Of a DNA stretch of 64,000 nt, positions 1 to 64,000 are shown piece after piece (positions within the stretch are counted from its first letter, which is position 1; every line of letters starts with the position of its first letter). The DNA is from a virus. The notes beneath the pieces are model-generated. The model had not been told where the DNA came from and searched no databases. It saw nothing but the letters and a program-made list of their open reading frames with translations. The translations under genes and the position numbers were made by a program. The stretch lies in the IMG/VR virus record IMGVR_UViG_3300046167_000888. One strand, given 5' to 3'.

Positions 1-47
1 TATGAAAGAAGTTATTGAGTATTTAAAATCACTAAAAAAATAAGATT

Positions 48-377
48 ATGAAAGACAATTTTGATCATTATGCATGGAACCAAAAAAGACATTTGGCTGA
101 AGGGTTAAATGATCGCATTGGTAAAATAGAAATAATATACACAGAACCAGGACAAGGACGAAGACTATATGCTGTAAAAATAGATGATTCTGTTGGAAAA
201 AGAATTGATAAAGTTTATCAAGACGATGCAAATGCTATACTTAGATACTTAGGTATTGAAGGTGAATTACCTCGAAGCTTAGGTTTTGATGATGATAAAC
301 TATTAGATAGTATTGTAAAACAATTACAAGATATGGGTATTGAAGCTGATTGGTGTGATTGTATGGATATAAGTTAA
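48..377 (+). CDS. hypothetical protein with variant DNFD...LAEG N-terminal leader (putative internal head protein)
   Basis: ORF begins MKDNFDHYAWNQKRHLAEG, resembling the MDNFDLRKYLAEG leader of four other ORFs. Confidence 0.6.
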   Translation: MKDNFDHYAWNQKRHLAEGLNDRIGKIEIIYTEPGQGRRLYAVKIDDSVGKRIDKVYQDDANAILRYLGIEGELPRSLGFDDDKLLDSIVKQLQDMGIEADWCDCMDIS

Positions 378-404
378 AAAAATAAATAATTAAAAACCAA
401 AAAA

Positions 405-915
405 ATGAAAAAAACAATTTTATTATTCTTAGTATCAATGTTCCTATTTGTAGGGATGTAAAAATGAAGTTAAAAAAGTAGAAAAAGTAGAAACAGATCC
501 AGTAACTGTACAATTAACCGTTGTAAATAATACTGGAAAACCATTACCAACACATGCTACTTGGGGTGACAATGTTAAAGATCAAAAATATACAATTCCA
601 GTAAATGAAACTTATGTAATGAAGTCTAATACCCATTCACCACAAGGTACTATTTTTATTATTCAACCTCAAGCTCCTGAAAATAAAGAAGGAACTGGTG
701 TTTGTGATCCAGCAAATGGAAATGCTCAACAATCGTATGGTTATTGGAGTGGAGCTGCTCATATAACAGCTGACTGGGTAAAAAATGCTAGTAATCCTAC
801 TCCAGAAACTCATTTTCCTGGGTCATATTGGAAATTTAAAATTGATGTTGAAAATGCAGGTGACCCAATGAGAGAAAAGGTTACTTTTTCAATTGCTGAA
901 CAATGTGAAAACTAA
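405..915 (+). CDS. putative lipoprotein (frameshifted at GGG 453-455)
   Basis: ATG 405 gives MKKTILLFLVSMFLFVG. Removing one G gives lipobox FVG-C and reads in frame into ORF 619..915. Confidence 0.65.
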
Positions 916-918
916 AAT

Positions 919-1792
919 ATGAAAAAAGTATTATTATTATTGGGGATTATTATTAACGGGATGCTCAACAACGTGGCATGTAAGTACCGTTGGTCATGAT
1001 CCCATTTATGATACAGTTTTAGAAGTACCTGCTGATGTACAAATAGATACATTAAATTACAGGCAACTACAATGGAAATTAAGAACTGATTTTCAATTTA
1101 GATATGATTTTGCTCAGTATGCTTTAAGTCAACCTAGATCATTTGATTGGAATAATCGTATTTTAGGTTACAATTATAATTGGAGTAATAGATATTGGAA
1201 TTACAATTACTATTGGAATCGAGATATGATGTGGCATGATTGGGTTTGGGGTTATCCATACTCAAATTGGAGATGGAACAGTTGGAATCATTGGAATAGA
1301 CCTTATTGGGGTTGGAATAACCATTATTATGGATGGAACAGTTGGGGTTGGAATAATTGGGGTTGGAGACAAGAAATGAACGATTATGCTTGGCATAATA
1401 GAAATAGATCCAATACAGCCTACATTAATGGTAGAAGAGGTTCTAATAATATAGAAAATAGAGTTATTGTTAATAGAAACAAACCAAGAGTTAATGTTGA
1501 TCAAAACAATGTTGACATAATTGCCAATGAAATACGTAGAAGAGTAAATAACAAACCACGAGTTTATAATAATCCAAATAATCCTAACATAAACAATAAT
1601 AGCAGACCTCGAGTTAATAATAACTCTAAACCTGTTAGAGGATATGGTAGACCAGAAATAAACAATTCATCTTCTCCTCGTATTTATAACAGACCACCAA
1701 CGAGTACTAATAACTCTACTGTGAGGCCTTCAAGCAATATAAGTAGAGGTAGCAGTAGTTCAAGAGGAGGTGACCTTAACAAAAGAAATTAA
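919..1792 (+). CDS. putative lipoprotein with Trp/Asn/Tyr-rich and Asn/Arg/Ser-rich low-complexity regions (frameshifted at GGGG 942-945)
   Basis: Removing one G gives MKKVLLLLGLLLTG-C-STTW... continuous with ORF 1226..1792. Confidence 0.65.
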
Positions 1793-1800
1793 TATTTATA
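1792..1800 (+). promoter_or_regulatory. putative late promoter motif ATATTTATA (representative copy)
   Basis: The same motif occurs at 10688, 13559, 15488, 22531, 25256, 25556, 27374, 29009, 31435, 48839, 55204 and 56435, each just upstream of a gene start. Confidence 0.65.
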
Positions 1801-1816
1801 AATAAAAATATACATA

Positions 1817-2728
1817 ATGGACAACTTTGACTTAAAAAAATACCTAGCTGAAGGAAGAATCAACCAAGATTCTCAAGAGCTTAACGAGAAAAAACAAGAC
1901 TCTAAAAAAGGTAATAAGGAAGAACAAAAAAGAATGGAAGGCGCTATTAGAGATAATAGAGATCACGTTAAATCTTTAGAAAAAGATATTAAAGCCGACC
2001 AGAAAAAACTTAAAAAACTAAAAGCCGACGAACCTAAAGATGTTAACGAATCTGAAGTAACAGAAGATCGTGCAGCATCAGCAGCAAGAGGATTAGAAAA
2101 CATCATTGACTTTATAACAAAAAATGCTGATAAAGGTAAAGATTGGTGGAAGAAAAATATTTCAAAAAATATTGAAATAGGATCTATGTTACAACAAATG
2201 AAAGAAATAGAAGTAGAAGAAGGATATGGCAAGCCAATGTATGATGAAGATGATACTAAGCCTATGAAAGAAGATGAAAGAACTGATGCTGAAGAAGAAG
2301 GATATGAAGATGGATTCAAAGATGCTAAAAAAGATATGAAAGATGCTATGAGCAAAATGAAAATTTCTGAGCTTAAAGCAAAAATTAGAGAAGATATCTT
2401 AGCTACACTAGCTGAAGCTGATGAAGTAACTGAAGCAGAAGAAGATGTTGATGTTGATATTGACGATGAAGTAGAAGCAGACGTTAATGTAGATGTTAAA
2501 GATACAGTAGATGTAGATGCTGAAGGAGACGAAATTGATATTGTAAAACCAGCTGTTAAAGCAAAAGTAGAAGTTGGTTTATCTCCAGAAGAAGAAATAG
2601 TACAAGATTCTTTAAAAGCTGCAATGGATGCCGCTGATGCCATAGGAAACGATAAATTAGCTGATCAGATTGGAAATACAATTACATTTTTCACTAGAGA
2701 ATATGTAGTTGGAAGAAACACTGATTAA
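1817..2728 (+). CDS. putative internal head/core protein, acidic, with MDNFDLKKYLAEG leader
   Basis: Shared leader; many L/I/V-x-E sites; RTDAEEEGYEDG motif shared with the scaffold protein. Confidence 0.6.
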   Translation: MDNFDLKKYLAEGRINQDSQELNEKKQDSKKGNKEEQKRMEGAIRDNRDHVKSLEKDIKADQKKLKKLKADEPKDVNESEVTEDRAASAARGLENIIDFITKNADKGKDWWKKNISKNIEIGSMLQQMKEIEVEEGYGKPMYDEDDTKPMKEDERTDAEEEGYEDGFKDAKKDMKDAMSKMKISELKAKIREDILATLAEADEVTEAEEDVDVDIDDEVEADVNVDVKDTVDVDAEGDEIDIVKPAVKAKVEVGLSPEEEIVQDSLKAAMDAADAIGNDKLADQIGNTITFFTREYVVGRNTD

Positions 2729-2731
2729 CAC

Positions 2732-4235
2732 ATGCTTAACGAGCGCAAACTTACGGAGAGAGAACTAGACCATCGCGAAGTTGTCCTTCAAAATTTGTTG
2801 AAAAACAAAAGGAACCTAGTCAAACGATATGGTAAGGATGCGGAAAAGGTTATGTATGGAATAGCAACTAAAAAGGCTAAAAGTAAAATCGAAGGCATGA
2901 ATAAAGAGAAAATCAAAGAACTTATTAGAACACAACTAGAAGGGATAGACTCTTCTCCTAGGTCTAACACAGATGATATCGATGCTAACAAATCATATTC
3001 AGGTGGTGCTGATTATGGTTCTGAAGTTTCAGCTACCTCAGCTGAAGATAGCGTTGAACAAGGAGAAACTCAACCATTACACTATAGTTTAGAAGAAGGC
3101 CATGGTTTAGACCAAGGTGATATTGATGTATTAAAATATATGATATCACAACTTAAATCAGGAGGTGATTTATCTATGGATGTAGGTGCTAGAAAAAAAA
3201 TGGATTAAAGTTTTAACTTTCCTTATTAAATCTAACATAATACAAGACAAAACAAAAGATTTATCTAAAGATAAAATTGAAGAAGAAAACATTAGTTTAG
3301 ATGAAGTAGGATATAATGATGGAGAACAAGCAGTTGCTATGCACTTCAATCAAGATGTAGTTGGTATTAATAATGAATCTGATTTTAAACAATATAAAAA
3401 AGGATTTATTCAAGCTGTTGTTGACGAAACACAATCATATGCCTTAGAAGAAATGGATGTAAATGATCCAGTTCTAATGAAATTAAGAGCTGCAGCAGCA
3501 AAAAAAGATAGACAAGAAAAAGCTAAAAGTAGAATTAGCTATGAAGATGCTATGGATTTAAGATTAACGTTATCTCAATTAGAAGATTCTAGAGATAGGT
3601 TAGTTAGAGATATGGAACAAGAAGCTGAACCAGAAGGAGGGCCGATTGCAGATAGATATGGTGATGAATTAAATAAATTAGAAGATCGTATAGATTCAAT
3701 TAGAAAAAAGATTAACGATTACGATATGAATGAATCAGCAGTTACTGAATCTAAAGGTGCTAAAAATTATTTTGACGATTTAAAATTTAATTACCAAAAA
3801 GCATTTAGATACTTAGATGCAGATGAAAAAGAAGAATATAAGCAATTAGCTAAAAATTACTTTTCTCAATTAAAAGAGGGTTTAGATGAAAAAATATCTT
3901 CTCTAGTTAAAGAAAAACTAACAAAATCATCATCAGTAGAAGATCACATTGAAGATTTTAAAGATTCAGACGCACCTCAATTTAAAGGTAAATCATTAAA
4001 GAAAATTAAGCAAATGGCTTTAGCATCATTTTTATCAAAACAAGGTAAAAAAAAGGTAGCTGAAGGGTTTAAAGTAGGCCAAGAAGTAGAATATCTAGGA
4101 CATCCAGGTGTAATTACTTTAGTTGATAAAGATGTAATGGATAGAGTTTTCTATAATGTATCTTATGATAAAGGTAATGGTAAAACTAAAGTATCAAATA
4201 TCTATAACAAAGGTGGTGAAATAAAAGCGGTATAA
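2732..4235 (+). CDS. large charged hypothetical head-associated protein (frameshifted at A8 3193-3200)
   Basis: ORFs 2732..3208 and 3186..4235 join if one A is removed (ARKKWIKV...). Confidence 0.6.
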
Positions 4236-4237
4236 CA

Positions 4238-4699
4238 ATGACTAAAGCAGAATTAAGAGAAAAAATTAGAGCTCTAGCATTACAAGTTGTTGGGGAAAAA
4301 AGCAAAGCAGAAGATGCTGCTTTAGCTTATGACGAATTAACTAAATTCCCTGAATTAAAAGATATTATTGTTAATTTATTAACACATGAGTTTGATTCAT
4401 TTTTAGAGGATATTGAATGGGTAGCTCCTAAACCTACAACATTCAGAATCGTTCTACTAAACGGACAATATTTTTTATTAACGTTTAGTCCTAGAAGTTG
4501 GATTGCAACAATAGAAGGTAAAAAATATTATTTACTAAATCTTGATGAAGAAGAGTATGCTTGTCAAGCAATTGCTCGTATATTACAGTATGGACCTAAA
4601 TCAGGAGCTGATGCAAGTGCAGACGCAGATGCTGATGCCGGTGCTGATGATGTAGAAGTTGAAGATGAAGTAGATGTTAACGTTGATGTAGACGCATAA
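4238..4699 (+). CDS. hypothetical protein with acidic C-terminal tail
   Basis: Tightly packed ORF ending in a DVEVEDEVDVNVDVDA tract. Confidence 0.7.
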   Translation: MTKAELREKIRALALQVVGEKSKAEDAALAYDELTKFPELKDIIVNLLTHEFDSFLEDIEWVAPKPTTFRIVLLNGQYFLLTFSPRSWIATIEGKKYYLLNLDEEEYACQAIARILQYGPKSGADASADADADAGADDVEVEDEVDVNVDVDA

Positions 4700-4700
4700 A

Positions 4701-5915
4701 ATGGATATAGTAGAAAAAATCATAAGAGACAACTGTTGGAAATTTGATAAGGGGTATCCTGATAGTCAAGAGGATATTAATTATCTTAAATCTTTAATTG
4801 AACAACAATACAGTTTATTTTCAGATGAAGAACTTGCTGCTATGGTTACAAAGGATGTTGGTATTGAAGATGAGGACTTTGATACAGAAAAAGAATTAAG
4901 GTCGATATTAGATAAAGCAGATAGAAGAGTTAAAGAAAAATATAAATTTAATGATCCTGAAATGTTTAACAAAATAGTTAATGGGATTATGAATGCTAGA
5001 CTACAACCAGAACTATTAGACCTTTTAAGAAGAAAAGGATATAACAAAATTATTTTAGATAGATATGCAACTGAATTAGCTTCAGTTTTTAATTCAGTAG
5101 CAGATAAAGATAGAGATAAATTTATTAACTACATAACTTCAGATAATCAAAAATCTTTTGCTAAACAACCAGTGGGAAATATAAAAGATGAAATCAAAGC
5201 TACTGGTATGAATTTTGAAGATGATACTGTTCTTGATAACTTAGTAAAATTTACTACTCAAGATGAAAAAAAATTAGGAGTAGGTGCAGGGGAATTAGCA
5301 TTAGCTATGTTATTTGATAATGTGGGGGCAGCTAAAAATAAAGGTGATTTAACTTTAGATAATGGAGAATTTGAAATTAAGGGATATAATGCTAAATTAG
5401 GGAGAGATCCATCTGCTTATAAAGTTAATGTTGATGATGTTGCCAAACTAGGTATTAAAAGAGTAGATGGAAAACGTGGTACTAAAAACTTTACCAAAAT
5501 GTTTGTAGGGGATAGGGAATATAGCTTAAATAGATTTCCCGACTTGCTTGAAGCATTATATGAAAAAGCTGAAGATAAAGATCAATTTAAACAAGATGTA
5601 TTTGATTTACTTACTGCTGACCCAGGTCCTGCACTCCCTGCCGAAGCTGTAAAATACAGATTAGATAAAACAGATTTTACAAATGCTAATAATATACAAA
5701 AAAATATAGGCTTAATGAATTTTATTCGTTATGCTCAAGAAGAAAAATTCCCTCATTTTTTAGTACATGATATGGGACAAAAAGGTGCTTCAAATACTGG
5801 TGAATATGTATACGTGTCGGGAGATGCTAAATCTATGTCTGATCAATTATTTAAGTCTCCGGCTTATTTTCAAGATATTGGTTTAAATAATGTTAACCCT
5901 AGAATAAGATTATAA
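4701..5915 (+). CDS. hypothetical protein, possible PD-(D/E)XK nuclease fold
   Basis: GAGELALAML...KGDL...EFEIKG fits the E...D...E-x-K pattern. Confidence 0.5.
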   Translation: MDIVEKIIRDNCWKFDKGYPDSQEDINYLKSLIEQQYSLFSDEELAAMVTKDVGIEDEDFDTEKELRSILDKADRRVKEKYKFNDPEMFNKIVNGIMNARLQPELLDLLRRKGYNKIILDRYATELASVFNSVADKDRDKFINYITSDNQKSFAKQPVGNIKDEIKATGMNFEDDTVLDNLVKFTTQDEKKLGVGAGELALAMLFDNVGAAKNKGDLTLDNGEFEIKGYNAKLGRDPSAYKVNVDDVAKLGIKRVDGKRGTKNFTKMFVGDREYSLNRFPDLLEALYEKAEDKDQFKQDVFDLLTADPGPALPAEAVKYRLDKTDFTNANNIQKNIGLMNFIRYAQEEKFPHFLVHDMGQKGASNTGEYVYVSGDAKSMSDQLFKSPAYFQDIGLNNVNPRIRL

Positions 5916-5916
5916 T

Positions 5917-6549
5917 ATGTGTAAAAAATGTGGATGTAATACTTGTGAAGTAAAAATAAGAGGACCACTCTTAACAGAAAATAAAGTTAAATCTTTATTA
6001 TCTGAAAACTTATCTTATCATATTGATAATAACATTTCATTAATGGAAAATGTATTCAGAATTGGTTCTGATGCTCATTTATCTATGATTAAAGAAGCAA
6101 GAAAATTATATTCACGTGGCGTACTTGATTTATGTGAAGAAGATGAAGGGTTAATGGAAACACATTTAGGTGAATTTGATTTATTTGAAAATGAAATTGT
6201 ACCTTTAGATTTACCTATGATCGATCTAAATGAAGATGAGCAATTAGACGAAAAGAAAAAGGCTAAGAAAAAGAAAAAAGATCCACCAATTGGAAAACCA
6301 AAACGTGGTGGTTCAAAAGCATATTACGTTTATGTAAGAGATCCTAAAACTAAAAGAATTAAAAAAGTATCATTTGGATCAGGTGGTTTAAGAGCTAAAA
6401 TTAGAAATCCTAAAGCACGTAAAGCATTTGCTGCTAGACATAAATGCTCTCAAAAAACAGATAGAACAAAACCATCATATTGGTCTTGTAGATTACCTAG
6501 GTACGCAAGTCAATTAGGTTTAGGTGCTAATATGAATACATTTTGGTAA
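5917..6549 (+). CDS. hypothetical protein with basic C-terminal module
   Basis: KKVSFG...RKAFAARHKC...YWSCR module; Cys-rich N-terminus. Confidence 0.7.
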   Translation: MCKKCGCNTCEVKIRGPLLTENKVKSLLSENLSYHIDNNISLMENVFRIGSDAHLSMIKEARKLYSRGVLDLCEEDEGLMETHLGEFDLFENEIVPLDLPMIDLNEDEQLDEKKKAKKKKKDPPIGKPKRGGSKAYYVYVRDPKTKRIKKVSFGSGGLRAKIRNPKARKAFAARHKCSQKTDRTKPSYWSCRLPRYASQLGLGANMNTFW

Positions 6550-6550
6550 A

Positions 6551-7105
6551 ATGAACGAATTAAAAGTAAAAAAAACAATGGATGACGTTCTTGAACCTAA
6601 ACAGTTCAATGATCGTCAATCTTATCCTCAAAAGGAAACAGCAGCTATGCGAGCTCCAGGTACTGGAGAAGATGCAGAAGCAAGAGCACCTTACTATATT
6701 CGTTACATGAAAACCTTAGATGAGGTACTTACTGAAAAAAAGAAAAGAGACAGATGTCTTAGAATAGCAGATAGAAAATTTGATAAACCTTCAGCATACA
6801 AATCAGGTGCTGTAGTAAGATGTCGTAAAGGCGATATTTGGAAAGGTGTAAAAGAAGCGGTTGTTAATCAATTAACTGAAGATGAATCATTACGTAAATG
6901 GTTTAAACGTTCAGGTCCCTCAGGTAAAGAAGGTGGATGGGTTGACTGTAATACAGGAAGAAAAGACCCTAAAACAGGAAAAATGAAGTACAAAGCTTGT
7001 GGGAGAAAAAAAGGAGAAAAAAGAGCAAAATACCCGTCTTGTAGACCTACACCTGGAAAATGTAAAGATAAAGGAAAAGGAAAAAAATGGGGAAAAACGA
7101 AATAA
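6551..7105 (+). CDS. hypothetical basic Cys-containing protein
   Basis: PSAYKSGAVVRCRKG and LRKWFK...WVDC...CGR...YPSCRP modules. Confidence 0.7.
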   Translation: MNELKVKKTMDDVLEPKQFNDRQSYPQKETAAMRAPGTGEDAEARAPYYIRYMKTLDEVLTEKKKRDRCLRIADRKFDKPSAYKSGAVVRCRKGDIWKGVKEAVVNQLTEDESLRKWFKRSGPSGKEGGWVDCNTGRKDPKTGKMKYKACGRKKGEKRAKYPSCRPTPGKCKDKGKGKKWGKTK

Positions 7106-7350
7106 ATCCTTATCTTGATAAGGGTAATATAAGAACATTTTCTAAAGATGTTGATCCGATGGAATTGGTTTGGCATCAAGATGATGAAGATAGAAAAATA
7201 GAAATCCTTGAAGGCGAAGGATGGTGTATTCAACGAGATAATATGCTACCAAGATCGATGAAGAAAGGAGAAACCATATTTATAACCAAAGGTGAAGTAC
7301 ACCGAATATTAAAAGGCACAACTGATTTAAAAATAAAAATAAATGGATAA
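7087..7350 (+). CDS. cupin-like small protein
   Basis: WHQD...E...EG and IFI-x-KG-x-x-HR cupin-type motifs. Confidence 0.6.
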   Translation: MGKNEINPYLDKGNIRTFSKDVDPMELVWHQDDEDRKIEILEGEGWCIQRDNMLPRSMKKGETIFITKGEVHRILKGTTDLKIKING

Positions 7351-7759
7351 CTTCGATTTAAGAAAATATTTAGCTGAAGGTAAGCTCTTTGAACAAGATA
7401 GATATAAAAAAGTAGAGGACGATGCACAAGATGGTACCTTTTATGTTTCCGGATATGATATGGAAAATGAAAGAGATATCGATGATTATTTTGTTGATCT
7501 AAATTATGGTAAATATAAATCTGCTACTCAAGAATTATTAGACCTTGCTATGGAACAAGGACACGCGTATGAAAGTATAGAAGATTATTACGAATATGTT
7601 GAAGGATTTGAAAATGATCTAAAAGATTATGCTGAAGGTGAAGAAGTACCTGATTGGAAGATGAATGATCTAGCTATGCGTTTTGGAGATGATTATAGTC
7701 AATTTTATGGTGAAGAAGAAGATGAAGACTATGAAGAAGAAGAATATGAAGATTATTAA
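7343..7759 (+). CDS. highly acidic small protein with MDNFDLRKYLAEG leader
   Basis: Leader; about one third Asp/Glu; Tyr-rich. Confidence 0.75.
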   Translation: MDNFDLRKYLAEGKLFEQDRYKKVEDDAQDGTFYVSGYDMENERDIDDYFVDLNYGKYKSATQELLDLAMEQGHAYESIEDYYEYVEGFENDLKDYAEGEEVPDWKMNDLAMRFGDDYSQFYGEEEDEDYEEEEYEDY

Positions 7760-7771
7760 AAATAAAAAACA

Positions 7772-8068
7772 ATGGATAACTTTGATTTAAGAAAATATTT
7801 AGCTGAAGGTCGCTTATTAAAAGAAGAAGTAGACTATGAAATCGAACTTTTAGTTCCAAAAGTAGCCTTTGATGTAGAATCAGGTGAACTAGCAGATTCT
7901 CCTTATGCATTTGCTACTGCAGATGAAATTGAAAGCGGTGAAGCTGATGTTACTACTTATACTGATGGAGATGAATTAGATGAGTGGGTTTTTGACCGTA
8001 GCTACGAGAACGCTAAACGCTTTGAAAAAGAACACCCAGGTTTATTTAAAATAAAAACAAATGGATAA
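7772..8068 (+). CDS. acidic small protein with MDNFDLRKYLAEG leader
   Basis: Leader identical at the protein level; unrelated body. Confidence 0.75.
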   Translation: MDNFDLRKYLAEGRLLKEEVDYEIELLVPKVAFDVESGELADSPYAFATADEIESGEADVTTYTDGDELDEWVFDRSYENAKRFEKEHPGLFKIKTNG

Positions 8069-8327
8069 TTTTGATTTAAGAAAATATTTAGCTGAAGGTA
8101 AGCTATTAAAAGAAGATTATGATAAAGAATCACTTATTAAAGCTTTAGGAGATAATGATGATGCTTTTATTCAATTAGGAGATGGAAGAGAGTTTATAGT
8201 ATACAACCCAAACTCTAATAATGATGATAATGCAGATATGTGGGATGATTATTCTGTATTTGCATTAGACCAAGATGGAGAAGAACACGAAATATTATAC
8301 TCAGATATAGCAGGAATTAATATATAA
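8061..8327 (+). CDS. acidic small protein with MDNFDLRKYLAEG leader
   Basis: Leader identical at the protein level; unrelated body. Confidence 0.75.
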   Translation: MDNFDLRKYLAEGKLLKEDYDKESLIKALGDNDDAFIQLGDGREFIVYNPNSNNDDNADMWDDYSVFALDQDGEEHEILYSDIAGINI

Positions 8328-8337
8328 ATAAAAATAA

Positions 8338-8403
8338 ATGAAATGTAATTGTAAAGTATGTAATTGTGGAGCATCATGTGATTGTACATGCTGTAATTGC
8401 TAA
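8338..8403 (+). CDS. 21-aa Cys-rich metallothionein-like peptide
   Basis: MKCNCKVCNCGASCDCTCCNC*, 9 Cys; A-rich leader like its neighbours. Confidence 0.6.
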   Translation: MKCNCKVCNCGASCDCTCCNC

Positions 8404-8464
8404 AATAAACAACATATAGACTGATTCATAGCCAGTCGAGATTAAAAAGAAAAATAGACATCTG

Positions 8465-8490
8465 TGGCGTCTCCCTAGGAGACGCCATTT
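8465..8490 (+). terminator. GC-rich hairpin, probable terminator
   Basis: TGGCGTCTCC-CTA-GGAGACGCCA perfect 10-bp stem followed by TTT. Confidence 0.55.
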
Positions 8491-8504
8491 CTAGTTCGTA
8501 TATT
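8477..8504 (+). promoter_or_regulatory. putative early/middle promoter WGGM-N15-TCGTATRTT (representative copy)
   Basis: The same bipartite motif with an exact 15-nt spacer occurs at 9861, 38745, 40509, 56887, 58168 and 59957, with a variant at 39853. Confidence 0.7.
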
Positions 8505-8529
8505 CACGTGTTAAAATGATAATAAAAAT

Positions 8530-9876
8530 ATGAGTAAAAGTGTAGTAATGATTGGAGCAGGTGTAGCAAATGTAAATGCTGCTACTAAGCTAATTGACAA
8601 TGGTTTTAAGGGTAAAATTACCATTATTGATATGGGTAAAGATCCATATTTAAGACCTTATGAAGAAGTAATGACAGGTTTCCTAGGAGCAGGAGGTTGG
8701 TCTGATGGTAAATTAACTTATCATACTTCCATTGGAGGACAATTATCTAAATATTGTGGTGAAGAAAAAGCAATGGAATTATTTGATCAAGTAATTAATA
8801 ATTTTAAACGATTCCATCCTAAACCAGAAGAAGTACAATGCTCTAACCCTGTAGCTGAGCCCGATTTTATTAAACCATATTTTGGATTAAGACTATTCCC
8901 AGTATGGCACGTTGGTACAGATTATCTACATGAAATAGGTAAAAATTGGTATGACTTTTTAGTTCAAGGTGGTGTTGAATTTCTATGGGAAACTAAAGTT
9001 ACAGATATTGATTTTGATAATAGTAAAGTATACTACCCTAAAGTAGCAGAAACAGATAGTGCTGGGTTACCTGATGATTTACAATGGGTAAATATGGAAA
9101 CATTAGAATATGATGAACTTATTTTTGGTGTAGGTAAATCAGGAATTGATTTTGGTAAACAATTAGCTGAAAAGTATGATTTACCAACTGAACCAAAACC
9201 AGTACAAATTGGTGTTCGGTTTGAAGCGCCACAAAAACACTTTCAAAAATTAATTGATGTAAGCTATGATTTCAAATTGTATCGTAAATTCGAAGACAAA
9301 GGAGTATCATTACGTTCATTCTGTACAAACAACAACGCAGCTTATGTTGCCGTTGAGGAAACGTATGGAGATCATTCGTACAATGGACACGCTAAAAAAG
9401 ACGAAGCATTTAGGAACGATATGACCAATTTTGGTATTCTAATGGAAGTTAGAGGTATTGATAAACCATTTGAATGGTCTAGAGATGTAGTAAATAAATT
9501 ACAAAAAGATGGTACTGGATTATATTATAGTCCAAGTAGAAAACCATCTCAAACATCAGAAGGAATAGATGTATCAGCTATCCAAGTAGATACATTACAT
9601 AAAATATCAAAAGCAATGCAACCATACTTTATGTATGTATATGATTTTATTGAAGACATGAAAAAAGTATTCCCAACACTTAAAGATGATTGGGGTATTT
9701 ATGTGCCTGAAGTAAAATACTTATCACCTGAACCACTTGTCGATTATTCCGATTTAGCTCTTACTAAGTATCCTAACGTCCACTTTGTTGGTGATGCTCT
9801 TTCCGCTAGAGGTATAACGGTAAGTGGTGCACAAGGTACTTATGTTGCTGAAAGTTTACTAGGAAAACTAAAATAA
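8530..9876 (+). CDS. FAD-dependent oxidoreductase (COG2509-like uncharacterized dehydrogenase)
   Basis: Rossmann IGAGVA, GAGGWSDGKL, RSFC...NGHA...TNFG, and C-terminal FVGD...RGI..SGAQG. Confidence 0.8.
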   Translation: MSKSVVMIGAGVANVNAATKLIDNGFKGKITIIDMGKDPYLRPYEEVMTGFLGAGGWSDGKLTYHTSIGGQLSKYCGEEKAMELFDQVINNFKRFHPKPEEVQCSNPVAEPDFIKPYFGLRLFPVWHVGTDYLHEIGKNWYDFLVQGGVEFLWETKVTDIDFDNSKVYYPKVAETDSAGLPDDLQWVNMETLEYDELIFGVGKSGIDFGKQLAEKYDLPTEPKPVQIGVRFEAPQKHFQKLIDVSYDFKLYRKFEDKGVSLRSFCTNNNAAYVAVEETYGDHSYNGHAKKDEAFRNDMTNFGILMEVRGIDKPFEWSRDVVNKLQKDGTGLYYSPSRKPSQTSEGIDVSAIQVDTLHKISKAMQPYFMYVYDFIEDMKKVFPTLKDDWGIYVPEVKYLSPEPLVDYSDLALTKYPNVHFVGDALSARGITVSGAQGTYVAESLLGKLK

Positions 9877-9888
9877 ATTTCGTATATT

Positions 9889-10152
9889 ATGGGCATGAAA
9901 AATAAAGAAAACGAGTGGCCAAAGAGCCAAAGATTGAAAAAAGCAGATGGTACTGTAGCATATATTTGGGATAATAAACTTCACAATTGGGAAGGTCCAG
10001 CACTAATACCAGAAGGAAATGAAAAGAAAGCTGAGTATTATCTTTATGGTATTCCATATACAAAAGAAGATCATAAAGAAGCGATTAGAAATCAAACGGG
10101 GTTGCCTTGGTATAAACAACCAGCACCTAAAGGACAAAATCATAGAAATTAA
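9889..10152 (+). CDS. hypothetical protein (LHNWEGPA...EYYLYG module)
   Basis: ORF directly after a promoter motif; the true start may be ATG 9895. Confidence 0.65.
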   Translation: MGMKNKENEWPKSQRLKKADGTVAYIWDNKLHNWEGPALIPEGNEKKAEYYLYGIPYTKEDHKEAIRNQTGLPWYKQPAPKGQNHRN

Positions 10153-10155
10153 AAT

Positions 10156-10686
10156 ATGAAAATAGGTTTATGCGGTACAATGAGTGTGGGGAAAACTACA
10201 CTAGTTAATGCTTTAAAACAAACAAAGCAATTTAAAGATTATATGTTTAGAACAGAACGTTCTAAGTATTTGATGGAACAAGGTATTCCACTTAATACAG
10301 ATTCAACATTAAAAGGTCAAACTATATTTTTAGCTGAACGTTGTGCTGAATTAATTCAAACAGATATTATTACAGATAGAACTGTTATTGATGTTATGGC
10401 ATTTACTATGAATGCTAAATCAATACCTTATCAGGATAAGGAAGCATTTGAAGCTTATGCTAAAGATTTTATAGGGGAATATGATTATATATTTTATATT
10501 TCTCCATATGGGATAGATGTTGAAGATAATGGAGTACGTGAAACAGATGAACATTATAGAGATTTAATTGATTTTACTATTACTACATTAATTAAAAGAT
10601 ATGGACATAAAGCAGGTAAATTAGAAAAAATATCTGGATCTACAGAGGAACGAATTGAACAAATATTGAATATTACAGGCCTTTAA
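10156..10686 (+). CDS. P-loop ATPase/nucleotide kinase (AAA_28, NadR/Ttd14-like)
   Basis: GTMSVGKTT Walker A; ITDRTVID; DNGVR. Confidence 0.75.
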   Translation: MKIGLCGTMSVGKTTLVNALKQTKQFKDYMFRTERSKYLMEQGIPLNTDSTLKGQTIFLAERCAELIQTDIITDRTVIDVMAFTMNAKSIPYQDKEAFEAYAKDFIGEYDYIFYISPYGIDVEDNGVRETDEHYRDLIDFTITTLIKRYGHKAGKLEKISGSTEERIEQILNITGL

Positions 10687-10713
10687 CATATTTATAATAA
10701 AAACTCTAATATA

Positions 10714-11319
10714 ATGAAAAGATCCGAATTAAATCAGTTTATAAAAGAAAACATTATAGAAACTTTAACTGAAAGCCCTTCATCTGAAGAAGTAAAAATG
10801 GCAAGACAAGCTGTGGCTAGGTTTATGAAGTATAGAAATGTATCACAAGAGGAAGCTGTTCGTGATTTAATTAACGCTTTAAAGGAAATCCAACCTAAAG
10901 AAGATGATCAACGATATATAGACTATCTAAGAAGAAGTGGTAGAGATAAAGAAGCAGATAAATTATCAAAAAACAACCCTGCTTTAAAAGAAGAACTTCC
11001 ATCTAAAGAAGAAGTAGAAGATACTACTGCTGCTGTTCAAGCACTTAAAAAAGAATTAGAGGATCTAAAGGAAGATGATGATATTGATGATAAAGATGCT
11101 ATAGCACAAGCTAAAGCAGCTAGAGGTAAACATAAAAAATTAGATATTGCAGTTGAAGCATTAAAGGATATTAAAACTAAAATGCAATCATTAGCAAGAA
11201 AATATAGTTCAGCTGATGAAGTAGAAAAAGAAAAAATTAAAGATGATTTAAAAGCTAAAACTGCTAAGAAAAAAGAATTAGAGTCTTTAGTTGCTAAATT
11301 AGAAAAAGATGTTGTCTAG
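10714..11319 (+). CDS. charged coiled-coil hypothetical protein (late)
   Basis: Late motif upstream; many L-x-E sites. Confidence 0.65.
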   Translation: MKRSELNQFIKENIIETLTESPSSEEVKMARQAVARFMKYRNVSQEEAVRDLINALKEIQPKEDDQRYIDYLRRSGRDKEADKLSKNNPALKEELPSKEEVEDTTAAVQALKKELEDLKEDDDIDDKDAIAQAKAARGKHKKLDIAVEALKDIKTKMQSLARKYSSADEVEKEKIKDDLKAKTAKKKELESLVAKLEKDVV

Positions 11320-11692
11320 AGAAAGGTTTATAAATTATGGAATCATCCTCCTTTTAGGTAGTGCATTAATTTATTTTGTACTTATTGGAGATGAAAGTTA
11401 TGTTGAAGATTATAATGTTAAAATTGAAGCATTAGAAGCTAAAGTTGATTCATTACATGGGATAAATGACCATTTAGTATATAAAATAGATACTTTAAAT
11501 CAGCAAATTGTTAAATTAGACAAAGAAATAGACAAACAAGATAAAAAGATTGTCACATTAAAATATAAAGTAAATGAAAAAGTTAATTCCGTTGATTCTT
11601 TTAGTGATGATGAGCTTACAAGGTTTTTCACAGAGCGTTATAGACACTACGAAGATTCAATTAAAAAAGCCGATAGCTCGTCTAGTAATTAA
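11309..11692 (+). CDS. membrane-anchored coiled-coil protein (i-spanin-like)
   Basis: N-terminal TM segment followed by heptad repeats. Confidence 0.5.
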   Translation: MLSRERFINYGIILLLGSALIYFVLIGDESYVEDYNVKIEALEAKVDSLHGINDHLVYKIDTLNQQIVKLDKEIDKQDKKIVTLKYKVNEKVNSVDSFSDDELTRFFTERYRHYEDSIKKADSSSSN

Positions 11693-11978
11693 AGATTTAA
11701 TTGTAGGTGACGGTGCGAAGGAAGAAATCAAATTATTATCTAATAAATTAGGTTTATTAGAAACAAAAATAGTTGTTAAAGATAGTGTTATATTTAATTT
11801 AAATGAAAGAGTTATGAATTTTGAGAGTATGTTAAATACCCAATCAAGTCAAATAGCTTTATCTAAAGAACTAAATGATAAACTTCAATTAGATTTAAAA
11901 AAACAAAAAGTAAAAACTAAACTAACTACAGGTGCTGGAATACTAGTTGCTGCGGGTATATTACTATTAGCAAAATAA
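11574..11978 (+). CDS. secreted coiled-coil protein with hydrophobic C-terminus, overlapping the previous gene (spanin-partner-like)
   Basis: Signal peptide MKKLIPLILL...GFS-Q; 119-nt out-of-frame overlap; C-terminal GAGILVAAGILLL. Confidence 0.5.
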   Translation: MKKLIPLILLVMMSLQGFSQSVIDTTKIQLKKPIARLVIKDLIVGDGAKEEIKLLSNKLGLLETKIVVKDSVIFNLNERVMNFESMLNTQSSQIALSKELNDKLQLDLKKQKVKTKLTTGAGILVAAGILLLAK

Positions 11979-11981
11979 TAT

Positions 11982-13556
11982 ATGTCAAATTTAAAACAAG
12001 TAATACGTTCAGAATACCTTAAATGTGCTAAAGATCCGGTGCATTTTATGCGTAAATATTGTTATATACAGCATCCACAAAGAGGACGTATACAATTCAA
12101 CCTATACCCTTTTCAAGAAAAAGTATTAACGCTAATGCGCGATAATCCTTATTCGATTATCTTAAAGTCTAGACAGTTAGGTATTTCAACATTATCAGCA
12201 GGTTATTCTTTATGGTTGATGACATTTCATAAAGATAAAAATATACTTTGTATAGCAACAAAACAAGAAACAGCTAAAAACATGGTTACAAAGGTAAAAT
12301 TTATGTATGAAAATTTACCTTCATGGCTTAAAGTAGATGCAGCTGAAAATAATAAATTAAATCTACGATTAAAAAATGGATCCCAAATTAAAGCTACATC
12401 AGCCTCAAGTGATGCAGGTAGATCAGAAGCAGTATCCTTGCTACTAATTGATGAGGCAGCTTTTATTGATAATATTGGAGAAATTTGGGCTTCAGCACAA
12501 CAAACATTAGCAACGGGTGGTGGTTGTATTGCTTTAAGTACACCATATGGTACTGGTAATTGGTTTCACCAAACATGGACTAGAGCAGAAGCAGCTGAAA
12601 ATGATTTTTTACCTATCAAATTACCTTGGTATGTTCATCCTGAAAGAGATGATGCTTGGAGAAAAAAACAAGATGAATTACTAGGTGATCCTAGAATGGC
12701 GGCACAAGAATGTGATTGTGATTTTAGTACTTCTGGTGATATTGTATTTTATCCTGAATATATAGATTATTACGAAAAAACTTATGTAAAAGACCCTATG
12801 GAAAGAAGAGGTGCTGATCAAAACTTATGGGTTTGGGAGTCACCTGATTATAGTAGGTCTTATATGGTAGTAGCTGATGTATCTAGAGGTGATGGAAAAG
12901 ATTATTCTGCATGTCATGTTATTGATGTAGAAACAAATGTACAAGTTGCTGAATATAAAGGACAATTAGGTACAAAAGAATATGGACATTTATTAGTTGG
13001 ACTAGCTACAGAATATAATGAAGCATTATTAGTAATTGAAAATGCAAATATAGGTTGGGCTACAATACAGGTAGTAATAGATAGAGCATATACTAATCTC
13101 TATTATTCACAAAAGAGTGACCAAGCAAATGTTAATTCGTATTTTGATAAATATCAAGATCATTCAAAAATGGTTCCTGGATTTACTATGTCATCAAGAA
13201 CAAGACCTATGGTAATTGGTAAATTCCAAGAATATATAAGTGATAAAGGAGTAACAATACAATCTAAAAGATTAGTAGAAGAAATGAAGACATTTATTTG
13301 GCGTAATGGTAGACCAGAAGCACAATCTGGGTATAATGACGATTTAGTAATGTCTTTTAGTATTGCAATGTATATTAGAGATACAGCATTAAAATTTAGA
13401 CAAAGAGGAATTGATTTGACAAAACAATCATTAAATAATATGACAGTCAACAGAACACCTTATCAGGGAAGTTATGGTGGAGGATATGGAAAAGTAAAAA
13501 ATCCTTACCAAATAGACACACCTGATGGAAAAGAGGATATCAGTTGGTTATTATAG
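11982..13556 (+). CDS. terL: terminase large subunit (T4 gp17-like)
   Basis: LYPFQ, KSRQLGIST Walker A, LLIDEAAF Walker B, STPYG, ADVSRG..DYS and DDLVMS nuclease motifs. Confidence 0.95.
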   Translation: MSNLKQVIRSEYLKCAKDPVHFMRKYCYIQHPQRGRIQFNLYPFQEKVLTLMRDNPYSIILKSRQLGISTLSAGYSLWLMTFHKDKNILCIATKQETAKNMVTKVKFMYENLPSWLKVDAAENNKLNLRLKNGSQIKATSASSDAGRSEAVSLLLIDEAAFIDNIGEIWASAQQTLATGGGCIALSTPYGTGNWFHQTWTRAEAAENDFLPIKLPWYVHPERDDAWRKKQDELLGDPRMAAQECDCDFSTSGDIVFYPEYIDYYEKTYVKDPMERRGADQNLWVWESPDYSRSYMVVADVSRGDGKDYSACHVIDVETNVQVAEYKGQLGTKEYGHLLVGLATEYNEALLVIENANIGWATIQVVIDRAYTNLYYSQKSDQANVNSYFDKYQDHSKMVPGFTMSSRTRPMVIGKFQEYISDKGVTIQSKRLVEEMKTFIWRNGRPEAQSGYNDDLVMSFSIAMYIRDTALKFRQRGIDLTKQSLNNMTVNRTPYQGSYGGGYGKVKNPYQIDTPDGKEDISWLL

Positions 13557-13586
13557 TAATATTTATAACAATAATTATATATTAAT

Positions 13587-15488
13587 ATGGCAGATAAAGG
13601 CGTATTTTCGAGGTTAAGGAGATTATTTTCCACCGACGTAGTAATAAGAAATGTAGGAGGTAATCAAGTAAAAACCATAGATTCAGGACATATTCAATCT
13701 ACAGGTGAATATGAAACTAACTCATTAATAGATAGATTTAACAGAGTTTATTCTACTATGCCTACGTCTTTATACGGGGCACAATTTAATTTAAATTACC
13801 AATATTTAAGAACTCAACTATACTCAGAATATGATGTAATGGATCAGGATGCAATTATTGCTTCTGCTTTAGATATCGTTGCTGATGAATGTACACTTAA
13901 AAATGATATGGGTGAAGTACTTCAAATTAGAAGTTCAAATGAAGACATACAAAAAATATTATATAACCTATTTTATGATGTATTAAATGTAGAGTTTAAT
14001 CTTTGGATGTGGGTTAGACAAATGTGTAAATATGGAGATTTCTTCCTAAAACTAGATATAGCAGAAAAATTTGGTGTTTATAATGTAATTCCTTATACTG
14101 CTTACCATATTGAAAGAATTGAAGGATCAAATCCTGAAAACCCAGCTGAAATAAAATATAAATGGAATCCAGATGGATTTGCAGGTAGTTCTTATGGTTA
14201 CTATAATGTACCAGGACAACAATTAGATGCAGGTCCAGATGATAAAGGTTCTATTATATATGACAATTATGAAATGGCTCATTTTAGAATGGTAGGTGAT
14301 GTTAATTATCTTCCTTATGGTAGAGCTTATATTGAACCAGCTAGAAAATTATTTAAACAATATACATTAATGGAGGACGCGATGTTAATTCATAGAATTG
14401 CTCGTGCACCAGAAAAAAGAGTATTTTATGTAAATGTTGGAGCTATTCCACCTAATGAAGTAGAAGCATTCATGCAGAAAACTATTTCAAACATGAAACG
14501 TACTCCTATGATGGATGAAAAAACAGGTGAATATAACTTAAAGTACAACATGCAAAACATGATGGAAGATTTTTATATTCCTGTTAGAGGAAACGATTCA
14601 TCTACTAAAATAGATACTACACCAGGTTTACAGTATGATGGTATTGCTGATGTAGAATATTTAAGAGAAAAATTATTTGCTGCACTTAAAATACCTAAAG
14701 CATTTTTAGGATATGATGAGAATATAGAAGGTAAAGCTACATTAGCAGCAGAAGATATTAGATTTGCTCGTACAATTGATAGAATTCAAAGAATATTACT
14801 TTCAGAATTAAATAAAATTGCATTAGTACATTTATATACTCAAGGTTATACAGATGAAACATTGACTAATTTTGAATTATCAATGACAACCCCATCAATT
14901 ATATATGATCAAGAAAGAATTGAATTATTAAAATCTAAAACTGAATTAGCACAACAAATGTTAGATCAAGGTTTAGTACCTTCAGATTGGATTTATCATA
15001 ACATTTTCCACTTTAGTGAAGATCAATATGATGAATACAGAGATTTAACTAGAGAAGATGCTAAACGTAAATTTAGATTAGCTCAAATTGAGGCTGAAGG
15101 TAATGATCCTGTTGAAACAGGTAAATCTTATGGTACACCTCATGATTTAGCTTCATTATATGGTAAAGGTAGAATGTACTCAGAACCAGGAAATGTTCCA
15201 GAACCAGATAAATATGCACAAGATGGTCCTGGAAGACCAGTTGATAGTACAACTACAAGAGGTAAACAAGATAATAACTTTGGTAAAGACCCATTAGGTG
15301 TAAAACGTATGAAAGATACGGATAGAAATGATGGTGATGGTAGACCTTCATTAAGTGAATTTGAAAGTCCTAAAGTTACTTTTTTGAAAAATAAGGAAAT
15401 GTTTAGTAAGATGAATAAAAAGCGCTTAGTCTTTGAACAAGAAAAAGATGATAGTAAGCTACTTGATGAATCTCAACTAAAAGGTTAA
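13587..15488 (+). CDS. portal protein (T4 gp20-like)
   Basis: LMEDAMLIHRIARAPEKRVFYVNVG, MEDFYIPVRG, ALKIPK. Confidence 0.95.
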   Translation: MADKGVFSRLRRLFSTDVVIRNVGGNQVKTIDSGHIQSTGEYETNSLIDRFNRVYSTMPTSLYGAQFNLNYQYLRTQLYSEYDVMDQDAIIASALDIVADECTLKNDMGEVLQIRSSNEDIQKILYNLFYDVLNVEFNLWMWVRQMCKYGDFFLKLDIAEKFGVYNVIPYTAYHIERIEGSNPENPAEIKYKWNPDGFAGSSYGYYNVPGQQLDAGPDDKGSIIYDNYEMAHFRMVGDVNYLPYGRAYIEPARKLFKQYTLMEDAMLIHRIARAPEKRVFYVNVGAIPPNEVEAFMQKTISNMKRTPMMDEKTGEYNLKYNMQNMMEDFYIPVRGNDSSTKIDTTPGLQYDGIADVEYLREKLFAALKIPKAFLGYDENIEGKATLAAEDIRFARTIDRIQRILLSELNKIALVHLYTQGYTDETLTNFELSMTTPSIIYDQERIELLKSKTELAQQMLDQGLVPSDWIYHNIFHFSEDQYDEYRDLTREDAKRKFRLAQIEAEGNDPVETGKSYGTPHDLASLYGKGRMYSEPGNVPEPDKYAQDGPGRPVDSTTTRGKQDNNFGKDPLGVKRMKDTDRNDGDGRPSLSEFESPKVTFLKNKEMFSKMNKKRLVFEQEKDDSKLLDESQLKG

Positions 15489-15509
15489 TATTTATAAATA
15501 AATATATTT

Positions 15510-16385
15510 TTGATGAAAATAAAACATTCAAAGTATAAGAATACAGGTATTCTTTTCGAGTTACTGGTTAGACAAATAACAGCAGATACATTAAAAGGTG
15601 ATGATTCACCCGCTATTGATCTGTTAAAAAAATATTTTGTTAAGTCCGAATTAGGACGTGAATACAAACTGTATGAATCAATACTAAAATCTAAAGTAAT
15701 TAATGAATCTAGGGCAACTTTATTTATTAATACTGCTCTTGATAACTCTAAAAGATTTAACAAAACAAGCTTAAAAAAGCAAAAATATAATCTAATTAAT
15801 GAAATTAAAAACCATTATGATTTAGATACGTTTTTTGGGGCTAAAATCAAGAATTATAAAGAATTAGCAGCTTTATATACTTTAATAGAAGGAGTAAATG
15901 CTGAAAAATCTACAGATACTAAACAATTAGTTAATAATAAAATTACTTTATTAGAATTTTTAACTAAAAAAGAAGTATCAACTAAACAAAAAGATATAGT
16001 ACTAAATGAGTTTAAAACTTATGATAAAGATACTAGAATCTTAACATATAAAGTATTATTAGAAAACTTTAACGATAAATATGATAATTTATCATCTGAT
16101 CAAAAACAAGTATTAAAAGAATTTATTAATTCTGTTGATTCAACTCCAGGTTTAAGAAATTTCTATAATACTAAAATTGGAGAATTAAAATCTTCTTTAA
16201 ATGAAGAAGCTAAAAATGTTAAAGATAAAGCGACACAAGTAAAAATTACTGAAGTAGCTAAGTTTTTAACTGAATTAAATAAATCAGATAAAGTAAATAC
16301 TGATAATTTAGTTGATTTGTTACAATATTATGAATTAGTAAACGAAATCAAAATAGCAAATGGCAAATTACAAGTACAAAATTAG
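15510..16385 (+). CDS. hypothetical protein in head module
   Basis: Long ORF with a late motif upstream, between portal and protease. Confidence 0.75.
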   Translation: MMKIKHSKYKNTGILFELLVRQITADTLKGDDSPAIDLLKKYFVKSELGREYKLYESILKSKVINESRATLFINTALDNSKRFNKTSLKKQKYNLINEIKNHYDLDTFFGAKIKNYKELAALYTLIEGVNAEKSTDTKQLVNNKITLLEFLTKKEVSTKQKDIVLNEFKTYDKDTRILTYKVLLENFNDKYDNLSSDQKQVLKEFINSVDSTPGLRNFYNTKIGELKSSLNEEAKNVKDKATQVKITEVAKFLTELNKSDKVNTDNLVDLLQYYELVNEIKIANGKLQVQN

Positions 16386-17151
16386 TGAGGCACCGTCTCC
16401 CAATTTAGCAAAACAAATAGGAGCTAAAATTGGAGATGTTACTTATTCTAAAGATGGAGATACTAGATTTACTGTAGATGCAGTAGACCCAGAAAGTGGT
16501 CAGGTATCTTGGAAAGTTGCAAATTTACCTAACTTTGACAAATTATTTGATGGGGTAACTGATGCAACTGTTACTGCTAAAGGTGTTTATACTAAAGTAA
16601 AAGATGATGAAAAATTTAGAGAGTTTTATGAAGAATTAAAATCCATTCGAAATAAAATCAGAACTCATTTACGTAAAGAATACCCAGAAGATTATAAAAG
16701 AATGACTATAGACGAAGAAACAGATATACAAGCACCAATTTCAAAAATAAATTTAGCTAAAGCTAATAATCAAATTAATAATTCTTCAGGTCTTGCGGAT
16801 TATACATTAGATGTTCTTGATCAAATTAAAGATAAAGAACAAGACGCTTTATTTAATAACAACAATATTAAACAAGCTATTAACTTTTTAAAAAAAGCTA
16901 AAGGTGTAGAAGAATTATCTACTTCCGGTGCAGCTGGACCAATTCAAACACCATATGCTTTTAAATTAAAGAAAAAGAAAAAAGTAGATGAAGGAGTAGG
17001 TGCTACATTAGGACCTGGACCAGCAGCAGGAGAAGATGGAGTAAAAGATAATGCATATGTAAAGCAATTTAAATATAAATTAGTTCCAAAGAATAAAGAT
17101 GGTACCTATGTACAGAAAGGTTCAGGACTCGAAGTAAAAAAACTTTATTAA
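16360..17151 (+). CDS. hypothetical head-module protein
   Basis: ORF with modules separated by V/I-x-E sites. Confidence 0.7.
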   Translation: MANYKYKISEAPSPNLAKQIGAKIGDVTYSKDGDTRFTVDAVDPESGQVSWKVANLPNFDKLFDGVTDATVTAKGVYTKVKDDEKFREFYEELKSIRNKIRTHLRKEYPEDYKRMTIDEETDIQAPISKINLAKANNQINNSSGLADYTLDVLDQIKDKEQDALFNNNNIKQAINFLKKAKGVEELSTSGAAGPIQTPYAFKLKKKKKVDEGVGATLGPGPAAGEDGVKDNAYVKQFKYKLVPKNKDGTYVQKGSGLEVKKLY

Positions 17152-17152
17152 T

Positions 17153-17389
17153 ATGTATAAGTATAGATTAGTTGAGCAAGACGACAAAGCATCACAATAC
17201 CAACAAGAACGTATTGATGCTTTTGACGAGCTTGAAACTAGATTAGATAATATTAAAAAATTATTGCGTCAAGCAAAAATAGAAACTATAAAAGTATATA
17301 GAGAACAGCCAACTACTTTTGCTGTAGTAAAACCTACAGATTTAATAGGCGAATTTATAAAAGACATAGAAACATTATTAGAAAAATAA
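17153..17389 (+). CDS. hypothetical protein
   Basis: Tightly packed ORF. Confidence 0.7.
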   Translation: MYKYRLVEQDDKASQYQQERIDAFDELETRLDNIKKLLRQAKIETIKVYREQPTTFAVVKPTDLIGEFIKDIETLLEK

Positions 17390-17390
17390 T

Positions 17391-18860
17391 ATGAAAACAC
17401 TACAAGAACAATACAACCAAATCCAAAAAGGTGAAGGTCGTAAAGATTTATTTTTAAAAGAAGCTAAATCAAAATATCCAAATTTGATTTCAAATATTAC
17501 TTCATTTAGCGATGCTGAAAAAATCCTAAAAAGTAAAAGTGTCATCAATGAAGAACTAGGTGGTGTAGTTACATTACAACCAGTAAACAAATTAACTTCT
17601 GAAGACTTTAACCCAAATAAACAAGCTTGGGAAAACAAGTTCGAACAGTTTTTAGCTGAAGCAGGTAAAAAAGAATTAAATCCTATTGTTGATACTAAAG
17701 TAGAAGAAGAAATCAATGATAAAGCAGGTGATGAAAAAATTAAAGCTGAAGAAAAAGAAACAGCTAAAGAAGTAATCAATACTCAAGATAGAAATTATGA
17801 TTACTCTCCTAAAGTAGATAACATTAATAATGTTAATGCTCAGGAAATGATGAATGGTGTATACTGTGAAATTAAAGAAAACCCAAGCTTATCACTAGAA
17901 GAAGCACAAGCTAAAGTAATTAAAAATTTAGCTAAAGACCAAATGTATTATGTAAAAGAAGGTCAATTTGGAGTTGCGGGGTTAGGATACTCAGAACAAA
18001 AAGTTGAAGAAAATAGTGGTAAAACATATGGTGGTAGTGGATACAGTGATAAAGTAAAAGAAGGTAAAGCTGATATGGTACCAGTTAAAGAATCAGTAGA
18101 CACAAAAATTAAATCTTTAATTAAAGAACATTTAGGTGGAGTTGTTACTACAGGTAACCCAAATTCATTAGCAGCACAATCAGGAAATGCTATTAGACAA
18201 ATGATGCAAGAAGAATGGCAAGAAGAAGTAGGTTCTCAATACCATGATTCATTATATGCTGAAGGTGAAAAAAGACCTGATTATCCAGATGTAGATGGAG
18301 ATGGTGATACTAAAGAACCAATGGAAAAAGCACTTAAGGATAAAAAAGAAAAAAAGAAAAAAGTAAAAAAAGAATCAATTGACTCTAAATTAGCTGAAAT
18401 AGGTAAAGAAGCAGAAGCTGTAAAATTAGAAGCTCAATTAGATTATATCCATGAGTATATTCAAGAAAAAGTAGATAGAGTTGCTTCAATTAATGAAGAT
18501 GAAAATCTTAAAGAATTAATTGATAAAAAGAAAATGAAAGACATGCAAAGAGAAATCAAGCTTTTAGAAAAGAAAAAAGCAGCGATGGAAAAAATCTATG
18601 AAAAGTCTTGTGGTAAAAAATATTCTAAAAAGGAAATGGTAGATGAAGTTAATGACGAAGCTGAACTACCTATGGATGAAAGTACAGTAAATGAGGGTAC
18701 TTCTACTCCAGAAATGTCTGCTGCAATAGCTGAAATTAAAGCTAAACTAGAAGAAGGTGGTTACCCATTTGATCAATGTTTAGATGATAATGAACCTAAA
18801 TACGGAAAAGAAGGAGCAGCTAAAATATGTGGTAGTATTAAAGCAAAACACGGAGAATAA
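17391..18860 (+). CDS. putative prohead core/internal protein
   Basis: Charged; repeated INE/IKE/LAE sites; DVDGDGD Ca-loop-like motif; directly upstream of the protease. Confidence 0.6.
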   Translation: MKTLQEQYNQIQKGEGRKDLFLKEAKSKYPNLISNITSFSDAEKILKSKSVINEELGGVVTLQPVNKLTSEDFNPNKQAWENKFEQFLAEAGKKELNPIVDTKVEEEINDKAGDEKIKAEEKETAKEVINTQDRNYDYSPKVDNINNVNAQEMMNGVYCEIKENPSLSLEEAQAKVIKNLAKDQMYYVKEGQFGVAGLGYSEQKVEENSGKTYGGSGYSDKVKEGKADMVPVKESVDTKIKSLIKEHLGGVVTTGNPNSLAAQSGNAIRQMMQEEWQEEVGSQYHDSLYAEGEKRPDYPDVDGDGDTKEPMEKALKDKKEKKKKVKKESIDSKLAEIGKEAEAVKLEAQLDYIHEYIQEKVDRVASINEDENLKELIDKKKMKDMQREIKLLEKKKAAMEKIYEKSCGKKYSKKEMVDEVNDEAELPMDESTVNEGTSTPEMSAAIAEIKAKLEEGGYPFDQCLDDNEPKYGKEGAAKICGSIKAKHGE

Positions 18861-18861
18861 A

Positions 18862-19467
18862 ATGAGTAGAAAACTACTAATAGAAACTCAACCTCTTAAA
18901 TTTTCCCCAAAAGTACTAACAGAAAATGTTAGCAAGGAAAATGGTAACCTTATTGTTGAAGGCGTCTTAGCTACAGCAGAGGTTAAAAATGGTAACGGTC
19001 GTTACTATGCTAAAGAGTTGTGGGAAAGAGAAATGGATAAATACCAAACTCTTATTGATGAAAGAAGATCAATGGGAGAATTAGATCATCCAGAATCACA
19101 AGTTATAAATTTACAAAATGTATCCCATGTTATTACTGAATGGGGTTGGGATGGAGACCATGTAATGGGTAAAATAGAAATATTACCAACACCATCAGGA
19201 AAAATACTTTTAGAACTTATTAAAAATGGTGTTACAGTAGGTGTATCATCTAGAGGAATGGGTTCATTAGAACAAAGAGGTAATGTAATGGAAGTACAAG
19301 ATGACTTCGAATTATTATGTTGGGATTTTGTTTCTACACCATCCAATCCAGGATCATTTATGGGTGTTTTACAAGAAGGTAAACAACACGTAGAATATGA
19401 TTATAATAAAGTTAATAGTGTAATACATGAAATCCTTTGTTCTAAAGGTTCTTGTCCAATTCTGTAA
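18862..19467 (+). CDS. prohead core protease (T4 gp21-like)
   Basis: NGNGRYY, GELDHP, VSH, GVSSRGMGS, DFVSTPS; start placed at MSRKLLIE. Confidence 0.92.
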   Translation: MSRKLLIETQPLKFSPKVLTENVSKENGNLIVEGVLATAEVKNGNGRYYAKELWEREMDKYQTLIDERRSMGELDHPESQVINLQNVSHVITEWGWDGDHVMGKIEILPTPSGKILLELIKNGVTVGVSSRGMGSLEQRGNVMEVQDDFELLCWDFVSTPSNPGSFMGVLQEGKQHVEYDYNKVNSVIHEILCSKGSCPIL

Positions 19468-19588
19468 CTTTAATAAATACTCATATACGTATAACCGCAA
19501 TACACCATCTCTTATATGGTGTGAATTAATAAATATTTTCTATTACGATTCTTAATAATCGTATTTCACAAACTTAAATTTTGGGATT

Positions 19589-20776
19589 ATGGCAACAAAC
19601 AGAGATTTGCTAAAGGAAGCTATTGCTGATGCTAAAACCGTTAAGGAAACAGCTATCGCAAACGCTAAACTTGCTCTAGAAGAAGCTTTTACTCCATTCT
19701 TAAAAGATCAATTATCTGCTAAATTGCAGGAAATGGATAAAGATGAGGATGATGTAAAAGAAGAAGTAGAAGCAGTTGAAGAAATGGATGCTCCTAGTTT
19801 TGAAAGAAAAAATTCTCCGGCTGGTGATTCTTTAAAAGATCTTGCGCCAAAAAAAGTAGGTCAATCTACAGTGCAAGAAGATAAAAAAGAAGAATTAGAT
19901 GAGGAAGAAATTAATCTTGATGAACTATTAGCAGAGCTTGAAGATTCTAAAGAAATTGACGAAGCAAAAAAGGACGACGACAAGGAAGACGTTAAAGAAG
20001 ACGCTAGAACTGACGCCGAAGAAGAAGGCTACGAAGATGGAATGAAGGACGAAAAAGAAGACATGGAAGACGAGGAAATTGACCTTGAAGATATGTCAGA
20101 AGACGACCTTAAAGGATTTATCGAGGATGTCATTAAAGACATGGTCGCAGCTGGAGAAATCGAGCCTGGCGATGAATTCGTAGAAGACGAAGTTGAAGTT
20201 GAAGACGTTGAAGACGTAGAAGTTGAAGACGACGTAGACGTAGACATTGAAATCGACGAAGCTAAGAAAAAAGAAGGTGAAGAAGTAAAAGAAGCAAAAG
20301 AAGAAGAAAAAGTAGACGAAGGCTACAGTAACAAAGACGGAGATAAAGATGATTCCCCAACTGAGAAAAAATCTCAAAAAGGAAGATTTGCTAAAAACGG
20401 AGATGTTTCTGAAGAATTAGAAACTGCTTTAGCTGAAATTAACTCATTGAAAGATGAATTAAATGAAGTTAACTTACTAAATGCTAAATTACTTTACACT
20501 AATAAAATTTTCAAAGCGAAAAACTTAAACGAAAGTAAAAAAATCAAAGTGTTAAAAGCATTTGACAAAGCGAAAAACGTTGAACAAGCAAAAACTATTT
20601 TCGAAACATTGAATGAAGGAATTACATCAAGTGTAACTACTCCAACAATCAATGAATCAGTTAAAAAAGGTGCTGCTTCAAAAGCTAGTGGTTTAGAACC
20701 AAAAGCAACAAAACAACCAATTATCGAGTCTAATGATGTTTATAACAGAATGAGAAAACTTGCTGGGTTATTGTAA
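19589..20776 (+). CDS. prohead scaffolding/core protein
   Basis: Very acidic coiled-coil protein between protease and MCP; C-terminal RMRKLAGL. Confidence 0.8.
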   Translation: MATNRDLLKEAIADAKTVKETAIANAKLALEEAFTPFLKDQLSAKLQEMDKDEDDVKEEVEAVEEMDAPSFERKNSPAGDSLKDLAPKKVGQSTVQEDKKEELDEEEINLDELLAELEDSKEIDEAKKDDDKEDVKEDARTDAEEEGYEDGMKDEKEDMEDEEIDLEDMSEDDLKGFIEDVIKDMVAAGEIEPGDEFVEDEVEVEDVEDVEVEDDVDVDIEIDEAKKKEGEEVKEAKEEEKVDEGYSNKDGDKDDSPTEKKSQKGRFAKNGDVSEELETALAEINSLKDELNEVNLLNAKLLYTNKIFKAKNLNESKKIKVLKAFDKAKNVEQAKTIFETLNEGITSSVTTPTINESVKKGAASKASGLEPKATKQPIIESNDVYNRMRKLAGLL

Positions 20777-20811
20777 AATTAAATTAAATTAAACTTTTAA
20801 AAATTATTAAA

Positions 20812-22470
20812 ATGAGCTTAAATTCACTATTAGAAAGTGCTAACACTTACCAAAACATGCAGTCAGATGCAGCAAGGTTAGCAGGAAAATGGGAAAAAAC
20901 AGGTCTTTTAGAAGGTTTAGATGGTGCACACAAATCAAACATGGGTATTATCTTAGAAAACCAAGCTAAACAACTTGTAGTTGAGTCTTCACAAACTGGT
21001 GGAGGTGCTGCTTCAAGTGGTACTTTTAGTTCACAAACACAGGTTAACATCGGTGGTCAGTGGGCAGGAGTTGCTTTACCTTTGGTAAGAAAAGTATTTG
21101 GTCAAATCGCAGCAAAAGAATTTGTTAGCGTTCAACCAATGAACTTACCTTCAGGTCTAGTATTTTTCTTAGACTTCCAATACGGAAGCGACAAATCACC
21201 ATTCTCAAGTGGTTCTTCTTTATACGGTAACAGTATAGGTGGAAACAACTTCGGGAACGACAGCGAAGGTGGTTTATACGGATCAGGTAGATTCGGATAT
21301 TCAATTAACAACACACAGTCTATTTATTCTACATCATCTGCTGTAGCTACTGCTACTTTAGCTGATATGGATTATGACTCTGCTTATTCTTCAAGTTCAG
21401 GATTCCCTACATTTGATAAAGTAAGTGTACCAGTAGCATCACTAGACTTCTTAGATAAAGAAGGTGTTAATGCTTTCCAATTCGGTACAGGATCTTTAGA
21501 TTTTATCGCGAATTCACTTGTTGGTAACCAATTGTCTCAATTCACTAAGTGGGATGAAGATGCACAAGTTGTTAACTTTATCGTAAGTAAATCATTTGGT
21601 GTAGCAGTTGATGATACAAACACTGTTTGTTACCAACTACAACCAACTGATAGATACAGAGGTGATTTTGAAGATGGAAACCCAGAGCCAAACAGCTTGA
21701 ACTCTCCATCAATCTCAATCCCAGAAATCAACGTACAGATGAAATCATCTGCTATCGTTGCTAAAACTAGAAAATTGAAAGCTGTATGGACGCCAGAATT
21801 CGCACAGGATTTAAATGCATACCATGCATTAGATGCTGAAGCGGAATTGACTTCTATCTTAAGTGAGTACATTTCACTAGAAATTGATTTAGAGATCTTA
21901 GATATGTTGATCAGTGGCGCTGCTGCTGGAAACGAAGTATGGTCAGCTGAAAACAACGTTAGTGTTACTAGCGCTGCAGGTGCTCAGAAAAACTTAGGAT
22001 TCTACAACTCTCAAGGACAGTGGTTCCAAACATTAGGAACTAAAATCCAAAAATTAAGTAACATCATTCACCAGAAGACTTTAAGAGGTGGAGCAAACTT
22101 CCTAGTATGTTCTCCTTCTGTAGGTACTATCCTAGAATCTATTCCAGGATTTGCTGCTGATACTGATGGCGATGCTGCAAAAGCAACTTATGCATTTGGT
22201 GTTCAGAAAGTTGGTTCATTAAACGGAAGATATAAAGTTTACAAGAACCCTTACATGAAATCTAACGTAATGTTGTTAGGATTCAGAGGATCTCAATTCT
22301 TGGAAACTGGTGCTGTATTTGCTCCATATATTCCATTAATCATGACTCCACTAGTATACGATCCAAATACCTTTACACCAAGAAAAGGTCTATTGACTCG
22401 TTACGCTAAGAAGATGGTTAGACCAGAATTCTACGGAACAATTGATATCGCAGGTTTAAACACTCTATAA
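20812..22470 (+). CDS. major capsid protein (T4 gp23-like)
   Basis: VQPMNLPSGLVF, AKTRKLKAVWTPEFAQDL, DAEAEL, APYIPL, TRYA. Confidence 0.95.
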   Translation: MSLNSLLESANTYQNMQSDAARLAGKWEKTGLLEGLDGAHKSNMGIILENQAKQLVVESSQTGGGAASSGTFSSQTQVNIGGQWAGVALPLVRKVFGQIAAKEFVSVQPMNLPSGLVFFLDFQYGSDKSPFSSGSSLYGNSIGGNNFGNDSEGGLYGSGRFGYSINNTQSIYSTSSAVATATLADMDYDSAYSSSSGFPTFDKVSVPVASLDFLDKEGVNAFQFGTGSLDFIANSLVGNQLSQFTKWDEDAQVVNFIVSKSFGVAVDDTNTVCYQLQPTDRYRGDFEDGNPEPNSLNSPSISIPEINVQMKSSAIVAKTRKLKAVWTPEFAQDLNAYHALDAEAELTSILSEYISLEIDLEILDMLISGAAAGNEVWSAENNVSVTSAAGAQKNLGFYNSQGQWFQTLGTKIQKLSNIIHQKTLRGGANFLVCSPSVGTILESIPGFAADTDGDAAKATYAFGVQKVGSLNGRYKVYKNPYMKSNVMLLGFRGSQFLETGAVFAPYIPLIMTPLVYDPNTFTPRKGLLTRYAKKMVRPEFYGTIDIAGLNTL

Positions 22471-22499
22471 TGAGTAATTAACCAAGATAAATAGAAATT

Positions 22500-22529
22500 A
22501 GGCCGAACGTTAGTTCGGCCTTTTTTTTT
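22500..22529 (+). terminator. intrinsic terminator after MCP
   Basis: AGGCCGAAC-GTTA-GTTCGGCCT followed by a T-tract. Confidence 0.9.
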
Positions 22530-22555
22530 CATATTTATAATAAAATAGTTTAGAT

Positions 22556-23737
22556 ATGAACATACCAATTTATGATGGTTGCCCTAAATGGGTAGATAGT
22601 GCGGTACCATTCGGTTTTTATAATTCGGATAATGAGTTTACAACCGACGCAGTAAAAGTAGCTAAATTTTGTGCTGCTAGATTAGGTTATCCTTTAGTAG
22701 ATATCGAATTACAATCTGGATCATTTTTTACTGCTTTTGAAGAGGCTGTGACAACGTATGGTAACGAATTATACGCGTATAAAATACGAGATAATCAATT
22801 GTCACTCGAGGGATTAACCACTGGGTCAAGCTTAAATCAAGCGCTTATAACACCGAGTTTTGAACCAATAGTTAGATTAACTGAACAATATGGTGAAGAA
22901 GCAGGCAGTGGAGGTAATGTGCCTTATTATTCAGGATCATTCCATTTAACATCAAGCCAACAAGATTATTCATTTCAAACTTTTATGACCCAAAGTGGTT
23001 ATACTGGTTCTGAATATCAACATGGAATTGAAGTTAAAAGAGTATTTTATCAAGAACCTTACCCAGCATCCTCACGTTATTTAGATCCTTATAATGGATT
23101 TGGATTTGGTGGTGTATTAGCTGCTGGAGTAGCAGGTATAGGTGGATTTGGAGATGGTTTAGGATATTTAATGGCCCCTTTAAATTATGATTTACAGGTA
23201 ATACAACAAATAGAAATGAATCAAATGATTAGAATGAATAACTATTCATTTGAAATCAGAGCAGATAAATTAAGAATATTCCCTATTCCAAACTTTAATA
23301 ATATTCCTTCTGGGTCAACAGGACCTCAAATATGGTTTGAATATATTTTAAGAGAAGAAAGAATAAATACATCTGTTAGTCAAGAACGAGATAAAGTTAC
23401 AAATGTATCAAATGCTCCATATGAAAACCCAACATACGAATTTATTAATTCAGTAGGTAGACAATGGATATTTGAGTATACACTAGCATTAGCAAAAGAA
23501 ATGTTAGGTTACGTAAGAGGTAAATATAGTACTATACCTATTCCTAACGCAGATGTAACACTTAATCAATCAGATTTAATAGCAGCAGCTACAGCTGAAA
23601 AAACTGCTTTAATAGAAAGATTAAGAACATATTTTGATGAAACATCTAGAATGGCTTCTTTAGAAAGAAGAGCAAATGAAGCAGATTCTAAAATGAAGGA
23701 ATTACAACAAGTCCCTTGGACTATTTTTATAGGATAA
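22556..23737 (+). CDS. neck/head-completion protein (gp13-like)
   Basis: RLGYPLVDIEL, YTLALAKEMLG.VRGKY; position after MCP. Confidence 0.75.
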   Translation: MNIPIYDGCPKWVDSAVPFGFYNSDNEFTTDAVKVAKFCAARLGYPLVDIELQSGSFFTAFEEAVTTYGNELYAYKIRDNQLSLEGLTTGSSLNQALITPSFEPIVRLTEQYGEEAGSGGNVPYYSGSFHLTSSQQDYSFQTFMTQSGYTGSEYQHGIEVKRVFYQEPYPASSRYLDPYNGFGFGGVLAAGVAGIGGFGDGLGYLMAPLNYDLQVIQQIEMNQMIRMNNYSFEIRADKLRIFPIPNFNNIPSGSTGPQIWFEYILREERINTSVSQERDKVTNVSNAPYENPTYEFINSVGRQWIFEYTLALAKEMLGYVRGKYSTIPIPNADVTLNQSDLIAAATAEKTALIERLRTYFDETSRMASLERRANEADSKMKELQQVPWTIFIG

Positions 23738-23738
23738 T

Positions 23739-24269
23739 ATGGCAATGTATACTGGAATCAGAGATTGGTCTCTGATGCGACATTTAAATAGAGAGGTTAT
23801 GGGTAATATTATTACTCAGCAATGTGCTATTTACCAATTTAGATTAGAAGAAACTAAAGTTAATATCTATGGCGAAGCCGCTGAAGAAAAATATTATGAT
23901 GGTCCTTTTCTATTTAATGTTTTAATGGATAGAGGTGATCAAGACTTTTCTTTAAATAATGAGGGTGTACAATTTGATCAAAGTATTAATTTTTACTTCC
24001 TAAGAGATGATTTAGTTGAAAAAGACGTGGTGCCTCGAGTAGGAGATATTATATTATTCGAAGAAGGGTACTATGGAGTTCAAAGTACAATTGCTAACCA
24101 ATATTGGGGAGGTAAAAATCCTGAATATCCTAATAATGATTCTGATGGAACACCAAACCCATTGAATCCAGGATTAGAAAAATTTGGTAATAATGTTTCA
24201 ATATTAGTATCGACATATTATATACCAGCAGATAAAGTAGCAATTTCTCCTAATATAGAAAGAATGTAA
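23739..24269 (+). CDS. neck/head closure protein (gp14-like)
   Basis: NIYGE, PRVGDII; synteny. Confidence 0.6.
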   Translation: MAMYTGIRDWSLMRHLNREVMGNIITQQCAIYQFRLEETKVNIYGEAAEEKYYDGPFLFNVLMDRGDQDFSLNNEGVQFDQSINFYFLRDDLVEKDVVPRVGDIILFEEGYYGVQSTIANQYWGGKNPEYPNNDSDGTPNPLNPGLEKFGNNVSILVSTYYIPADKVAISPNIERM

Positions 24270-25216
24270 TGGCAAAACCAAGAAAACCAATACCAAAATA
24301 TCAATTAACCTTAAGTGAAGGCAAACATCGTGCTTTTGAAGGTTTTGAAGATAGAGGGATTCAAACTAATCCTAATGATGCTAATATACCAGTTAATCCA
24401 AATTATCAAGATACAGGTATAGCTATTAATAGATCTGCTCAAATGAGTATGAAAGGTGATTCTAGTAAACAATATTCTATTGGTATTAAAGATATTGATG
24501 AAGCTATATTTTATTATTTTATAAATCAAATAAAACCTTTTGTATACCAAAATGGTCAACGTAGAGAAGTACCTGTAATTTATGGTGCTCCTGAAAGATG
24601 GAAATCATTTCAACGTGATGGGTATTATAGAGATAAAAAAGGTGCAATTATGTTACCTATTATTGTAATTAAAAGGGACTCAATAGCTAAAGATAGAACA
24701 GTAGCAAATAAATTAGATGCTAACCAACCTAACTTATATGGTAAATGGTCTAAACAATATAGCCCAAAGAATTTTTATAGTAATTTTGCTACATTAAATA
24801 ATAGAAAACCTGTAGAAAAATTTCATGTAGTAGCTCAACCTGATTATGTAACTATGGAATATAGCTGTATAATTCAGACATATTATATGGAGCAATTAAA
24901 TAAAGTAATAGAAGCATGTGAATACGCTTCAGATGCTTATTGGGGAATGCCTGAAAGATTTCAATTTAGAGCATTTATAGATACATTTACTACAGCAACT
25001 GAATTAACTCAAGGTAAAGATAGATTAGTTACTGGTACTTTTAATATTAGATTAAGAGGATACATACTACCAGATACAATACAAAAAGAATTAAATGCTA
25101 CTAAAGTATATAATTCAAAAGCTAAAATTACTATTAACGCAGAAGCAGTTAGTGATATAGAGGATGCAGGTCAACCATTAAAAAACCCAACTGACGATCA
25201 TAGAAAAAGAAGTTAG
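24269..25216 (+). CDS. tail terminator/sheath stabilizer (gp15-like)
   Basis: VPVIYGAPERW, LPII; synteny before the sheath. Confidence 0.65.
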   Translation: MAKPRKPIPKYQLTLSEGKHRAFEGFEDRGIQTNPNDANIPVNPNYQDTGIAINRSAQMSMKGDSSKQYSIGIKDIDEAIFYYFINQIKPFVYQNGQRREVPVIYGAPERWKSFQRDGYYRDKKGAIMLPIIVIKRDSIAKDRTVANKLDANQPNLYGKWSKQYSPKNFYSNFATLNNRKPVEKFHVVAQPDYVTMEYSCIIQTYYMEQLNKVIEACEYASDAYWGMPERFQFRAFIDTFTTATELTQGKDRLVTGTFNIRLRGYILPDTIQKELNATKVYNSKAKITINAEAVSDIEDAGQPLKNPTDDHRKRS

Positions 25217-25281
25217 AAATATTTACAATAAATGTATTTTTCTAATTACTTATATATATTTATAATAAACATTTACAAATT

Positions 25282-25536
25282 ATGAAATTAGTGAAAAAGT
25301 TATCAAAAGAAGAAGTTGCAACTTTAACAGAATATCAATTAGAAACCAATAAATTAGTTGGTTCAATAGGACAAATTGAATTACAACTAGATTTATTAAA
25401 AGAGAATAAAGCAAAAATATTAAGCGATTTCAAAATACTATCAGAAAAACAACAAAAAACTGCTAAAGAAATGCAGGAAAAGTATGGTGATGGTAATCTT
25501 GATTTAGAAAAAGAGGAATTTATACCACTAAAATAG
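25282..25536 (+). CDS. small coiled-coil hypothetical protein
   Basis: ORF with a late motif upstream. Confidence 0.7.
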   Translation: MKLVKKLSKEEVATLTEYQLETNKLVGSIGQIELQLDLLKENKAKILSDFKILSEKQQKTAKEMQEKYGDGNLDLEKEEFIPLK

Positions 25537-25594
25537 TTTTTTGAGGTAATTCTTAATATTTATAATAAAATAAACAATTATAATAACATAAGCA

Positions 25595-27358
25595 ATGGCA
25601 GAAACATTAATATCTCCAGGTGTATTAGCAAGAGAAAATGATCAGTCGTTTATTGGTGCAAGACCAGTTACGTTTGGCGCTGCAATAATTGGAGCAGCAG
25701 TTAAAGGACCAGTCAATATCCCAACAGCGGTATCTACATTTTCACAATATGAAGCTATTTTTGGTGGAGCAGTAGAAAGCGGTTCCCAATACTACACTTA
25801 TTTAAACTCAATAGCAGCAAGAAATTACTTTGCAAATGGTGGTGAATCATTATTAGTAACAAGAGTCGTTACAGGTTCATTTACTTCAGCATTTACTTCA
25901 GGTAGTGCCGCAGGACCAAATCAAAGTGGTATTATGGCTAATGCTTGGCAAGACAACGCAGCTACTCAGTATCAAAAACAATCTTTTGTATTAAAAACTA
26001 TTTCTGAAGGGGAACTTATGAACAGTTTCAGCCCAGTAACAGCTAATGGTTCTCTACCAAGTGGATCAGCTGATAACTTAAGATGGGAAATAGCTACAAC
26101 AAATACATCATCTGGACAATTTTCATTACTAATTAGAAGAGGTAATGATATTAACAACCAAAAAGCAATATTAGAGACTTACAATAATCTTTCAATGGAT
26201 CCAACAGCACCTAACTATATAGGTAAAGTAATTGGAGACACATACTTTACAGTAGAAAGTGATGGACCAGATTATTATGTAAAAACAAATGGTAATTACC
26301 CACGTAGAAGTGCTTATGTTTATGTAGAAAGCGTTGGTACACCAACACCTCAATATTTCAATAATGATGGTTCAGTAAAACCACAATTTACAGGAAGTTT
26401 ACCATTAGTAGGATCAGGTTCATTTGCAGCCGCTACAGGTAAAAATATTGAAAACAATGATGCTAAATTTAATGAAAATATCACTGCAGCAAACATTCAA
26501 GGAATTGCACCAGCAGGATATACTCAAACAATTGCATTATTAAATAATAAAGATGATTATCAATTTAATGTAATATCTGCTCCTGGATTAAATGGAGTTG
26601 ATCATGGTATTCAAGTTAATTCTTTAGTAGCATTAGCTCAAAACAGAACAGATTGCCTTGCAGTAATTGATTTAATAGGATATAATTCATCAGTTAACCA
26701 AGTAACAACACAAGCTTCTTCATATGACACTTCATATGCCGCTGCTTACTGGCCATGGTTACAAACGATCGACGCGGTTACTGGACAAACAGTTTGGGCG
26801 CCAGCTTCAACGTATATCCCCGCAGTATATGCATTTACAGACGCATCAGCTGACCCATGGTTCGCACCAGCAGGTTTAGTTAGAGGTGCTTTAGGAAGTG
26901 TAGTAAGAGCAGAAAGAAAATTAACATCAGGAAACAGAGATACTTTATATGAAGCAAATGTTAACCCAATAGCTACATTCCCAGGAAGTGGAGTTGTAGT
27001 ATTTGGACAGAAAACATTACAGAAAAGAGCAAGTGCTTTAGATAGAGTAAATGTACGTAGATTATTAATAGCACTAAAATCTTATATTGTACAAGTATCA
27101 GATGGTTTAGTATTTGAACAAAATACAAACTCAACAAGAAATAACTTCTTGGCACAAGTTAACCCATACTTAGAATCAGTACAACAAAGACAAGGATTAT
27201 ACGCGTTTAAAGTAGTAATGGATGCTTCCAATAATACACCAGACGTAATCGATAGAAATGAGCTAGTAGGCCAAATTTACTTACAACCAACTAAAACAGC
27301 GGAATTTGTAATTCTAGATTTCAACGTTTTACCAACTGGAGCAACATTTCCTGAATAA
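25595..27358 (+). CDS. contractile tail sheath protein (gp18-like)
   Basis: SPGV..RE.D, WFAPAG..RG, NPIATFPG, GQKTL, RVNVRRL. Confidence 0.95.
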   Translation: MAETLISPGVLARENDQSFIGARPVTFGAAIIGAAVKGPVNIPTAVSTFSQYEAIFGGAVESGSQYYTYLNSIAARNYFANGGESLLVTRVVTGSFTSAFTSGSAAGPNQSGIMANAWQDNAATQYQKQSFVLKTISEGELMNSFSPVTANGSLPSGSADNLRWEIATTNTSSGQFSLLIRRGNDINNQKAILETYNNLSMDPTAPNYIGKVIGDTYFTVESDGPDYYVKTNGNYPRRSAYVYVESVGTPTPQYFNNDGSVKPQFTGSLPLVGSGSFAAATGKNIENNDAKFNENITAANIQGIAPAGYTQTIALLNNKDDYQFNVISAPGLNGVDHGIQVNSLVALAQNRTDCLAVIDLIGYNSSVNQVTTQASSYDTSYAAAYWPWLQTIDAVTGQTVWAPASTYIPAVYAFTDASADPWFAPAGLVRGALGSVVRAERKLTSGNRDTLYEANVNPIATFPGSGVVVFGQKTLQKRASALDRVNVRRLLIALKSYIVQVSDGLVFEQNTNSTRNNFLAQVNPYLESVQQRQGLYAFKVVMDASNNTPDVIDRNELVGQIYLQPTKTAEFVILDFNVLPTGATFPE

Positions 27359-27397
27359 AAACAAAAGAATAGAATATTTATAATAAAATAAACAACA

Positions 27398-27886
27398 ATG
27401 GCAGTATTAGACCCGAACGAAATATTTTATACAGCATTTGAACCAAAGCAACAAAATAGGTTTATCCTATACGTTGACGGGATTCCTTCATACCAAATTA
27501 AAGGTATGGGAGCTGTTTCATTAACTCAAGGTACAGTTCAATTAAACCACATTAACGTTGCAAGATATGTTAAAGGTAAAACACTTTGGAATACGATTCA
27601 AATGACACTATTTGATCCAATTACTCCAAGTGGTGCACAAGCTGTAATGGAATGGGTTAGATTACACCACGAATCAGTAACAGGTAGAGACGGATATAGT
27701 GATTTCTATAAAAAAGATTTAACTATGAACGTATTAGGACCTGTAGGTGATATCGTTTCAGAATGGATCATTAAAGGAGCTTTAATTACAGAAGCTAACT
27801 TTGGAGATTACAACTGGGATAATGAAAACGCTGCTCAGGAATTACAAGTAACAGTTCAACCAGATTACTGTATACTAAATTTCTAA
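27398..27886 (+). CDS. tail tube protein (gp19-like)
   Basis: 163 codons directly after the sheath; FEPKQQNRF, YKKDLT..LGPVG. Confidence 0.85.
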   Translation: MAVLDPNEIFYTAFEPKQQNRFILYVDGIPSYQIKGMGAVSLTQGTVQLNHINVARYVKGKTLWNTIQMTLFDPITPSGAQAVMEWVRLHHESVTGRDGYSDFYKKDLTMNVLGPVGDIVSEWIIKGALITEANFGDYNWDNENAAQELQVTVQPDYCILNF

Positions 27887-27916
27887 AAATATTTACCCCT
27901 CCTTTTTATAAAAATT

Positions 27917-27942
27917 GCTTGGCTTACGCCAAGCTTTTTTTT
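27917..27942 (+). terminator. intrinsic terminator after tail tube
   Basis: GCTTGGC-TTAC-GCCAAGC followed by T8. Confidence 0.85.
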
Positions 27943-27985
27943 ATATTGTATATGTATAATAAACGTTATTAATTAAATAAAGTAT

Positions 27986-28717
27986 ATGAGCGAATATAAA
28001 TTCCCGACCGAAGAGGTAGAATTGCCATCAAAAGGTCTAATCTATGCAAAAGACAATCCATTATCTAGTGGTAAAGTAGAAATTAAATATATGACTGCTA
28101 AGGAAGAAGATATTCTTTCTAATCAATCTTATATTCAAAAAGGTACAGTACTTGATAAATTATTAAGATCTGTAATTGTAAATAAGGATATTAACACTGA
28201 TGATTTAATTGTAGGTGATAAAAATGCTTTATTAATTGCTACTCGTATTTTAGGATATGGTAAGGATTATGATATTATAGTAAAAGGACAAAATTATACT
28301 CTTGACATGACTACTCTAGAAAATAGAGAAATTGATGAAAGTATATTTGAAGCAGGTAAAAATGAATTTACTTTTACAACTCCTTCTACAGGCACAGTAT
28401 TAACATATCAAATTTCTACAGGTAGAATTGAAAAACAAGTTGAAAGAGAAATAGCCGGACTTAAAAAATTAAAAAAAGAAGATACAGCTGATTTAACTAC
28501 AAGATTAAAACATTTAATTACATCGGTTGATGGTAGCTCAGAAAAAAAAGACATTAGAGAATTTGTAGATAATAGATTTTTAGCTAGAGATTCTAGAGCA
28601 TTCAGAGATCATATCCAAACAACTCAACCAGATGTAAATTTATCCTATATTTTGGATAATGGAGAGGAGGTAGTAGTCCCTATAGGACTTAACTTTTTTT
28701 GGCCTGACTACAGCTAA
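27986..28717 (+). CDS. baseplate hub/tail assembly chaperone (gp26-like)
   Basis: LPSKG, MTAKEEDIL, GDKNALLIATRILGYG; between tube and tape measure. Confidence 0.75.
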   Translation: MSEYKFPTEEVELPSKGLIYAKDNPLSSGKVEIKYMTAKEEDILSNQSYIQKGTVLDKLLRSVIVNKDINTDDLIVGDKNALLIATRILGYGKDYDIIVKGQNYTLDMTTLENREIDESIFEAGKNEFTFTTPSTGTVLTYQISTGRIEKQVEREIAGLKKLKKEDTADLTTRLKHLITSVDGSSEKKDIREFVDNRFLARDSRAFRDHIQTTQPDVNLSYILDNGEEVVVPIGLNFFWPDYS

Positions 28718-28748
28718 TGCCCCTCAATTTAGGTTAAATTTATTTCAA

Positions 28749-29006
28749 ATGATCCATCAAATTGTCTTTCATGGCAAAGGTGGATATGATTTTAAAGCAG
28801 TATATGACTTACCTATTTGGTTAAGAAAATACATTTACAAAGAAATTACCGACTTTTATTCTGAAGAAAAAAAGGCATATGAAAATGCAAAAAGTGGAGG
28901 AAAAGGTAAAGGCAACAAAACCCTTGTCTCGGCAGATGGTAAAGTAAACACACCTGCCTTTGCTCAAGCATCTAAAGCATACAAAGGTAAAACAAGTTAT
29001 AAGTAA
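28749..29006 (+). CDS. small tail/baseplate assembly protein (gp51-like), possibly made as a frameshift extension of the upstream gene
   Basis: VYDLPIWLRK motif; the reading frame is open from 28686, across the T7 run. Confidence 0.55.
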   Translation: MIHQIVFHGKGGYDFKAVYDLPIWLRKYIYKEITDFYSEEKKAYENAKSGGKGKGNKTLVSADGKVNTPAFAQASKAYKGKTSYK

Positions 29007-29030
29007 TAATATTTATAATAAAATATCTAC

Positions 29031-31430
29031 ATGGCTTTTAATAAGGAAAATGCTAAATCTATTAAGCAATTAATAGATGATCAAAATAAGCTGTTAAGGG
29101 AGCAAATTAAGATTCAAAGAGAATCCGCTGGTCAAACTTCAGAAGCTTTATCTGACCAGCAGGATATTTCTAATGTTATTAAGGATCAAATTCAATTCCT
29201 GAAATTCCAACGTACTGAAAAAACTCTCCTCAGAAAACTTACTAATGATATAAATAAAATATCACAGGAAACTTTTGCTATAGGTAAAAGACAATTAGGT
29301 GTAGATAAAGTTGATTTAGATTTTGCTAAAAAAAGAGTTGGTTTAGAACAAACAATTAGACTTCTAAAACAACAGCAAGAAAAATTTAAAAAAGGAGGTA
29401 GTGAGTTAGATAAAGATATTGCCAGATCTATTGGCATGCAAGTCACTGAAGCTACTAAATTATTAGTAGAAGTAGATAGAATAGCTGATTCCTCATCAAA
29501 AATTAAAGATAACTTTGGTGTTAAAACATTCAAAACAGCTGCAGAAGCTATAGGTTCTGTACCTGGTTTAAAAGCATTTGATGCACCATTTAAAGCTGCT
29601 TCCGAAGCCGCGTTATCAACTTCACAAGACATAGAACATGCTCTTAAAACCGGTGAAGGTTTAAATAAAAGTATGCTTAAAAATCTTGGTATAGAAAAGA
29701 AATTACAAGTAGATAGAAAAAAGAGTAAAGGAAAAGGTAAATTTCAATTAACTGGAGCTGCTGCAGCTGAGAAATTCCAAAAAGGTGGTATGGAAACCGG
29801 AAAAATCCTTGGTATGGATAGAAAAGGTATAATGGCATTTACATCTGGTTTAAAAGCAATGGCTAAAACTATGATGAAAGCATTTGCTCCAGTTGCCCAA
29901 GTAATAGAATTTTTTAAAGCCATAGTAGCAGGAGATAAAGCCGCAGGAGATTTAGCCAAAAGTATGAATATGACTTATACGGAAGCTCTTGCAACTCGAA
30001 TGGAATTAACTGATATGGCTGAAAGAACAGTATTCCAAGGTAATATGCAAAAAGCTAATGCCGTAACTACAAAAGGTTTACAAGAAACCCTTATGGCAGT
30101 AAATGCTTCTTTAGGTACAGGTGTAATGTTAAGTGATGAAATGCTTGTTCAGTTTACTCAAATGAGAAAAATGGCAGGCTTTACCAATGAAGAATTAGTA
30201 GGAATAGCTAAAATATCCTTAGCTACAGGTCAAGAAATGGAATCTATTACAGGTGAATTTATGGCTCAAGCTCAAATGTCAGCTGTTCAAAATGGTGTTT
30301 TATTAAATGAAAAAGAATTATTAAAAGGTATTAAAGATGTTTCAGCAGCTACAACATTATCATTTGGTAAAAATCCTAAATTAATAGCAGAAGCCGTAGC
30401 AACAGCTAAGTCATTAGGTATGGAACTATCTAAAGTAGAAGGTATAGCTGATAGTATGTTAGATTTTGAATCATCTATTACAAATGAATTAGAGGCAGAA
30501 TTATTACTTAATAAAGATATTAATTTAGAAAAAGCCAGACAAGCCGCATTAAATAATGACCTAGCAACTGTAGCTAAAGAAATTTCAGAACAAATAGGTT
30601 CATCAGCTGAATTTTCTGAAATGAACAGAATCCAACAAGAAGCATTAGCTAAATCTGTTGGAATGAATAGAGAAGATTTAGCACAAACTTTATTTGTACA
30701 AGAACAATTAGCAGGTGCTACAGCAGAAGAAGCAAAAGAAAGAGAAGCTTTATTAAATTCTAGAATAGCAGCTGTAGGATTAGAACAAGCCCAAAAAGAA
30801 TTAGCTGAAGGAGGACTTGATACTCTTGCAAGTCAGCAAAGTCAAGCTGAAAGATTAGCTAATACAATAGATCAATTAAAAGAAGTATTTGTAACTTTAG
30901 CAGAACCTATTTTAGCCATAGGATTAGCTTTAACCCCAGTACTTGAAGCGGTAGGATTTTTAGTAAAAGGTATTATGGGGATAAGTAGTGCTATTGGTGG
31001 GGTGTTAGGATCTATGAAGGAAATGGGAGCAATTGGTGTTGTATTAGGAGGTATATTTGCAGCATTGGCGGCAGCAATAGCATTTGCAACATTATCATTA
31101 ATTCCTGTTGTAGGACCTGCTTTAGGACTTGCAGCAGGGGCTGCTATAATAGGAGCATATTTTAAAGCTGTTACTGATACTAAAAAAGTAGGTGATATGT
31201 TTTCTTCTAGGGGTAAAACTATAGTCTCACCAGCTGAAGGTGGGTTATTTGAATTATCGGCTAATGATGAATTTGCTGCTGCCCCGGGATTAGGACAAAT
31301 GTTAGGTGGTGGAAATAATACAACAGTAGCAGCTCAATCAACAGATATGAGTGCAACAAATGCGTTACTAGAAAAACTAGTTAAGAAAACACCTGAAATG
31401 GCTCCTTTAGGTTTATACGAAGTACAATAA
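29031..31430 (+). CDS. tape measure protein
   Basis: 799-aa Ala/Gly/Leu-rich helical protein with a hydrophobic C-terminal segment; position. Confidence 0.8.
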   Translation: MAFNKENAKSIKQLIDDQNKLLREQIKIQRESAGQTSEALSDQQDISNVIKDQIQFLKFQRTEKTLLRKLTNDINKISQETFAIGKRQLGVDKVDLDFAKKRVGLEQTIRLLKQQQEKFKKGGSELDKDIARSIGMQVTEATKLLVEVDRIADSSSKIKDNFGVKTFKTAAEAIGSVPGLKAFDAPFKAASEAALSTSQDIEHALKTGEGLNKSMLKNLGIEKKLQVDRKKSKGKGKFQLTGAAAAEKFQKGGMETGKILGMDRKGIMAFTSGLKAMAKTMMKAFAPVAQVIEFFKAIVAGDKAAGDLAKSMNMTYTEALATRMELTDMAERTVFQGNMQKANAVTTKGLQETLMAVNASLGTGVMLSDEMLVQFTQMRKMAGFTNEELVGIAKISLATGQEMESITGEFMAQAQMSAVQNGVLLNEKELLKGIKDVSAATTLSFGKNPKLIAEAVATAKSLGMELSKVEGIADSMLDFESSITNELEAELLLNKDINLEKARQAALNNDLATVAKEISEQIGSSAEFSEMNRIQQEALAKSVGMNREDLAQTLFVQEQLAGATAEEAKEREALLNSRIAAVGLEQAQKELAEGGLDTLASQQSQAERLANTIDQLKEVFVTLAEPILAIGLALTPVLEAVGFLVKGIMGISSAIGGVLGSMKEMGAIGVVLGGIFAALAAAIAFATLSLIPVVGPALGLAAGAAIIGAYFKAVTDTKKVGDMFSSRGKTIVSPAEGGLFELSANDEFAAAPGLGQMLGGGNNTTVAAQSTDMSATNALLEKLVKKTPEMAPLGLYEVQ

Positions 31431-31457
31431 TATAATATTTATAATAAAACAACAATT

Positions 31458-31688
31458 ATGAGTTTACTAAACAAATTAATTTCTGGACAAGCGAGTAATA
31501 CAAGTTTAAATGGACAAACACCGAATGTTCCTAATTTTCAAACATCAACTTTACATAAGGAATATTCTACTATTGGTGATCCTAATGCATCTCAGGTAAC
31601 ACCTGCAAATGGAGTTTTACCAATGCCATCTACACTTGAAGCTACAGTTCAAGAAGGAGACAAGTATTTGAACAACTTACCACAGTAA
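31458..31688 (+). CDS. hypothetical tail-module protein
   Basis: ORF with a late motif upstream. Confidence 0.65.
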   Translation: MSLLNKLISGQASNTSLNGQTPNVPNFQTSTLHKEYSTIGDPNASQVTPANGVLPMPSTLEATVQEGDKYLNNLPQ

Positions 31689-31691
31689 CAT

Positions 31692-33965
31692 ATGGGCTTA
31701 GTTGATTTAAGAACTAACCTTAAATCTTTAAGGTATGGTAAGGATACAGTTGGCGGTGGAAACAGCGCTCAACCCTTTGTAAAAAGAAAAATACCCGATG
31801 ATTTATCAGATGTAGGTAGAACAGGAGGACCCGATTTTCTTTTACGAGGTGGAACTTTACTGCCTAGAATTGTTCTTAATGATGCAACAAGAATATCTAA
31901 ATTATTTTACCCAGGTAGAGGAGGAAAAATAAATACTACAAACGCAGATGACCCACTAGGTGTAGATGCAAGTAATAATGGTAGAAGACCTGTTAATTTA
32001 ATAGGAACATTATTTACAGCTAAGCAAAATATTTTATCTTTATCTAATGTCAGTTCTCAAGCAGGGTATGTTCCATTCAAACAGGGTGAAGCAGAAGAAC
32101 CTCAAGAAAGATCTGCAATTGGTCAATTTATTAAAGATAATATTGCATTAAATCAGGGATTATATACTCCTTTATCTACAATAGGACAAACTGTAGGAAA
32201 TGCGTTAGGAATACATTTAAATAAACAAGGATTAAATCCTTTAAAAAATACTACTTTAGGATCACCTGACGGAAATACACCTTTAGGTTTACCTACTTAT
32301 TTAAATACAATAGCTACTGATGGTACTGAAGGTAATAAAAGTAGACTATTTGGTTTACTTGATAAAGTTAAAACAAATACTCAAGGTGTTAATACTTTAT
32401 ATTCATATAGTGGGGGACCAGGTGCTACATTAGGGGTTGGTAAAACAACACTTAATATGCTATCAGATCAAAGAACAGGTATTAATAATCCTTATACTAG
32501 AGTAAGTTTAGCAGGAGCTGAATATGGCACATCAAGTTATATAGCAGGATTTAGATCAGTTCCAAATTTCCAGGCTATATCATTTAATGCTCAAAATCCT
32601 GATAGTCCATTTCCTTTATCAGAAACACGTACAGTGCCAGTTAATGATGAAAGAGAATCAATAAACTATTTAGGACCAAATAAAAATTTATCTCCAACAG
32701 TTAATGATGATAGCTTATCGGATAAAGTAAAAAATGATAAATTATATAGAATAGGAGCATCAGCTGCATTTTATAGTAATTCTAGATTTTTTCAAACTCA
32801 AAATAATACCGAATATTTTATTGAACCATTTTTTGATACTTTTGATGGTGATGGAGCTACAAAATCTTATGGGATTTATGATACTACTTTAAACCGTTAT
32901 AGTTTAGAAACAAAAGCAGATAATGAAGCTTTTAGAAGTGGAATATCTAAATCAGTCCCTAGACAAGTTTGGACACAACAAGAAATTGAATCTAATATTC
33001 CTTATTCAAAGACTAATAATGCTAATGATATTAAGGATTTTAGAAGAAAAATTACTGATAATGGTAATCAAATACCTAATTCTTTACCATATGATGAAGC
33101 AAATAAGTTTAATCAAAGAGTTAATTTAGGGGATCCTGGAAAAAAAGGAAATATTTCAAGTTACTCAATAGGAAAAAGAGATGCTAATACAAATAGTCCA
33201 AATACTATAGTAGGCAACTCTACTTATAAACATGCTTTAGATAAAATTAACGCTTATCCTTTATATCAATCAGAAAATGTAACAGCAGATAAAACTAAAA
33301 ATGATTTTGTTAAATTTAGAATTGGAATTATTGATAATAATAACCCAACATTAAAAACTTATATTCATTTTAGAGCTATAATTGATGCCATGTCTGATGC
33401 TTATACAGCTGGTTGGGATGCTATAAAATATATGGGTAGAGGTGAAAATTTTTACAAATATAAAGGATTTGACAGAACAATTTCATTAGGTTGGACAGTA
33501 GCTGCTCAATCAAAACAAGAATTAATACCACAATATCAAAAATTAAATTATCTAGCATCATCTCTTGCACCAAATTACTCAGATATCGGGTATATGCGAG
33601 GAAACTTAATTACATTAACGATAGGAGGATGGTGTTACGAACAACCTGGGGTTTTAGAAGGTCTTACTTTAACTGTACCTGAAGAATCTCCATGGGAAAT
33701 AGCAATACCTGATGGACCCAATTTTGGTACTGTAGGAGAAGCAGGCAACGAAATAGCAACTGATACATCAGTTAAAGAGATGCCTATGATATGTAAAGTT
33801 AGTGGATTTAATTTTAAACCAATTCATAACTTTATACCTCAATTACAATCCAACAGTTATAAAGGAAATGGTGGGTTTATTAACAAGTATGGACAAGAAA
33901 GATTTATTGCATTAAATAACGGATATAACAATAATTACAGCGGAGTTAATTATACTCCTGATTAA
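31692..33965 (+). CDS. baseplate/tail tube initiator-like structural protein
   Basis: C-terminal FRA...W...KYMGRGE..Y.YKGFDRTIS domain; synteny. Confidence 0.55.
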   Translation: MGLVDLRTNLKSLRYGKDTVGGGNSAQPFVKRKIPDDLSDVGRTGGPDFLLRGGTLLPRIVLNDATRISKLFYPGRGGKINTTNADDPLGVDASNNGRRPVNLIGTLFTAKQNILSLSNVSSQAGYVPFKQGEAEEPQERSAIGQFIKDNIALNQGLYTPLSTIGQTVGNALGIHLNKQGLNPLKNTTLGSPDGNTPLGLPTYLNTIATDGTEGNKSRLFGLLDKVKTNTQGVNTLYSYSGGPGATLGVGKTTLNMLSDQRTGINNPYTRVSLAGAEYGTSSYIAGFRSVPNFQAISFNAQNPDSPFPLSETRTVPVNDERESINYLGPNKNLSPTVNDDSLSDKVKNDKLYRIGASAAFYSNSRFFQTQNNTEYFIEPFFDTFDGDGATKSYGIYDTTLNRYSLETKADNEAFRSGISKSVPRQVWTQQEIESNIPYSKTNNANDIKDFRRKITDNGNQIPNSLPYDEANKFNQRVNLGDPGKKGNISSYSIGKRDANTNSPNTIVGNSTYKHALDKINAYPLYQSENVTADKTKNDFVKFRIGIIDNNNPTLKTYIHFRAIIDAMSDAYTAGWDAIKYMGRGENFYKYKGFDRTISLGWTVAAQSKQELIPQYQKLNYLASSLAPNYSDIGYMRGNLITLTIGGWCYEQPGVLEGLTLTVPEESPWEIAIPDGPNFGTVGEAGNEIATDTSVKEMPMICKVSGFNFKPIHNFIPQLQSNSYKGNGGFINKYGQERFIALNNGYNNNYSGVNYTPD

Positions 33966-33971
33966 TAATAT

Positions 33972-34298
33972 ATGGCAAGATATACAAACATAAGAGTTAA
34001 AAGTAATAGAAAACCTGATGGTATGCGTGGAGATAGATATTATCCTTCTCCAAAATACCCTCAAATACCTCTTTCTATAAATGATACCTATGTTTATGCT
34101 GAACAAGGAGATAGATATGATCAATTAGCTCTTCAATATTATGGAGATTCTAGTTTATGGTGGATCATTTCAATTGCAAATGAAAAATTACCTCAAAATT
34201 CATATTATCTTCCTTTAGGAGTACAAGTTAGAATACCTTCAAATGTAGGAGGAATTAAAAGTGCCTATAATAGATTAAATAATAGAAATGAGTTATGA
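33972..34298 (+). CDS. LysM/tail-X-like baseplate protein (gp53-like)
   Basis: GDRYDQLALQYYGDSSLWWIISIAN...G.QVRIP. Confidence 0.8.
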   Translation: MARYTNIRVKSNRKPDGMRGDRYYPSPKYPQIPLSINDTYVYAEQGDRYDQLALQYYGDSSLWWIISIANEKLPQNSYYLPLGVQVRIPSNVGGIKSAYNRLNNRNEL

Positions 34299-37200
34299 GT
34301 ATAATAGGGGAATCGTTTGAAGGATATGTAAAGTCCCAAATTAATACTAGACAAATTCTTCATGGTAAAAAAAGTAGAAGCAATTCAGATTTAAATCTTT
34401 TATCTAACCAAAATGCTTGGGTTAAACTTGCATCTTCGGTACAAATAGTTTCTGCTCCTAATAAAGAAGCACTTCAAGCTAAGTTTCCTGATGAAAAAAT
34501 TACAGAAACACAGTACCAAGCTTATACTAAAAATTATGGGGATGATAAGTTAAAAGCAATAGGTTTAACTAATACCTCAAAATTTATGGGTACTGAATTA
34601 GCAAAAAAATCAGTACTATTTAATACAATATCTGCAATAGATAAGGAAACTATAACTAACCCAGATGGTACTATAAAACAAAAAGGAAGTTATAGACAAA
34701 GATCAGGAGTATTAAATCGAAAAGCAGAAGTTTGGGATGATGAATTTTCTTATGGATTAGGTGGGACTAGTTTTGGTATAGTACCTCCTCCTGGAATTAT
34801 AAGTGCTAAAGTAAATTGTAAAAATAGGGGTTCAATTAGAGAAGCAACTGTAGAAATAAAAGCTCAAAATAAATTTCAATTTGAATTAATTGAATTATTA
34901 TATCTTAGATTAGGGTATTCTATGATGTTAGAATGGGGTTGGGATAAATATCAATCTTCTGATCCAACAAAATCAAAAACACCTCAACAAGTTGAAAATA
35001 CTATTATAGATAATCAATGGTTTAAATGGAAAGGAAAAAGTTTTAATTCCGTTCTTCCTGCTATTGAAAAATATAGAGAACTATATGAAGGAAATTATGA
35101 TGGATTTTTAGGTAAAGTAGTTAATTTTGATTGGACATTTAATCAAGATGGATCCTATGATATAACTTTAAAACTTATTACAGTAGGAGATGTTATAGAA
35201 TCTTTAACTGTAAATTTACCTCAAAATATAGTATCAATAGGAGAATTAAAAAAACAAATTTCTGATAAATACGCTGTAACAGCAGCTCAACTTAAGGATT
35301 CAGCAATTGTTACTTCTGCTACTACTTCAATGTTAGCTTACCAATTATTTTTAGATGTAGCAACTAAACCAAATAAATTTAACGGGTCGTATACAACAGA
35401 GGCTCGTGAAGCTTTTACTTTTAATGGAGAAGTGATATTCCCAGCTCAACCTGCTCAAGTAATCCATTCTAATTATTTTGGTTTATATTCTTTAATTGAT
35501 GAAGATAATAATGTTCATGGAAGTGTTAGAAAACAAATAAAAGAAGCAGAATTTCAAAAAGAAAAATTTAATTATTTTTTAACATTTGGGGAGTTAATGA
35601 ACCACATTCATGCTAAATGCATCCCTTCAGTTAACGGAGATAAAATGTTAAGTGTAGATACCAGCGATAATAGTCTTTGTTCCGTTTTTCCTTATCAAGT
35701 ATCAATGGATCCTAAAGTATGTTTAATAAAACCTGCTTTTGAACCTGGACTTACATATATGACTAGAGATGAATATCGCAATCCTGGTAAAAAAACAACA
35801 GCAATTAAAGGTTATTTAGAATGGATGAAAAGGATGAAGGAATTTGCTGTATTTGAAGAAGGAGGTGCTATATATGGTAGAACTATGAACATATATTTAA
35901 ATTATGATTTTGTAGCTTCAACTTTAAAAGAAACTTCTAAAAACGGAGAAATAAAATTATTTAATTTTTTAAAGAAATTATGTGATGGTGTAAACGCGGC
36001 TATAGGAGGAATAAATAAATTAGAACCTATACTTAGAGACGATAACGTAATTACAATTATAGACCAAAATCCACTTTTAGGAATTGAAACCTCAAAGGAA
36101 TATAGTGAATTTTTTGATAAAACCCCTGCTCAATTAGAATTATTTGGATACAACCCCTCAGGATCAGTTCAAACATCTAATTTTGTAAGAGATTTTAAAT
36201 TTAATACTACAATAGGTCCTAATATAGCTTCAATGATTTCAATAGGAGCTACTGCTGAAGGTACAAGCACTAAAAATTATGATGGAACCGCATTTTCTGC
36301 GTGGAATAGAGGATTACAAGACAGATTTCAAATATCATATAATGATCCACCACCACCAGAGGTACCAAAACCAGAAAGCCTACCAGAATGCCATCCTATG
36401 ACGGGGGATCAATTAATAAAAGCTTATAATCATTTCTTAAATTCAGAAATTGATACACGTAACTGGATTGGGTGGAAAAGATCTAGTGCTGGAAAAACAT
36501 ATTCACAATATGGTTTAAAAGCTAAAGGTAAAAGGGATATAACAGACTGTCCTATTACAAATGACTGGTGGGAAAACAGAACTTGGCCTGAATATGTACA
36601 AATATGTAGAAATTATATAAGAGAAAATAATATTAAAGATATTTCACAAAAAGAATTTGCTGGTCAATATATAAATTGGTGTATTCAAGCTTTTGGAGGG
36701 AAATCTAATTCAGTTAAAATGAATGAATTTGCTTATTATTATTTACTAAACCCGGATTTTACAGCTCAAGGAAAACAATTATTTAAATCTTATGTTAAAA
36801 TATTAAGTAATAAAATATATGAAATGACAGGAAACCCCTCAAATACAACTGGGTTTATTCCTGTAGGTTTAGATATTAAAACTGATGGTTTAAGTGGAAT
36901 TAAAATTTATAATGGGATAAATGTAAGACAAGAGTTTTTACCTCCTGCTTACCCAAATTCTTTAAATTTTGTAATATCAAAAGTAGACCATGATATTTCT
37001 GAAAATGATTGGACTACTAACTTAAAAACAATATCAACAGCTAATACTAAAAAAACCAATTATGGAGCTATTACTCAATTTAAAGATTTAGCAGCTCAAG
37101 TTGCTGATGAAATTACAGAATTTGAAATATATAAAGGACAAGAACCTAAAGTGACATTAACTAGTGGTTTTGATGTTATAAATAAAAGATCTAGATCAGG

Positions 37201-37885
37201 ATTAATTTATTATCCAGAAGTAACCAATAAAAAACAAATTGTAATTCACCATACTGCAGGACGACAAGATGCTAAAGGAGATATTGCAGGTTGGAGAAAG
37301 AAAAACTTCCCAATTGCTACTCATTATATTATAGAAAGAGGTGGTCATGCAGAACACGTATTTTCAGATAAATTTTGGAGTAATCATATTGGAATGCATC
37401 ATGGTAGTAATGTAAGAAGAAATAAAGAATCATTATCTATTGAACTTACAAGTATGGGTTGGTTAACTAAAAAAGATAATGGAACATATCAAGGGTATGT
37501 TGGTAAAGCAAAAACACCATCAGAGTGGGGTGGAGTATCTGAAACTTACATGGTTGATAGTAATGGTAATATTGTAAGAAATCCAAATGGATATAAAGGA
37601 AAAAAATATTTCCAATCTTATAGTGCAACACAATTAACTAAAATGGCAGGAATCATTGATAATTGGTCAAAAACATTTGGTATTACTATTTCTAATCAAA
37701 ATTTTGGAGATGTATTCCCTGATCAAACTAGAGGAGTACCTTCACAAGCAGCAGTTAAAGGTACACCTGGTATTTATACTCATAACTCATATAGAGGAGA
37801 TAAAATTGATGTAATGCCACAAAAAGAATTATTAGAAATAATATTTAAAGGTAAGAAATCAATAAGTTCAATTACAACAGTATAA
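34295..37885 (+). CDS. baseplate hub protein with C-terminal N-acetylmuramoyl-L-alanine amidase domain
   Basis: YLRLGYSMMLEWGW hub region; IVIHHTAG...H..SIE...H....D amidase_2 motifs. Confidence 0.7.
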   Translation: MSIIGESFEGYVKSQINTRQILHGKKSRSNSDLNLLSNQNAWVKLASSVQIVSAPNKEALQAKFPDEKITETQYQAYTKNYGDDKLKAIGLTNTSKFMGTELAKKSVLFNTISAIDKETITNPDGTIKQKGSYRQRSGVLNRKAEVWDDEFSYGLGGTSFGIVPPPGIISAKVNCKNRGSIREATVEIKAQNKFQFELIELLYLRLGYSMMLEWGWDKYQSSDPTKSKTPQQVENTIIDNQWFKWKGKSFNSVLPAIEKYRELYEGNYDGFLGKVVNFDWTFNQDGSYDITLKLITVGDVIESLTVNLPQNIVSIGELKKQISDKYAVTAAQLKDSAIVTSATTSMLAYQLFLDVATKPNKFNGSYTTEAREAFTFNGEVIFPAQPAQVIHSNYFGLYSLIDEDNNVHGSVRKQIKEAEFQKEKFNYFLTFGELMNHIHAKCIPSVNGDKMLSVDTSDNSLCSVFPYQVSMDPKVCLIKPAFEPGLTYMTRDEYRNPGKKTTAIKGYLEWMKRMKEFAVFEEGGAIYGRTMNIYLNYDFVASTLKETSKNGEIKLFNFLKKLCDGVNAAIGGINKLEPILRDDNVITIIDQNPLLGIETSKEYSEFFDKTPAQLELFGYNPSGSVQTSNFVRDFKFNTTIGPNIASMISIGATAEGTSTKNYDGTAFSAWNRGLQDRFQISYNDPPPPEVPKPESLPECHPMTGDQLIKAYNHFLNSEIDTRNWIGWKRSSAGKTYSQYGLKAKGKRDITDCPITNDWWENRTWPEYVQICRNYIRENNIKDISQKEFAGQYINWCIQAFGGKSNSVKMNEFAYYYLLNPDFTAQGKQLFKSYVKILSNKIYEMTGNPSNTTGFIPVGLDIKTDGLSGIKIYNGINVRQEFLPPAYPNSLNFVISKVDHDISENDWTTNLKTISTANTKKTNYGAITQFKDLAAQVADEITEFEIYKGQEPKVTLTSGFDVINKRSRSGLIYYPEVTNKKQIVIHHTAGRQDAKGDIAGWRKKNFPIATHYIIERGGHAEHVFSDKFWSNHIGMHHGSNVRRNKESLSIELTSMGWLTKKDNGTYQGYVGKAKTPSEWGGVSETYMVDSNGNIVRNPNGYKGKKYFQSYSATQLTKMAGIIDNWSKTFGITISNQNFGDVFPDQTRGVPSQAAVKGTPGIYTHNSYRGDKIDVMPQKELLEIIFKGKKSISSITTV

Positions 37886-37889
37886 AAAT

Positions 37890-38757
37890 ATGTATTTTCC
37901 TTTAAACCAAATAACAACCAATTTAGACACTAATGGGGAAGAATACTATATAGTATCTACCAATAAACCTTATGTAGGTAAGTTTTTTAGAACTTCCAAA
38001 GGTGAATCTTATACTGGGGCAACACCAAACGATGGTCCTAATTTATTAATAGAATTAGATCAACCTGAAAATACAACTAACCAACAAGATACTGAAGAAG
38101 GAAATCCTGGTAGTTATAACTCAAGTGCAAATGCAACATTTTACCCACTAGCATATGCAAATGCAAATAATACAAATTTAAATCCAAAAATACCACTGAT
38201 AACATCTACTCCATTACCAACTCAGGAAGATTATAATAATGTAAAATATCAAAGATATTTCTTAAAGAGAGCAACAAATTATATCTATAAAGAAGTTTCA
38301 GAAAAAACTTATAACTTATATAAAAACCAATCTCCAGAAGTACAATATTCATTATATGTTCCTTTAAAAATCAATTGGATTATTAGAGGTGAGTTATTAA
38401 ATGTATATAGAACTAATATTAATATAGTTAAAAGAGCAGAACGAATTAATGGGTGGGTAGGATTTTTTGACTCATTTAAAGATAGATTTGCTAGATATTT
38501 TAAAAACGAAGATAATAAAGTTTTTTATACTAGTGGAGGTGAATTAAAAATTAAAGATACTGATATTGAATATATTGGGATATTACCATGTACATCCAAC
38601 TAAAGGTGTAATAATGGAAGGAAGAGTGCATGTTGACACTCCTCATAATATATTAGTGTTAATTGAAGAAGGAGATATTTTAACAAAACAAAAAATATCA
38701 ACAGAAGGAGAAGTAGGTACTTCAAGAAGAAGAAATATACCCCGTGGCCTATACTAA
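37890..38757 (+). CDS. hypothetical structural protein (frameshifted at GGG 38577-38579)
   Basis: Removing one G gives EYIGYYHVHPTKG, joining ORF 38566..38757. Confidence 0.55.
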
Positions 38758-38792
38758 TTTAGGTCGTATATTATAGGGTAAAATGGTTATAA

Positions 38793-40061
38793 ATGTATTG
38801 GTTAGTAGAAGACGAGGAACAATTAGAGGTTTTAATAAATAGTGGTTATAAAGAAGCGTTCATTGAGGTAATACCTTATAATGATAAAATTCACCCGATT
38901 CTTAATAATATTTCACTAGTGTATATTCGCCCGATAAACGCAAGTAAAGGATTTATTGTATGCGTTCATCATAGTGAATGTTTAAGTGTATTAAATACGC
39001 GTATAGACGCATTAATCTCAAAGTTTGACACGCTATATTGTAGAGATAAAAAGGAATTATTACATTATTTTCCAAGCAAAGCTCTTTATGACATAAACTC
39101 AACATCTAATACGTATATACCAACTAGAACAACAACTCATGATTTTTATTACTACAAGTATCCTAAAGTAAAAGATATAAACTTAATTATTCCAGTAGTA
39201 AAACATTATGAATATTGTGAAAACTTATATAATGAATTAAAAGCAAATATTAACATTCCAAAAACTAAATATGATGAATTCTTTAACAATAAAGTATCCT
39301 TGGTGTTCAACTACATCGAGAGAAGTGGAATACGAATACACAAACCAACCTTCGAAGAATACTTCCATGAAATTGATGGTGAACGAGCATACACTCAATA
39401 CAACCTTAGGACAACCACAACACGTCCATCAAACAAATTTAAAGGAGTAAATTATGCAGCACTTAATCAAAAAAACGGATGTAGAAAATCTTTTATTCCT
39501 CGTAATAGTAAATTTGTCGAGATGGATATTAGCGCTTTTCATCCTAGTTTGTCTTGTCGCCTCGTTGATTATAATTTCCCCACTAGTGATATTCACTCTC
39601 ATTTACAACAGCTCTATGGAGTAAGTTATAAAGAGTCAAAAGAGCTGACATTTAAGCAACTATACGGAGGAGTATTCAAACAGTATGAACATCTGGAATT
39701 CTTTAAAAAAATTAGTATATACGTAAAAGAATTGTGGGAAAAATTTGAAAGCGAAGGTGAGATAACGTGTCCGATTTCTAATTATGTGTACAAAAAAGAT
39801 AACTTGGAAAACATGAATCCGCAAAAGTTATTTAATTATTTGTTACAAAACTTGGAAACGTCAATGAACGTTCGTATACTGTGGGACATCATACAGGTGT
39901 TGAGAGGTAAAAAAACAAAATTAATACTATACACATATGATAGTTTTACTTTTGATTGGGATGAAGAAGAAACAGGAGTAATAGAAGATATAGAAAATAT
40001 ATTCAAAAAATATAAATTAAATATAAAAACAAAACAAGGTTATGATTACGACTTTAAATAA
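38793..40061 (+). CDS. compact divergent family A DNA polymerase
   Basis: TTTRPSN, motif A MDISAFHP, motif B KELTFKQLYGG, motif C YTYDSF. Confidence 0.8.
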   Translation: MYWLVEDEEQLEVLINSGYKEAFIEVIPYNDKIHPILNNISLVYIRPINASKGFIVCVHHSECLSVLNTRIDALISKFDTLYCRDKKELLHYFPSKALYDINSTSNTYIPTRTTTHDFYYYKYPKVKDINLIIPVVKHYEYCENLYNELKANINIPKTKYDEFFNNKVSLVFNYIERSGIRIHKPTFEEYFHEIDGERAYTQYNLRTTTTRPSNKFKGVNYAALNQKNGCRKSFIPRNSKFVEMDISAFHPSLSCRLVDYNFPTSDIHSHLQQLYGVSYKESKELTFKQLYGGVFKQYEHLEFFKKISIYVKELWEKFESEGEITCPISNYVYKKDNLENMNPQKLFNYLLQNLETSMNVRILWDIIQVLRGKKTKLILYTYDSFTFDWDEEETGVIEDIENIFKKYKLNIKTKQGYDYDFK

Positions 40062-40080
40062 GGAACCAAATACGTATAAC

Positions 40081-40506
40081 ATGAATTATGATGTTATCAC
40101 ATCGGTAAAAGAAATAGATTTGAACAATAAGTTATTTTGTACATTTACAACCCTAGAAAATTTAGATGGTCTTCTAGAGGATATACAAAGCAAGTATACA
40201 ATTATTTACAATAAAGTGTTTGTTTTAGAAATAGCAGAGACTAATGAATATGTTGTCACTTACAATGTAGAGCAAGGTAACGTACATTCAATACCAGAAC
40301 ATACAATTTTAGTACATAGAAAAAAGGAATCTAATACCTTATACACTATTAATGCTCTTAATGAACTTATTAAGAAATTAAACGGTGGTGTTGTAGATAC
40401 CAAATATCAGGTAGATTGGCAACACTATAGAAATTGTATTCTCTTGACTCAACATAATGAGTTAAAACAGCTAAATACAAAAATATTTAAAATAATTGAA
40501 ATATAG
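40081..40506 (+). CDS. hypothetical protein
   Basis: ORF (LFCTFT...HRKKESNTLYTINALN); start uncertain (40042 or 40081). Confidence 0.7.
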   Translation: MNYDVITSVKEIDLNNKLFCTFTTLENLDGLLEDIQSKYTIIYNKVFVLEIAETNEYVVTYNVEQGNVHSIPEHTILVHRKKESNTLYTINALNELIKKLNGGVVDTKYQVDWQHYRNCILLTQHNELKQLNTKIFKIIEI

Positions 40507-40573
40507 CGTGGCTCCCCAAATTGGGCTTCGTATATTGGGATTACATTAACAGTTTTAAAATAAAAGTTATCTT

Positions 40574-41393
40574 ATGGATTTAAATGCAATTAAACAGAAG
40601 TTGGATGGTCTCCAACAAAAAACACAGACCGGACCGAAGAAAGATTACAGTTTAATTTTCTGGAGACCTACAGTAGGTAAACAACAAATTAGGATTGTAC
40701 CATCGAAATTCAATGAAAACAACCCATTTACAGAATTAAAATTCTATTATGGTATTACTAACAAAGTGATGCTTTCACCCCTTAATTATGGTGAGAAAGA
40801 TCCTATTGCTTTGTTTGCTTCAAAACTTAGAGAAGAATATACTAAAGAAAATTATGTTCTAGCTAAGAAATTAGACCCTAAAAACAGGATTTTTGTACCT
40901 GTAGTGGTTAGAGGAGAGGAGGACAAAGGTGTTCGACTATGGCAATTTGGTAAAACCGTATATGAAGAATTACTTTCATTAGCAGTAGATGAGGAAATTG
41001 GAGATTACACTGATATAGTTTCAGGTAGAGATCTTACAATTGAAACAGTAGGACCTGAATCAACAGGAACTCCTTACAACAAATCATCAGTTAGAGTTAG
41101 ACTTAAATCTACTCCATTAAGTGAAGACGCTTCACAAGTAGAAAAAGTGGTGTAATGAACAGCCTGATCCTAACAATGAATTTAAGAAATTCACATTTGA
41201 TGAAATGAAAGTTGCTCTAGAAAAATGGTTATCACCAGAAGGAGAAGAAGATGAAGTTGTAACAACAGCTCCAACTCCTAAGAGCAATTTTAGTTTAGAT
41301 ACATCAGCTCCAGCAGTTAAGAAAAGTAAAGACGATGCGTTCGATTCTATTTTTGATAGTAACGAAGAAAAAGTTGATGATCTACCCTTCTAA
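40574..41393 (+). CDS. single-stranded DNA-binding protein (gp32-like; frameshifted at A5 41142-41146)
   Basis: FWRP..GKQQIRIVP, LWQFGK, GDYTD..GRD; acidic tail DDLPF in the +1 frame. Confidence 0.8.
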
Positions 41394-41395
41394 AT

Positions 41396-42469
41396 ATGGC
41401 AAAAAAAGTATCAAAGTCTCTCTCGGCAGCGGTGTCTGCCGAGATTAAGGCGAAATTTGACTTAAATAAATTTAAATCATCTAAAGGTTTAAATAAAAAC
41501 GTTAAATTTAAGGACCAACAATGGATACCACTTTCAGAGGCGTTCCAAAAAGTATCAGGTGTACCTGGTATTCCTATGGGACACATTTCATTACTTAGAG
41601 GTCATTCTGACACAGGTAAAACAACTGCTTTACTTGAAGCAGCAGTATCAGCTCAAAATATGGGAATTTTACCTGTATTTATTATTACTGAGATGAAATG
41701 GAATTGGGAACATGCAGCTCAAATGGGGCTAGAAGTGAACCTAATTAAAGATGAAGATGGTGAAGTTATAGATTATGAAGGTAATTTTATCTATGTTGAT
41801 AGAGAAACGTTACATACTATTGAAGACGTAGCAGCATTTATTATGGATCTACAGAATGAACAGAAAAAAGGTAATTTACCTTATGATTTAGCATTTTTCT
41901 GGGATTCAATTGGATCAATTCCTTGTGCAATGTCAGTTGAAAAACTGAAAAACAACAATGAATGGAATGCAGGAGCAATGTCAACTCAATTTGGTAATAC
42001 AGTAAACCAAAGTATTGTAATGTCTCGTAAAGAATCATCACCGTATACTAATACATTAATAGCAGTTAATAAAGTTTGGACAGCAAAAGCAGAATCACCT
42101 ATGGGTCAACCTAAAATGATGAACAAAGGTGGAATGGCTATGTGGTATGATGCTACATTTGTAGTTACATTTGGTAATATTTCAAATGCTGGAACATCTA
42201 AAATTAAAGCAATTAAAGGTGGTATGCAAGTAGAATGGGGTAAAAGAACAAATTTACAAATTGATAAAAACCATGTTAACGGTATGCAATCAAGAGGTAA
42301 AATTGTTATGACAAACCACGGCTTTATTCAAGACACTGACAAGGATAAGAATGCTTATAAAAAGGAGCATGCTGATGAATGGTCTAAAATCTTAGGAGGA
42401 GGACAATTCAAAATTGTAGAGGATGAAGAAGACGTAACACCTGTACTTTACGATACACAGGACTTATAA
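41396..42469 (+). CDS. uvsX: RecA/UvsX-like recombinase
   Basis: GIPMG...GHSDTGKTT Walker A; WDSIG; KGG.AM. Confidence 0.85.
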   Translation: MAKKVSKSLSAAVSAEIKAKFDLNKFKSSKGLNKNVKFKDQQWIPLSEAFQKVSGVPGIPMGHISLLRGHSDTGKTTALLEAAVSAQNMGILPVFIITEMKWNWEHAAQMGLEVNLIKDEDGEVIDYEGNFIYVDRETLHTIEDVAAFIMDLQNEQKKGNLPYDLAFFWDSIGSIPCAMSVEKLKNNNEWNAGAMSTQFGNTVNQSIVMSRKESSPYTNTLIAVNKVWTAKAESPMGQPKMMNKGGMAMWYDATFVVTFGNISNAGTSKIKAIKGGMQVEWGKRTNLQIDKNHVNGMQSRGKIVMTNHGFIQDTDKDKNAYKKEHADEWSKILGGGQFKIVEDEEDVTPVLYDTQDL

Positions 42470-42477
42470 ACTAAAAC

Positions 42478-43518
42478 ATGAAGCATAAAGAATTATTTAA
42501 GCTATTGGACGAAGTTCAAGAGCATGGGGAGGAACCTCAATTAAAAAGACATGATAAAGTACTGATTTTAGATGGATTAAATCTATTTTTTAGAAACTTT
42601 GCAATGATGAATATGGTAAATCCTGACGGAGTTCATATTGGAGGATTAGGTGGTTTCTTTCGTTCTTTAGGCGCCATGATTAGACAAACAAATCCAACAT
42701 CTGTTTATGTAGTATTCGACGGAGCAGGTTCAACAACTAACCGTAAGAACCTGCTCTCCGAATACAAAGGAACAAGAAATTTACAACGAATTACAAATTG
42801 GGAAGCATTTGATAGTTTAGAAGATGAGCATGACTCAAAAGTAGACCAAATAGTGCGTATAATCCAGTATTTAAAGCTATTACCTGTTAAAACCACTATA
42901 TTGGATAAAGTAGAAGCGGACGACATTATAGCAGTGTTAGCTGAAAAATTAGTTGAAAAACATAATTCAACTTGTTTTATTGTATCTAGTGATAAAGACT
43001 TTTTACAATTGGTAACTGATAAAATTATTTTATACAGACCAATGGAAAAGGAATATTATACACCTAAAGTAGTAGAAGAAAAATTAGGTTTATTACCTGA
43101 AAATTTTATTTTATATAAAACATTATTAGGTGACAATTCAGATAATATTCCAGGAATTAAAGGATTAGGTGCTAAAGGTATATTTAAAAAGTTTCCTGAA
43201 TTAAAAACTAAAAGTTTAACTTTAGATGATATTTTTGAAATATCTACTAGGAAGTTTAAAGACCACGTTGTATATTCACGCATAATTCAGGATCAAGCCC
43301 GAATTGAAACAAGTTATAAAGTTATGGATTTAAGCATTCCAATGATTGATGATAGAGGTAAGGCTCATATTGATGAATTAATTAATGAAGACATTCCAGA
43401 ATTAAGATCTGATTTATTTATTCAACTTTATAATGAAGATAAATTAGGGGGAATGATTAGAAATTTAGAGAATTGGATTAGAGATATTTTTGAACAATTT
43501 AAAGGTTATAAAGATTAA
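42478..43518 (+). CDS. 5'-3' exonuclease / RNase H (PolI N-terminal, T4 Rnh-like)
   Basis: LDGLNLFFR, VFDG, YKGTR, EADD, SSDKDFLQ, GDNSDNIPGIKGLG. Confidence 0.92.
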   Translation: MKHKELFKLLDEVQEHGEEPQLKRHDKVLILDGLNLFFRNFAMMNMVNPDGVHIGGLGGFFRSLGAMIRQTNPTSVYVVFDGAGSTTNRKNLLSEYKGTRNLQRITNWEAFDSLEDEHDSKVDQIVRIIQYLKLLPVKTTILDKVEADDIIAVLAEKLVEKHNSTCFIVSSDKDFLQLVTDKIILYRPMEKEYYTPKVVEEKLGLLPENFILYKTLLGDNSDNIPGIKGLGAKGIFKKFPELKTKSLTLDDIFEISTRKFKDHVVYSRIIQDQARIETSYKVMDLSIPMIDDRGKAHIDELINEDIPELRSDLFIQLYNEDKLGGMIRNLENWIRDIFEQFKGYKD

Positions 43519-44918
43519 TGACATTACAAACATTAAACCAATACGGAGCTGACTTTCAAATAAAAGTTTTATCATCACTATTAACCCATAAAGATTTTTT
43601 AGTTAATATACATGATATTATTAGTGATGAATATTTTGAAAACCCAGCACATAAATGGGCTATTAAAGAAATACTTAGGTATTATGATAAGTATCATACA
43701 ACACCTGAATTAGAAACATTAAAAATTGAACTACAAAAAGTTGATAATGATGTTTTACAAATATCAATTAAAGAACAACTTAAAAAAGCATTTGTAGCTT
43801 CTGATGATGATTTACAATATGTACAAGAAGAATTTACTAATTTTTGTAAAAACCAACAATTAAAAAGAGCATTAATGACTTCTGTTGATATGTTAAAAGC
43901 AGGAGATTTTGAGTCAATTCGAATGTTAGTTGATAATGCTTTAAAAGCAGGTCAAGATAAAAATATAGGACATGAATATATTAAAGACATTGAAGAACGT
44001 TATAGAGAAAATTCAAGGGAAGTTGTACAAACACCTTGGACCCAAATTAATGAAATACTACAAGGTGGATTGGGAAATGGAGATTTTGGTCTCATATTTG
44101 GTAATCCAGGAGGTGGTAAGTCTTGGAGCTTAGTTGCTTTAGGAGGGTATGCAGTTAGAACAGGTAAAACTGTTCTTCATTATACACTTGAATTAGGAGA
44201 GGATTATGTTGGAAGAAGATATGATGCTTTTTTCTGTAATACTGATGTAAGTAAAATTGGTTTTTATAAAGATAAAGTAGAAGAAACTATACCTCAGTTG
44301 CCAGGTAAACTAATAATTAAAGAATATCCCACAGGTAGGGCAACAATCTCAACAATTGAAGCTCATATTGCGAAATGTACAACTATGGGAAATAAACCAG
44401 ACTTAATAATCATTGATTATGTAGATCTTCTTTCAGGAAGACGTAAAAGTAGGGAGCGTAAGGACGAAATTGATGATATTTATACTAGCACAAAAGGTCT
44501 TGCAAAACAATTAGATATACCAATCTGGTCTGTTTCACAAGTAAACCGTGCAGGAGCACAAGACGACATAATTGAAGGAGACAAGGCAGCAGGGTCATAT
44601 GATAAAATGATGATTTCTGATTTTGCAATGTCTTTATCAAGAAAAAAAGAAGATAAGCAGAGAGGAACCGGACGTCTACATATTATGAAAAATAGATATG
44701 GTATGGATGGTCAATCCTTTTCTTTGTTAGCTAACACATCTACAGGACACTTCGAAGTATTTCCTTACAATACTGACCTAGATGATGTAGAAGCAGCCTC
44801 TCTTAAACCTTCAGCTAAGTCTAATGCTTATGATACGGATGTGGACAGAAGAGAGAAGGCAGCAATGTTTGCAAAATTAAAAACGTCAGATGGCAATTTT
44901 ACTTTTGAGCAGAAATAA
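43518..44918 (+). CDS. replicative DnaB-like helicase (gp41-like)
   Basis: GNPGGGKS, TLEL, IIDYVD, SQVNR, KNRYG. Confidence 0.92.
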   Translation: MTLQTLNQYGADFQIKVLSSLLTHKDFLVNIHDIISDEYFENPAHKWAIKEILRYYDKYHTTPELETLKIELQKVDNDVLQISIKEQLKKAFVASDDDLQYVQEEFTNFCKNQQLKRALMTSVDMLKAGDFESIRMLVDNALKAGQDKNIGHEYIKDIEERYRENSREVVQTPWTQINEILQGGLGNGDFGLIFGNPGGGKSWSLVALGGYAVRTGKTVLHYTLELGEDYVGRRYDAFFCNTDVSKIGFYKDKVEETIPQLPGKLIIKEYPTGRATISTIEAHIAKCTTMGNKPDLIIIDYVDLLSGRRKSRERKDEIDDIYTSTKGLAKQLDIPIWSVSQVNRAGAQDDIIEGDKAAGSYDKMMISDFAMSLSRKKEDKQRGTGRLHIMKNRYGMDGQSFSLLANTSTGHFEVFPYNTDLDDVEAASLKPSAKSNAYDTDVDRREKAAMFAKLKTSDGNFTFEQK

Positions 44919-44942
44919 TTATAACTTTATAAAATAAATACA

Positions 44943-45929
44943 ATGGCAAAAAAATCATTATTACAAGAGCGTATCGTTTATAAACCATTCGAATACCCAG
45001 AAGCACACGATTATTGGATGAAACAACAACAAGCACATTGGCTACACACTGAAGTACCTATGATGTCAGATGTTAACGATTGGAAACAAAATTTAACTGA
45101 AGTTGAAAAAAATATTATTGGTTCTATTTTAAAAGGGTTTGCTCAAACAGAAACTGTAGTAAATGATTATTGGTCATCATTAGTAACAAAATGGTTTAGA
45201 AAACCAGAAGTAATTAAAATGGCAGTTACATTTGGAGCATTTGAAACTATTCACGCTGAAGCTTATTCTTTGTTAAATGAAGAATTAGGATTAGATGATT
45301 TTAGTGAATTTTTAGAAGATGAATCAACAATGGCTAAAATTGAAGCATTAACTGAAGTAAGAGATTCTCATGATGGAACACCTAATTGGCATGAAAGAGC
45401 TAAATCATTAGCAATCTTTTCTGCATTTACAGAAGGTGTAAATTTATTTTCTTCTTTTGCAGTATTACTTTCTTTTAAATTAGATAATAAACTTAAAGGA
45501 GTAGGACAAATTGTAGAATGGAGTATTAGAGATGAATCATTACATTCAGAAGCAGGATGTTGGTTATTTAGAACACTATTAAAAGAACACCCAGAATTTG
45601 ATACCCCAGAATTAAAAGCTGATATTGAAGAGGCAGCTAAATTATCTTTAAAATTAGAATTAGATTTTATTGATACAGTTTATGAAATGGGAGATTTAAA
45701 AGGGTGTCCAAAATATGATTTAGTATCATTTATCAAACATAGAGTAAATACTAAAATGGGTGATCTAGGATATGGACCAATTGTAAATGGTATAGATAAA
45801 GAGGCAGTACAAAGAATGAAATGGTTTGATAGCTTATCAGCTGGAAAACAACATACAGACTTTTTTGCAAATAGAGTAACAAATTATTCAAAAGGTGTTC
45901 AAAATTGGGACGCCGCAGCATTATTTTAA
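44943..45929 (+). CDS. nrdB: ribonucleotide reductase class I beta subunit
   Basis: ETIHAEAY, EGVNLFSSF, RDESLH, DFFA. Confidence 0.95.
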   Translation: MAKKSLLQERIVYKPFEYPEAHDYWMKQQQAHWLHTEVPMMSDVNDWKQNLTEVEKNIIGSILKGFAQTETVVNDYWSSLVTKWFRKPEVIKMAVTFGAFETIHAEAYSLLNEELGLDDFSEFLEDESTMAKIEALTEVRDSHDGTPNWHERAKSLAIFSAFTEGVNLFSSFAVLLSFKLDNKLKGVGQIVEWSIRDESLHSEAGCWLFRTLLKEHPEFDTPELKADIEEAAKLSLKLELDFIDTVYEMGDLKGCPKYDLVSFIKHRVNTKMGDLGYGPIVNGIDKEAVQRMKWFDSLSAGKQHTDFFANRVTNYSKGVQNWDAAALF

Positions 45930-45932
45930 AAT

Positions 45933-47648
45933 ATGGAAAACAACGCACTACAAGTAGATTATAGTAACTGGGAATCAGGTAAACAATATCCTGAGTGGAT
46001 GGATGAAATTTCTTTAGCTACTATTTCAAAGGGATACTTACTCCCAGGTGAAACAGTAAGAACAGCATATAAAAGAGTAGCAAACGCCGCTGCTTCAAGA
46101 TTAAAAAAACCAGAATTAGCTAATAAGTTTTTTAAACTATTTTGGAATGGTTGGGTAGGATTAGCATCACCTGTTTTATCAAATATGGGAACAGATCGTG
46201 GACTACCAATTTCATGTTTTGGTATTGATACACCAGATTCTATACGTGGAATCGGTTTAACTAACGCAGAACTAATGAAATTAACCGCATCTGGCGGAGG
46301 TGTAGGTATTTCATTATCTCGTATTAGAAAACGTGGAGAATATATCTCAGGTAATGGTAAGAGTGAAGGTGTAGTGCCTTGGGCTAAAATTTATGATTCA
46401 GCGATTATTGCTACAAATCAAGGAAATGTACGTAGAGGAGCAGCTTCTGTTAATTTAGATATTAATCATGGAGATATAGACGAGTTTCTACAAATTCGTA
46501 GACCGAAGGGTGATCCAAATAGACAGTGTTTAAATTTACACCAATGTGTAGTTGTAGATGATACTTTTATGCGTAGGTTAGAAGCAAGAGATCCTGATGC
46601 ATTAAATAGATGGGCTACTATTCTAAAAGCTAGAATGGAAACAGGTGAACCTTATATCATGTATAAAGATAATGTTAATAAAGATAATCCTATTGCCTAT
46701 AGATTAAATAATTTAGAAGTAACAATGACTAATATATGTTCAGAAATTACTTTATTTACAGATGAAGAACATAGTTTTATTTGTTGTTTATCTTCTATGA
46801 ACTTAGCAAAATATGATGAATGGAAAGATACAGATGCGGTTGAGTTAGCAACTTGGTTCTTAGATGGTGTAATGCAAGAATTTATTGATAAATCCTCTGG
46901 TAGAGAATCATTAAAAAGAACTAATAATCATGCTAGAAAAGGTAGAGCATTAGGTTTAGGTGTAATGGGATGGCACACTTTCTTACAACAAAAGGGATTA
47001 CCATTTAATTCAATTGCTTCTACAGCCCATACTCATAATATTTTTAATGATATTAGAGGTAAAGCTGAAAAAGCATCTATGAATCTAGCATCTGAATATG
47101 GAGAACCAGTTTGGTGTAGAGGAACAGGAATGAGAAATACTCACTTACTAGCTATTGCACCTACAGTTTCTAATTCAGTAATAGTAGGAGGTATTAGTGC
47201 GGGTATTGAACCTCAACCAGCTAACATTTATACTTTTAATGGTGCTAAAGGTACTTTTATTAGAAAAAATAAAGTATTACAATCTATTTTAGCTGAAAAG
47301 GGAGAAGATAAAGACAAATGGTGGGATCAAATGTTACAAGATGGAGGATCAGCTCAAAACCTACCTGATAATGTATTAACACCAGATGAAAAAGAATTAT
47401 TTTTAACTTTCCCAGAAATAAATCAATTAGAATTAGTAAGACAAGCTGCTATTAGACAAACATATGTGGATCAAACACAATCATTGAATTTAAGTTTTGA
47501 TCCTAATGATTCACCAAAATGGATAAATCAAGTACATATGGAAGCATGGAAATTAGGAATTAAAACCTTATATTACCTACGAACTGACTCAGTAATTAAA
47601 GGTGATTTAGGATCTAGAATGGCAGATTGTATTAGCTGTGATGGATAA
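45933..47648 (+). CDS. nrdA: ribonucleotide reductase class I alpha subunit (short, no ATP cone)
   Basis: PISCF, TNICSEI, CCLSS, IAPT, KTLYY, C-terminal CISC. Confidence 0.95.
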   Translation: MENNALQVDYSNWESGKQYPEWMDEISLATISKGYLLPGETVRTAYKRVANAAASRLKKPELANKFFKLFWNGWVGLASPVLSNMGTDRGLPISCFGIDTPDSIRGIGLTNAELMKLTASGGGVGISLSRIRKRGEYISGNGKSEGVVPWAKIYDSAIIATNQGNVRRGAASVNLDINHGDIDEFLQIRRPKGDPNRQCLNLHQCVVVDDTFMRRLEARDPDALNRWATILKARMETGEPYIMYKDNVNKDNPIAYRLNNLEVTMTNICSEITLFTDEEHSFICCLSSMNLAKYDEWKDTDAVELATWFLDGVMQEFIDKSSGRESLKRTNNHARKGRALGLGVMGWHTFLQQKGLPFNSIASTAHTHNIFNDIRGKAEKASMNLASEYGEPVWCRGTGMRNTHLLAIAPTVSNSVIVGGISAGIEPQPANIYTFNGAKGTFIRKNKVLQSILAEKGEDKDKWWDQMLQDGGSAQNLPDNVLTPDEKELFLTFPEINQLELVRQAAIRQTYVDQTQSLNLSFDPNDSPKWINQVHMEAWKLGIKTLYYLRTDSVIKGDLGSRMADCISCDG

Positions 47649-47653
47649 ACAAT

Positions 47654-48832
47654 ATGAAAACCAGAATATTTTGTTTTTTTCTTTTAATTAGTGGGTTTGT
47701 AAATGCACAAACTACTGTAAACATAAGGTCACTTAAGACTCATTATGGTGGTAGTCAATCAGGTCAGTATTATACAGGTAATGCTAACTCTCACTCAGAA
47801 TTTGACGCTATGGTTAATCTTGCCGATGGCGGTACTACACTCTATACAGAAGGAACTGTAGATATAACAAGTTATCAAGGCCCAAGAGGTGGTAATCATA
47901 CTCCTTATCAACTATGGAATCCACCAAGATGGGGTACTCAAAGATATGCAATTATCTATTCTGGTTGGTTTAAACCCAATAAATCAGGCGTATATTCATT
48001 TAGAACATTTACTGATGACTCACATGAGTTTATGATTAAAGGTATTGGTAAGACTAATGATATAGTTACTAAACATTATGGTTGGAATGTATGGGCTTAT
48101 GGTACGGCAACCCTAGATAAAAATACATGGTATGAGTTTGAATATAGAATTCAAAATTTTGGTGGTATAGGTGCTGCAAATTTCCAATATAAAATACCGA
48201 ATGGTAGTAGCTATAATCAACTCAGTCCCGGTCATCCATTTGCAGAATGGTCTACTACTGAACCTATTGACCCTATAACTCATACTGGATATGTTTATGG
48301 AGCAGAAGAAGAAGCTTTAGCCGGAGTTACAGTACAGTTAAAAACTCAAAATAAAAATCAAGTTGGTTTCTCATATACAACACAAGCTACTACAACCACA
48401 AATTCAAATGGTTATTACTCCTTTAACACTACTTTAGATTATAATAGCTATGACTATACTATTAATATAGTACAACCGGCATTATCAATACCTACTCTAA
48501 ATGATATTAGTTACTTTACTAGTAAATTAATTAGTGGGGTTTATAATTCTAAAGATTATTGGAGAATGGATGTTAATAATGACGGGAAATTTAGTGTTGC
48601 AGATTTATATTCTATGTTAGCTTATATGAATGGTATATTTACACAATATGCTAATACTACTCCTTCAACAAAAGTTTTTCATTACCAACAAACCCCATTT
48701 TATTGGGATCCTTTAGATACAGATACTGATGACAAATCTGAAAGCTTTGGATATGGGAGTTATAGTTTATTTGATCGAAATAACGGCGATTCTACTATAT
48801 TTTACTTAATAAGAGCGGGACATAGGAATTAG
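47654..48832 (+). CDS. secreted PA14-domain protein with CnaB-like domain and C-terminal dockerin-like module
   Basis: Signal peptide ending VNA-Q; YSGWFKP..SGVYSFRTFTDD (PA14); GVTVQL...TTNSNGYYSF; DVNNDGKFSVADL Ca-loop. Confidence 0.7.
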   Translation: MKTRIFCFFLLISGFVNAQTTVNIRSLKTHYGGSQSGQYYTGNANSHSEFDAMVNLADGGTTLYTEGTVDITSYQGPRGGNHTPYQLWNPPRWGTQRYAIIYSGWFKPNKSGVYSFRTFTDDSHEFMIKGIGKTNDIVTKHYGWNVWAYGTATLDKNTWYEFEYRIQNFGGIGAANFQYKIPNGSSYNQLSPGHPFAEWSTTEPIDPITHTGYVYGAEEEALAGVTVQLKTQNKNQVGFSYTTQATTTTNSNGYYSFNTTLDYNSYDYTINIVQPALSIPTLNDISYFTSKLISGVYNSKDYWRMDVNNDGKFSVADLYSMLAYMNGIFTQYANTTPSTKVFHYQQTPFYWDPLDTDTDDKSESFGYGSYSLFDRNNGDSTIFYLIRAGHRN

Positions 48833-48867
48833 TCCCACATATTTATAATAATAAAATATTTAAACGG

Positions 48868-49956
48868 ATGAAAAAATTACTCTTTATGTTAGCGGGGTTA
48901 ATGCTAACGACAACAGTTTATGCCCAAACTACATCACCTGATGCCAATAAGCCTTATGTGATTCTTGATTCTAATTATACTTTAGAATCAATTAGTTCTT
49001 CAAATAATACAATAGTAGATATTTATTATGACAATACTACAGGCAACAAAGTAAAAGGTGTTCAATTTTCTTTTAATTATGATAAAGATGTATTTGATTC
49101 TCCAACTGTAACTTACAACAATACTTCAGGTACTGATGGTTATTTATCTACAAGTGTAGATGCAACAAATGGTATCGTAAAAGTTGTATGGGCTTATAAT
49201 GGTGCTACTTCTACTTTTGATATTACTTCTGGTAATATGTTTGATGTTTCGTTACCATTTAAAGATGCTTATACTAATGGTACAGTTGATGGAATTGACT
49301 TTACTAGTACCTTAACTGCTTATTATGCAAAATCTGATGGAACAGATGCTTCATTAGGTACATCAGATAATGGTGGTAATTTTATAGAACCAGTATTTAA
49401 TTACATAGCTACTATTTTAAATAGCCCTTCAAATCCAACTGAATCGATTCCTGTAATTTTACAAAAATCTGCAGATGGTAGTTCTTGGGCAAATGTATCT
49501 ACAATAACAACTGGAGCAGATGGAAAAGCAACATTCGTAGCAAACCTAGACCAAGGTTATTGGCAATTAAGACTTAAAATTGCAAGTGGATTAAATGCTA
49601 GTACAGCACTAACAACAGCTGATGCTAATATGATTGCTCAAATAGCAGCAGGGGCACAAGCAACATCAGGTATACAATTTTATACTGCTAACCCAAATCA
49701 AGCAAATGGAGTTACAGTATCAGATTCTTATTTATTGTTTGCTAGATTAGCAACTAATGGTACAAGTTACGCTAATAATCCAGATGTATTATTCTTTACA
49801 GAATCACAGTATAATACTATTAACAGTGCAACATCAGACCAGTCTAGTTCAATACCAGGTCTAGCAGAATTCTTATCACCAAATATAAATGGAACTACAA
49901 CTGGTAATTTCTATATATTAGTATTAGGTGATGCCAACGGAACAGGATTAAATTAA
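48868..49956 (+). CDS. secreted protein with cohesin-like N-terminal domain and dockerin-like C-terminal module
   Basis: Signal peptide ending VYA-Q; VKGVQFSFNYD; LTTADANMIAQ...NPNQANGVTVSD...LGDANG. Confidence 0.65.
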   Translation: MKKLLFMLAGLMLTTTVYAQTTSPDANKPYVILDSNYTLESISSSNNTIVDIYYDNTTGNKVKGVQFSFNYDKDVFDSPTVTYNNTSGTDGYLSTSVDATNGIVKVVWAYNGATSTFDITSGNMFDVSLPFKDAYTNGTVDGIDFTSTLTAYYAKSDGTDASLGTSDNGGNFIEPVFNYIATILNSPSNPTESIPVILQKSADGSSWANVSTITTGADGKATFVANLDQGYWQLRLKIASGLNASTALTTADANMIAQIAAGAQATSGIQFYTANPNQANGVTVSDSYLLFARLATNGTSYANNPDVLFFTESQYNTINSATSDQSSSIPGLAEFLSPNINGTTTGNFYILVLGDANGTGLN

Positions 49957-49959
49957 TAA

Positions 49960-50694
49960 ATGAGATTATTATTAATACTATTACTAACAATAACAACAGT
50001 AGCTCATTCTCAGGTCGTATTTAAAGTACCTGAGATTGAGGTTCCTGTTAGTGAGTATATTAATTTACCTGTAGAGATTGAAACCTCAGGAGAAACAGTT
50101 GGAAGTTTAGAATTTGCTTTAAATTTTGATTCACAGTATTTAGAATTTGAAAATATTACTGTAACAGCTAAGGCACAAGAATGGCTGACATACACACAGG
50201 ATTGGGAAGGTGAAAAAGTAAGATGGGGAGGTTATGATGCCTCTTTTGGTGACTTTACTATAAGTAATACAACTGAATTATTTACAGTAAGATTTAAGGT
50301 TATTGATCAAAATTGGACTGAAATACCAATTACTATAGGGAGAAAAACAGCAGGCACAGATTTAGGATGGGATATTGATGTTGATAATACAGATGGATAT
50401 GTTAATAGAATGTCACTTCCATTTGATACACAACCAATAGATGGTATTTACGGTATAGTATATCCTGTCCCAGTAAAAGGTCCATTAACATTTGAATTAA
50501 CAGTTCCTGATAATGACTTTTATACAATTAGAGTAATTACGTATAACGGAACATTAATGAAATCAATTAGAAAGAAATTTTTTAGTGGTTATGTTTCATT
50601 TCAAATGGATTTATCAAATTTAGCATCTGCAATTTATTTACTACAAGTAACTAATGGTAGATTTATTAAAACATTTAAAATTATTAAAAAATGA
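49960..50694 (+). CDS. secreted cohesin-domain protein with T9SS type A C-terminal sorting domain
   Basis: Signal peptide ending AHS-Q; LPVEI...GSLEFALNFD...LFTVRFKV; VYPVPV...MDLSNLASAIYLLQV...KTFKIIKK. Confidence 0.75.
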   Translation: MRLLLILLLTITTVAHSQVVFKVPEIEVPVSEYINLPVEIETSGETVGSLEFALNFDSQYLEFENITVTAKAQEWLTYTQDWEGEKVRWGGYDASFGDFTISNTTELFTVRFKVIDQNWTEIPITIGRKTAGTDLGWDIDVDNTDGYVNRMSLPFDTQPIDGIYGIVYPVPVKGPLTFELTVPDNDFYTIRVITYNGTLMKSIRKKFFSGYVSFQMDLSNLASAIYLLQVTNGRFIKTFKIIKK

Positions 50695-50948
50695 GTAAAA
50701 ATAAAGGATTTTTTTCGGAAATTAAAAACCAAGTAAAGACAGGTATAGGATTAGTTATAACAGCAGGTTTCGGATTATTAATTGCTAATATGCAATCAAT
50801 ATTTGAACCTAAAGAAGATGTTATAGAACCACCTGTAATGGAACAAAAGATTAACCCACCAGCAGCTTCTAAAGATACTATTGTAATTTCTAAAACAATA
50901 ATTATACCTCCTAAGAAAGAAAAAAAAGAAGAAGAAATAACATGGTAA
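50691..50948 (+). CDS. small single-TM protein with Pro-rich tail
   Basis: IGLVITAGFGLLI TM segment. Confidence 0.65.
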   Translation: MSKNKGFFSEIKNQVKTGIGLVITAGFGLLIANMQSIFEPKEDVIEPPVMEQKINPPAASKDTIVISKTIIIPPKKEKKEEEITW

Positions 50949-51646
50949 GAATATTTTTAGTCATATCGTTACTCCTAAGTCTTACAGCTAATGCTCAATT
51001 AGGTAAAACTGAAACAGAAAATTATAAAGGTAAATTTGAACAAGATGCAGATATAGATGAAGTATCTGATTATATGTTAGATTATCAATTACCAATTCAA
51101 GTCTTAAATATTGGCTTCACACCAGAATTATATGAGTTTTATCCTGAATTAAGAGAAAATAGAGTAGGATTAGGTGTTAGTAATATTACTTTATCTTATC
51201 TAGAATGGACTGATAGATTTTTATTTACAGAAGATAAAGAAGATATTAAACAAAGAATGGTTAAGCAACATAAAGCTGCAGCAAAAGGTATATCGGCAAA
51301 CGATATTAAAGTTGTAGGCAATGTTGTGTTAGCAGAATATTTTGTATATGTAGAAATCTATGATTACTCGGTATCAGAAGAAGAAGAAGTTACAGTTAAT
51401 GGGGTTAAAACTGTATTAAAAACAATTATTGGTATGCAAGTTAGATTTGTGAATGCTGAAACTGGAACTATTTTTACAGGAAGTGGTAGTGGTGAAGCAG
51501 TTACAATTAAACGATCTCAAATTGGAGAAGATAATGAAGTTAAATTTAATAAATCTACAATAGGGATTGCTACTAAAAAAGCTTTAGAATCTGGAACTGC
51601 TCGTATCGTAAAAAGGATGATAAAACGTGGAATATTTAAAGAATAA
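50942..51646 (+). CDS. secreted CsgG/HfaB-like protein
   Basis: Signal peptide; GVSNI...DRF...AEYFVYVEIYDY...MQVRFVNAETGTIF...KKALE. Confidence 0.6.
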   Translation: MVRIFLVISLLLSLTANAQLGKTETENYKGKFEQDADIDEVSDYMLDYQLPIQVLNIGFTPELYEFYPELRENRVGLGVSNITLSYLEWTDRFLFTEDKEDIKQRMVKQHKAAAKGISANDIKVVGNVVLAEYFVYVEIYDYSVSEEEEVTVNGVKTVLKTIIGMQVRFVNAETGTIFTGSGSGEAVTIKRSQIGEDNEVKFNKSTIGIATKKALESGTARIVKRMIKRGIFKE

Positions 51647-52793
51647 AATATTATTAATTTTATTTCTCTTACCATTAGTAAGTTACGGCCAGTGGTCTTA
51701 TACATTTACAGACCCTTGTACTTTAACTCAACAAACAATTCAAATAGGAGGCAGCAACTCTGTTGCTTTAAATTATTTTGGTAATGTCCAAACATTTACT
51801 CAAGATGATTTTTCAAATGGAGCTTTTGATTCTTGGTTAGATTTAGTTACTCAAGCTAATACTTCAAGCCCTTGTCAAAGTGTAACTCAAGTAATATTAA
51901 ATACTACTAATTCAGTAGCAGTACAAAATACAGTTACAGTTGTTACAAATATAATGTCTATATTAGGAGGAGATATGATACCTCAAGCAGCTTCATCTAC
52001 AGCAGCCCCAGTTGCTGAAGCAATAGATAACTCTGCAGGTGAAGATGAAGATGAAGGATCAGGTAATGAAGAAGAAGAAGCCGAAGGTGCTGTTGCTACC
52101 TCACTTGCTAATTCTCTTTCAAATGCTGCAGATGGAGGAAGTGCAGAAGCTAATAAAAATGCTGGTTCATTAATTGCATCTGGAGATCTTGTAATTATAG
52201 ACAATCAAGATAATTCAAACGGAAGACAACTAAAAGTAGTTAGCTCAATTACACACGCCAATACAGAACAAACTAGAATTAAAGGAGCCTTATTTACATA
52301 TACATCTGTTACTAATGATTTTAGTTTAACCCTTTATAAATCATGGATTAATCCTAAAAGAACATTTAATTTAGTAGGTGCAAACACTACTATGACAGAT
52401 TGGAATTTGAACCATTTAAATACAACTACTATTTTAGAGTCATTTAAATTTGGTAAAAAGAAATATACAGGTATGGCTGGTCTTAATTTTACAATCGGAA
52501 AATTAGGTAAACGAGATCTACAAAATATATCTTCAGTAGCTGGAATACATAGAAATTTTAAAATAAGTGATAAAGTAACTACATCAACTTTACTATTAGG
52601 TGTCTATTCTCCATTTACACAATATTATGAAGGCAAATGGTGGGATCCAGGTATGCTAATAGTACCTTTTAGTTCATGGGATATAAAAATAACAAAAACA
52701 TTTAAATATAATATCAGTTTTACTGGAGTTTGGCATTCACAAGGAAATGCATTAAATTTTCAGGTATTAACTGGTGGTAAAATAAGATTTTAA
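51627..52793 (+). CDS. secreted protein with acidic linker and C-terminal outer-membrane beta-barrel-like domain
   Basis: Signal peptide ending SYG-Q; two Cys; amphipathic strands; terminal Phe (GGKIRF). Confidence 0.55.
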   Translation: MEYLKNKILLILFLLPLVSYGQWSYTFTDPCTLTQQTIQIGGSNSVALNYFGNVQTFTQDDFSNGAFDSWLDLVTQANTSSPCQSVTQVILNTTNSVAVQNTVTVVTNIMSILGGDMIPQAASSTAAPVAEAIDNSAGEDEDEGSGNEEEEAEGAVATSLANSLSNAADGGSAEANKNAGSLIASGDLVIIDNQDNSNGRQLKVVSSITHANTEQTRIKGALFTYTSVTNDFSLTLYKSWINPKRTFNLVGANTTMTDWNLNHLNTTTILESFKFGKKKYTGMAGLNFTIGKLGKRDLQNISSVAGIHRNFKISDKVTTSTLLLGVYSPFTQYYEGKWWDPGMLIVPFSSWDIKITKTFKYNISFTGVWHSQGNALNFQVLTGGKIRF

Positions 52794-52794
52794 T

Positions 52795-53235
52795 ATGAAA
52801 AAAATAATTATAACATTAATGCTTTTACCTATACTTTCATTCTCACAGGAATGTTATACTGTAACTGAAGTAAGTACACAGGTTGAAATGGAAGAAATTA
52901 GTAAAAACCGTATAATATTTGGTATAAAACAAATAATGGAAGATGTAATCTCAGACAAATATGAATTATGTATGGATGGGAAACCTATAACAATAATAGT
53001 AAAATCTATAGAAGCACCTACAACAAGTATTGAATTTGGAGTCTGGAGTAAAGCCGCAAAAAAAACAATTGTTAAAATGCTAGTTTACATAGATGGTAAA
53101 GAAATTGAAGTAACTGGTAAAGCTAAATCTACAGTAGAATCGACTTTTATTGATTTAAATAATGAAAAATTACCATTTAGCAAAACAACATTTTCTTCTG
53201 CAATAAAAAAGGCAATTGATCGAATAAAATTTTAA
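52795..53235 (+). CDS. secreted hypothetical protein
   Basis: Signal peptide ending SFS-Q; C-terminal FSKTTFSSAIKKA resembles FNKSTIGIATKKA of the CsgG-like protein. Confidence 0.6.
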   Translation: MKKIIITLMLLPILSFSQECYTVTEVSTQVEMEEISKNRIIFGIKQIMEDVISDKYELCMDGKPITIIVKSIEAPTTSIEFGVWSKAAKKTIVKMLVYIDGKEIEVTGKAKSTVESTFIDLNNEKLPFSKTTFSSAIKKAIDRIKF

Positions 53236-53295
53236 ATTTCTTCGAATATAATTAAATTTTCATATATTTATTGATAAACATAAAACGATAATAAT

Positions 53296-54492
53296 ATGAG
53301 GATATTAGTATTAATTGTTTCGTTTATTTTATTTTCACCAACCGTTTTACAAGCCCAAATTTTTCAAGAAATCTATAAAGATTTTTTAAAATATGGTACT
53401 GTTTATGGAGCAGGTGATATTTCAAACTCAATAGAGGCTGCAGAGCCAACTTACTTTTTAAGAACAAACCCAGATGGGAGTTTATATTCAATTCCTGATG
53501 TGGTTGATAATACTCCAAAATATCCATTTGATTACAGATATGGATTTGGAATAAGAAAATTAGCTAGATTTGATTACGAGAGAAAACCAAAGAATTTTTA
53601 TGATGGTACAGAAGAACAATTAGTATTTTCTGCCCCAACATCAGCAGTACAAGGATTAGAATACCAATTCCATTATGAAAAAGAAAGATGGAGAGGAGAA
53701 AATTTTACAAATTATAATTACTTTTTAAAACACACAGGTAAATATCATATTGTAAAACTTCAAGCTAGAGAAGTAGGTAAAATTAATCTTAAATATAATT
53801 CAGCCGAAGTAAGAGGTAGATTACCAATAGGAAAAAAGTTTAGCTTTTCAGCTGGAGCAATATTAAGAGGACATGAAAGAGCTTACGGTTATAACCCAGT
53901 CGAAATATGGTTAAATGAAATTGATGAGAATGGGAACCCAGTAAATCAATGGTATGAATTAGGAAGAAATTATGGTTATAATGATATTTTCTATACACAA
54001 ACAAGCATAGACCCAATTACAGGAGAAGAAACAACAATGCAAGATTGGTGTTGGGTAGATGCAGATGGAAACCAAGTAGCACACTCAGATTTAGATTTTA
54101 GAGAAACTGTAATGCCTATGTTAATGAATAGGTTTAACGGTGAAGCTTGGGATTTATTAGATCCATGGTTAGATTTAGCACCAATAGTAGGTGTAGATTT
54201 TTACCACTACAAAAAAGATTTTTGGCTACACGGATATGCTAATTATATTTTACCATACCACAGGTATATTAGAGGAAATGAAGATTTTAGTTACTTACAC
54301 AGAAATAGTTGGGGACTTGGAGGTCACAATAACAATTTAAAAGGTGAACAATGGCACGATTATTCTTTTGGTGTTAATTTAGGAACTAAAATTGGTAAAA
54401 ACTTAGGGATATTCATAGAAGGAGAATATTCAAAAATGTGGGATAGCAAATTATATCAAACAACCTTCGGATTAAATTATACATTTAAATAA
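53296..54492 (+). CDS. putative outer-membrane beta-barrel protein
   Basis: Signal peptide ending LQA-Q; aromatic-rich strands; C-terminal TFGLNYTFK beta-signal-like. Confidence 0.6.
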   Translation: MRILVLIVSFILFSPTVLQAQIFQEIYKDFLKYGTVYGAGDISNSIEAAEPTYFLRTNPDGSLYSIPDVVDNTPKYPFDYRYGFGIRKLARFDYERKPKNFYDGTEEQLVFSAPTSAVQGLEYQFHYEKERWRGENFTNYNYFLKHTGKYHIVKLQAREVGKINLKYNSAEVRGRLPIGKKFSFSAGAILRGHERAYGYNPVEIWLNEIDENGNPVNQWYELGRNYGYNDIFYTQTSIDPITGEETTMQDWCWVDADGNQVAHSDLDFRETVMPMLMNRFNGEAWDLLDPWLDLAPIVGVDFYHYKKDFWLHGYANYILPYHRYIRGNEDFSYLHRNSWGLGGHNNNLKGEQWHDYSFGVNLGTKIGKNLGIFIEGEYSKMWDSKLYQTTFGLNYTFK

Positions 54493-54776
54493 TGGCAAAG
54501 CAAATAGGAGAAGATACTAAGGTAACTTTGGATTTAAAAACTATTGGGATGATAGTAGCTTTTACTGTCTCTCTAGCAGGTATGTATTTTACACTAAAAG
54601 CAGATATAGCTTACGCAGCTACACAACCTGAACCAGTTATTGAAAGGGTAGAATATGACTTAAAGGATGAGTTAATTCGCCAAACCATAATGGATACCCA
54701 AGAAGACGTTGAAATGATACTGGAGAAAATGGAAAAGCTAGAAGAGCGTCTTTATGAGTTATCTAAAAATAGATAA
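54492..54776 (+). CDS. single-TM coiled-coil protein
   Basis: TM IGMIVAFTVSLAGMYF followed by a heptad tail. Confidence 0.65.
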   Translation: MAKQIGEDTKVTLDLKTIGMIVAFTVSLAGMYFTLKADIAYAATQPEPVIERVEYDLKDELIRQTIMDTQEDVEMILEKMEKLEERLYELSKNR

Positions 54777-54778
54777 AC

Positions 54779-55204
54779 ATGAAAAAACTTTTAATATTAT
54801 TTTATATTTTTCCTTCAATGCTTTTAGCACAACAGGAAGTTCCTGAAAAATATTGGTTAGATGATTCAAATTACGAAGAAATTGTAAATGGCAATTCAGC
54901 ATTTGGTGATGATGATAGCAAAATTGTAGTAGTAGAATATTGGGCCAAATTTAATGAAATAAATTGTTACGAACACTGGCAAGAGCTAGCAAATAGACCA
55001 GACATAGAATATTATAGAGTAGATATTTCTAAAGCTCCACTAGCAAAGAAAAAATATAGAGTTAGAATGGCTCCCACCATGTTTATTATAACTCAAGATG
55101 GAATACAATCTAAATTTAAAGCAGGATTAGATCTATTATTCCCCTCTTCTAAAGAAGAAGTTGAAGAAGCTATTGAAGAAGCTAAAAATTCCAATAGATT
55201 TTAA
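54779..55204 (+). CDS. secreted thioredoxin-fold protein lacking CXXC
   Basis: VVVEYWAKFN, YRVDI, KYRVRMAPT. Confidence 0.6.
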   Translation: MKKLLILFYIFPSMLLAQQEVPEKYWLDDSNYEEIVNGNSAFGDDDSKIVVVEYWAKFNEINCYEHWQELANRPDIEYYRVDISKAPLAKKKYRVRMAPTMFIITQDGIQSKFKAGLDLLFPSSKEEVEEAIEEAKNSNRF

Positions 55205-55266
55205 TATTTATAACCACACCAATAAGGTTCCGCTAATAGTTTTACTAATTTTTAAAAACTAGAAGT

Positions 55267-55506
55267 ATGGCATTTAAAGATTTGTTTAAAGACGACAATA
55301 ACATTAACGAAAAATCAGTAGTAGGATTTGCATCCTTCCTGGTAATGGTCATTTTCGCAGTAGTAGATATTATTACTGGGGTATTTGGTCAAGAACTTCA
55401 AATTCAAGATTACATTTATAACTCTTTTGTAATCATAACTCTCGGTTCATTCGGAATCGCTGAGGTAGGCAAAATCTTCGGTAAGAAAAAAGACGAAGAC
55501 AACTAG
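55267..55506 (+). CDS. small 2-TM membrane protein (holin candidate)
   Basis: Two hydrophobic segments and a charged C-tail; late motif upstream. Confidence 0.5.
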   Translation: MAFKDLFKDDNNINEKSVVGFASFLVMVIFAVVDIITGVFGQELQIQDYIYNSFVIITLGSFGIAEVGKIFGKKKDEDN

Positions 55507-55543
55507 TTGCTAGTTACGTTTGTTTAACTTAAAACCCAATTTT

Positions 55544-55774
55544 ATGGAAATTCTAAACAAGATCGGCTCTTGGGCTGACAAACTGACTCACATAGGTGTG
55601 TCATTAATCGCTTTAGGAGTAGTACTTGAAGTACTATTCAATGGAGCAGGAATCCCCTTTTGGCCTGAAATATCAGTGGTAGGTAATATCATGAATATTT
55701 TAGGATCATTAAACGCAGAAGGACTACTAGGTTTAGTAGGTGCTTTTGTATTATATCATATAGTTAAAAAATAA
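55544..55774 (+). CDS. small membrane protein
   Basis: Hydrophobic ORF; start placed at ATG of MEILNK. Confidence 0.6.
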   Translation: MEILNKIGSWADKLTHIGVSLIALGVVLEVLFNGAGIPFWPEISVVGNIMNILGSLNAEGLLGLVGAFVLYHIVKK

Positions 55775-55789
55775 GGAGGTGTTCAATAT

Positions 55790-55820
55790 TTATTCCCGTG
55801 CCCTAGTGGTACGGGGGTAA
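55790..55820 (+). terminator. stem-loop between membrane gene and glycosyltransferase
   Basis: TTATTCCCGTGCC-CTAGT-GGTACGGGGGTAA; no clear T-tract. Confidence 0.4.
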
Positions 55821-55832
55821 TATATTATAGTT

Positions 55833-56435
55833 ATGAAAGTTGAAGTAAAAGTTATATCATTAAAGAAAAGACAAGATAGGAGAGATTATACCAATAATCA
55901 TTTAAAAAACAGGTATGATTTTTCTTTTTTTGATGCTATTGATGGTAAAACTCATCAATTTACTCCCGAAGAAAATCAATTATTTAAAAATTCTGAATTT
56001 CATACTTATAATGTATATCCTGAAGCATGTAAAGGTATATGTTTAAGTAATTATTATTTATGGAAATACGCTGTTGATAATAATACTAATTTAGTTATAT
56101 TTGAAGATGATGTTATAATTACATCCCCAGAATGGTTTAATTGGGAAGAGATGTTTAAAGATGATTTTGATTTACATTTTTTAACTAATCAAAAAGAATT
56201 TGCTAATTGTTATGCTTATTTAGTTTCAGTTAAAGGAGCAAAAAAATTAATTAAACATTTTAACGAAGTAGGATTTATAGATCAATTAGATAATGACTTA
56301 AGACATTTACCAAAAGATAAATTTAATGCAAGAAATGAACTATTTAACCATTTTGGTACATTTTCTCCTTATGGTAAGTGGAATTTTGGATCCGATATAT
56401 TATTAGAAGGTCATAAATCTCATGTAAAGTTCTAA
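55833..56435 (+). CDS. glycosyltransferase family 25
   Basis: VISLKKRQDRR, FFDAIDG, LSNYYLW, IFEDD, AYLVSVKGAKKL. Confidence 0.85.
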   Translation: MKVEVKVISLKKRQDRRDYTNNHLKNRYDFSFFDAIDGKTHQFTPEENQLFKNSEFHTYNVYPEACKGICLSNYYLWKYAVDNNTNLVIFEDDVIITSPEWFNWEEMFKDDFDLHFLTNQKEFANCYAYLVSVKGAKKLIKHFNEVGFIDQLDNDLRHLPKDKFNARNELFNHFGTFSPYGKWNFGSDILLEGHKSHVKF

Positions 56436-56458
56436 TATTTATAATAAATTATTAAGAT

Positions 56459-56926
56459 ATGAAACTAGAAGTATTAAGAGTAAGTTCACAAAAAGATAGT
56501 ACTAATGGGCTTTTATTTGATATAACAGATAAAAGAAAATTTCTTTGTTACACTTTAGAAGATGAAAAGAGAGAAGATAAAGTAATGCATGAAACAAGAA
56601 TACCAGCTGGCACTTATAAAATTAAATTAAGAACAGTAGGTGGATTTCATGGTAGGTATGAAAAAAAATATGGTTCAATGCATAAAGGAATGCTTCATGT
56701 ACAAGATGTACCTGGGTTTGAATACATTTTAATTCATACAGGAAATACTGATGAACATACTTCGGGATGTTTATTAGTAGGAGATACTCAACAACAAAAT
56801 GTAACCAAATCTAAAAGTGGATTTATTGGAGCTTCAGTTGATGCTTATAAAAGAATTTACCCACCAATAGCAGAAGCAATACTGCGTGGAGATGAGGTAG
56901 AAATTTCGTATGTTGACTTCGACTAA
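56459..56926 (+). CDS. DUF5675-like protein, candidate endolysin
   Basis: CYTLED...RIPAGTY...VPGFEYILIHTGN...TSGCLLVG; late motif upstream. Confidence 0.65.
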   Translation: MKLEVLRVSSQKDSTNGLLFDITDKRKFLCYTLEDEKREDKVMHETRIPAGTYKIKLRTVGGFHGRYEKKYGSMHKGMLHVQDVPGFEYILIHTGNTDEHTSGCLLVGDTQQQNVTKSKSGFIGASVDAYKRIYPPIAEAILRGDEVEISYVDFD

Positions 56927-56941
56927 TTAAAAGTTTAAATT

Positions 56942-58159
56942 ATGTTTAAAAACATTAAAAAGGGAATGTTTCCATTTCTTATTGCATTTTCTGCCTTATC
57001 AGTAAGTGCATCGGCAGCATTCTATTCAGTTTATGGATTAAGTAAGTTATTTGCAGGAGCACAATTCCAAGTTATTATAATGGCTGGTTCATTAGAATTT
57101 GCTAAATTGGTAACTGCTTCTTTATTATACCAATATTGGGATTCAATTAATAAAGCATTAAGAACATATTTATCTGTAGCAACCTTTATATTAGTATTAA
57201 TTACTAGTATGGGTATTTATGGATTCCTAAGTGCAGCATATCAGGATACTTATAGTAAATTAACAATAGCTGAAAATCAAAAAGGTTTTATACAACAAAA
57301 AGTTGAATTTTATCAAGCAGATGTAAATAGATACGATGAAGAAATTAAAAGAATATCTAGTAATATTAGTACTTTATCTAATGCCAAAGCCTCATCAATC
57401 CAAGTACGAGACACCTCGGTGGCTGGGGGTGTTCGAACAACGATCTCCACAACTGAACTTAGAATGGCGCAGAATCGTATTAACATTGAGGAGGAGAATC
57501 GTAAATTGGCGCAAGGAAAGAGAGAAATAGCAGCTGATTCACTTCAAAAATTTCAGTTACAAGTGCTAGAACTAGATAGCAACAACGAAGTTGCTGGAGA
57601 ATTAGGACCACTGCAGTATTTATCGGGTTTAACGGGTACTCCTATGGATAAAATCATAAATGTACTACTACTTATTATAATTTTTGTATTTGATCCTTTA
57701 GCTATTTCATTAGTTGTGGCTGCCAACTTTGCTTTTGATAAAGCATATCCTAAAAGAAAATATAGAGAAAATCTATATGGAGAAGATGTTGAAGTTAAAC
57801 CTTTAACTTTTGAAGAACAAAAAGAACAATATATCAAAGATCATGGTAAACATTGGGATGATAAAGAAAATATAAAAATTACTGAAGAAGAAATAAATAA
57901 TGAGTTATTTAGTAGAAATGACAATGATTTAGAATATACTGAAGCAGATGAAAAAAGAATGGATATTATTGGTCAAAATGGTAATGATGGAGAACATTAT
58001 TCAGAAATAGATGAAAAAATCACTACCGAAATGGAAGAAGATGGTGTTTATCTAACTAAAAAAGATGGTAGAGAAGTAGATAAAAAAACTTATTTTGAAA
58101 AACTTATGAATAAGGTATCTTTTTCAAAAAGAGACGACGATAATACGAAGACTTATTAA
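56942..58159 (+). CDS. multi-TM coiled-coil membrane protein
   Basis: Three N-terminal TMs, long coiled coil, IIFVFDPLAI TM, acidic tail. Confidence 0.75.
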   Translation: MFKNIKKGMFPFLIAFSALSVSASAAFYSVYGLSKLFAGAQFQVIIMAGSLEFAKLVTASLLYQYWDSINKALRTYLSVATFILVLITSMGIYGFLSAAYQDTYSKLTIAENQKGFIQQKVEFYQADVNRYDEEIKRISSNISTLSNAKASSIQVRDTSVAGGVRTTISTTELRMAQNRINIEEENRKLAQGKREIAADSLQKFQLQVLELDSNNEVAGELGPLQYLSGLTGTPMDKIINVLLLIIIFVFDPLAISLVVAANFAFDKAYPKRKYRENLYGEDVEVKPLTFEEQKEQYIKDHGKHWDDKENIKITEEEINNELFSRNDNDLEYTEADEKRMDIIGQNGNDGEHYSEIDEKITTEMEEDGVYLTKKDGREVDKKTYFEKLMNKVSFSKRDDDNTKTY

Positions 58160-58218
58160 GAAATATTTGGCTTCCCGAGATAGCAGTCGTATATTTATGT
58201 AATAGAAAAATAAAGGTC

Positions 58219-58882
58219 ATGAACAATTTAGCACAAAAGTCGTTATTTATTGGAATTTTCATATTAGCAATGATATTTATTCCACTATTAATCAAAGCAT
58301 TATTTTGGGTGTTATTACAAATGTTTAATTTCCCATTACATGCGTTATTAATTTCAATTATAGTTATATGTTTGATATCCCTCTTACCAGAAGGACAAGT
58401 AAATAATCAACTGAAACAATATCAGAAGATAAACTACAATCAGTTTAGATGGTGGAGAAGTTATCAACCTAAAAACAAACCACTTGATAATCGCAAACCA
58501 CTTCGTGATCGTATATTCAATGGTGACTTTGATTATTCATGCTATAAAGCCCAACAATATCAAGTTGAATATCAACTGAATGATATATTAGAAGAGTGTG
58601 ATATGGATTATGGGAAATATCTAGAAAAAACATCAGTTATCAGGGCTCGAAGAAAACGTTTGATTGAAGATTTTGAAAAAGATGAAGCTGAACGTTTACG
58701 TTCGCTGACAGTTGAATTCACAAAATATTTCAAATGCGATAGAGAACAAGTTGAGAAAGAAATGTTAGAATGCAGTGGCACCCTGATAGATCTTTATTAT
58801 ATTATCGAAGAAAAATATAAAATAGTCCATGCCCCATATCCATTAAGACGTAGAGGGACGACCTAAAAAATTAAGTATATGA
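58219..58882 (+). CDS. hypothetical; probably two genes (small membrane protein plus YNQFRWWR protein) fused by an indel
   Basis: Removing one G at 58393-58394 separates MNNL...LPEDK* from MFDIPLTRRQVNNQ (ATG 58368). Removing one G at 58855-58857 gives an RRGRPKKLSI* end overlapping the next ATG. Confidence 0.45.
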
Positions 58883-59682
58883 AAGTAAGCCATGAAGTAC
58901 CTAGATGTCTTTTAACAGCATCTCCCGAATTTAATGATTATGATTATTGTTTACCTCACTTGTTAGATCAAGATGAAGAATATAAACAATATTTTATTGA
59001 TGCTCGAGATAAAGGTAGATATGTTATTATGGATAATTCACTTCATGAATTAGGAGAAGCATATGATTATGATAGATTACGTCATTGGGTAACAGAATTA
59101 CGACCAAATGAATTTATAGTCCCAGATGTATGGATGAATTGTGCTCAAACAGCAGCTCAAGCTAAATATTGGTTACAATTTAAATATCATAAAAACACAA
59201 AAATAACAGCTGTAATTCAAGGTGAAAACAAAAATCAAGCATACTTATGTGCTAATTTATTAGCAAATTTAGGATATAAAAAATTATGTGTATCATACGG
59301 TGCTACTTGGTATAACGATTTTTTCCCACACAACAATGTAGATATGGGAAAAGCATTGGGTAGAGTACGATTTGTACAAGGTTTATTAAAATTACCTCAA
59401 TTAAAAGATATAAAATTTCATTTATTAGGTTGTGCTATACCACAAGAATTTGGTTGGTATGATAATGACCCAAGAATAGAAACAATAGATACTTCAAATC
59501 CAGTAATGGCTGGGTTAGAAGATACTTTATATAAAGAACATGGTTTAAATACTAAACCAAAAGCAAATATGAATGATTATTTTGATATTGACTATGAAAA
59601 AGTTGATTATTTAAATATAATTCATAATACAACAGTTTTTAGAGAAATAAATAATATAGAGAAAATTAAACATTATGGCTAA
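58879..59682 (+). CDS. TGT/DpdA-like 7-deazaguanine insertion enzyme candidate
   Basis: VIMDNS..ELG, IVPDV, VIQG, FHLLG, IDTSNP TIM-barrel motifs; adjacent to queC/D/E. Confidence 0.6.
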   Translation: MKVSHEVPRCLLTASPEFNDYDYCLPHLLDQDEEYKQYFIDARDKGRYVIMDNSLHELGEAYDYDRLRHWVTELRPNEFIVPDVWMNCAQTAAQAKYWLQFKYHKNTKITAVIQGENKNQAYLCANLLANLGYKKLCVSYGATWYNDFFPHNNVDMGKALGRVRFVQGLLKLPQLKDIKFHLLGCAIPQEFGWYDNDPRIETIDTSNPVMAGLEDTLYKEHGLNTKPKANMNDYFDIDYEKVDYLNIIHNTTVFREINNIEKIKHYG

Positions 59683-59872
59683 ATTAACAAGAACAGTAAA
59701 TTATGCTAACTTCAGATGGGAAGAATATATCTTAACAGAAGAAGAAGTTGCAAAGTGGAAAACAGGTGATGAAGACCTTCAACAAGAAATTATAGATGAT
59801 GCAGATTGGGACCTGGTAAGAGATAAACCGATTGATGATTATGGTGACGTAGAATTTGTAGAAAACGATTAA
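59675..59872 (+). CDS. hypothetical acidic protein
   Basis: Tightly packed ORF. Confidence 0.65.
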   Translation: MAKLTRTVNYANFRWEEYILTEEEVAKWKTGDEDLQQEIIDDADWDLVRDKPIDDYGDVEFVEND

Positions 59873-59873
59873 T

Positions 59874-60059
59874 ATGGCAGAAGTAATAAAACACGCATTA
59901 GGGCTTTGTGGAGAGCACTTTCATCCAAATATTTGGACACTTCTTTTAGGAGGAGTTGGATTATCTACTATATTTTCGTATGTTCGATTATATATAAAAT
60001 GTAAATTTAAACAAGCGTTAGCCTATACGCAAAATACCTGGCAAAAAATTAAATTTTAA
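59874..60059 (+). CDS. small membrane hypothetical protein
   Basis: H.LGLCGE..HPN motif followed by a TM segment. Confidence 0.55.
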   Translation: MAEVIKHALGLCGEHFHPNIWTLLLGGVGLSTIFSYVRLYIKCKFKQALAYTQNTWQKIKF

Positions 60060-60062
60060 ATT

Positions 60063-60854
60063 ATGGCAAAACACGTAGTAGTTTCGTTAAGTGGTGGAAT
60101 GGATAGTAGCACCCTATTGTTAAGAGCTATCAATGAATATGATACTGTAACAGGTATCTCTTTTGACTATGGTCAAAAACACAGAGTAGAGCTAGAAAGA
60201 GCTCAATCGTTAATTAATTATCTAGCAGATAATGGTCACAAAGTAAATTATAGACAAATTAAACTAGATGGATTAGTAGATTTACTAGATTCAGCTTTAG
60301 TTCAAGGTGGAGATGATGTACCAGAAGGACATTATGAGCAAGATAATATGAAAGAAACAGTTGTACCTAATAGAAATAAAATGTTTGCTTCTATTACTCA
60401 AGCTGTTGCTTTATCTATTGCAAATAAAACAGAAGAAACTTGTGATATCGCTTTAGGTATTCATGCAGGTGATCATGCTGTTTATCCTGATTGTAGACAA
60501 GAATTTAGAGATGCAGATGATGCTGCCTTTAGAATTGGTAATTGGGAAGCTGATAGAGTAGGTTATTTTACTCCTTATTTAGATACTGATAAATTTGGTA
60601 TTCTACAAAATGGAGAAATTTTATGTGCAAAACTAAAAATTGATTTTGATGAAGTCTATTCTAGAACTAATACTAGTTATAAGCCTTTTCCTAGTGGGAA
60701 CAGTGATTATAAATCTGCTTCGTCTGTTGAGCGAATTGAGGCATTTATTGCTTTGGGTAGGAAAGACCCTGTTCAATATGAAGACGAAACTGGTGAAGTT
60801 GATTACGAAGTAGCAAAAAAGCATGTTGAAAAAGTCCTTGCTGAATACGTATAG
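60063..60854 (+). CDS. queC: 7-cyano-7-deazaguanine synthase
   Basis: SLSGGMDS, FDYGQKH, VPNRN, YPDCR. Confidence 0.93.
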   Translation: MAKHVVVSLSGGMDSSTLLLRAINEYDTVTGISFDYGQKHRVELERAQSLINYLADNGHKVNYRQIKLDGLVDLLDSALVQGGDDVPEGHYEQDNMKETVVPNRNKMFASITQAVALSIANKTEETCDIALGIHAGDHAVYPDCRQEFRDADDAAFRIGNWEADRVGYFTPYLDTDKFGILQNGEILCAKLKIDFDEVYSRTNTSYKPFPSGNSDYKSASSVERIEAFIALGRKDPVQYEDETGEVDYEVAKKHVEKVLAEYV

Positions 60855-60881
60855 GAATATATAAATTAATAAACTATAGTA

Positions 60882-61028
60882 ATGACAACAAATCAACAAT
60901 CAAATAACGGTAACGAGCAGTTGAATACTGCTCGTAACACGTTTAATCACAAGGTAGCTAAACTAAGTATGCTAGGTAATAGCAAAAAGGTTTATTGGGA
61001 TGGTCGAAGACGAAACCGATCAATCTAA
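60882..61028 (+). CDS. 48-aa hypothetical basic protein
   Basis: MTTNQQSNNGNEQLN...WDGRRRNRSI*; fills the gap before the tRNAs. Confidence 0.5.
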   Translation: MTTNQQSNNGNEQLNTARNTFNHKVAKLSMLGNSKKVYWDGRRRNRSI

Positions 61029-61033
61029 AAGGA

Positions 61034-61108
61034 GGGGGATTAGCTCAGACTGGCTAGAGCGCTTGCCTTGCACGCAAGAGGTCATCGGTTCGACTCCGAT
61101 ATTCTCCA
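61034..61108 (+). tRNA. tRNA-Ala(TGC)
   Basis: Cloverleaf GGGGGAT/ATTCTCC with G3:U70; anticodon arm CTTGC-CTTGCAC-GCAAG; GGTTCGACTCC. Confidence 0.93.
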
Positions 61109-61111
61109 CAA

Positions 61112-61184
61112 TATCCCGTGGTGTAATTGGTAACACGTCTGGTTTTGGTCCAGAAGAGTATAGGTTCGAGACCTGTCGGGATAA
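61112..61184 (+). tRNA. tRNA-Gln(TTG)
   Basis: TATCCCG/CGGGATA acceptor stem; TCTGG-TTTTGGT-CCAGA anticodon arm; GGTTCGAGACC. Confidence 0.92.
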
Positions 61185-61198
61185 CAAAGAGTTATGAT

Positions 61199-61384
61199 AT
61201 GAAAAAGTTTTTAACATTCGCTTTAATTTGGTACAGCCAACAAATGGCTATTCCATTTTGGGTAGTAGGTCATGTTCACTTAAGCATTAGCACATACCAG
61301 GATATTCACGAAATAATTGCTAGCATAGGATTAAACGTCTTAGTAGCAATAGGATTTATAATTGATTATAAAAAAAATGGATGA
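61199..61384 (+). CDS. small membrane protein
   Basis: MKKFLTFALIW...; start placed after the tRNA. Confidence 0.6.
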   Translation: MKKFLTFALIWYSQQMAIPFWVVGHVHLSISTYQDIHEIIASIGLNVLVAIGFIIDYKKNG

Positions 61385-62039
61385 TATACTAATCTTTGAT
61401 GATTTTCTTTCTATAGAACAACAAGATAAAATTGAAAAAGAAATTATTGTCAATACTTTTTTTAAGTGGAGATCTTCTTATGGGGGTGTTTTTGAAAAAC
61501 CTAATTTATCTGACTTAGGAGATTCTAGACCTTTAGCTTTTGATGCTCCTAAAGATGGTAAAATAAAAATTAAAGATAATAAATTTTGGAATCAGAGTAG
61601 ACCTGGTTTGATGTGTGGAGAATGTTATGAAGTTTATAGTGGTTGGGTTTGGTGGAGTAAAAACCCAAATTTTCAAAAAACAATGTGTACACCTTTAAGT
61701 GCATTAAATTCTCCATATGATATTCAAAGAATTAAAACAAACTTTAATCTTCAAGAAGTAATTGAAAATAAAGGATCTTGTTATGTACCTCATGTTGATA
61801 TAGAAAAAGGTGGAGGATGGACAGGAATTTATTTTGTTAATGAAAGTGATGGTGATACAGTTATTTTTAATGAAAAGGGAAATGAACCTATTAGAAATAA
61901 TGAAGAGATAAGTGTTAAAAAAGTTATAAAAAATAAAAGGGGGCGTTTAGTTTTATTTAAACAAAATTTACTACATGCTGGATGTCCTCCTATTAATTCA
62001 AAAAAACGAATAGTAGTAAATTATAATATTACACCATGA
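61377..62039 (+). CDS. 2OG-Fe(II) oxygenase superfamily protein
   Basis: PHVD, YFVNESDGDT, HAG, RIVVN. Confidence 0.8.
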   Translation: MDDILIFDDFLSIEQQDKIEKEIIVNTFFKWRSSYGGVFEKPNLSDLGDSRPLAFDAPKDGKIKIKDNKFWNQSRPGLMCGECYEVYSGWVWWSKNPNFQKTMCTPLSALNSPYDIQRIKTNFNLQEVIENKGSCYVPHVDIEKGGGWTGIYFVNESDGDTVIFNEKGNEPIRNNEEISVKKVIKNKRGRLVLFKQNLLHAGCPPINSKKRIVVNYNITP

Positions 62040-62203
62040 AAGAAAAACAAGAACTCCCAGATGCTTATATGCATCAAAAAATAAGTTTTATTAAATCCGC
62101 GATACGTATAGCAGGTTACGCTTTTCTTCCATTTAGCTTGGAGATTGCAACTATTGTTCTTATATTATCGGAGATAATTGGAATAGTAGAAGAATTAGTA
62201 TAA
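62036..62203 (+). CDS. 55-aa membrane protein
   Basis: MKEKQ...SFIKSAIRIAG...SEIIGIVEELV*; ATGA overlap with the upstream gene. Confidence 0.6.
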   Translation: MKEKQELPDAYMHQKISFIKSAIRIAGYAFLPFSLEIATIVLILSEIIGIVEELV

Positions 62204-62222
62204 ATAAAAAAAACAATAAATT

Positions 62223-62462
62223 ATGAAATTATATTATTTTAGTGCACCTTGGTGCGGACCTTGTAAGGTATTAGGACCACAAATGGAAAAAAGTGGATTG
62301 CCTTATACAAAAGTAAATGTTGATAGTGATACTGAATTATCAACTAAGTATGGAATTAGAAACGTTCCGACTTTATTAAAAGCAGATTCTCAAGGAAATG
62401 AGATATCTAGAATTGTAGGTGTAAAACCTATACAAGACATTAAAAATTGGTACAATGGGTAA
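62223..62462 (+). CDS. thioredoxin
   Basis: WCGPC; YGIRNVPT. Confidence 0.9.
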   Translation: MKLYYFSAPWCGPCKVLGPQMEKSGLPYTKVNVDSDTELSTKYGIRNVPTLLKADSQGNEISRIVGVKPIQDIKNWYNG

Positions 62463-62919
62463 ATTTCAATCAAGTAAAGTTTTTGACGGGTTTAGTACAG
62501 TGTTTCGTCAATGGAAAGCAACTACAACACACTGTAGATTTGTTCATGGTTATGGTATTTCATTTAAAGTTTACTTTGAAGGTGATCTAGATGAAAGAAA
62601 TTGGGTTTGGGATTTTGGTGGAATGAAAAGAGCTAAAACTCAAATTGATGGCATGTCTCCTAAAGCATGGATGGATTATATGTTTGATCATACTTTAATA
62701 GTAGCAGAAGATGATCCAGAATTAAGAGCATTTCAACAAATGGATACTGCAGGTGTAGCTCAAGTAAGAGTAATTCCAGCTACTGGCGCAGAGAAATTTG
62801 CTGAATATATTTATCATAAATTAAATGATTTTGTTAAGACTGAAACTGATGGTAGAGTAAAAGTTACTAAAGTTAAGTTTGCAGAACATGGAAAAAACGC
62901 TGCTTATTACAGCGAGTAA
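62455..62919 (+). CDS. queD: 6-carboxytetrahydropterin synthase
   Basis: HCRFVHGY, DFG, FDH, E-H C-terminal motif. Confidence 0.85.
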   Translation: MGKFQSSKVFDGFSTVFRQWKATTTHCRFVHGYGISFKVYFEGDLDERNWVWDFGGMKRAKTQIDGMSPKAWMDYMFDHTLIVAEDDPELRAFQQMDTAGVAQVRVIPATGAEKFAEYIYHKLNDFVKTETDGRVKVTKVKFAEHGKNAAYYSE

Positions 62920-62928
62920 GTTATAATA

Positions 62929-63747
62929 GTGAATGAAAAACCACTTAAAAAAATTAACAATATGCACAAACAATTGAAACGTATTGAGGATTACGATAAA
63001 AACCTCCCGATTGTAGAAGTTTATACTGCAGTCCAATCTGAAGGCTCTAGAGCAGGATACCCCACAGTAGTAATTAGAACAACAGGATGCACTCACAGAT
63101 GTTATTTCGGTGAAGGTGGTTGGTGTGATAGTTGGTACACAAGTATTCATCCAGAAAAAGGCCAATATTCGTTTAATGATATTATTAAAGCATATGAGGA
63201 TAATCCCCATATAAAAGAAATGATGCTTACAGGAGGATCTCCTACTATGCATCCGGCTTTAGTAAATGAACTAACACACTTTGCACATGAAAATGATATA
63301 TTCATTACTATCGAAACTGAGGGTAGTCACTTTTTACCCACTGATTATCCGATCAATTTATTATCTATATCTCCTAAATTCTCGAATTCGATCCCTGTGG
63401 TCGGAGTCAAAACTCCTCAAGGTGGAATCACGGACGAAAGAATGGTAAAACGTCATAATAAGCTTAGACTTAATTATGAATCCATAAAACAATCAATTGC
63501 TTACCACTCAGATTATCATATTAAACCAGTATGGGATGGTAAAGATGAAGGAGCTTTAGCAGAAATTATGGAATGTATTTCTATATTAGATGTTAAACCT
63601 GAAAAAGTTTGGTTTATGCCTGCTGGAGATTCCAGAGAAGCATTATTTAAATCTTATCCTGTATTATTTGATTGGGTTAGAGATAATGGTTATAGAATGA
63701 CATGGAGACCCCATATCATTGCATTTGAAGATAAAAGAGAAGTATAA
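62929..63747 (+). CDS. queE: 7-carboxy-7-deazaguanine synthase (radical SAM)
   Basis: QSEG..AG, GCTHRC...WCDS, TGGSP, IETEG, SISPK. Confidence 0.88.
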   Translation: MNEKPLKKINNMHKQLKRIEDYDKNLPIVEVYTAVQSEGSRAGYPTVVIRTTGCTHRCYFGEGGWCDSWYTSIHPEKGQYSFNDIIKAYEDNPHIKEMMLTGGSPTMHPALVNELTHFAHENDIFITIETEGSHFLPTDYPINLLSISPKFSNSIPVVGVKTPQGGITDERMVKRHNKLRLNYESIKQSIAYHSDYHIKPVWDGKDEGALAEIMECISILDVKPEKVWFMPAGDSREALFKSYPVLFDWVRDNGYRMTWRPHIIAFEDKREV

Positions 63748-63750
63748 AAT

Positions 63751-64000
63751 ATGAAATTAAAAGACACAATAGGAGTTTATAATAATGCCTTTAGTAAAGA
63801 AGAATGTGCATTATTAATCCAACAATTTGAAAACGCGATAGTAGAAGGTACTACATATACAGGAAAAAGTGGTGATGGAGAATCTGAGTATAAAAAAAGT
63901 AATGATTTTAATTTATTAGAATCTAACCATCAAAGCAATAAAGACCTTTCTAATCTAGTAATGGATAGATTTAATGATTATTTAAGTAACCATTATTTGG
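63751..64000 (+). CDS. probable 2OG-Fe(II) oxygenase, truncated by the window edge
   Basis: IGVYNNAFSKEEC..LI..FE N-terminus typical of phage 2OG oxygenases. Confidence 0.5.
   Translation, partial: MKLKDTIGVYNNAFSKEECALLIQQFENAIVEGTTYTGKSGDGESEYKKSNDFNLLESNHQSNKDLSNLVMDRFNDYLSNHYL

Follow-up and report, generated by a model that had tools for sequence, protein, structure and literature searches.

A candidate phage-encoded cohesin–dockerin complex with a lectin head and a T9SS-tagged subunit in a marine Flavobacterium-type phage

Organization of the locus

The window, a stretch of 64,000 nucleotides of viral DNA (IMG/VR record IMGVR_UViG_3300046167_000888), comes from a large marine Flavobacterium-type phage. 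Three consecutive genes, A, B, and C, are separated from the structural block by about 10 kb and adjoin nrdA and nrdB (table 1). An earlier note on this DNA, made from the sequence alone, had described their products as three consecutive secreted proteins. The ORFs are indeed at the coordinates given there, and in each product a Gln follows an N-terminal Sec-type signal peptide.

Table 1. Coordinates of the genes, domains, and motif of the A–G cassette.
Feature	Position in window	Strand	Description or evidence
Protein A, 392 aa	47654..48832	+	ORF; signal peptide, PA14-fold head, CnaB/prealbumin sandwich, dockerin-like tail
A head, aa 21–205	47714..48268	+	PA14-type lectin domain; Foldseek, alignment to PA14 stretch of P0340
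A middle domain, aa 206–275	48269..48478	+	CnaB/prealbumin-like sandwich at X-module position; sub-threshold profiles, fold matches
A tail, aa 276–392	48479..48829	+	Dockerin-like module and C-terminal extension; homologous to B tail
Promoter-like motif ATATTTATAATAA	48839..48851	+	17 nt upstream of B
Protein B, 362 aa	48868..49956	+	Signal peptide, cohesin, prealbumin-like sandwich, divergent dockerin, extension
B cohesin, aa 24–177	48937..49398	+	VIA fold comparison, profile match
B dockerin-like segment, aa 241–304	49588..49779	+	Helices 250–261 and 284–295; degenerate loop NPNQANGVTVSD
Protein C, 244 aa	49960..50694	+	Signal peptide, cohesin, T9SS type A C-terminal sorting domain
C cohesin, aa 20–128	50017–50343	+	Pfam Cohesin (PF00963) above cut-off
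C T9SS type A sorting domain, aa 167–244	50458–50691	+	Por_Secre_tail, TIGR04183
Genes D–G	50691..53235	+	Co-conserved; synteny in all 33 loci, L001, and L036

Four genes follow. They encode proteins of 85 aa with one transmembrane segment (D), 234 aa (E), 388 aa (F), and 146 aa (G). The pairs C/D, D/E, and E/F overlap, which predicts translational coupling of C with D–F. Searches of Pfam, NCBIfam, and PDB sequences gave no match for D and no significant one for E, F, or G. As language-model leads only, the Atlas features of E resemble those of CsgG/HfaB/LpoB clusters (score 0.94, 172–182 features in common), and the C-terminus of F resembles outer-membrane barrels (0.92–0.94). E lacks a lipobox Cys after its signal peptide and is the best-conserved gene of the block (89–96% identity).

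The earlier note had also placed a "late" promoter motif before B at 48839. This motif is real and common to structural genes: ATATTTATAAYAA occurs 19 times in the window at no more than one mismatch versus 3.15 expected, with 11 exact copies, all on the + strand, several of which occupy the short gaps ahead of the portal, adaptor, sheath, and tube genes. Because of this shared motif, the operon from B onward is probably made late. The motif also precedes B in the related loci L002, L003, L006, and L029; it is absent from many other relatives. In four RNA libraries, exact-match contigs cover B as well as C, two of them running across the B–C junction; as DNA carry-over is possible, they point only weakly to expression of B and C.

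Domain architecture and conservation

The domains that the earlier note had assigned to the three proteins all hold: a PA14 fold with its DD motif, a CnaB-like domain, and a dockerin-like Ca loop in A; a cohesin-like domain and a dockerin-like module in B; a cohesin and a T9SS type A sorting domain in C. The head model of A (pLDDT 70–86 over aa 98–200 only) matches the PA14 lectins Flo1, Flo5, Epa1, and MpPA14 in Foldseek (E 4e-5 to 1e-3, probability 1.0) at 12–19% sequence identity. Pfam PA14 (PF07691) has no match in A even at E ≤ 1. A nevertheless aligns end to end with its relative P0340 by BLASTP (E 3e-13), and the aligned stretch of P0340 scores 43.6 bits against this profile (cut-off 24); PA14-headed relatives of A (P0287, P0305, and P0340) score 27.5–43.6 bits. 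The DD pair of A (aa 120–121, within FTDDSHEF) lies opposite SDDGSDL of P0340 and is kept in all PA14-headed orthologues. As modeled, the head has a PA14 beta-barrel fold with a conserved DD pair. In PA14 lectins of the Flo1/Flo5/Epa1/MpIBP type, this Asp-cis-Asp pair binds Ca2+ and sugar. The middle domain of A gives sub-threshold matches to CarboxypepD_reg, SdrD_B, and SpaA and fold matches to pilin CnaB, and it aligns weakly with chain 4wi0_B, the XDoc of ScaA (E 0.54).

In the tail of A, the loop DVNNDGKFSVAD (aa 306–317, positions 48569–48604) fits the dockerin Ca-loop pattern. It is the single canonical loop of this module, whose first segment retains only a helix and Asp284, and the C-terminal module folded alone is poorly modeled (pLDDT < 45). 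The tail is homologous to that of B: the B profile (aa 205–359) matches the C-termini of many A-type proteins, and two helices are predicted in each dockerin-like module. Neither A nor B matches Pfam Dockerin_1 (PF00404) even at E ≤ 1, and neither has the two duplicated segments of Ca loop plus helix of type I dockerins, a canonical first loop being absent from both.

B has no Pfam match of its own. Its AF2 model (pLDDT 88.6, pTM 0.77) superimposes over aa 25–176 on type I cohesins (6kgd_A; VIA Z 15.7, rmsd 2.5 Å, 141 aa), and about 45 further cohesin entries match at Z ≥ 10; the modeled region has the nine-stranded jelly-roll fold of cohesins. The best Foldseek matches of B are the CohI9-X-DocII chains 4fl4_I and 3kcp_A of CipA (E 4e-9). 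At the profile level, aa 56–140 of the B family match a protein with six Pfam cohesins (E 2.4e-8), and aa 243–304 match every unit in proteins with several Dockerin_1 modules (E 4e-6 to 4e-4, whole library). The second Ca loop of B, NPNQANGVTVSD, is degenerate, with an Asn at position 1 and an Ala at position 5, and the first is non-canonical; relatives in which B and C are fused retain DVNGDxxITISD at this site. The C-terminal extension of B ends with LGDANGTGLN.

C passes curated cut-offs for both of its domains. Pfam Cohesin (PF00963) scores 34.5 bits over aa 20–128 (cut-off 24.1); at the C-terminus, Por_Secre_tail (PF18962; aa 167–241) and TIGR04183 score 30.5 and 32.9 bits (cut-offs 27 and 23, respectively). 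The sorting domain is conserved over 12 orthologues. The cohesins of B and C are related to each other in hhalign (E 1.5e-4, probability 52%).

The order A-B-C-D-E-F-G is syntenic in 33 IMG/VR contigs, in cultured Immutovirus phages, and in a 254-kb phage-like contig, and it is kept down to 26–33% identity. D–G accompany A–C in every lineage; in the L029 and L036 lineages, A is placed after G. In about 12 clusters (at 50% identity), B and C form one polypeptide of 627–668 aa with Pfam Cohesin and Por_Secre_tail domains, and the fused relatives P0243 and P0273 likewise match T9SS type A profiles above cut-offs at their C-termini. No T9SS sorting domain is present in A or B of any lineage. Synteny and natural B–C fusions show that A, B, and C form one conserved unit, which supports the earlier note. 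The A–G synteny in the IMG/VR contigs and Immutovirus argues against sporadic capture of the genes. A scan of 185,579 species genomes with a single peptide pattern, which supports absence only weakly, returned one relative, on a phage-like contig.

Members of the A family carry different heads on one conserved tail: PA14, Lectin_C, GEVED, or Laminin_G_3 (also termed ConA-like), each above its Pfam cut-off. The Lectin_C heads have EPN and WND motifs. These dockerin-bearing subunits have lectin-type heads in place of enzyme domains, in line with the lectin-type tip that the earlier note saw in A. Head and tail identities are discordant: the window A is 26% identical to that of L003 in the head and 84% in the tail; compared with L012, the values are 85% and 56%. 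The head is probably exchanged by recombination among related phages, and because of this exchange its ligand would probably differ by host strain. This varying ligand is most likely a host surface glycan.

Predicted assembly and alternatives

In a three-chain model, the dockerin helices of A lie on the B cohesin with an ipSAE of 0.79 (0.77–0.80 in three runs). The best control, in which the B cohesin was replaced and that of C kept, reached 0.23, and two controls with unrelated partners gave 0.00. The ipSAE mark is reached by 58 of 80 solved complexes versus 2 of 110 mismatched pairs, counts that hold roughly here, as the A–B–C model used its own alignments and three chains. At least 55% of the contacts agree between runs, with a partner pLDDT of at least 76. 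Segments 285–294 and 314–329 of the A tail contact the cohesin, and the lowest-error pairs all link B aa 63–66, 107–110, and 152–158 with A aa 292 and 315–322. The modeling supports a pairing of the A dockerin with the B cohesin, as proposed in the earlier note, and not with the C cohesin. We infer A–B binding from a single structure prediction on a pair of textbook type. The high score may reflect likeness to already solved cohesin–dockerin complexes.

We propose, with a probability of roughly 60%, that the three proteins assemble into a plug-and-socket complex of cellulosome style, which the phage encodes for the envelope of its infected Flavobacterium-type host and uses for T9SS-exported lectin display. 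Flavobacterium possesses a T9SS. The three proteins would reach the periplasm through their Sec signal peptides, where the dockerin helices of A would plug into the cohesin of B. B would in turn be held on C, non-covalently here and as a single polypeptide in many relatives. Guided by the sorting domain of C, the assembly would leave through the host T9SS, either to the cell surface or into the medium, resulting in 1:1:1 display of a sugar-binding head. Surface anchoring is deduced from the C-terminal domain (CTD) of C. Candidate roles are speculative: receptor masking, which would block superinfection or spare progeny from debris, and sticking of infected cells to nearby hosts or particles. 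Aggregation, masking, or attachment are all conjecture. Several findings count against the proposal: A and B carry no CTD that would explain their passage through the outer membrane, their dockerin-like modules lack a canonical first Ca loop and any Dockerin_1 match, the second loop of B is degenerate, and many relatives lack the motif before B. In a more specific and tentative version, the T9SS of the host would be exploited for piggy-back export: A and B, themselves free of a sorting signal, would assemble in the periplasm on the single CTD-tagged cohesin of C and pass out together with it, folded and non-covalently bound. The phage would thereby gain a plug-in kit for surface display, whose head, swapped by recombination to suit the glycans of the host strain, would either bait uninfected hosts onto the dying cell or mask the receptor of the phage itself; we regard this full scenario as possible, on balance doubtful.

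Alternatively, A–C might belong to a larger envelope apparatus with D as inner-membrane anchor, E as a CsgG/LpoB-like component, F as an outer-membrane barrel, and G. Cohesin–dockerin contacts would then join a periplasmic or outer-membrane machine serving, for example, lysis timing, secretion through its own pore, or a block of DNA entry, and the T9SS tag would only place one subunit in the outer membrane. The gene overlaps, the single motif ahead of B–G, the co-conservation of D–G with A–C, including the lineages with A after G, the high conservation of E, and the Atlas leads for E and F all fit such a machine, and the CTD-less A and B need another route or may remain inside. D, E, and F look like envelope proteins, and the complex may work inside a larger apparatus instead of as free surface display. 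CsgG/CsgF "curli-like" genes have been published for pelagimyophages and the Methylophilales phage Melnitz, with "sibling capture" or lysis timing as proposed functions (PMC7029224, PMC9004378). These too are myophages of marine bacteria with outer-membrane secretion-type genes, the CsgG-like feature profile of E being a language-model lead; unlike the cassette described here, they have no described cohesin, dockerin, or lectin. Against the apparatus, the folds of E, F, and G are leads without significant sequence matches, E lacks the lipobox Cys, and a strain-variable lectin head suits an outward ligand better than a periplasmic one. We consider it unlikely as the main explanation, and it overlaps in part with lectin display without excluding it.

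The earlier note had inferred an adhesive fiber or mini-scaffoldin; as a long filament, it would have B polymerizing head to tail, its dockerin inserting into the next cohesin, with C as anchor and A as cap. B does contain both a cohesin and a dockerin-like module. Residues at the predicted contacts are alike in the two tails (V-A/V-S at loop positions 10–11, L-A/F-A at 17–18), and because the tails are homologous with similar contact residues, that of B could fit its own cohesin. However, the high-confidence model places the A tail on this same cohesin, for which it would therefore compete. In addition, the B–C fusions suggest a fixed 1:1 pairing, the Ca loop of B is degenerate in the lineage of the window, and repeated cohesins, as in true scaffoldins, are lacking. 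Such a fiber appears improbable; a 1:1:1 A–B–C chain would account for the fusions more simply, and head-to-tail chaining of B is not needed.

We give little credence to the possibility that the three proteins are separate secreted "moron" products acquired from hosts, adjacent without binding one another. Phage T9SS cargo genes can form variable islands (PMC7468147), domains like theirs are widespread among proteins secreted by Bacteroidota, and gene adjacency alone is weak evidence of binding. However, the conserved gene order at 26–33% identity, the fusions, the tail module common to A and B, and a complex model whose score falls once the B cohesin is removed all argue against this possibility, as does, weakly, the single-pattern genome scan. 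Least probable, and very much so, is that they are virion-associated decoration or receptor-binding proteins with a lectin head for adsorption: the B motif is shared with structural genes and head swapping on a conserved tail resembles tail-fiber tip exchange, but virions assemble in the cytoplasm, all three proteins carry Sec signal peptides and C a T9SS domain, the genes lie beyond the structural block beside nrdA and nrdB, and none matches a PHROG structural family.

Relation to known systems

Bacteria and archaea are known to build enzyme complexes by cohesin–dockerin assembly. B has the same order of cohesin, Ig-like spacer, and dockerin as CohI9-X-DocII of Clostridium thermocellum CipA (PDB 3kcp, 4fl4), to whose chains aa 25–298 align at Z 14.5–14.9. 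The likeness of the proposed chain extends to three tiers at the anchoring end of the cellulosome, where CipA sits on the type II cohesins of SdbA/OlpB: A would correspond to dockerin cargo, B to an adaptor scaffoldin, and C to an anchoring cohesin protein. In contrast to the C. thermocellum system, the set is phage encoded, with lectin cargo, no enzyme, and a single cohesin per subunit, and it would be anchored in a diderm by a T9SS sorting domain instead of in a monoderm by SLH repeats. Neither dockerin of the set has more than one canonical Ca loop; each carries an extension of about 60 aa and falls below Pfam Dockerin_1. A cellulosome proper was rejected, as there are no enzyme-bearing dockerin subunits and only one cohesin each in B and C. 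Cohesin-fold assembly beyond cellulose breakdown is represented by the glycoside-hydrolase toxin complexes of Clostridium perfringens (2jh2, 2o4e, 2w1n, 2vo8) and an Archaeoglobus cohesin (2xdh), which the B cohesin matches at Z 10.8–13.6. Pairs of this type join bacterial enzymes, whereas the present set is viral, lectin tipped, and T9SS tagged. The predicted fold of the A head resembles PA14 of the yeast Flo1/Flo5, Candida Epa1, and Marinomonas MpIBP, with DD at the place of the Ca-binding Asp-cis-Asp; unlike in these proteins, it is below Pfam PA14, and sugar binding is a prediction.

The earlier note knew of no such system in a lytic myophage. This stands for the assembly itself, as we found no paper characterizing a cohesin–dockerin–lectin assembly of this kind in a virus; it does not stand for phage T9SS cargo, published in 2020. 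The "Cryophage" of Bacteroidota encodes T9SS type A cargo, including one PA14 protein; these genes differ among phage variants and were proposed to alter infected cells at their surface (Bellas et al. 2020; PMC7468147). Every Cryophage cargo protein bears a CTD itself, with neither cohesin nor dockerin reported (PMC7468147), whereas here the tag is restricted to C or the B–C fusion and the lectin would ride on the tagged subunit.

The locus presents a complete three-tier cargo–adaptor–anchor set with exchangeable lectin tips in a widespread clade of marine Bacteroidota myophages. If the proposed display is correct, late in infection these phages reprogram how the surface of their host cell binds sugars, the T9SS is open to viral hijack, possibly carrying untagged partners, and lectin head swapping constitutes a second arena of phage–host glycan co-evolution beside tail fibers. 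This would matter for superinfection exclusion and for the ecology of Flavobacteria living on particles, and would offer compact, orthogonal cohesin–dockerin pairs for surface display in Bacteroidota. Direct tests are feasible with the cultured pair of Immutovirus phages and Flavobacterium sp. LMO8. In GenBank, the Immutovirus homologues are labeled "cohesin domain-containing" and "lectin C-type."

Gene neighbourhood of the cassette

The window belongs to the genome of a myophage and encodes a portal, a major head protein, a head-tail adaptor, a tail sheath and a tail tube. In culture, it has relatives only among the 160-kb Flavobacterium phages vB_FspM_immuto, of the genus Immutovirus; tblastn searches with B and E against cultured phages gave matches only in four Immutovirus records, and a megablast search of phages with 20 kb of the window gave no match. 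A 1196-aa ORF (34295-37885) has an amidase-like stretch, of a lysis-category PHROG, close to its C-terminus and may encode a tail-associated lysin.

Genes for a DnaB-type helicase, NrdB and NrdA directly precede those of the lectin-headed dockerin-like protein A, the cohesin-dockerin adaptor B and the carrier C. The three consecutive secreted ORFs described in the earlier note lie where it had placed them, on the + strand, and all encode an N-terminal Sec-type signal peptide with Gln next after it. With them starts a series of exported or membrane proteins that extends through D-H (table), with gene overlaps at C/D, D/E and E/F. In a crude scan, + strand ORFs with a signal peptide or TM-like segment concentrate at 47.6-58.9 kb. 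The most conserved gene of the block is E (89-96% identity). Pfam and NCBIfam searches with D to H gave no match at E<=1, and PHROGs gave none for A, B or C. A Gln residue immediately follows the predicted signal peptide in A, B, C, E, F, G and H (as AQ, SQ or GQ; 47654-54492), which fits the "Q-rule" of exported Bacteroidota proteins.

Features of the cassette region and copies of the promoter-like motif in the window
Feature	Coordinates	Strand	Length	Remarks
Promoter-like motif copies	10688, 13559, 22531, 25256, 25556, 27374, 29009, 31435, 48839, 56435	+		
A	47654-48832	+	392 aa	
B	48868-49956	+	362 aa	
C	49960-50694	+	244 aa	
D-H, exported/membrane genes	50691-54492	+		Directly after C
D			85 aa	One TM; Pro/Lys-rich tail
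E			234 aa	CsgG/LpoB-like by Atlas features (lead only)
F			388 aa	Conserved N-domain, acidic linker of variable length, barrel-like C-terminus (lead only) ending in Phe
G			146 aa	
H			398 aa	Aromatic residue at end; found in only some relatives

Domain composition of A, B and C

The composition of C, predicted earlier as a cohesin plus a T9SS type A C-terminal sorting domain (CTD), is confirmed by three matches over their cut-offs: Pfam Cohesin at aa 20-128 (34.5 bits, cut-off 24.1), Por_Secre_tail at aa 167-241 (30.5 bits, cut-off 27) and TIGR04183 (32.9 bits, cut-off 23).

B itself is not matched by Pfam, and neither cohesin nor Dockerin_1 was found in it at E<=1 with Pfam and NCBIfam. Its AlphaFold2 model, built from an alignment of 26 relatives, has a mean pLDDT of 88.6 and a pTM of 0.77. 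Residues 25-176 superpose on type I cohesins (Z 15.7, rmsd 2.5 Å over 141 residues), and the top Foldseek matches, over B 25-298, are to the CohI9-X-DocII fragment of Clostridium thermocellum CipA (4fl4, 3kcp; E 4e-9). A profile built from B orthologues was run against 1.84 billion representatives and matched a protein with six Pfam cohesins via B 56-140 (E 2.4e-8) and six proteins with 4-10 Pfam Dockerin_1 units via B 243-304 (E 4e-6 to 4e-4); this latter segment aligns in turn to every dockerin unit of the multi-Dockerin_1 proteins. Matches of the B profile to PDB sequences are weak (transthyretin-like, E 0.02; ScaC cohesin, E 0.22). On the strength of the fold matches and of the profile matches to cohesin and Dockerin_1 proteins, B runs from a cohesin through a prealbumin-like sandwich at aa 178-240 and a divergent dockerin with helices at 250-261 and 284-295 to an extension of about 60 residues, which finishes in an invariant LGDANGTG. 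The dockerin loop reads NPNQANGVTVSD in the lineage of the window, and fused relatives retain DVNGDxxITISD. Of the two modules that the earlier note saw in B, the cohesin thus stands as a fold; the dockerin-like module stands as well, but is divergent and outside Pfam Dockerin_1.

The model of A is weaker, with a mean pLDDT of 56.7 (70-87 for the head, aa 98-200, and the sandwich; below 45 for the tail). The head resembles the PA14 lectins Flo1, Flo5 and Epa1 and a Marinomonas PA14 domain (prob 1.0, E 4e-5 to 1e-3), and the middle domain matches the fold of pilin CnaB domains. Pfam and NCBIfam gave no PA14, Dockerin_1 or cohesin in A at E<=1. A aligns end to end with the related protein P0340 (E 3e-13), in which the corresponding stretch is a Pfam PA14 (43.6 bits). 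Of the domains claimed previously, the PA14 domain with a DD pair (within FTDDSHEF) is therefore borne out by fold matches and by homology to P0340, at a level below Pfam PA14, and the CnaB-like domain by fold matches. The tail holds DVNNDGKFSVAD, a canonical dockerin-type loop, and is homologous to the tail of B, as positions 205-359 of the B profile match the C-termini of many A-type proteins. Neither tail holds two canonical loops. We consider both to be predicted dockerin-like modules outside Pfam Dockerin_1. PDB sequences matched the A profile weakly (RsgI3 PA14, E 0.34; ScaA XDoc, E 0.54; dockerins, E 1.4-1.9), and pairwise BLASTP is only suggestive (A vs B, E 0.05; B vs C, E 0.11). For hhalign of the A1 and A2 alignments the trimmed version was used, as the fused L029 row dominated the untrimmed one. 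No type B CTD (TIGR04131/PF13585) or PorP/SprF was detected in A or B at E<=1 with Pfam and NCBIfam.

Conservation, fusion of B and C, and exchange of heads

In metagenomes, B forms 269 clusters at 90% identity. The order A-B-C-D-E-F-G is retained in 33 IMG/VR contigs, with identities down to 26-33%, and in Immutovirus, where it corresponds to gp013-gp019. This synteny argues that the cassette genes are not the sporadic host captures that the earlier note had allowed for. B and C form a single polypeptide in the lineage of loci L029-L035, in locus L036 and in about twelve 50%-identity clusters of 627-668 aa, with the order cohesin, sandwich, dockerin, linker, cohesin, T9SS CTD; in the L029-L035 lineage and L036, A is located after G. 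The fused gene of L029 lies at L029:8001-9893. No other genomic evidence argues as strongly as this natural fusion that B and C would act as one unit. L036, the only match among species genomes in a scan with a single peptide pattern, is a 254-kb contig (CAIWBA010000291.1) in a "Bacteroidetes MAG". Besides the whole cassette it carries T4-type topoisomerase II subunits and tail-collar proteins, and it is probably a jumbo phage binned into the MAG. A scan of viral sequences with the related protein P0243 gave no match.

The make-up of the A position is modular, as PA14, C-type lectin, GEVED and ConA-like Laminin_G_3 heads all sit on a single conserved tail of sandwich plus dockerin; among A-family relatives all four head types exceed Pfam cut-offs. 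The Immutovirus-type A (gp013, L001 7461-8459; L024:6924-7919) is a C-type lectin placed behind an N-terminal prealbumin-like domain, with EPN and WND motifs, the signature of mannose-type Ca-dependent C-type lectins. Head and tail relationships disagree: the window and L003 share 26% identity in the head and 84% in the tail, the window and L012 85% and 56%, and L009 and L003 66% and 48%. From this disagreement, we infer that heads are exchanged by recombination at the domain boundary. That the lectin head is exchangeable points to an outward-facing glycan, variable between strains, as its ligand.

Predicted assembly and expression

The pairing of the A dockerin with the B cohesin put forward in the earlier note is favoured by complex modelling. 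The chains were the B cohesin (aa 21-178), the C cohesin (aa 18-150) and, as scored partner, the sandwich-plus-dockerin tail of A (aa 206-392), each with a separate alignment. The complex scored 0.79 (three runs, 0.77-0.80). The best control, in which the B cohesin was replaced and the C cohesin retained, reached 0.23, and two unrelated-partner controls 0.00. Among 80 solved complexes 58 reach the score mark, and among 110 mismatched pairs two do; these counts are only rough here, because self-made alignments and three chains were used. Contacts agree by at least 55% between runs, the partner pLDDT is at least 76, and the lowest-error contacts all run from the two dockerin helices of A (residues 292 and 315-322) to B 63-66, 107-110 and 152-158. 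As cohesin-dockerin complexes have already been solved, the result may reflect likeness to known structures; its informative part is the predicted preference for the B cohesin over that of C.

In the most likely scheme, Sec would export A, B and C. The dockerin-like tail of A would plug into the B cohesin, and C would hold B, covalently in the fused lineages. The type A sorting domain of C would then pass the assembly to the host T9SS, for release or fixation on the cell surface. Export through the T9SS is directed by type A CTDs, and the cargo of this system reaches its folded state in the periplasm, ahead of transport. Since neither A nor B ever carries a CTD, the untagged partner riding along is the weak point of this mechanism. 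Receptor masking, or capture of neighbouring hosts or particles, is a plausible role.

In the main rival reading, A to C would be parts of a larger envelope machine together with D to G. The CsgG/LpoB-like feature profile of E and the barrel-like C-terminus of F, both Atlas leads only, point in that direction, and phage CsgG/CsgF genes of unknown use have already been published (PMC7029224, PMC9004378); however, a profile search of PDB sequences with E gave no match. A fibre in which B chains to B, as the earlier note proposed from its two modules, is less likely, and so are the readings of A, B and C, with their retained order, as independent morons or as virion parts.

The predicted Sec-exported, T9SS-tagged assembly resembles the anchoring end of clostridial cellulosomes, where a cargo dockerin binds an adaptor cohesin and the adaptor X-dockerin an anchoring cohesin. 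It differs from a cellulosome in that enzymes are absent, the cohesins are single, the anchor is of the T9SS type and the dockerins lie below Pfam thresholds. Phage T9SS cargo, including a PA14 protein, has been described in "Cryophage" (PMC7468147), and one archaeal-virus contig has a dockerin domain next to an adhesin-like gene (PMC13452462). A full-text literature search found no paper on a viral cohesin-dockerin set; the GenBank labels of the Immutovirus genes go no further than "lectin C-type domain-containing", "hypothetical" and "cohesin domain-containing".

The late-promoter-type motif previously noticed before B is present, 17 nt upstream of the gene. The promoter-like motif ATATTTATAAYAA has 19 occurrences with at most one mismatch (3.15 expected). 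Eleven of them, all on the + strand, match ATATTTATAA(T/C)AA exactly, and most lie within short spacers about 15-45 nt upstream of genes, including those of the portal, adaptor, sheath and tube. The ATATTTATAATAA motif is a candidate late promoter. Because the motif before B is common to these structural genes, expression of B and of the genes downstream of it probably coincides with that of the structural (late) genes. A starts 5 nt downstream of nrdA and has no motif copy. The motif upstream of B is retained in the nearest relatives and absent from many others, in which the A-B gap is about 20 nt. A scan for sigma-70 promoters and terminators gave nothing above shuffles, and enrichment of the narrower pattern CAYATATTTAT was not significant.

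The cassette stretch was found in marine metagenomes of 16 studies. Short exact-match contigs from the metatranscriptome libraries of four studies (X15, X17, X18, X19) cover B and C, and two span the B-C junction; this is consistent with transcription, DNA carry-over being another possible source. Starts, strand and level are not readable from these runs, which consist of contigs only, and their cover gaps (e.g., 52.1-52.9 kb in three runs) are uninformative. Over the nrd and H regions (43000-56000 checked), RNA contigs are mostly diverged (90-95%), so several related phages co-occur in these samples. A second recurring intergenic word, TCGTATATT, lies at 8328-8529, 38758-38792, 40507-40573 and 58160-58218, upstream of a different gene set, and may mark another promoter class.
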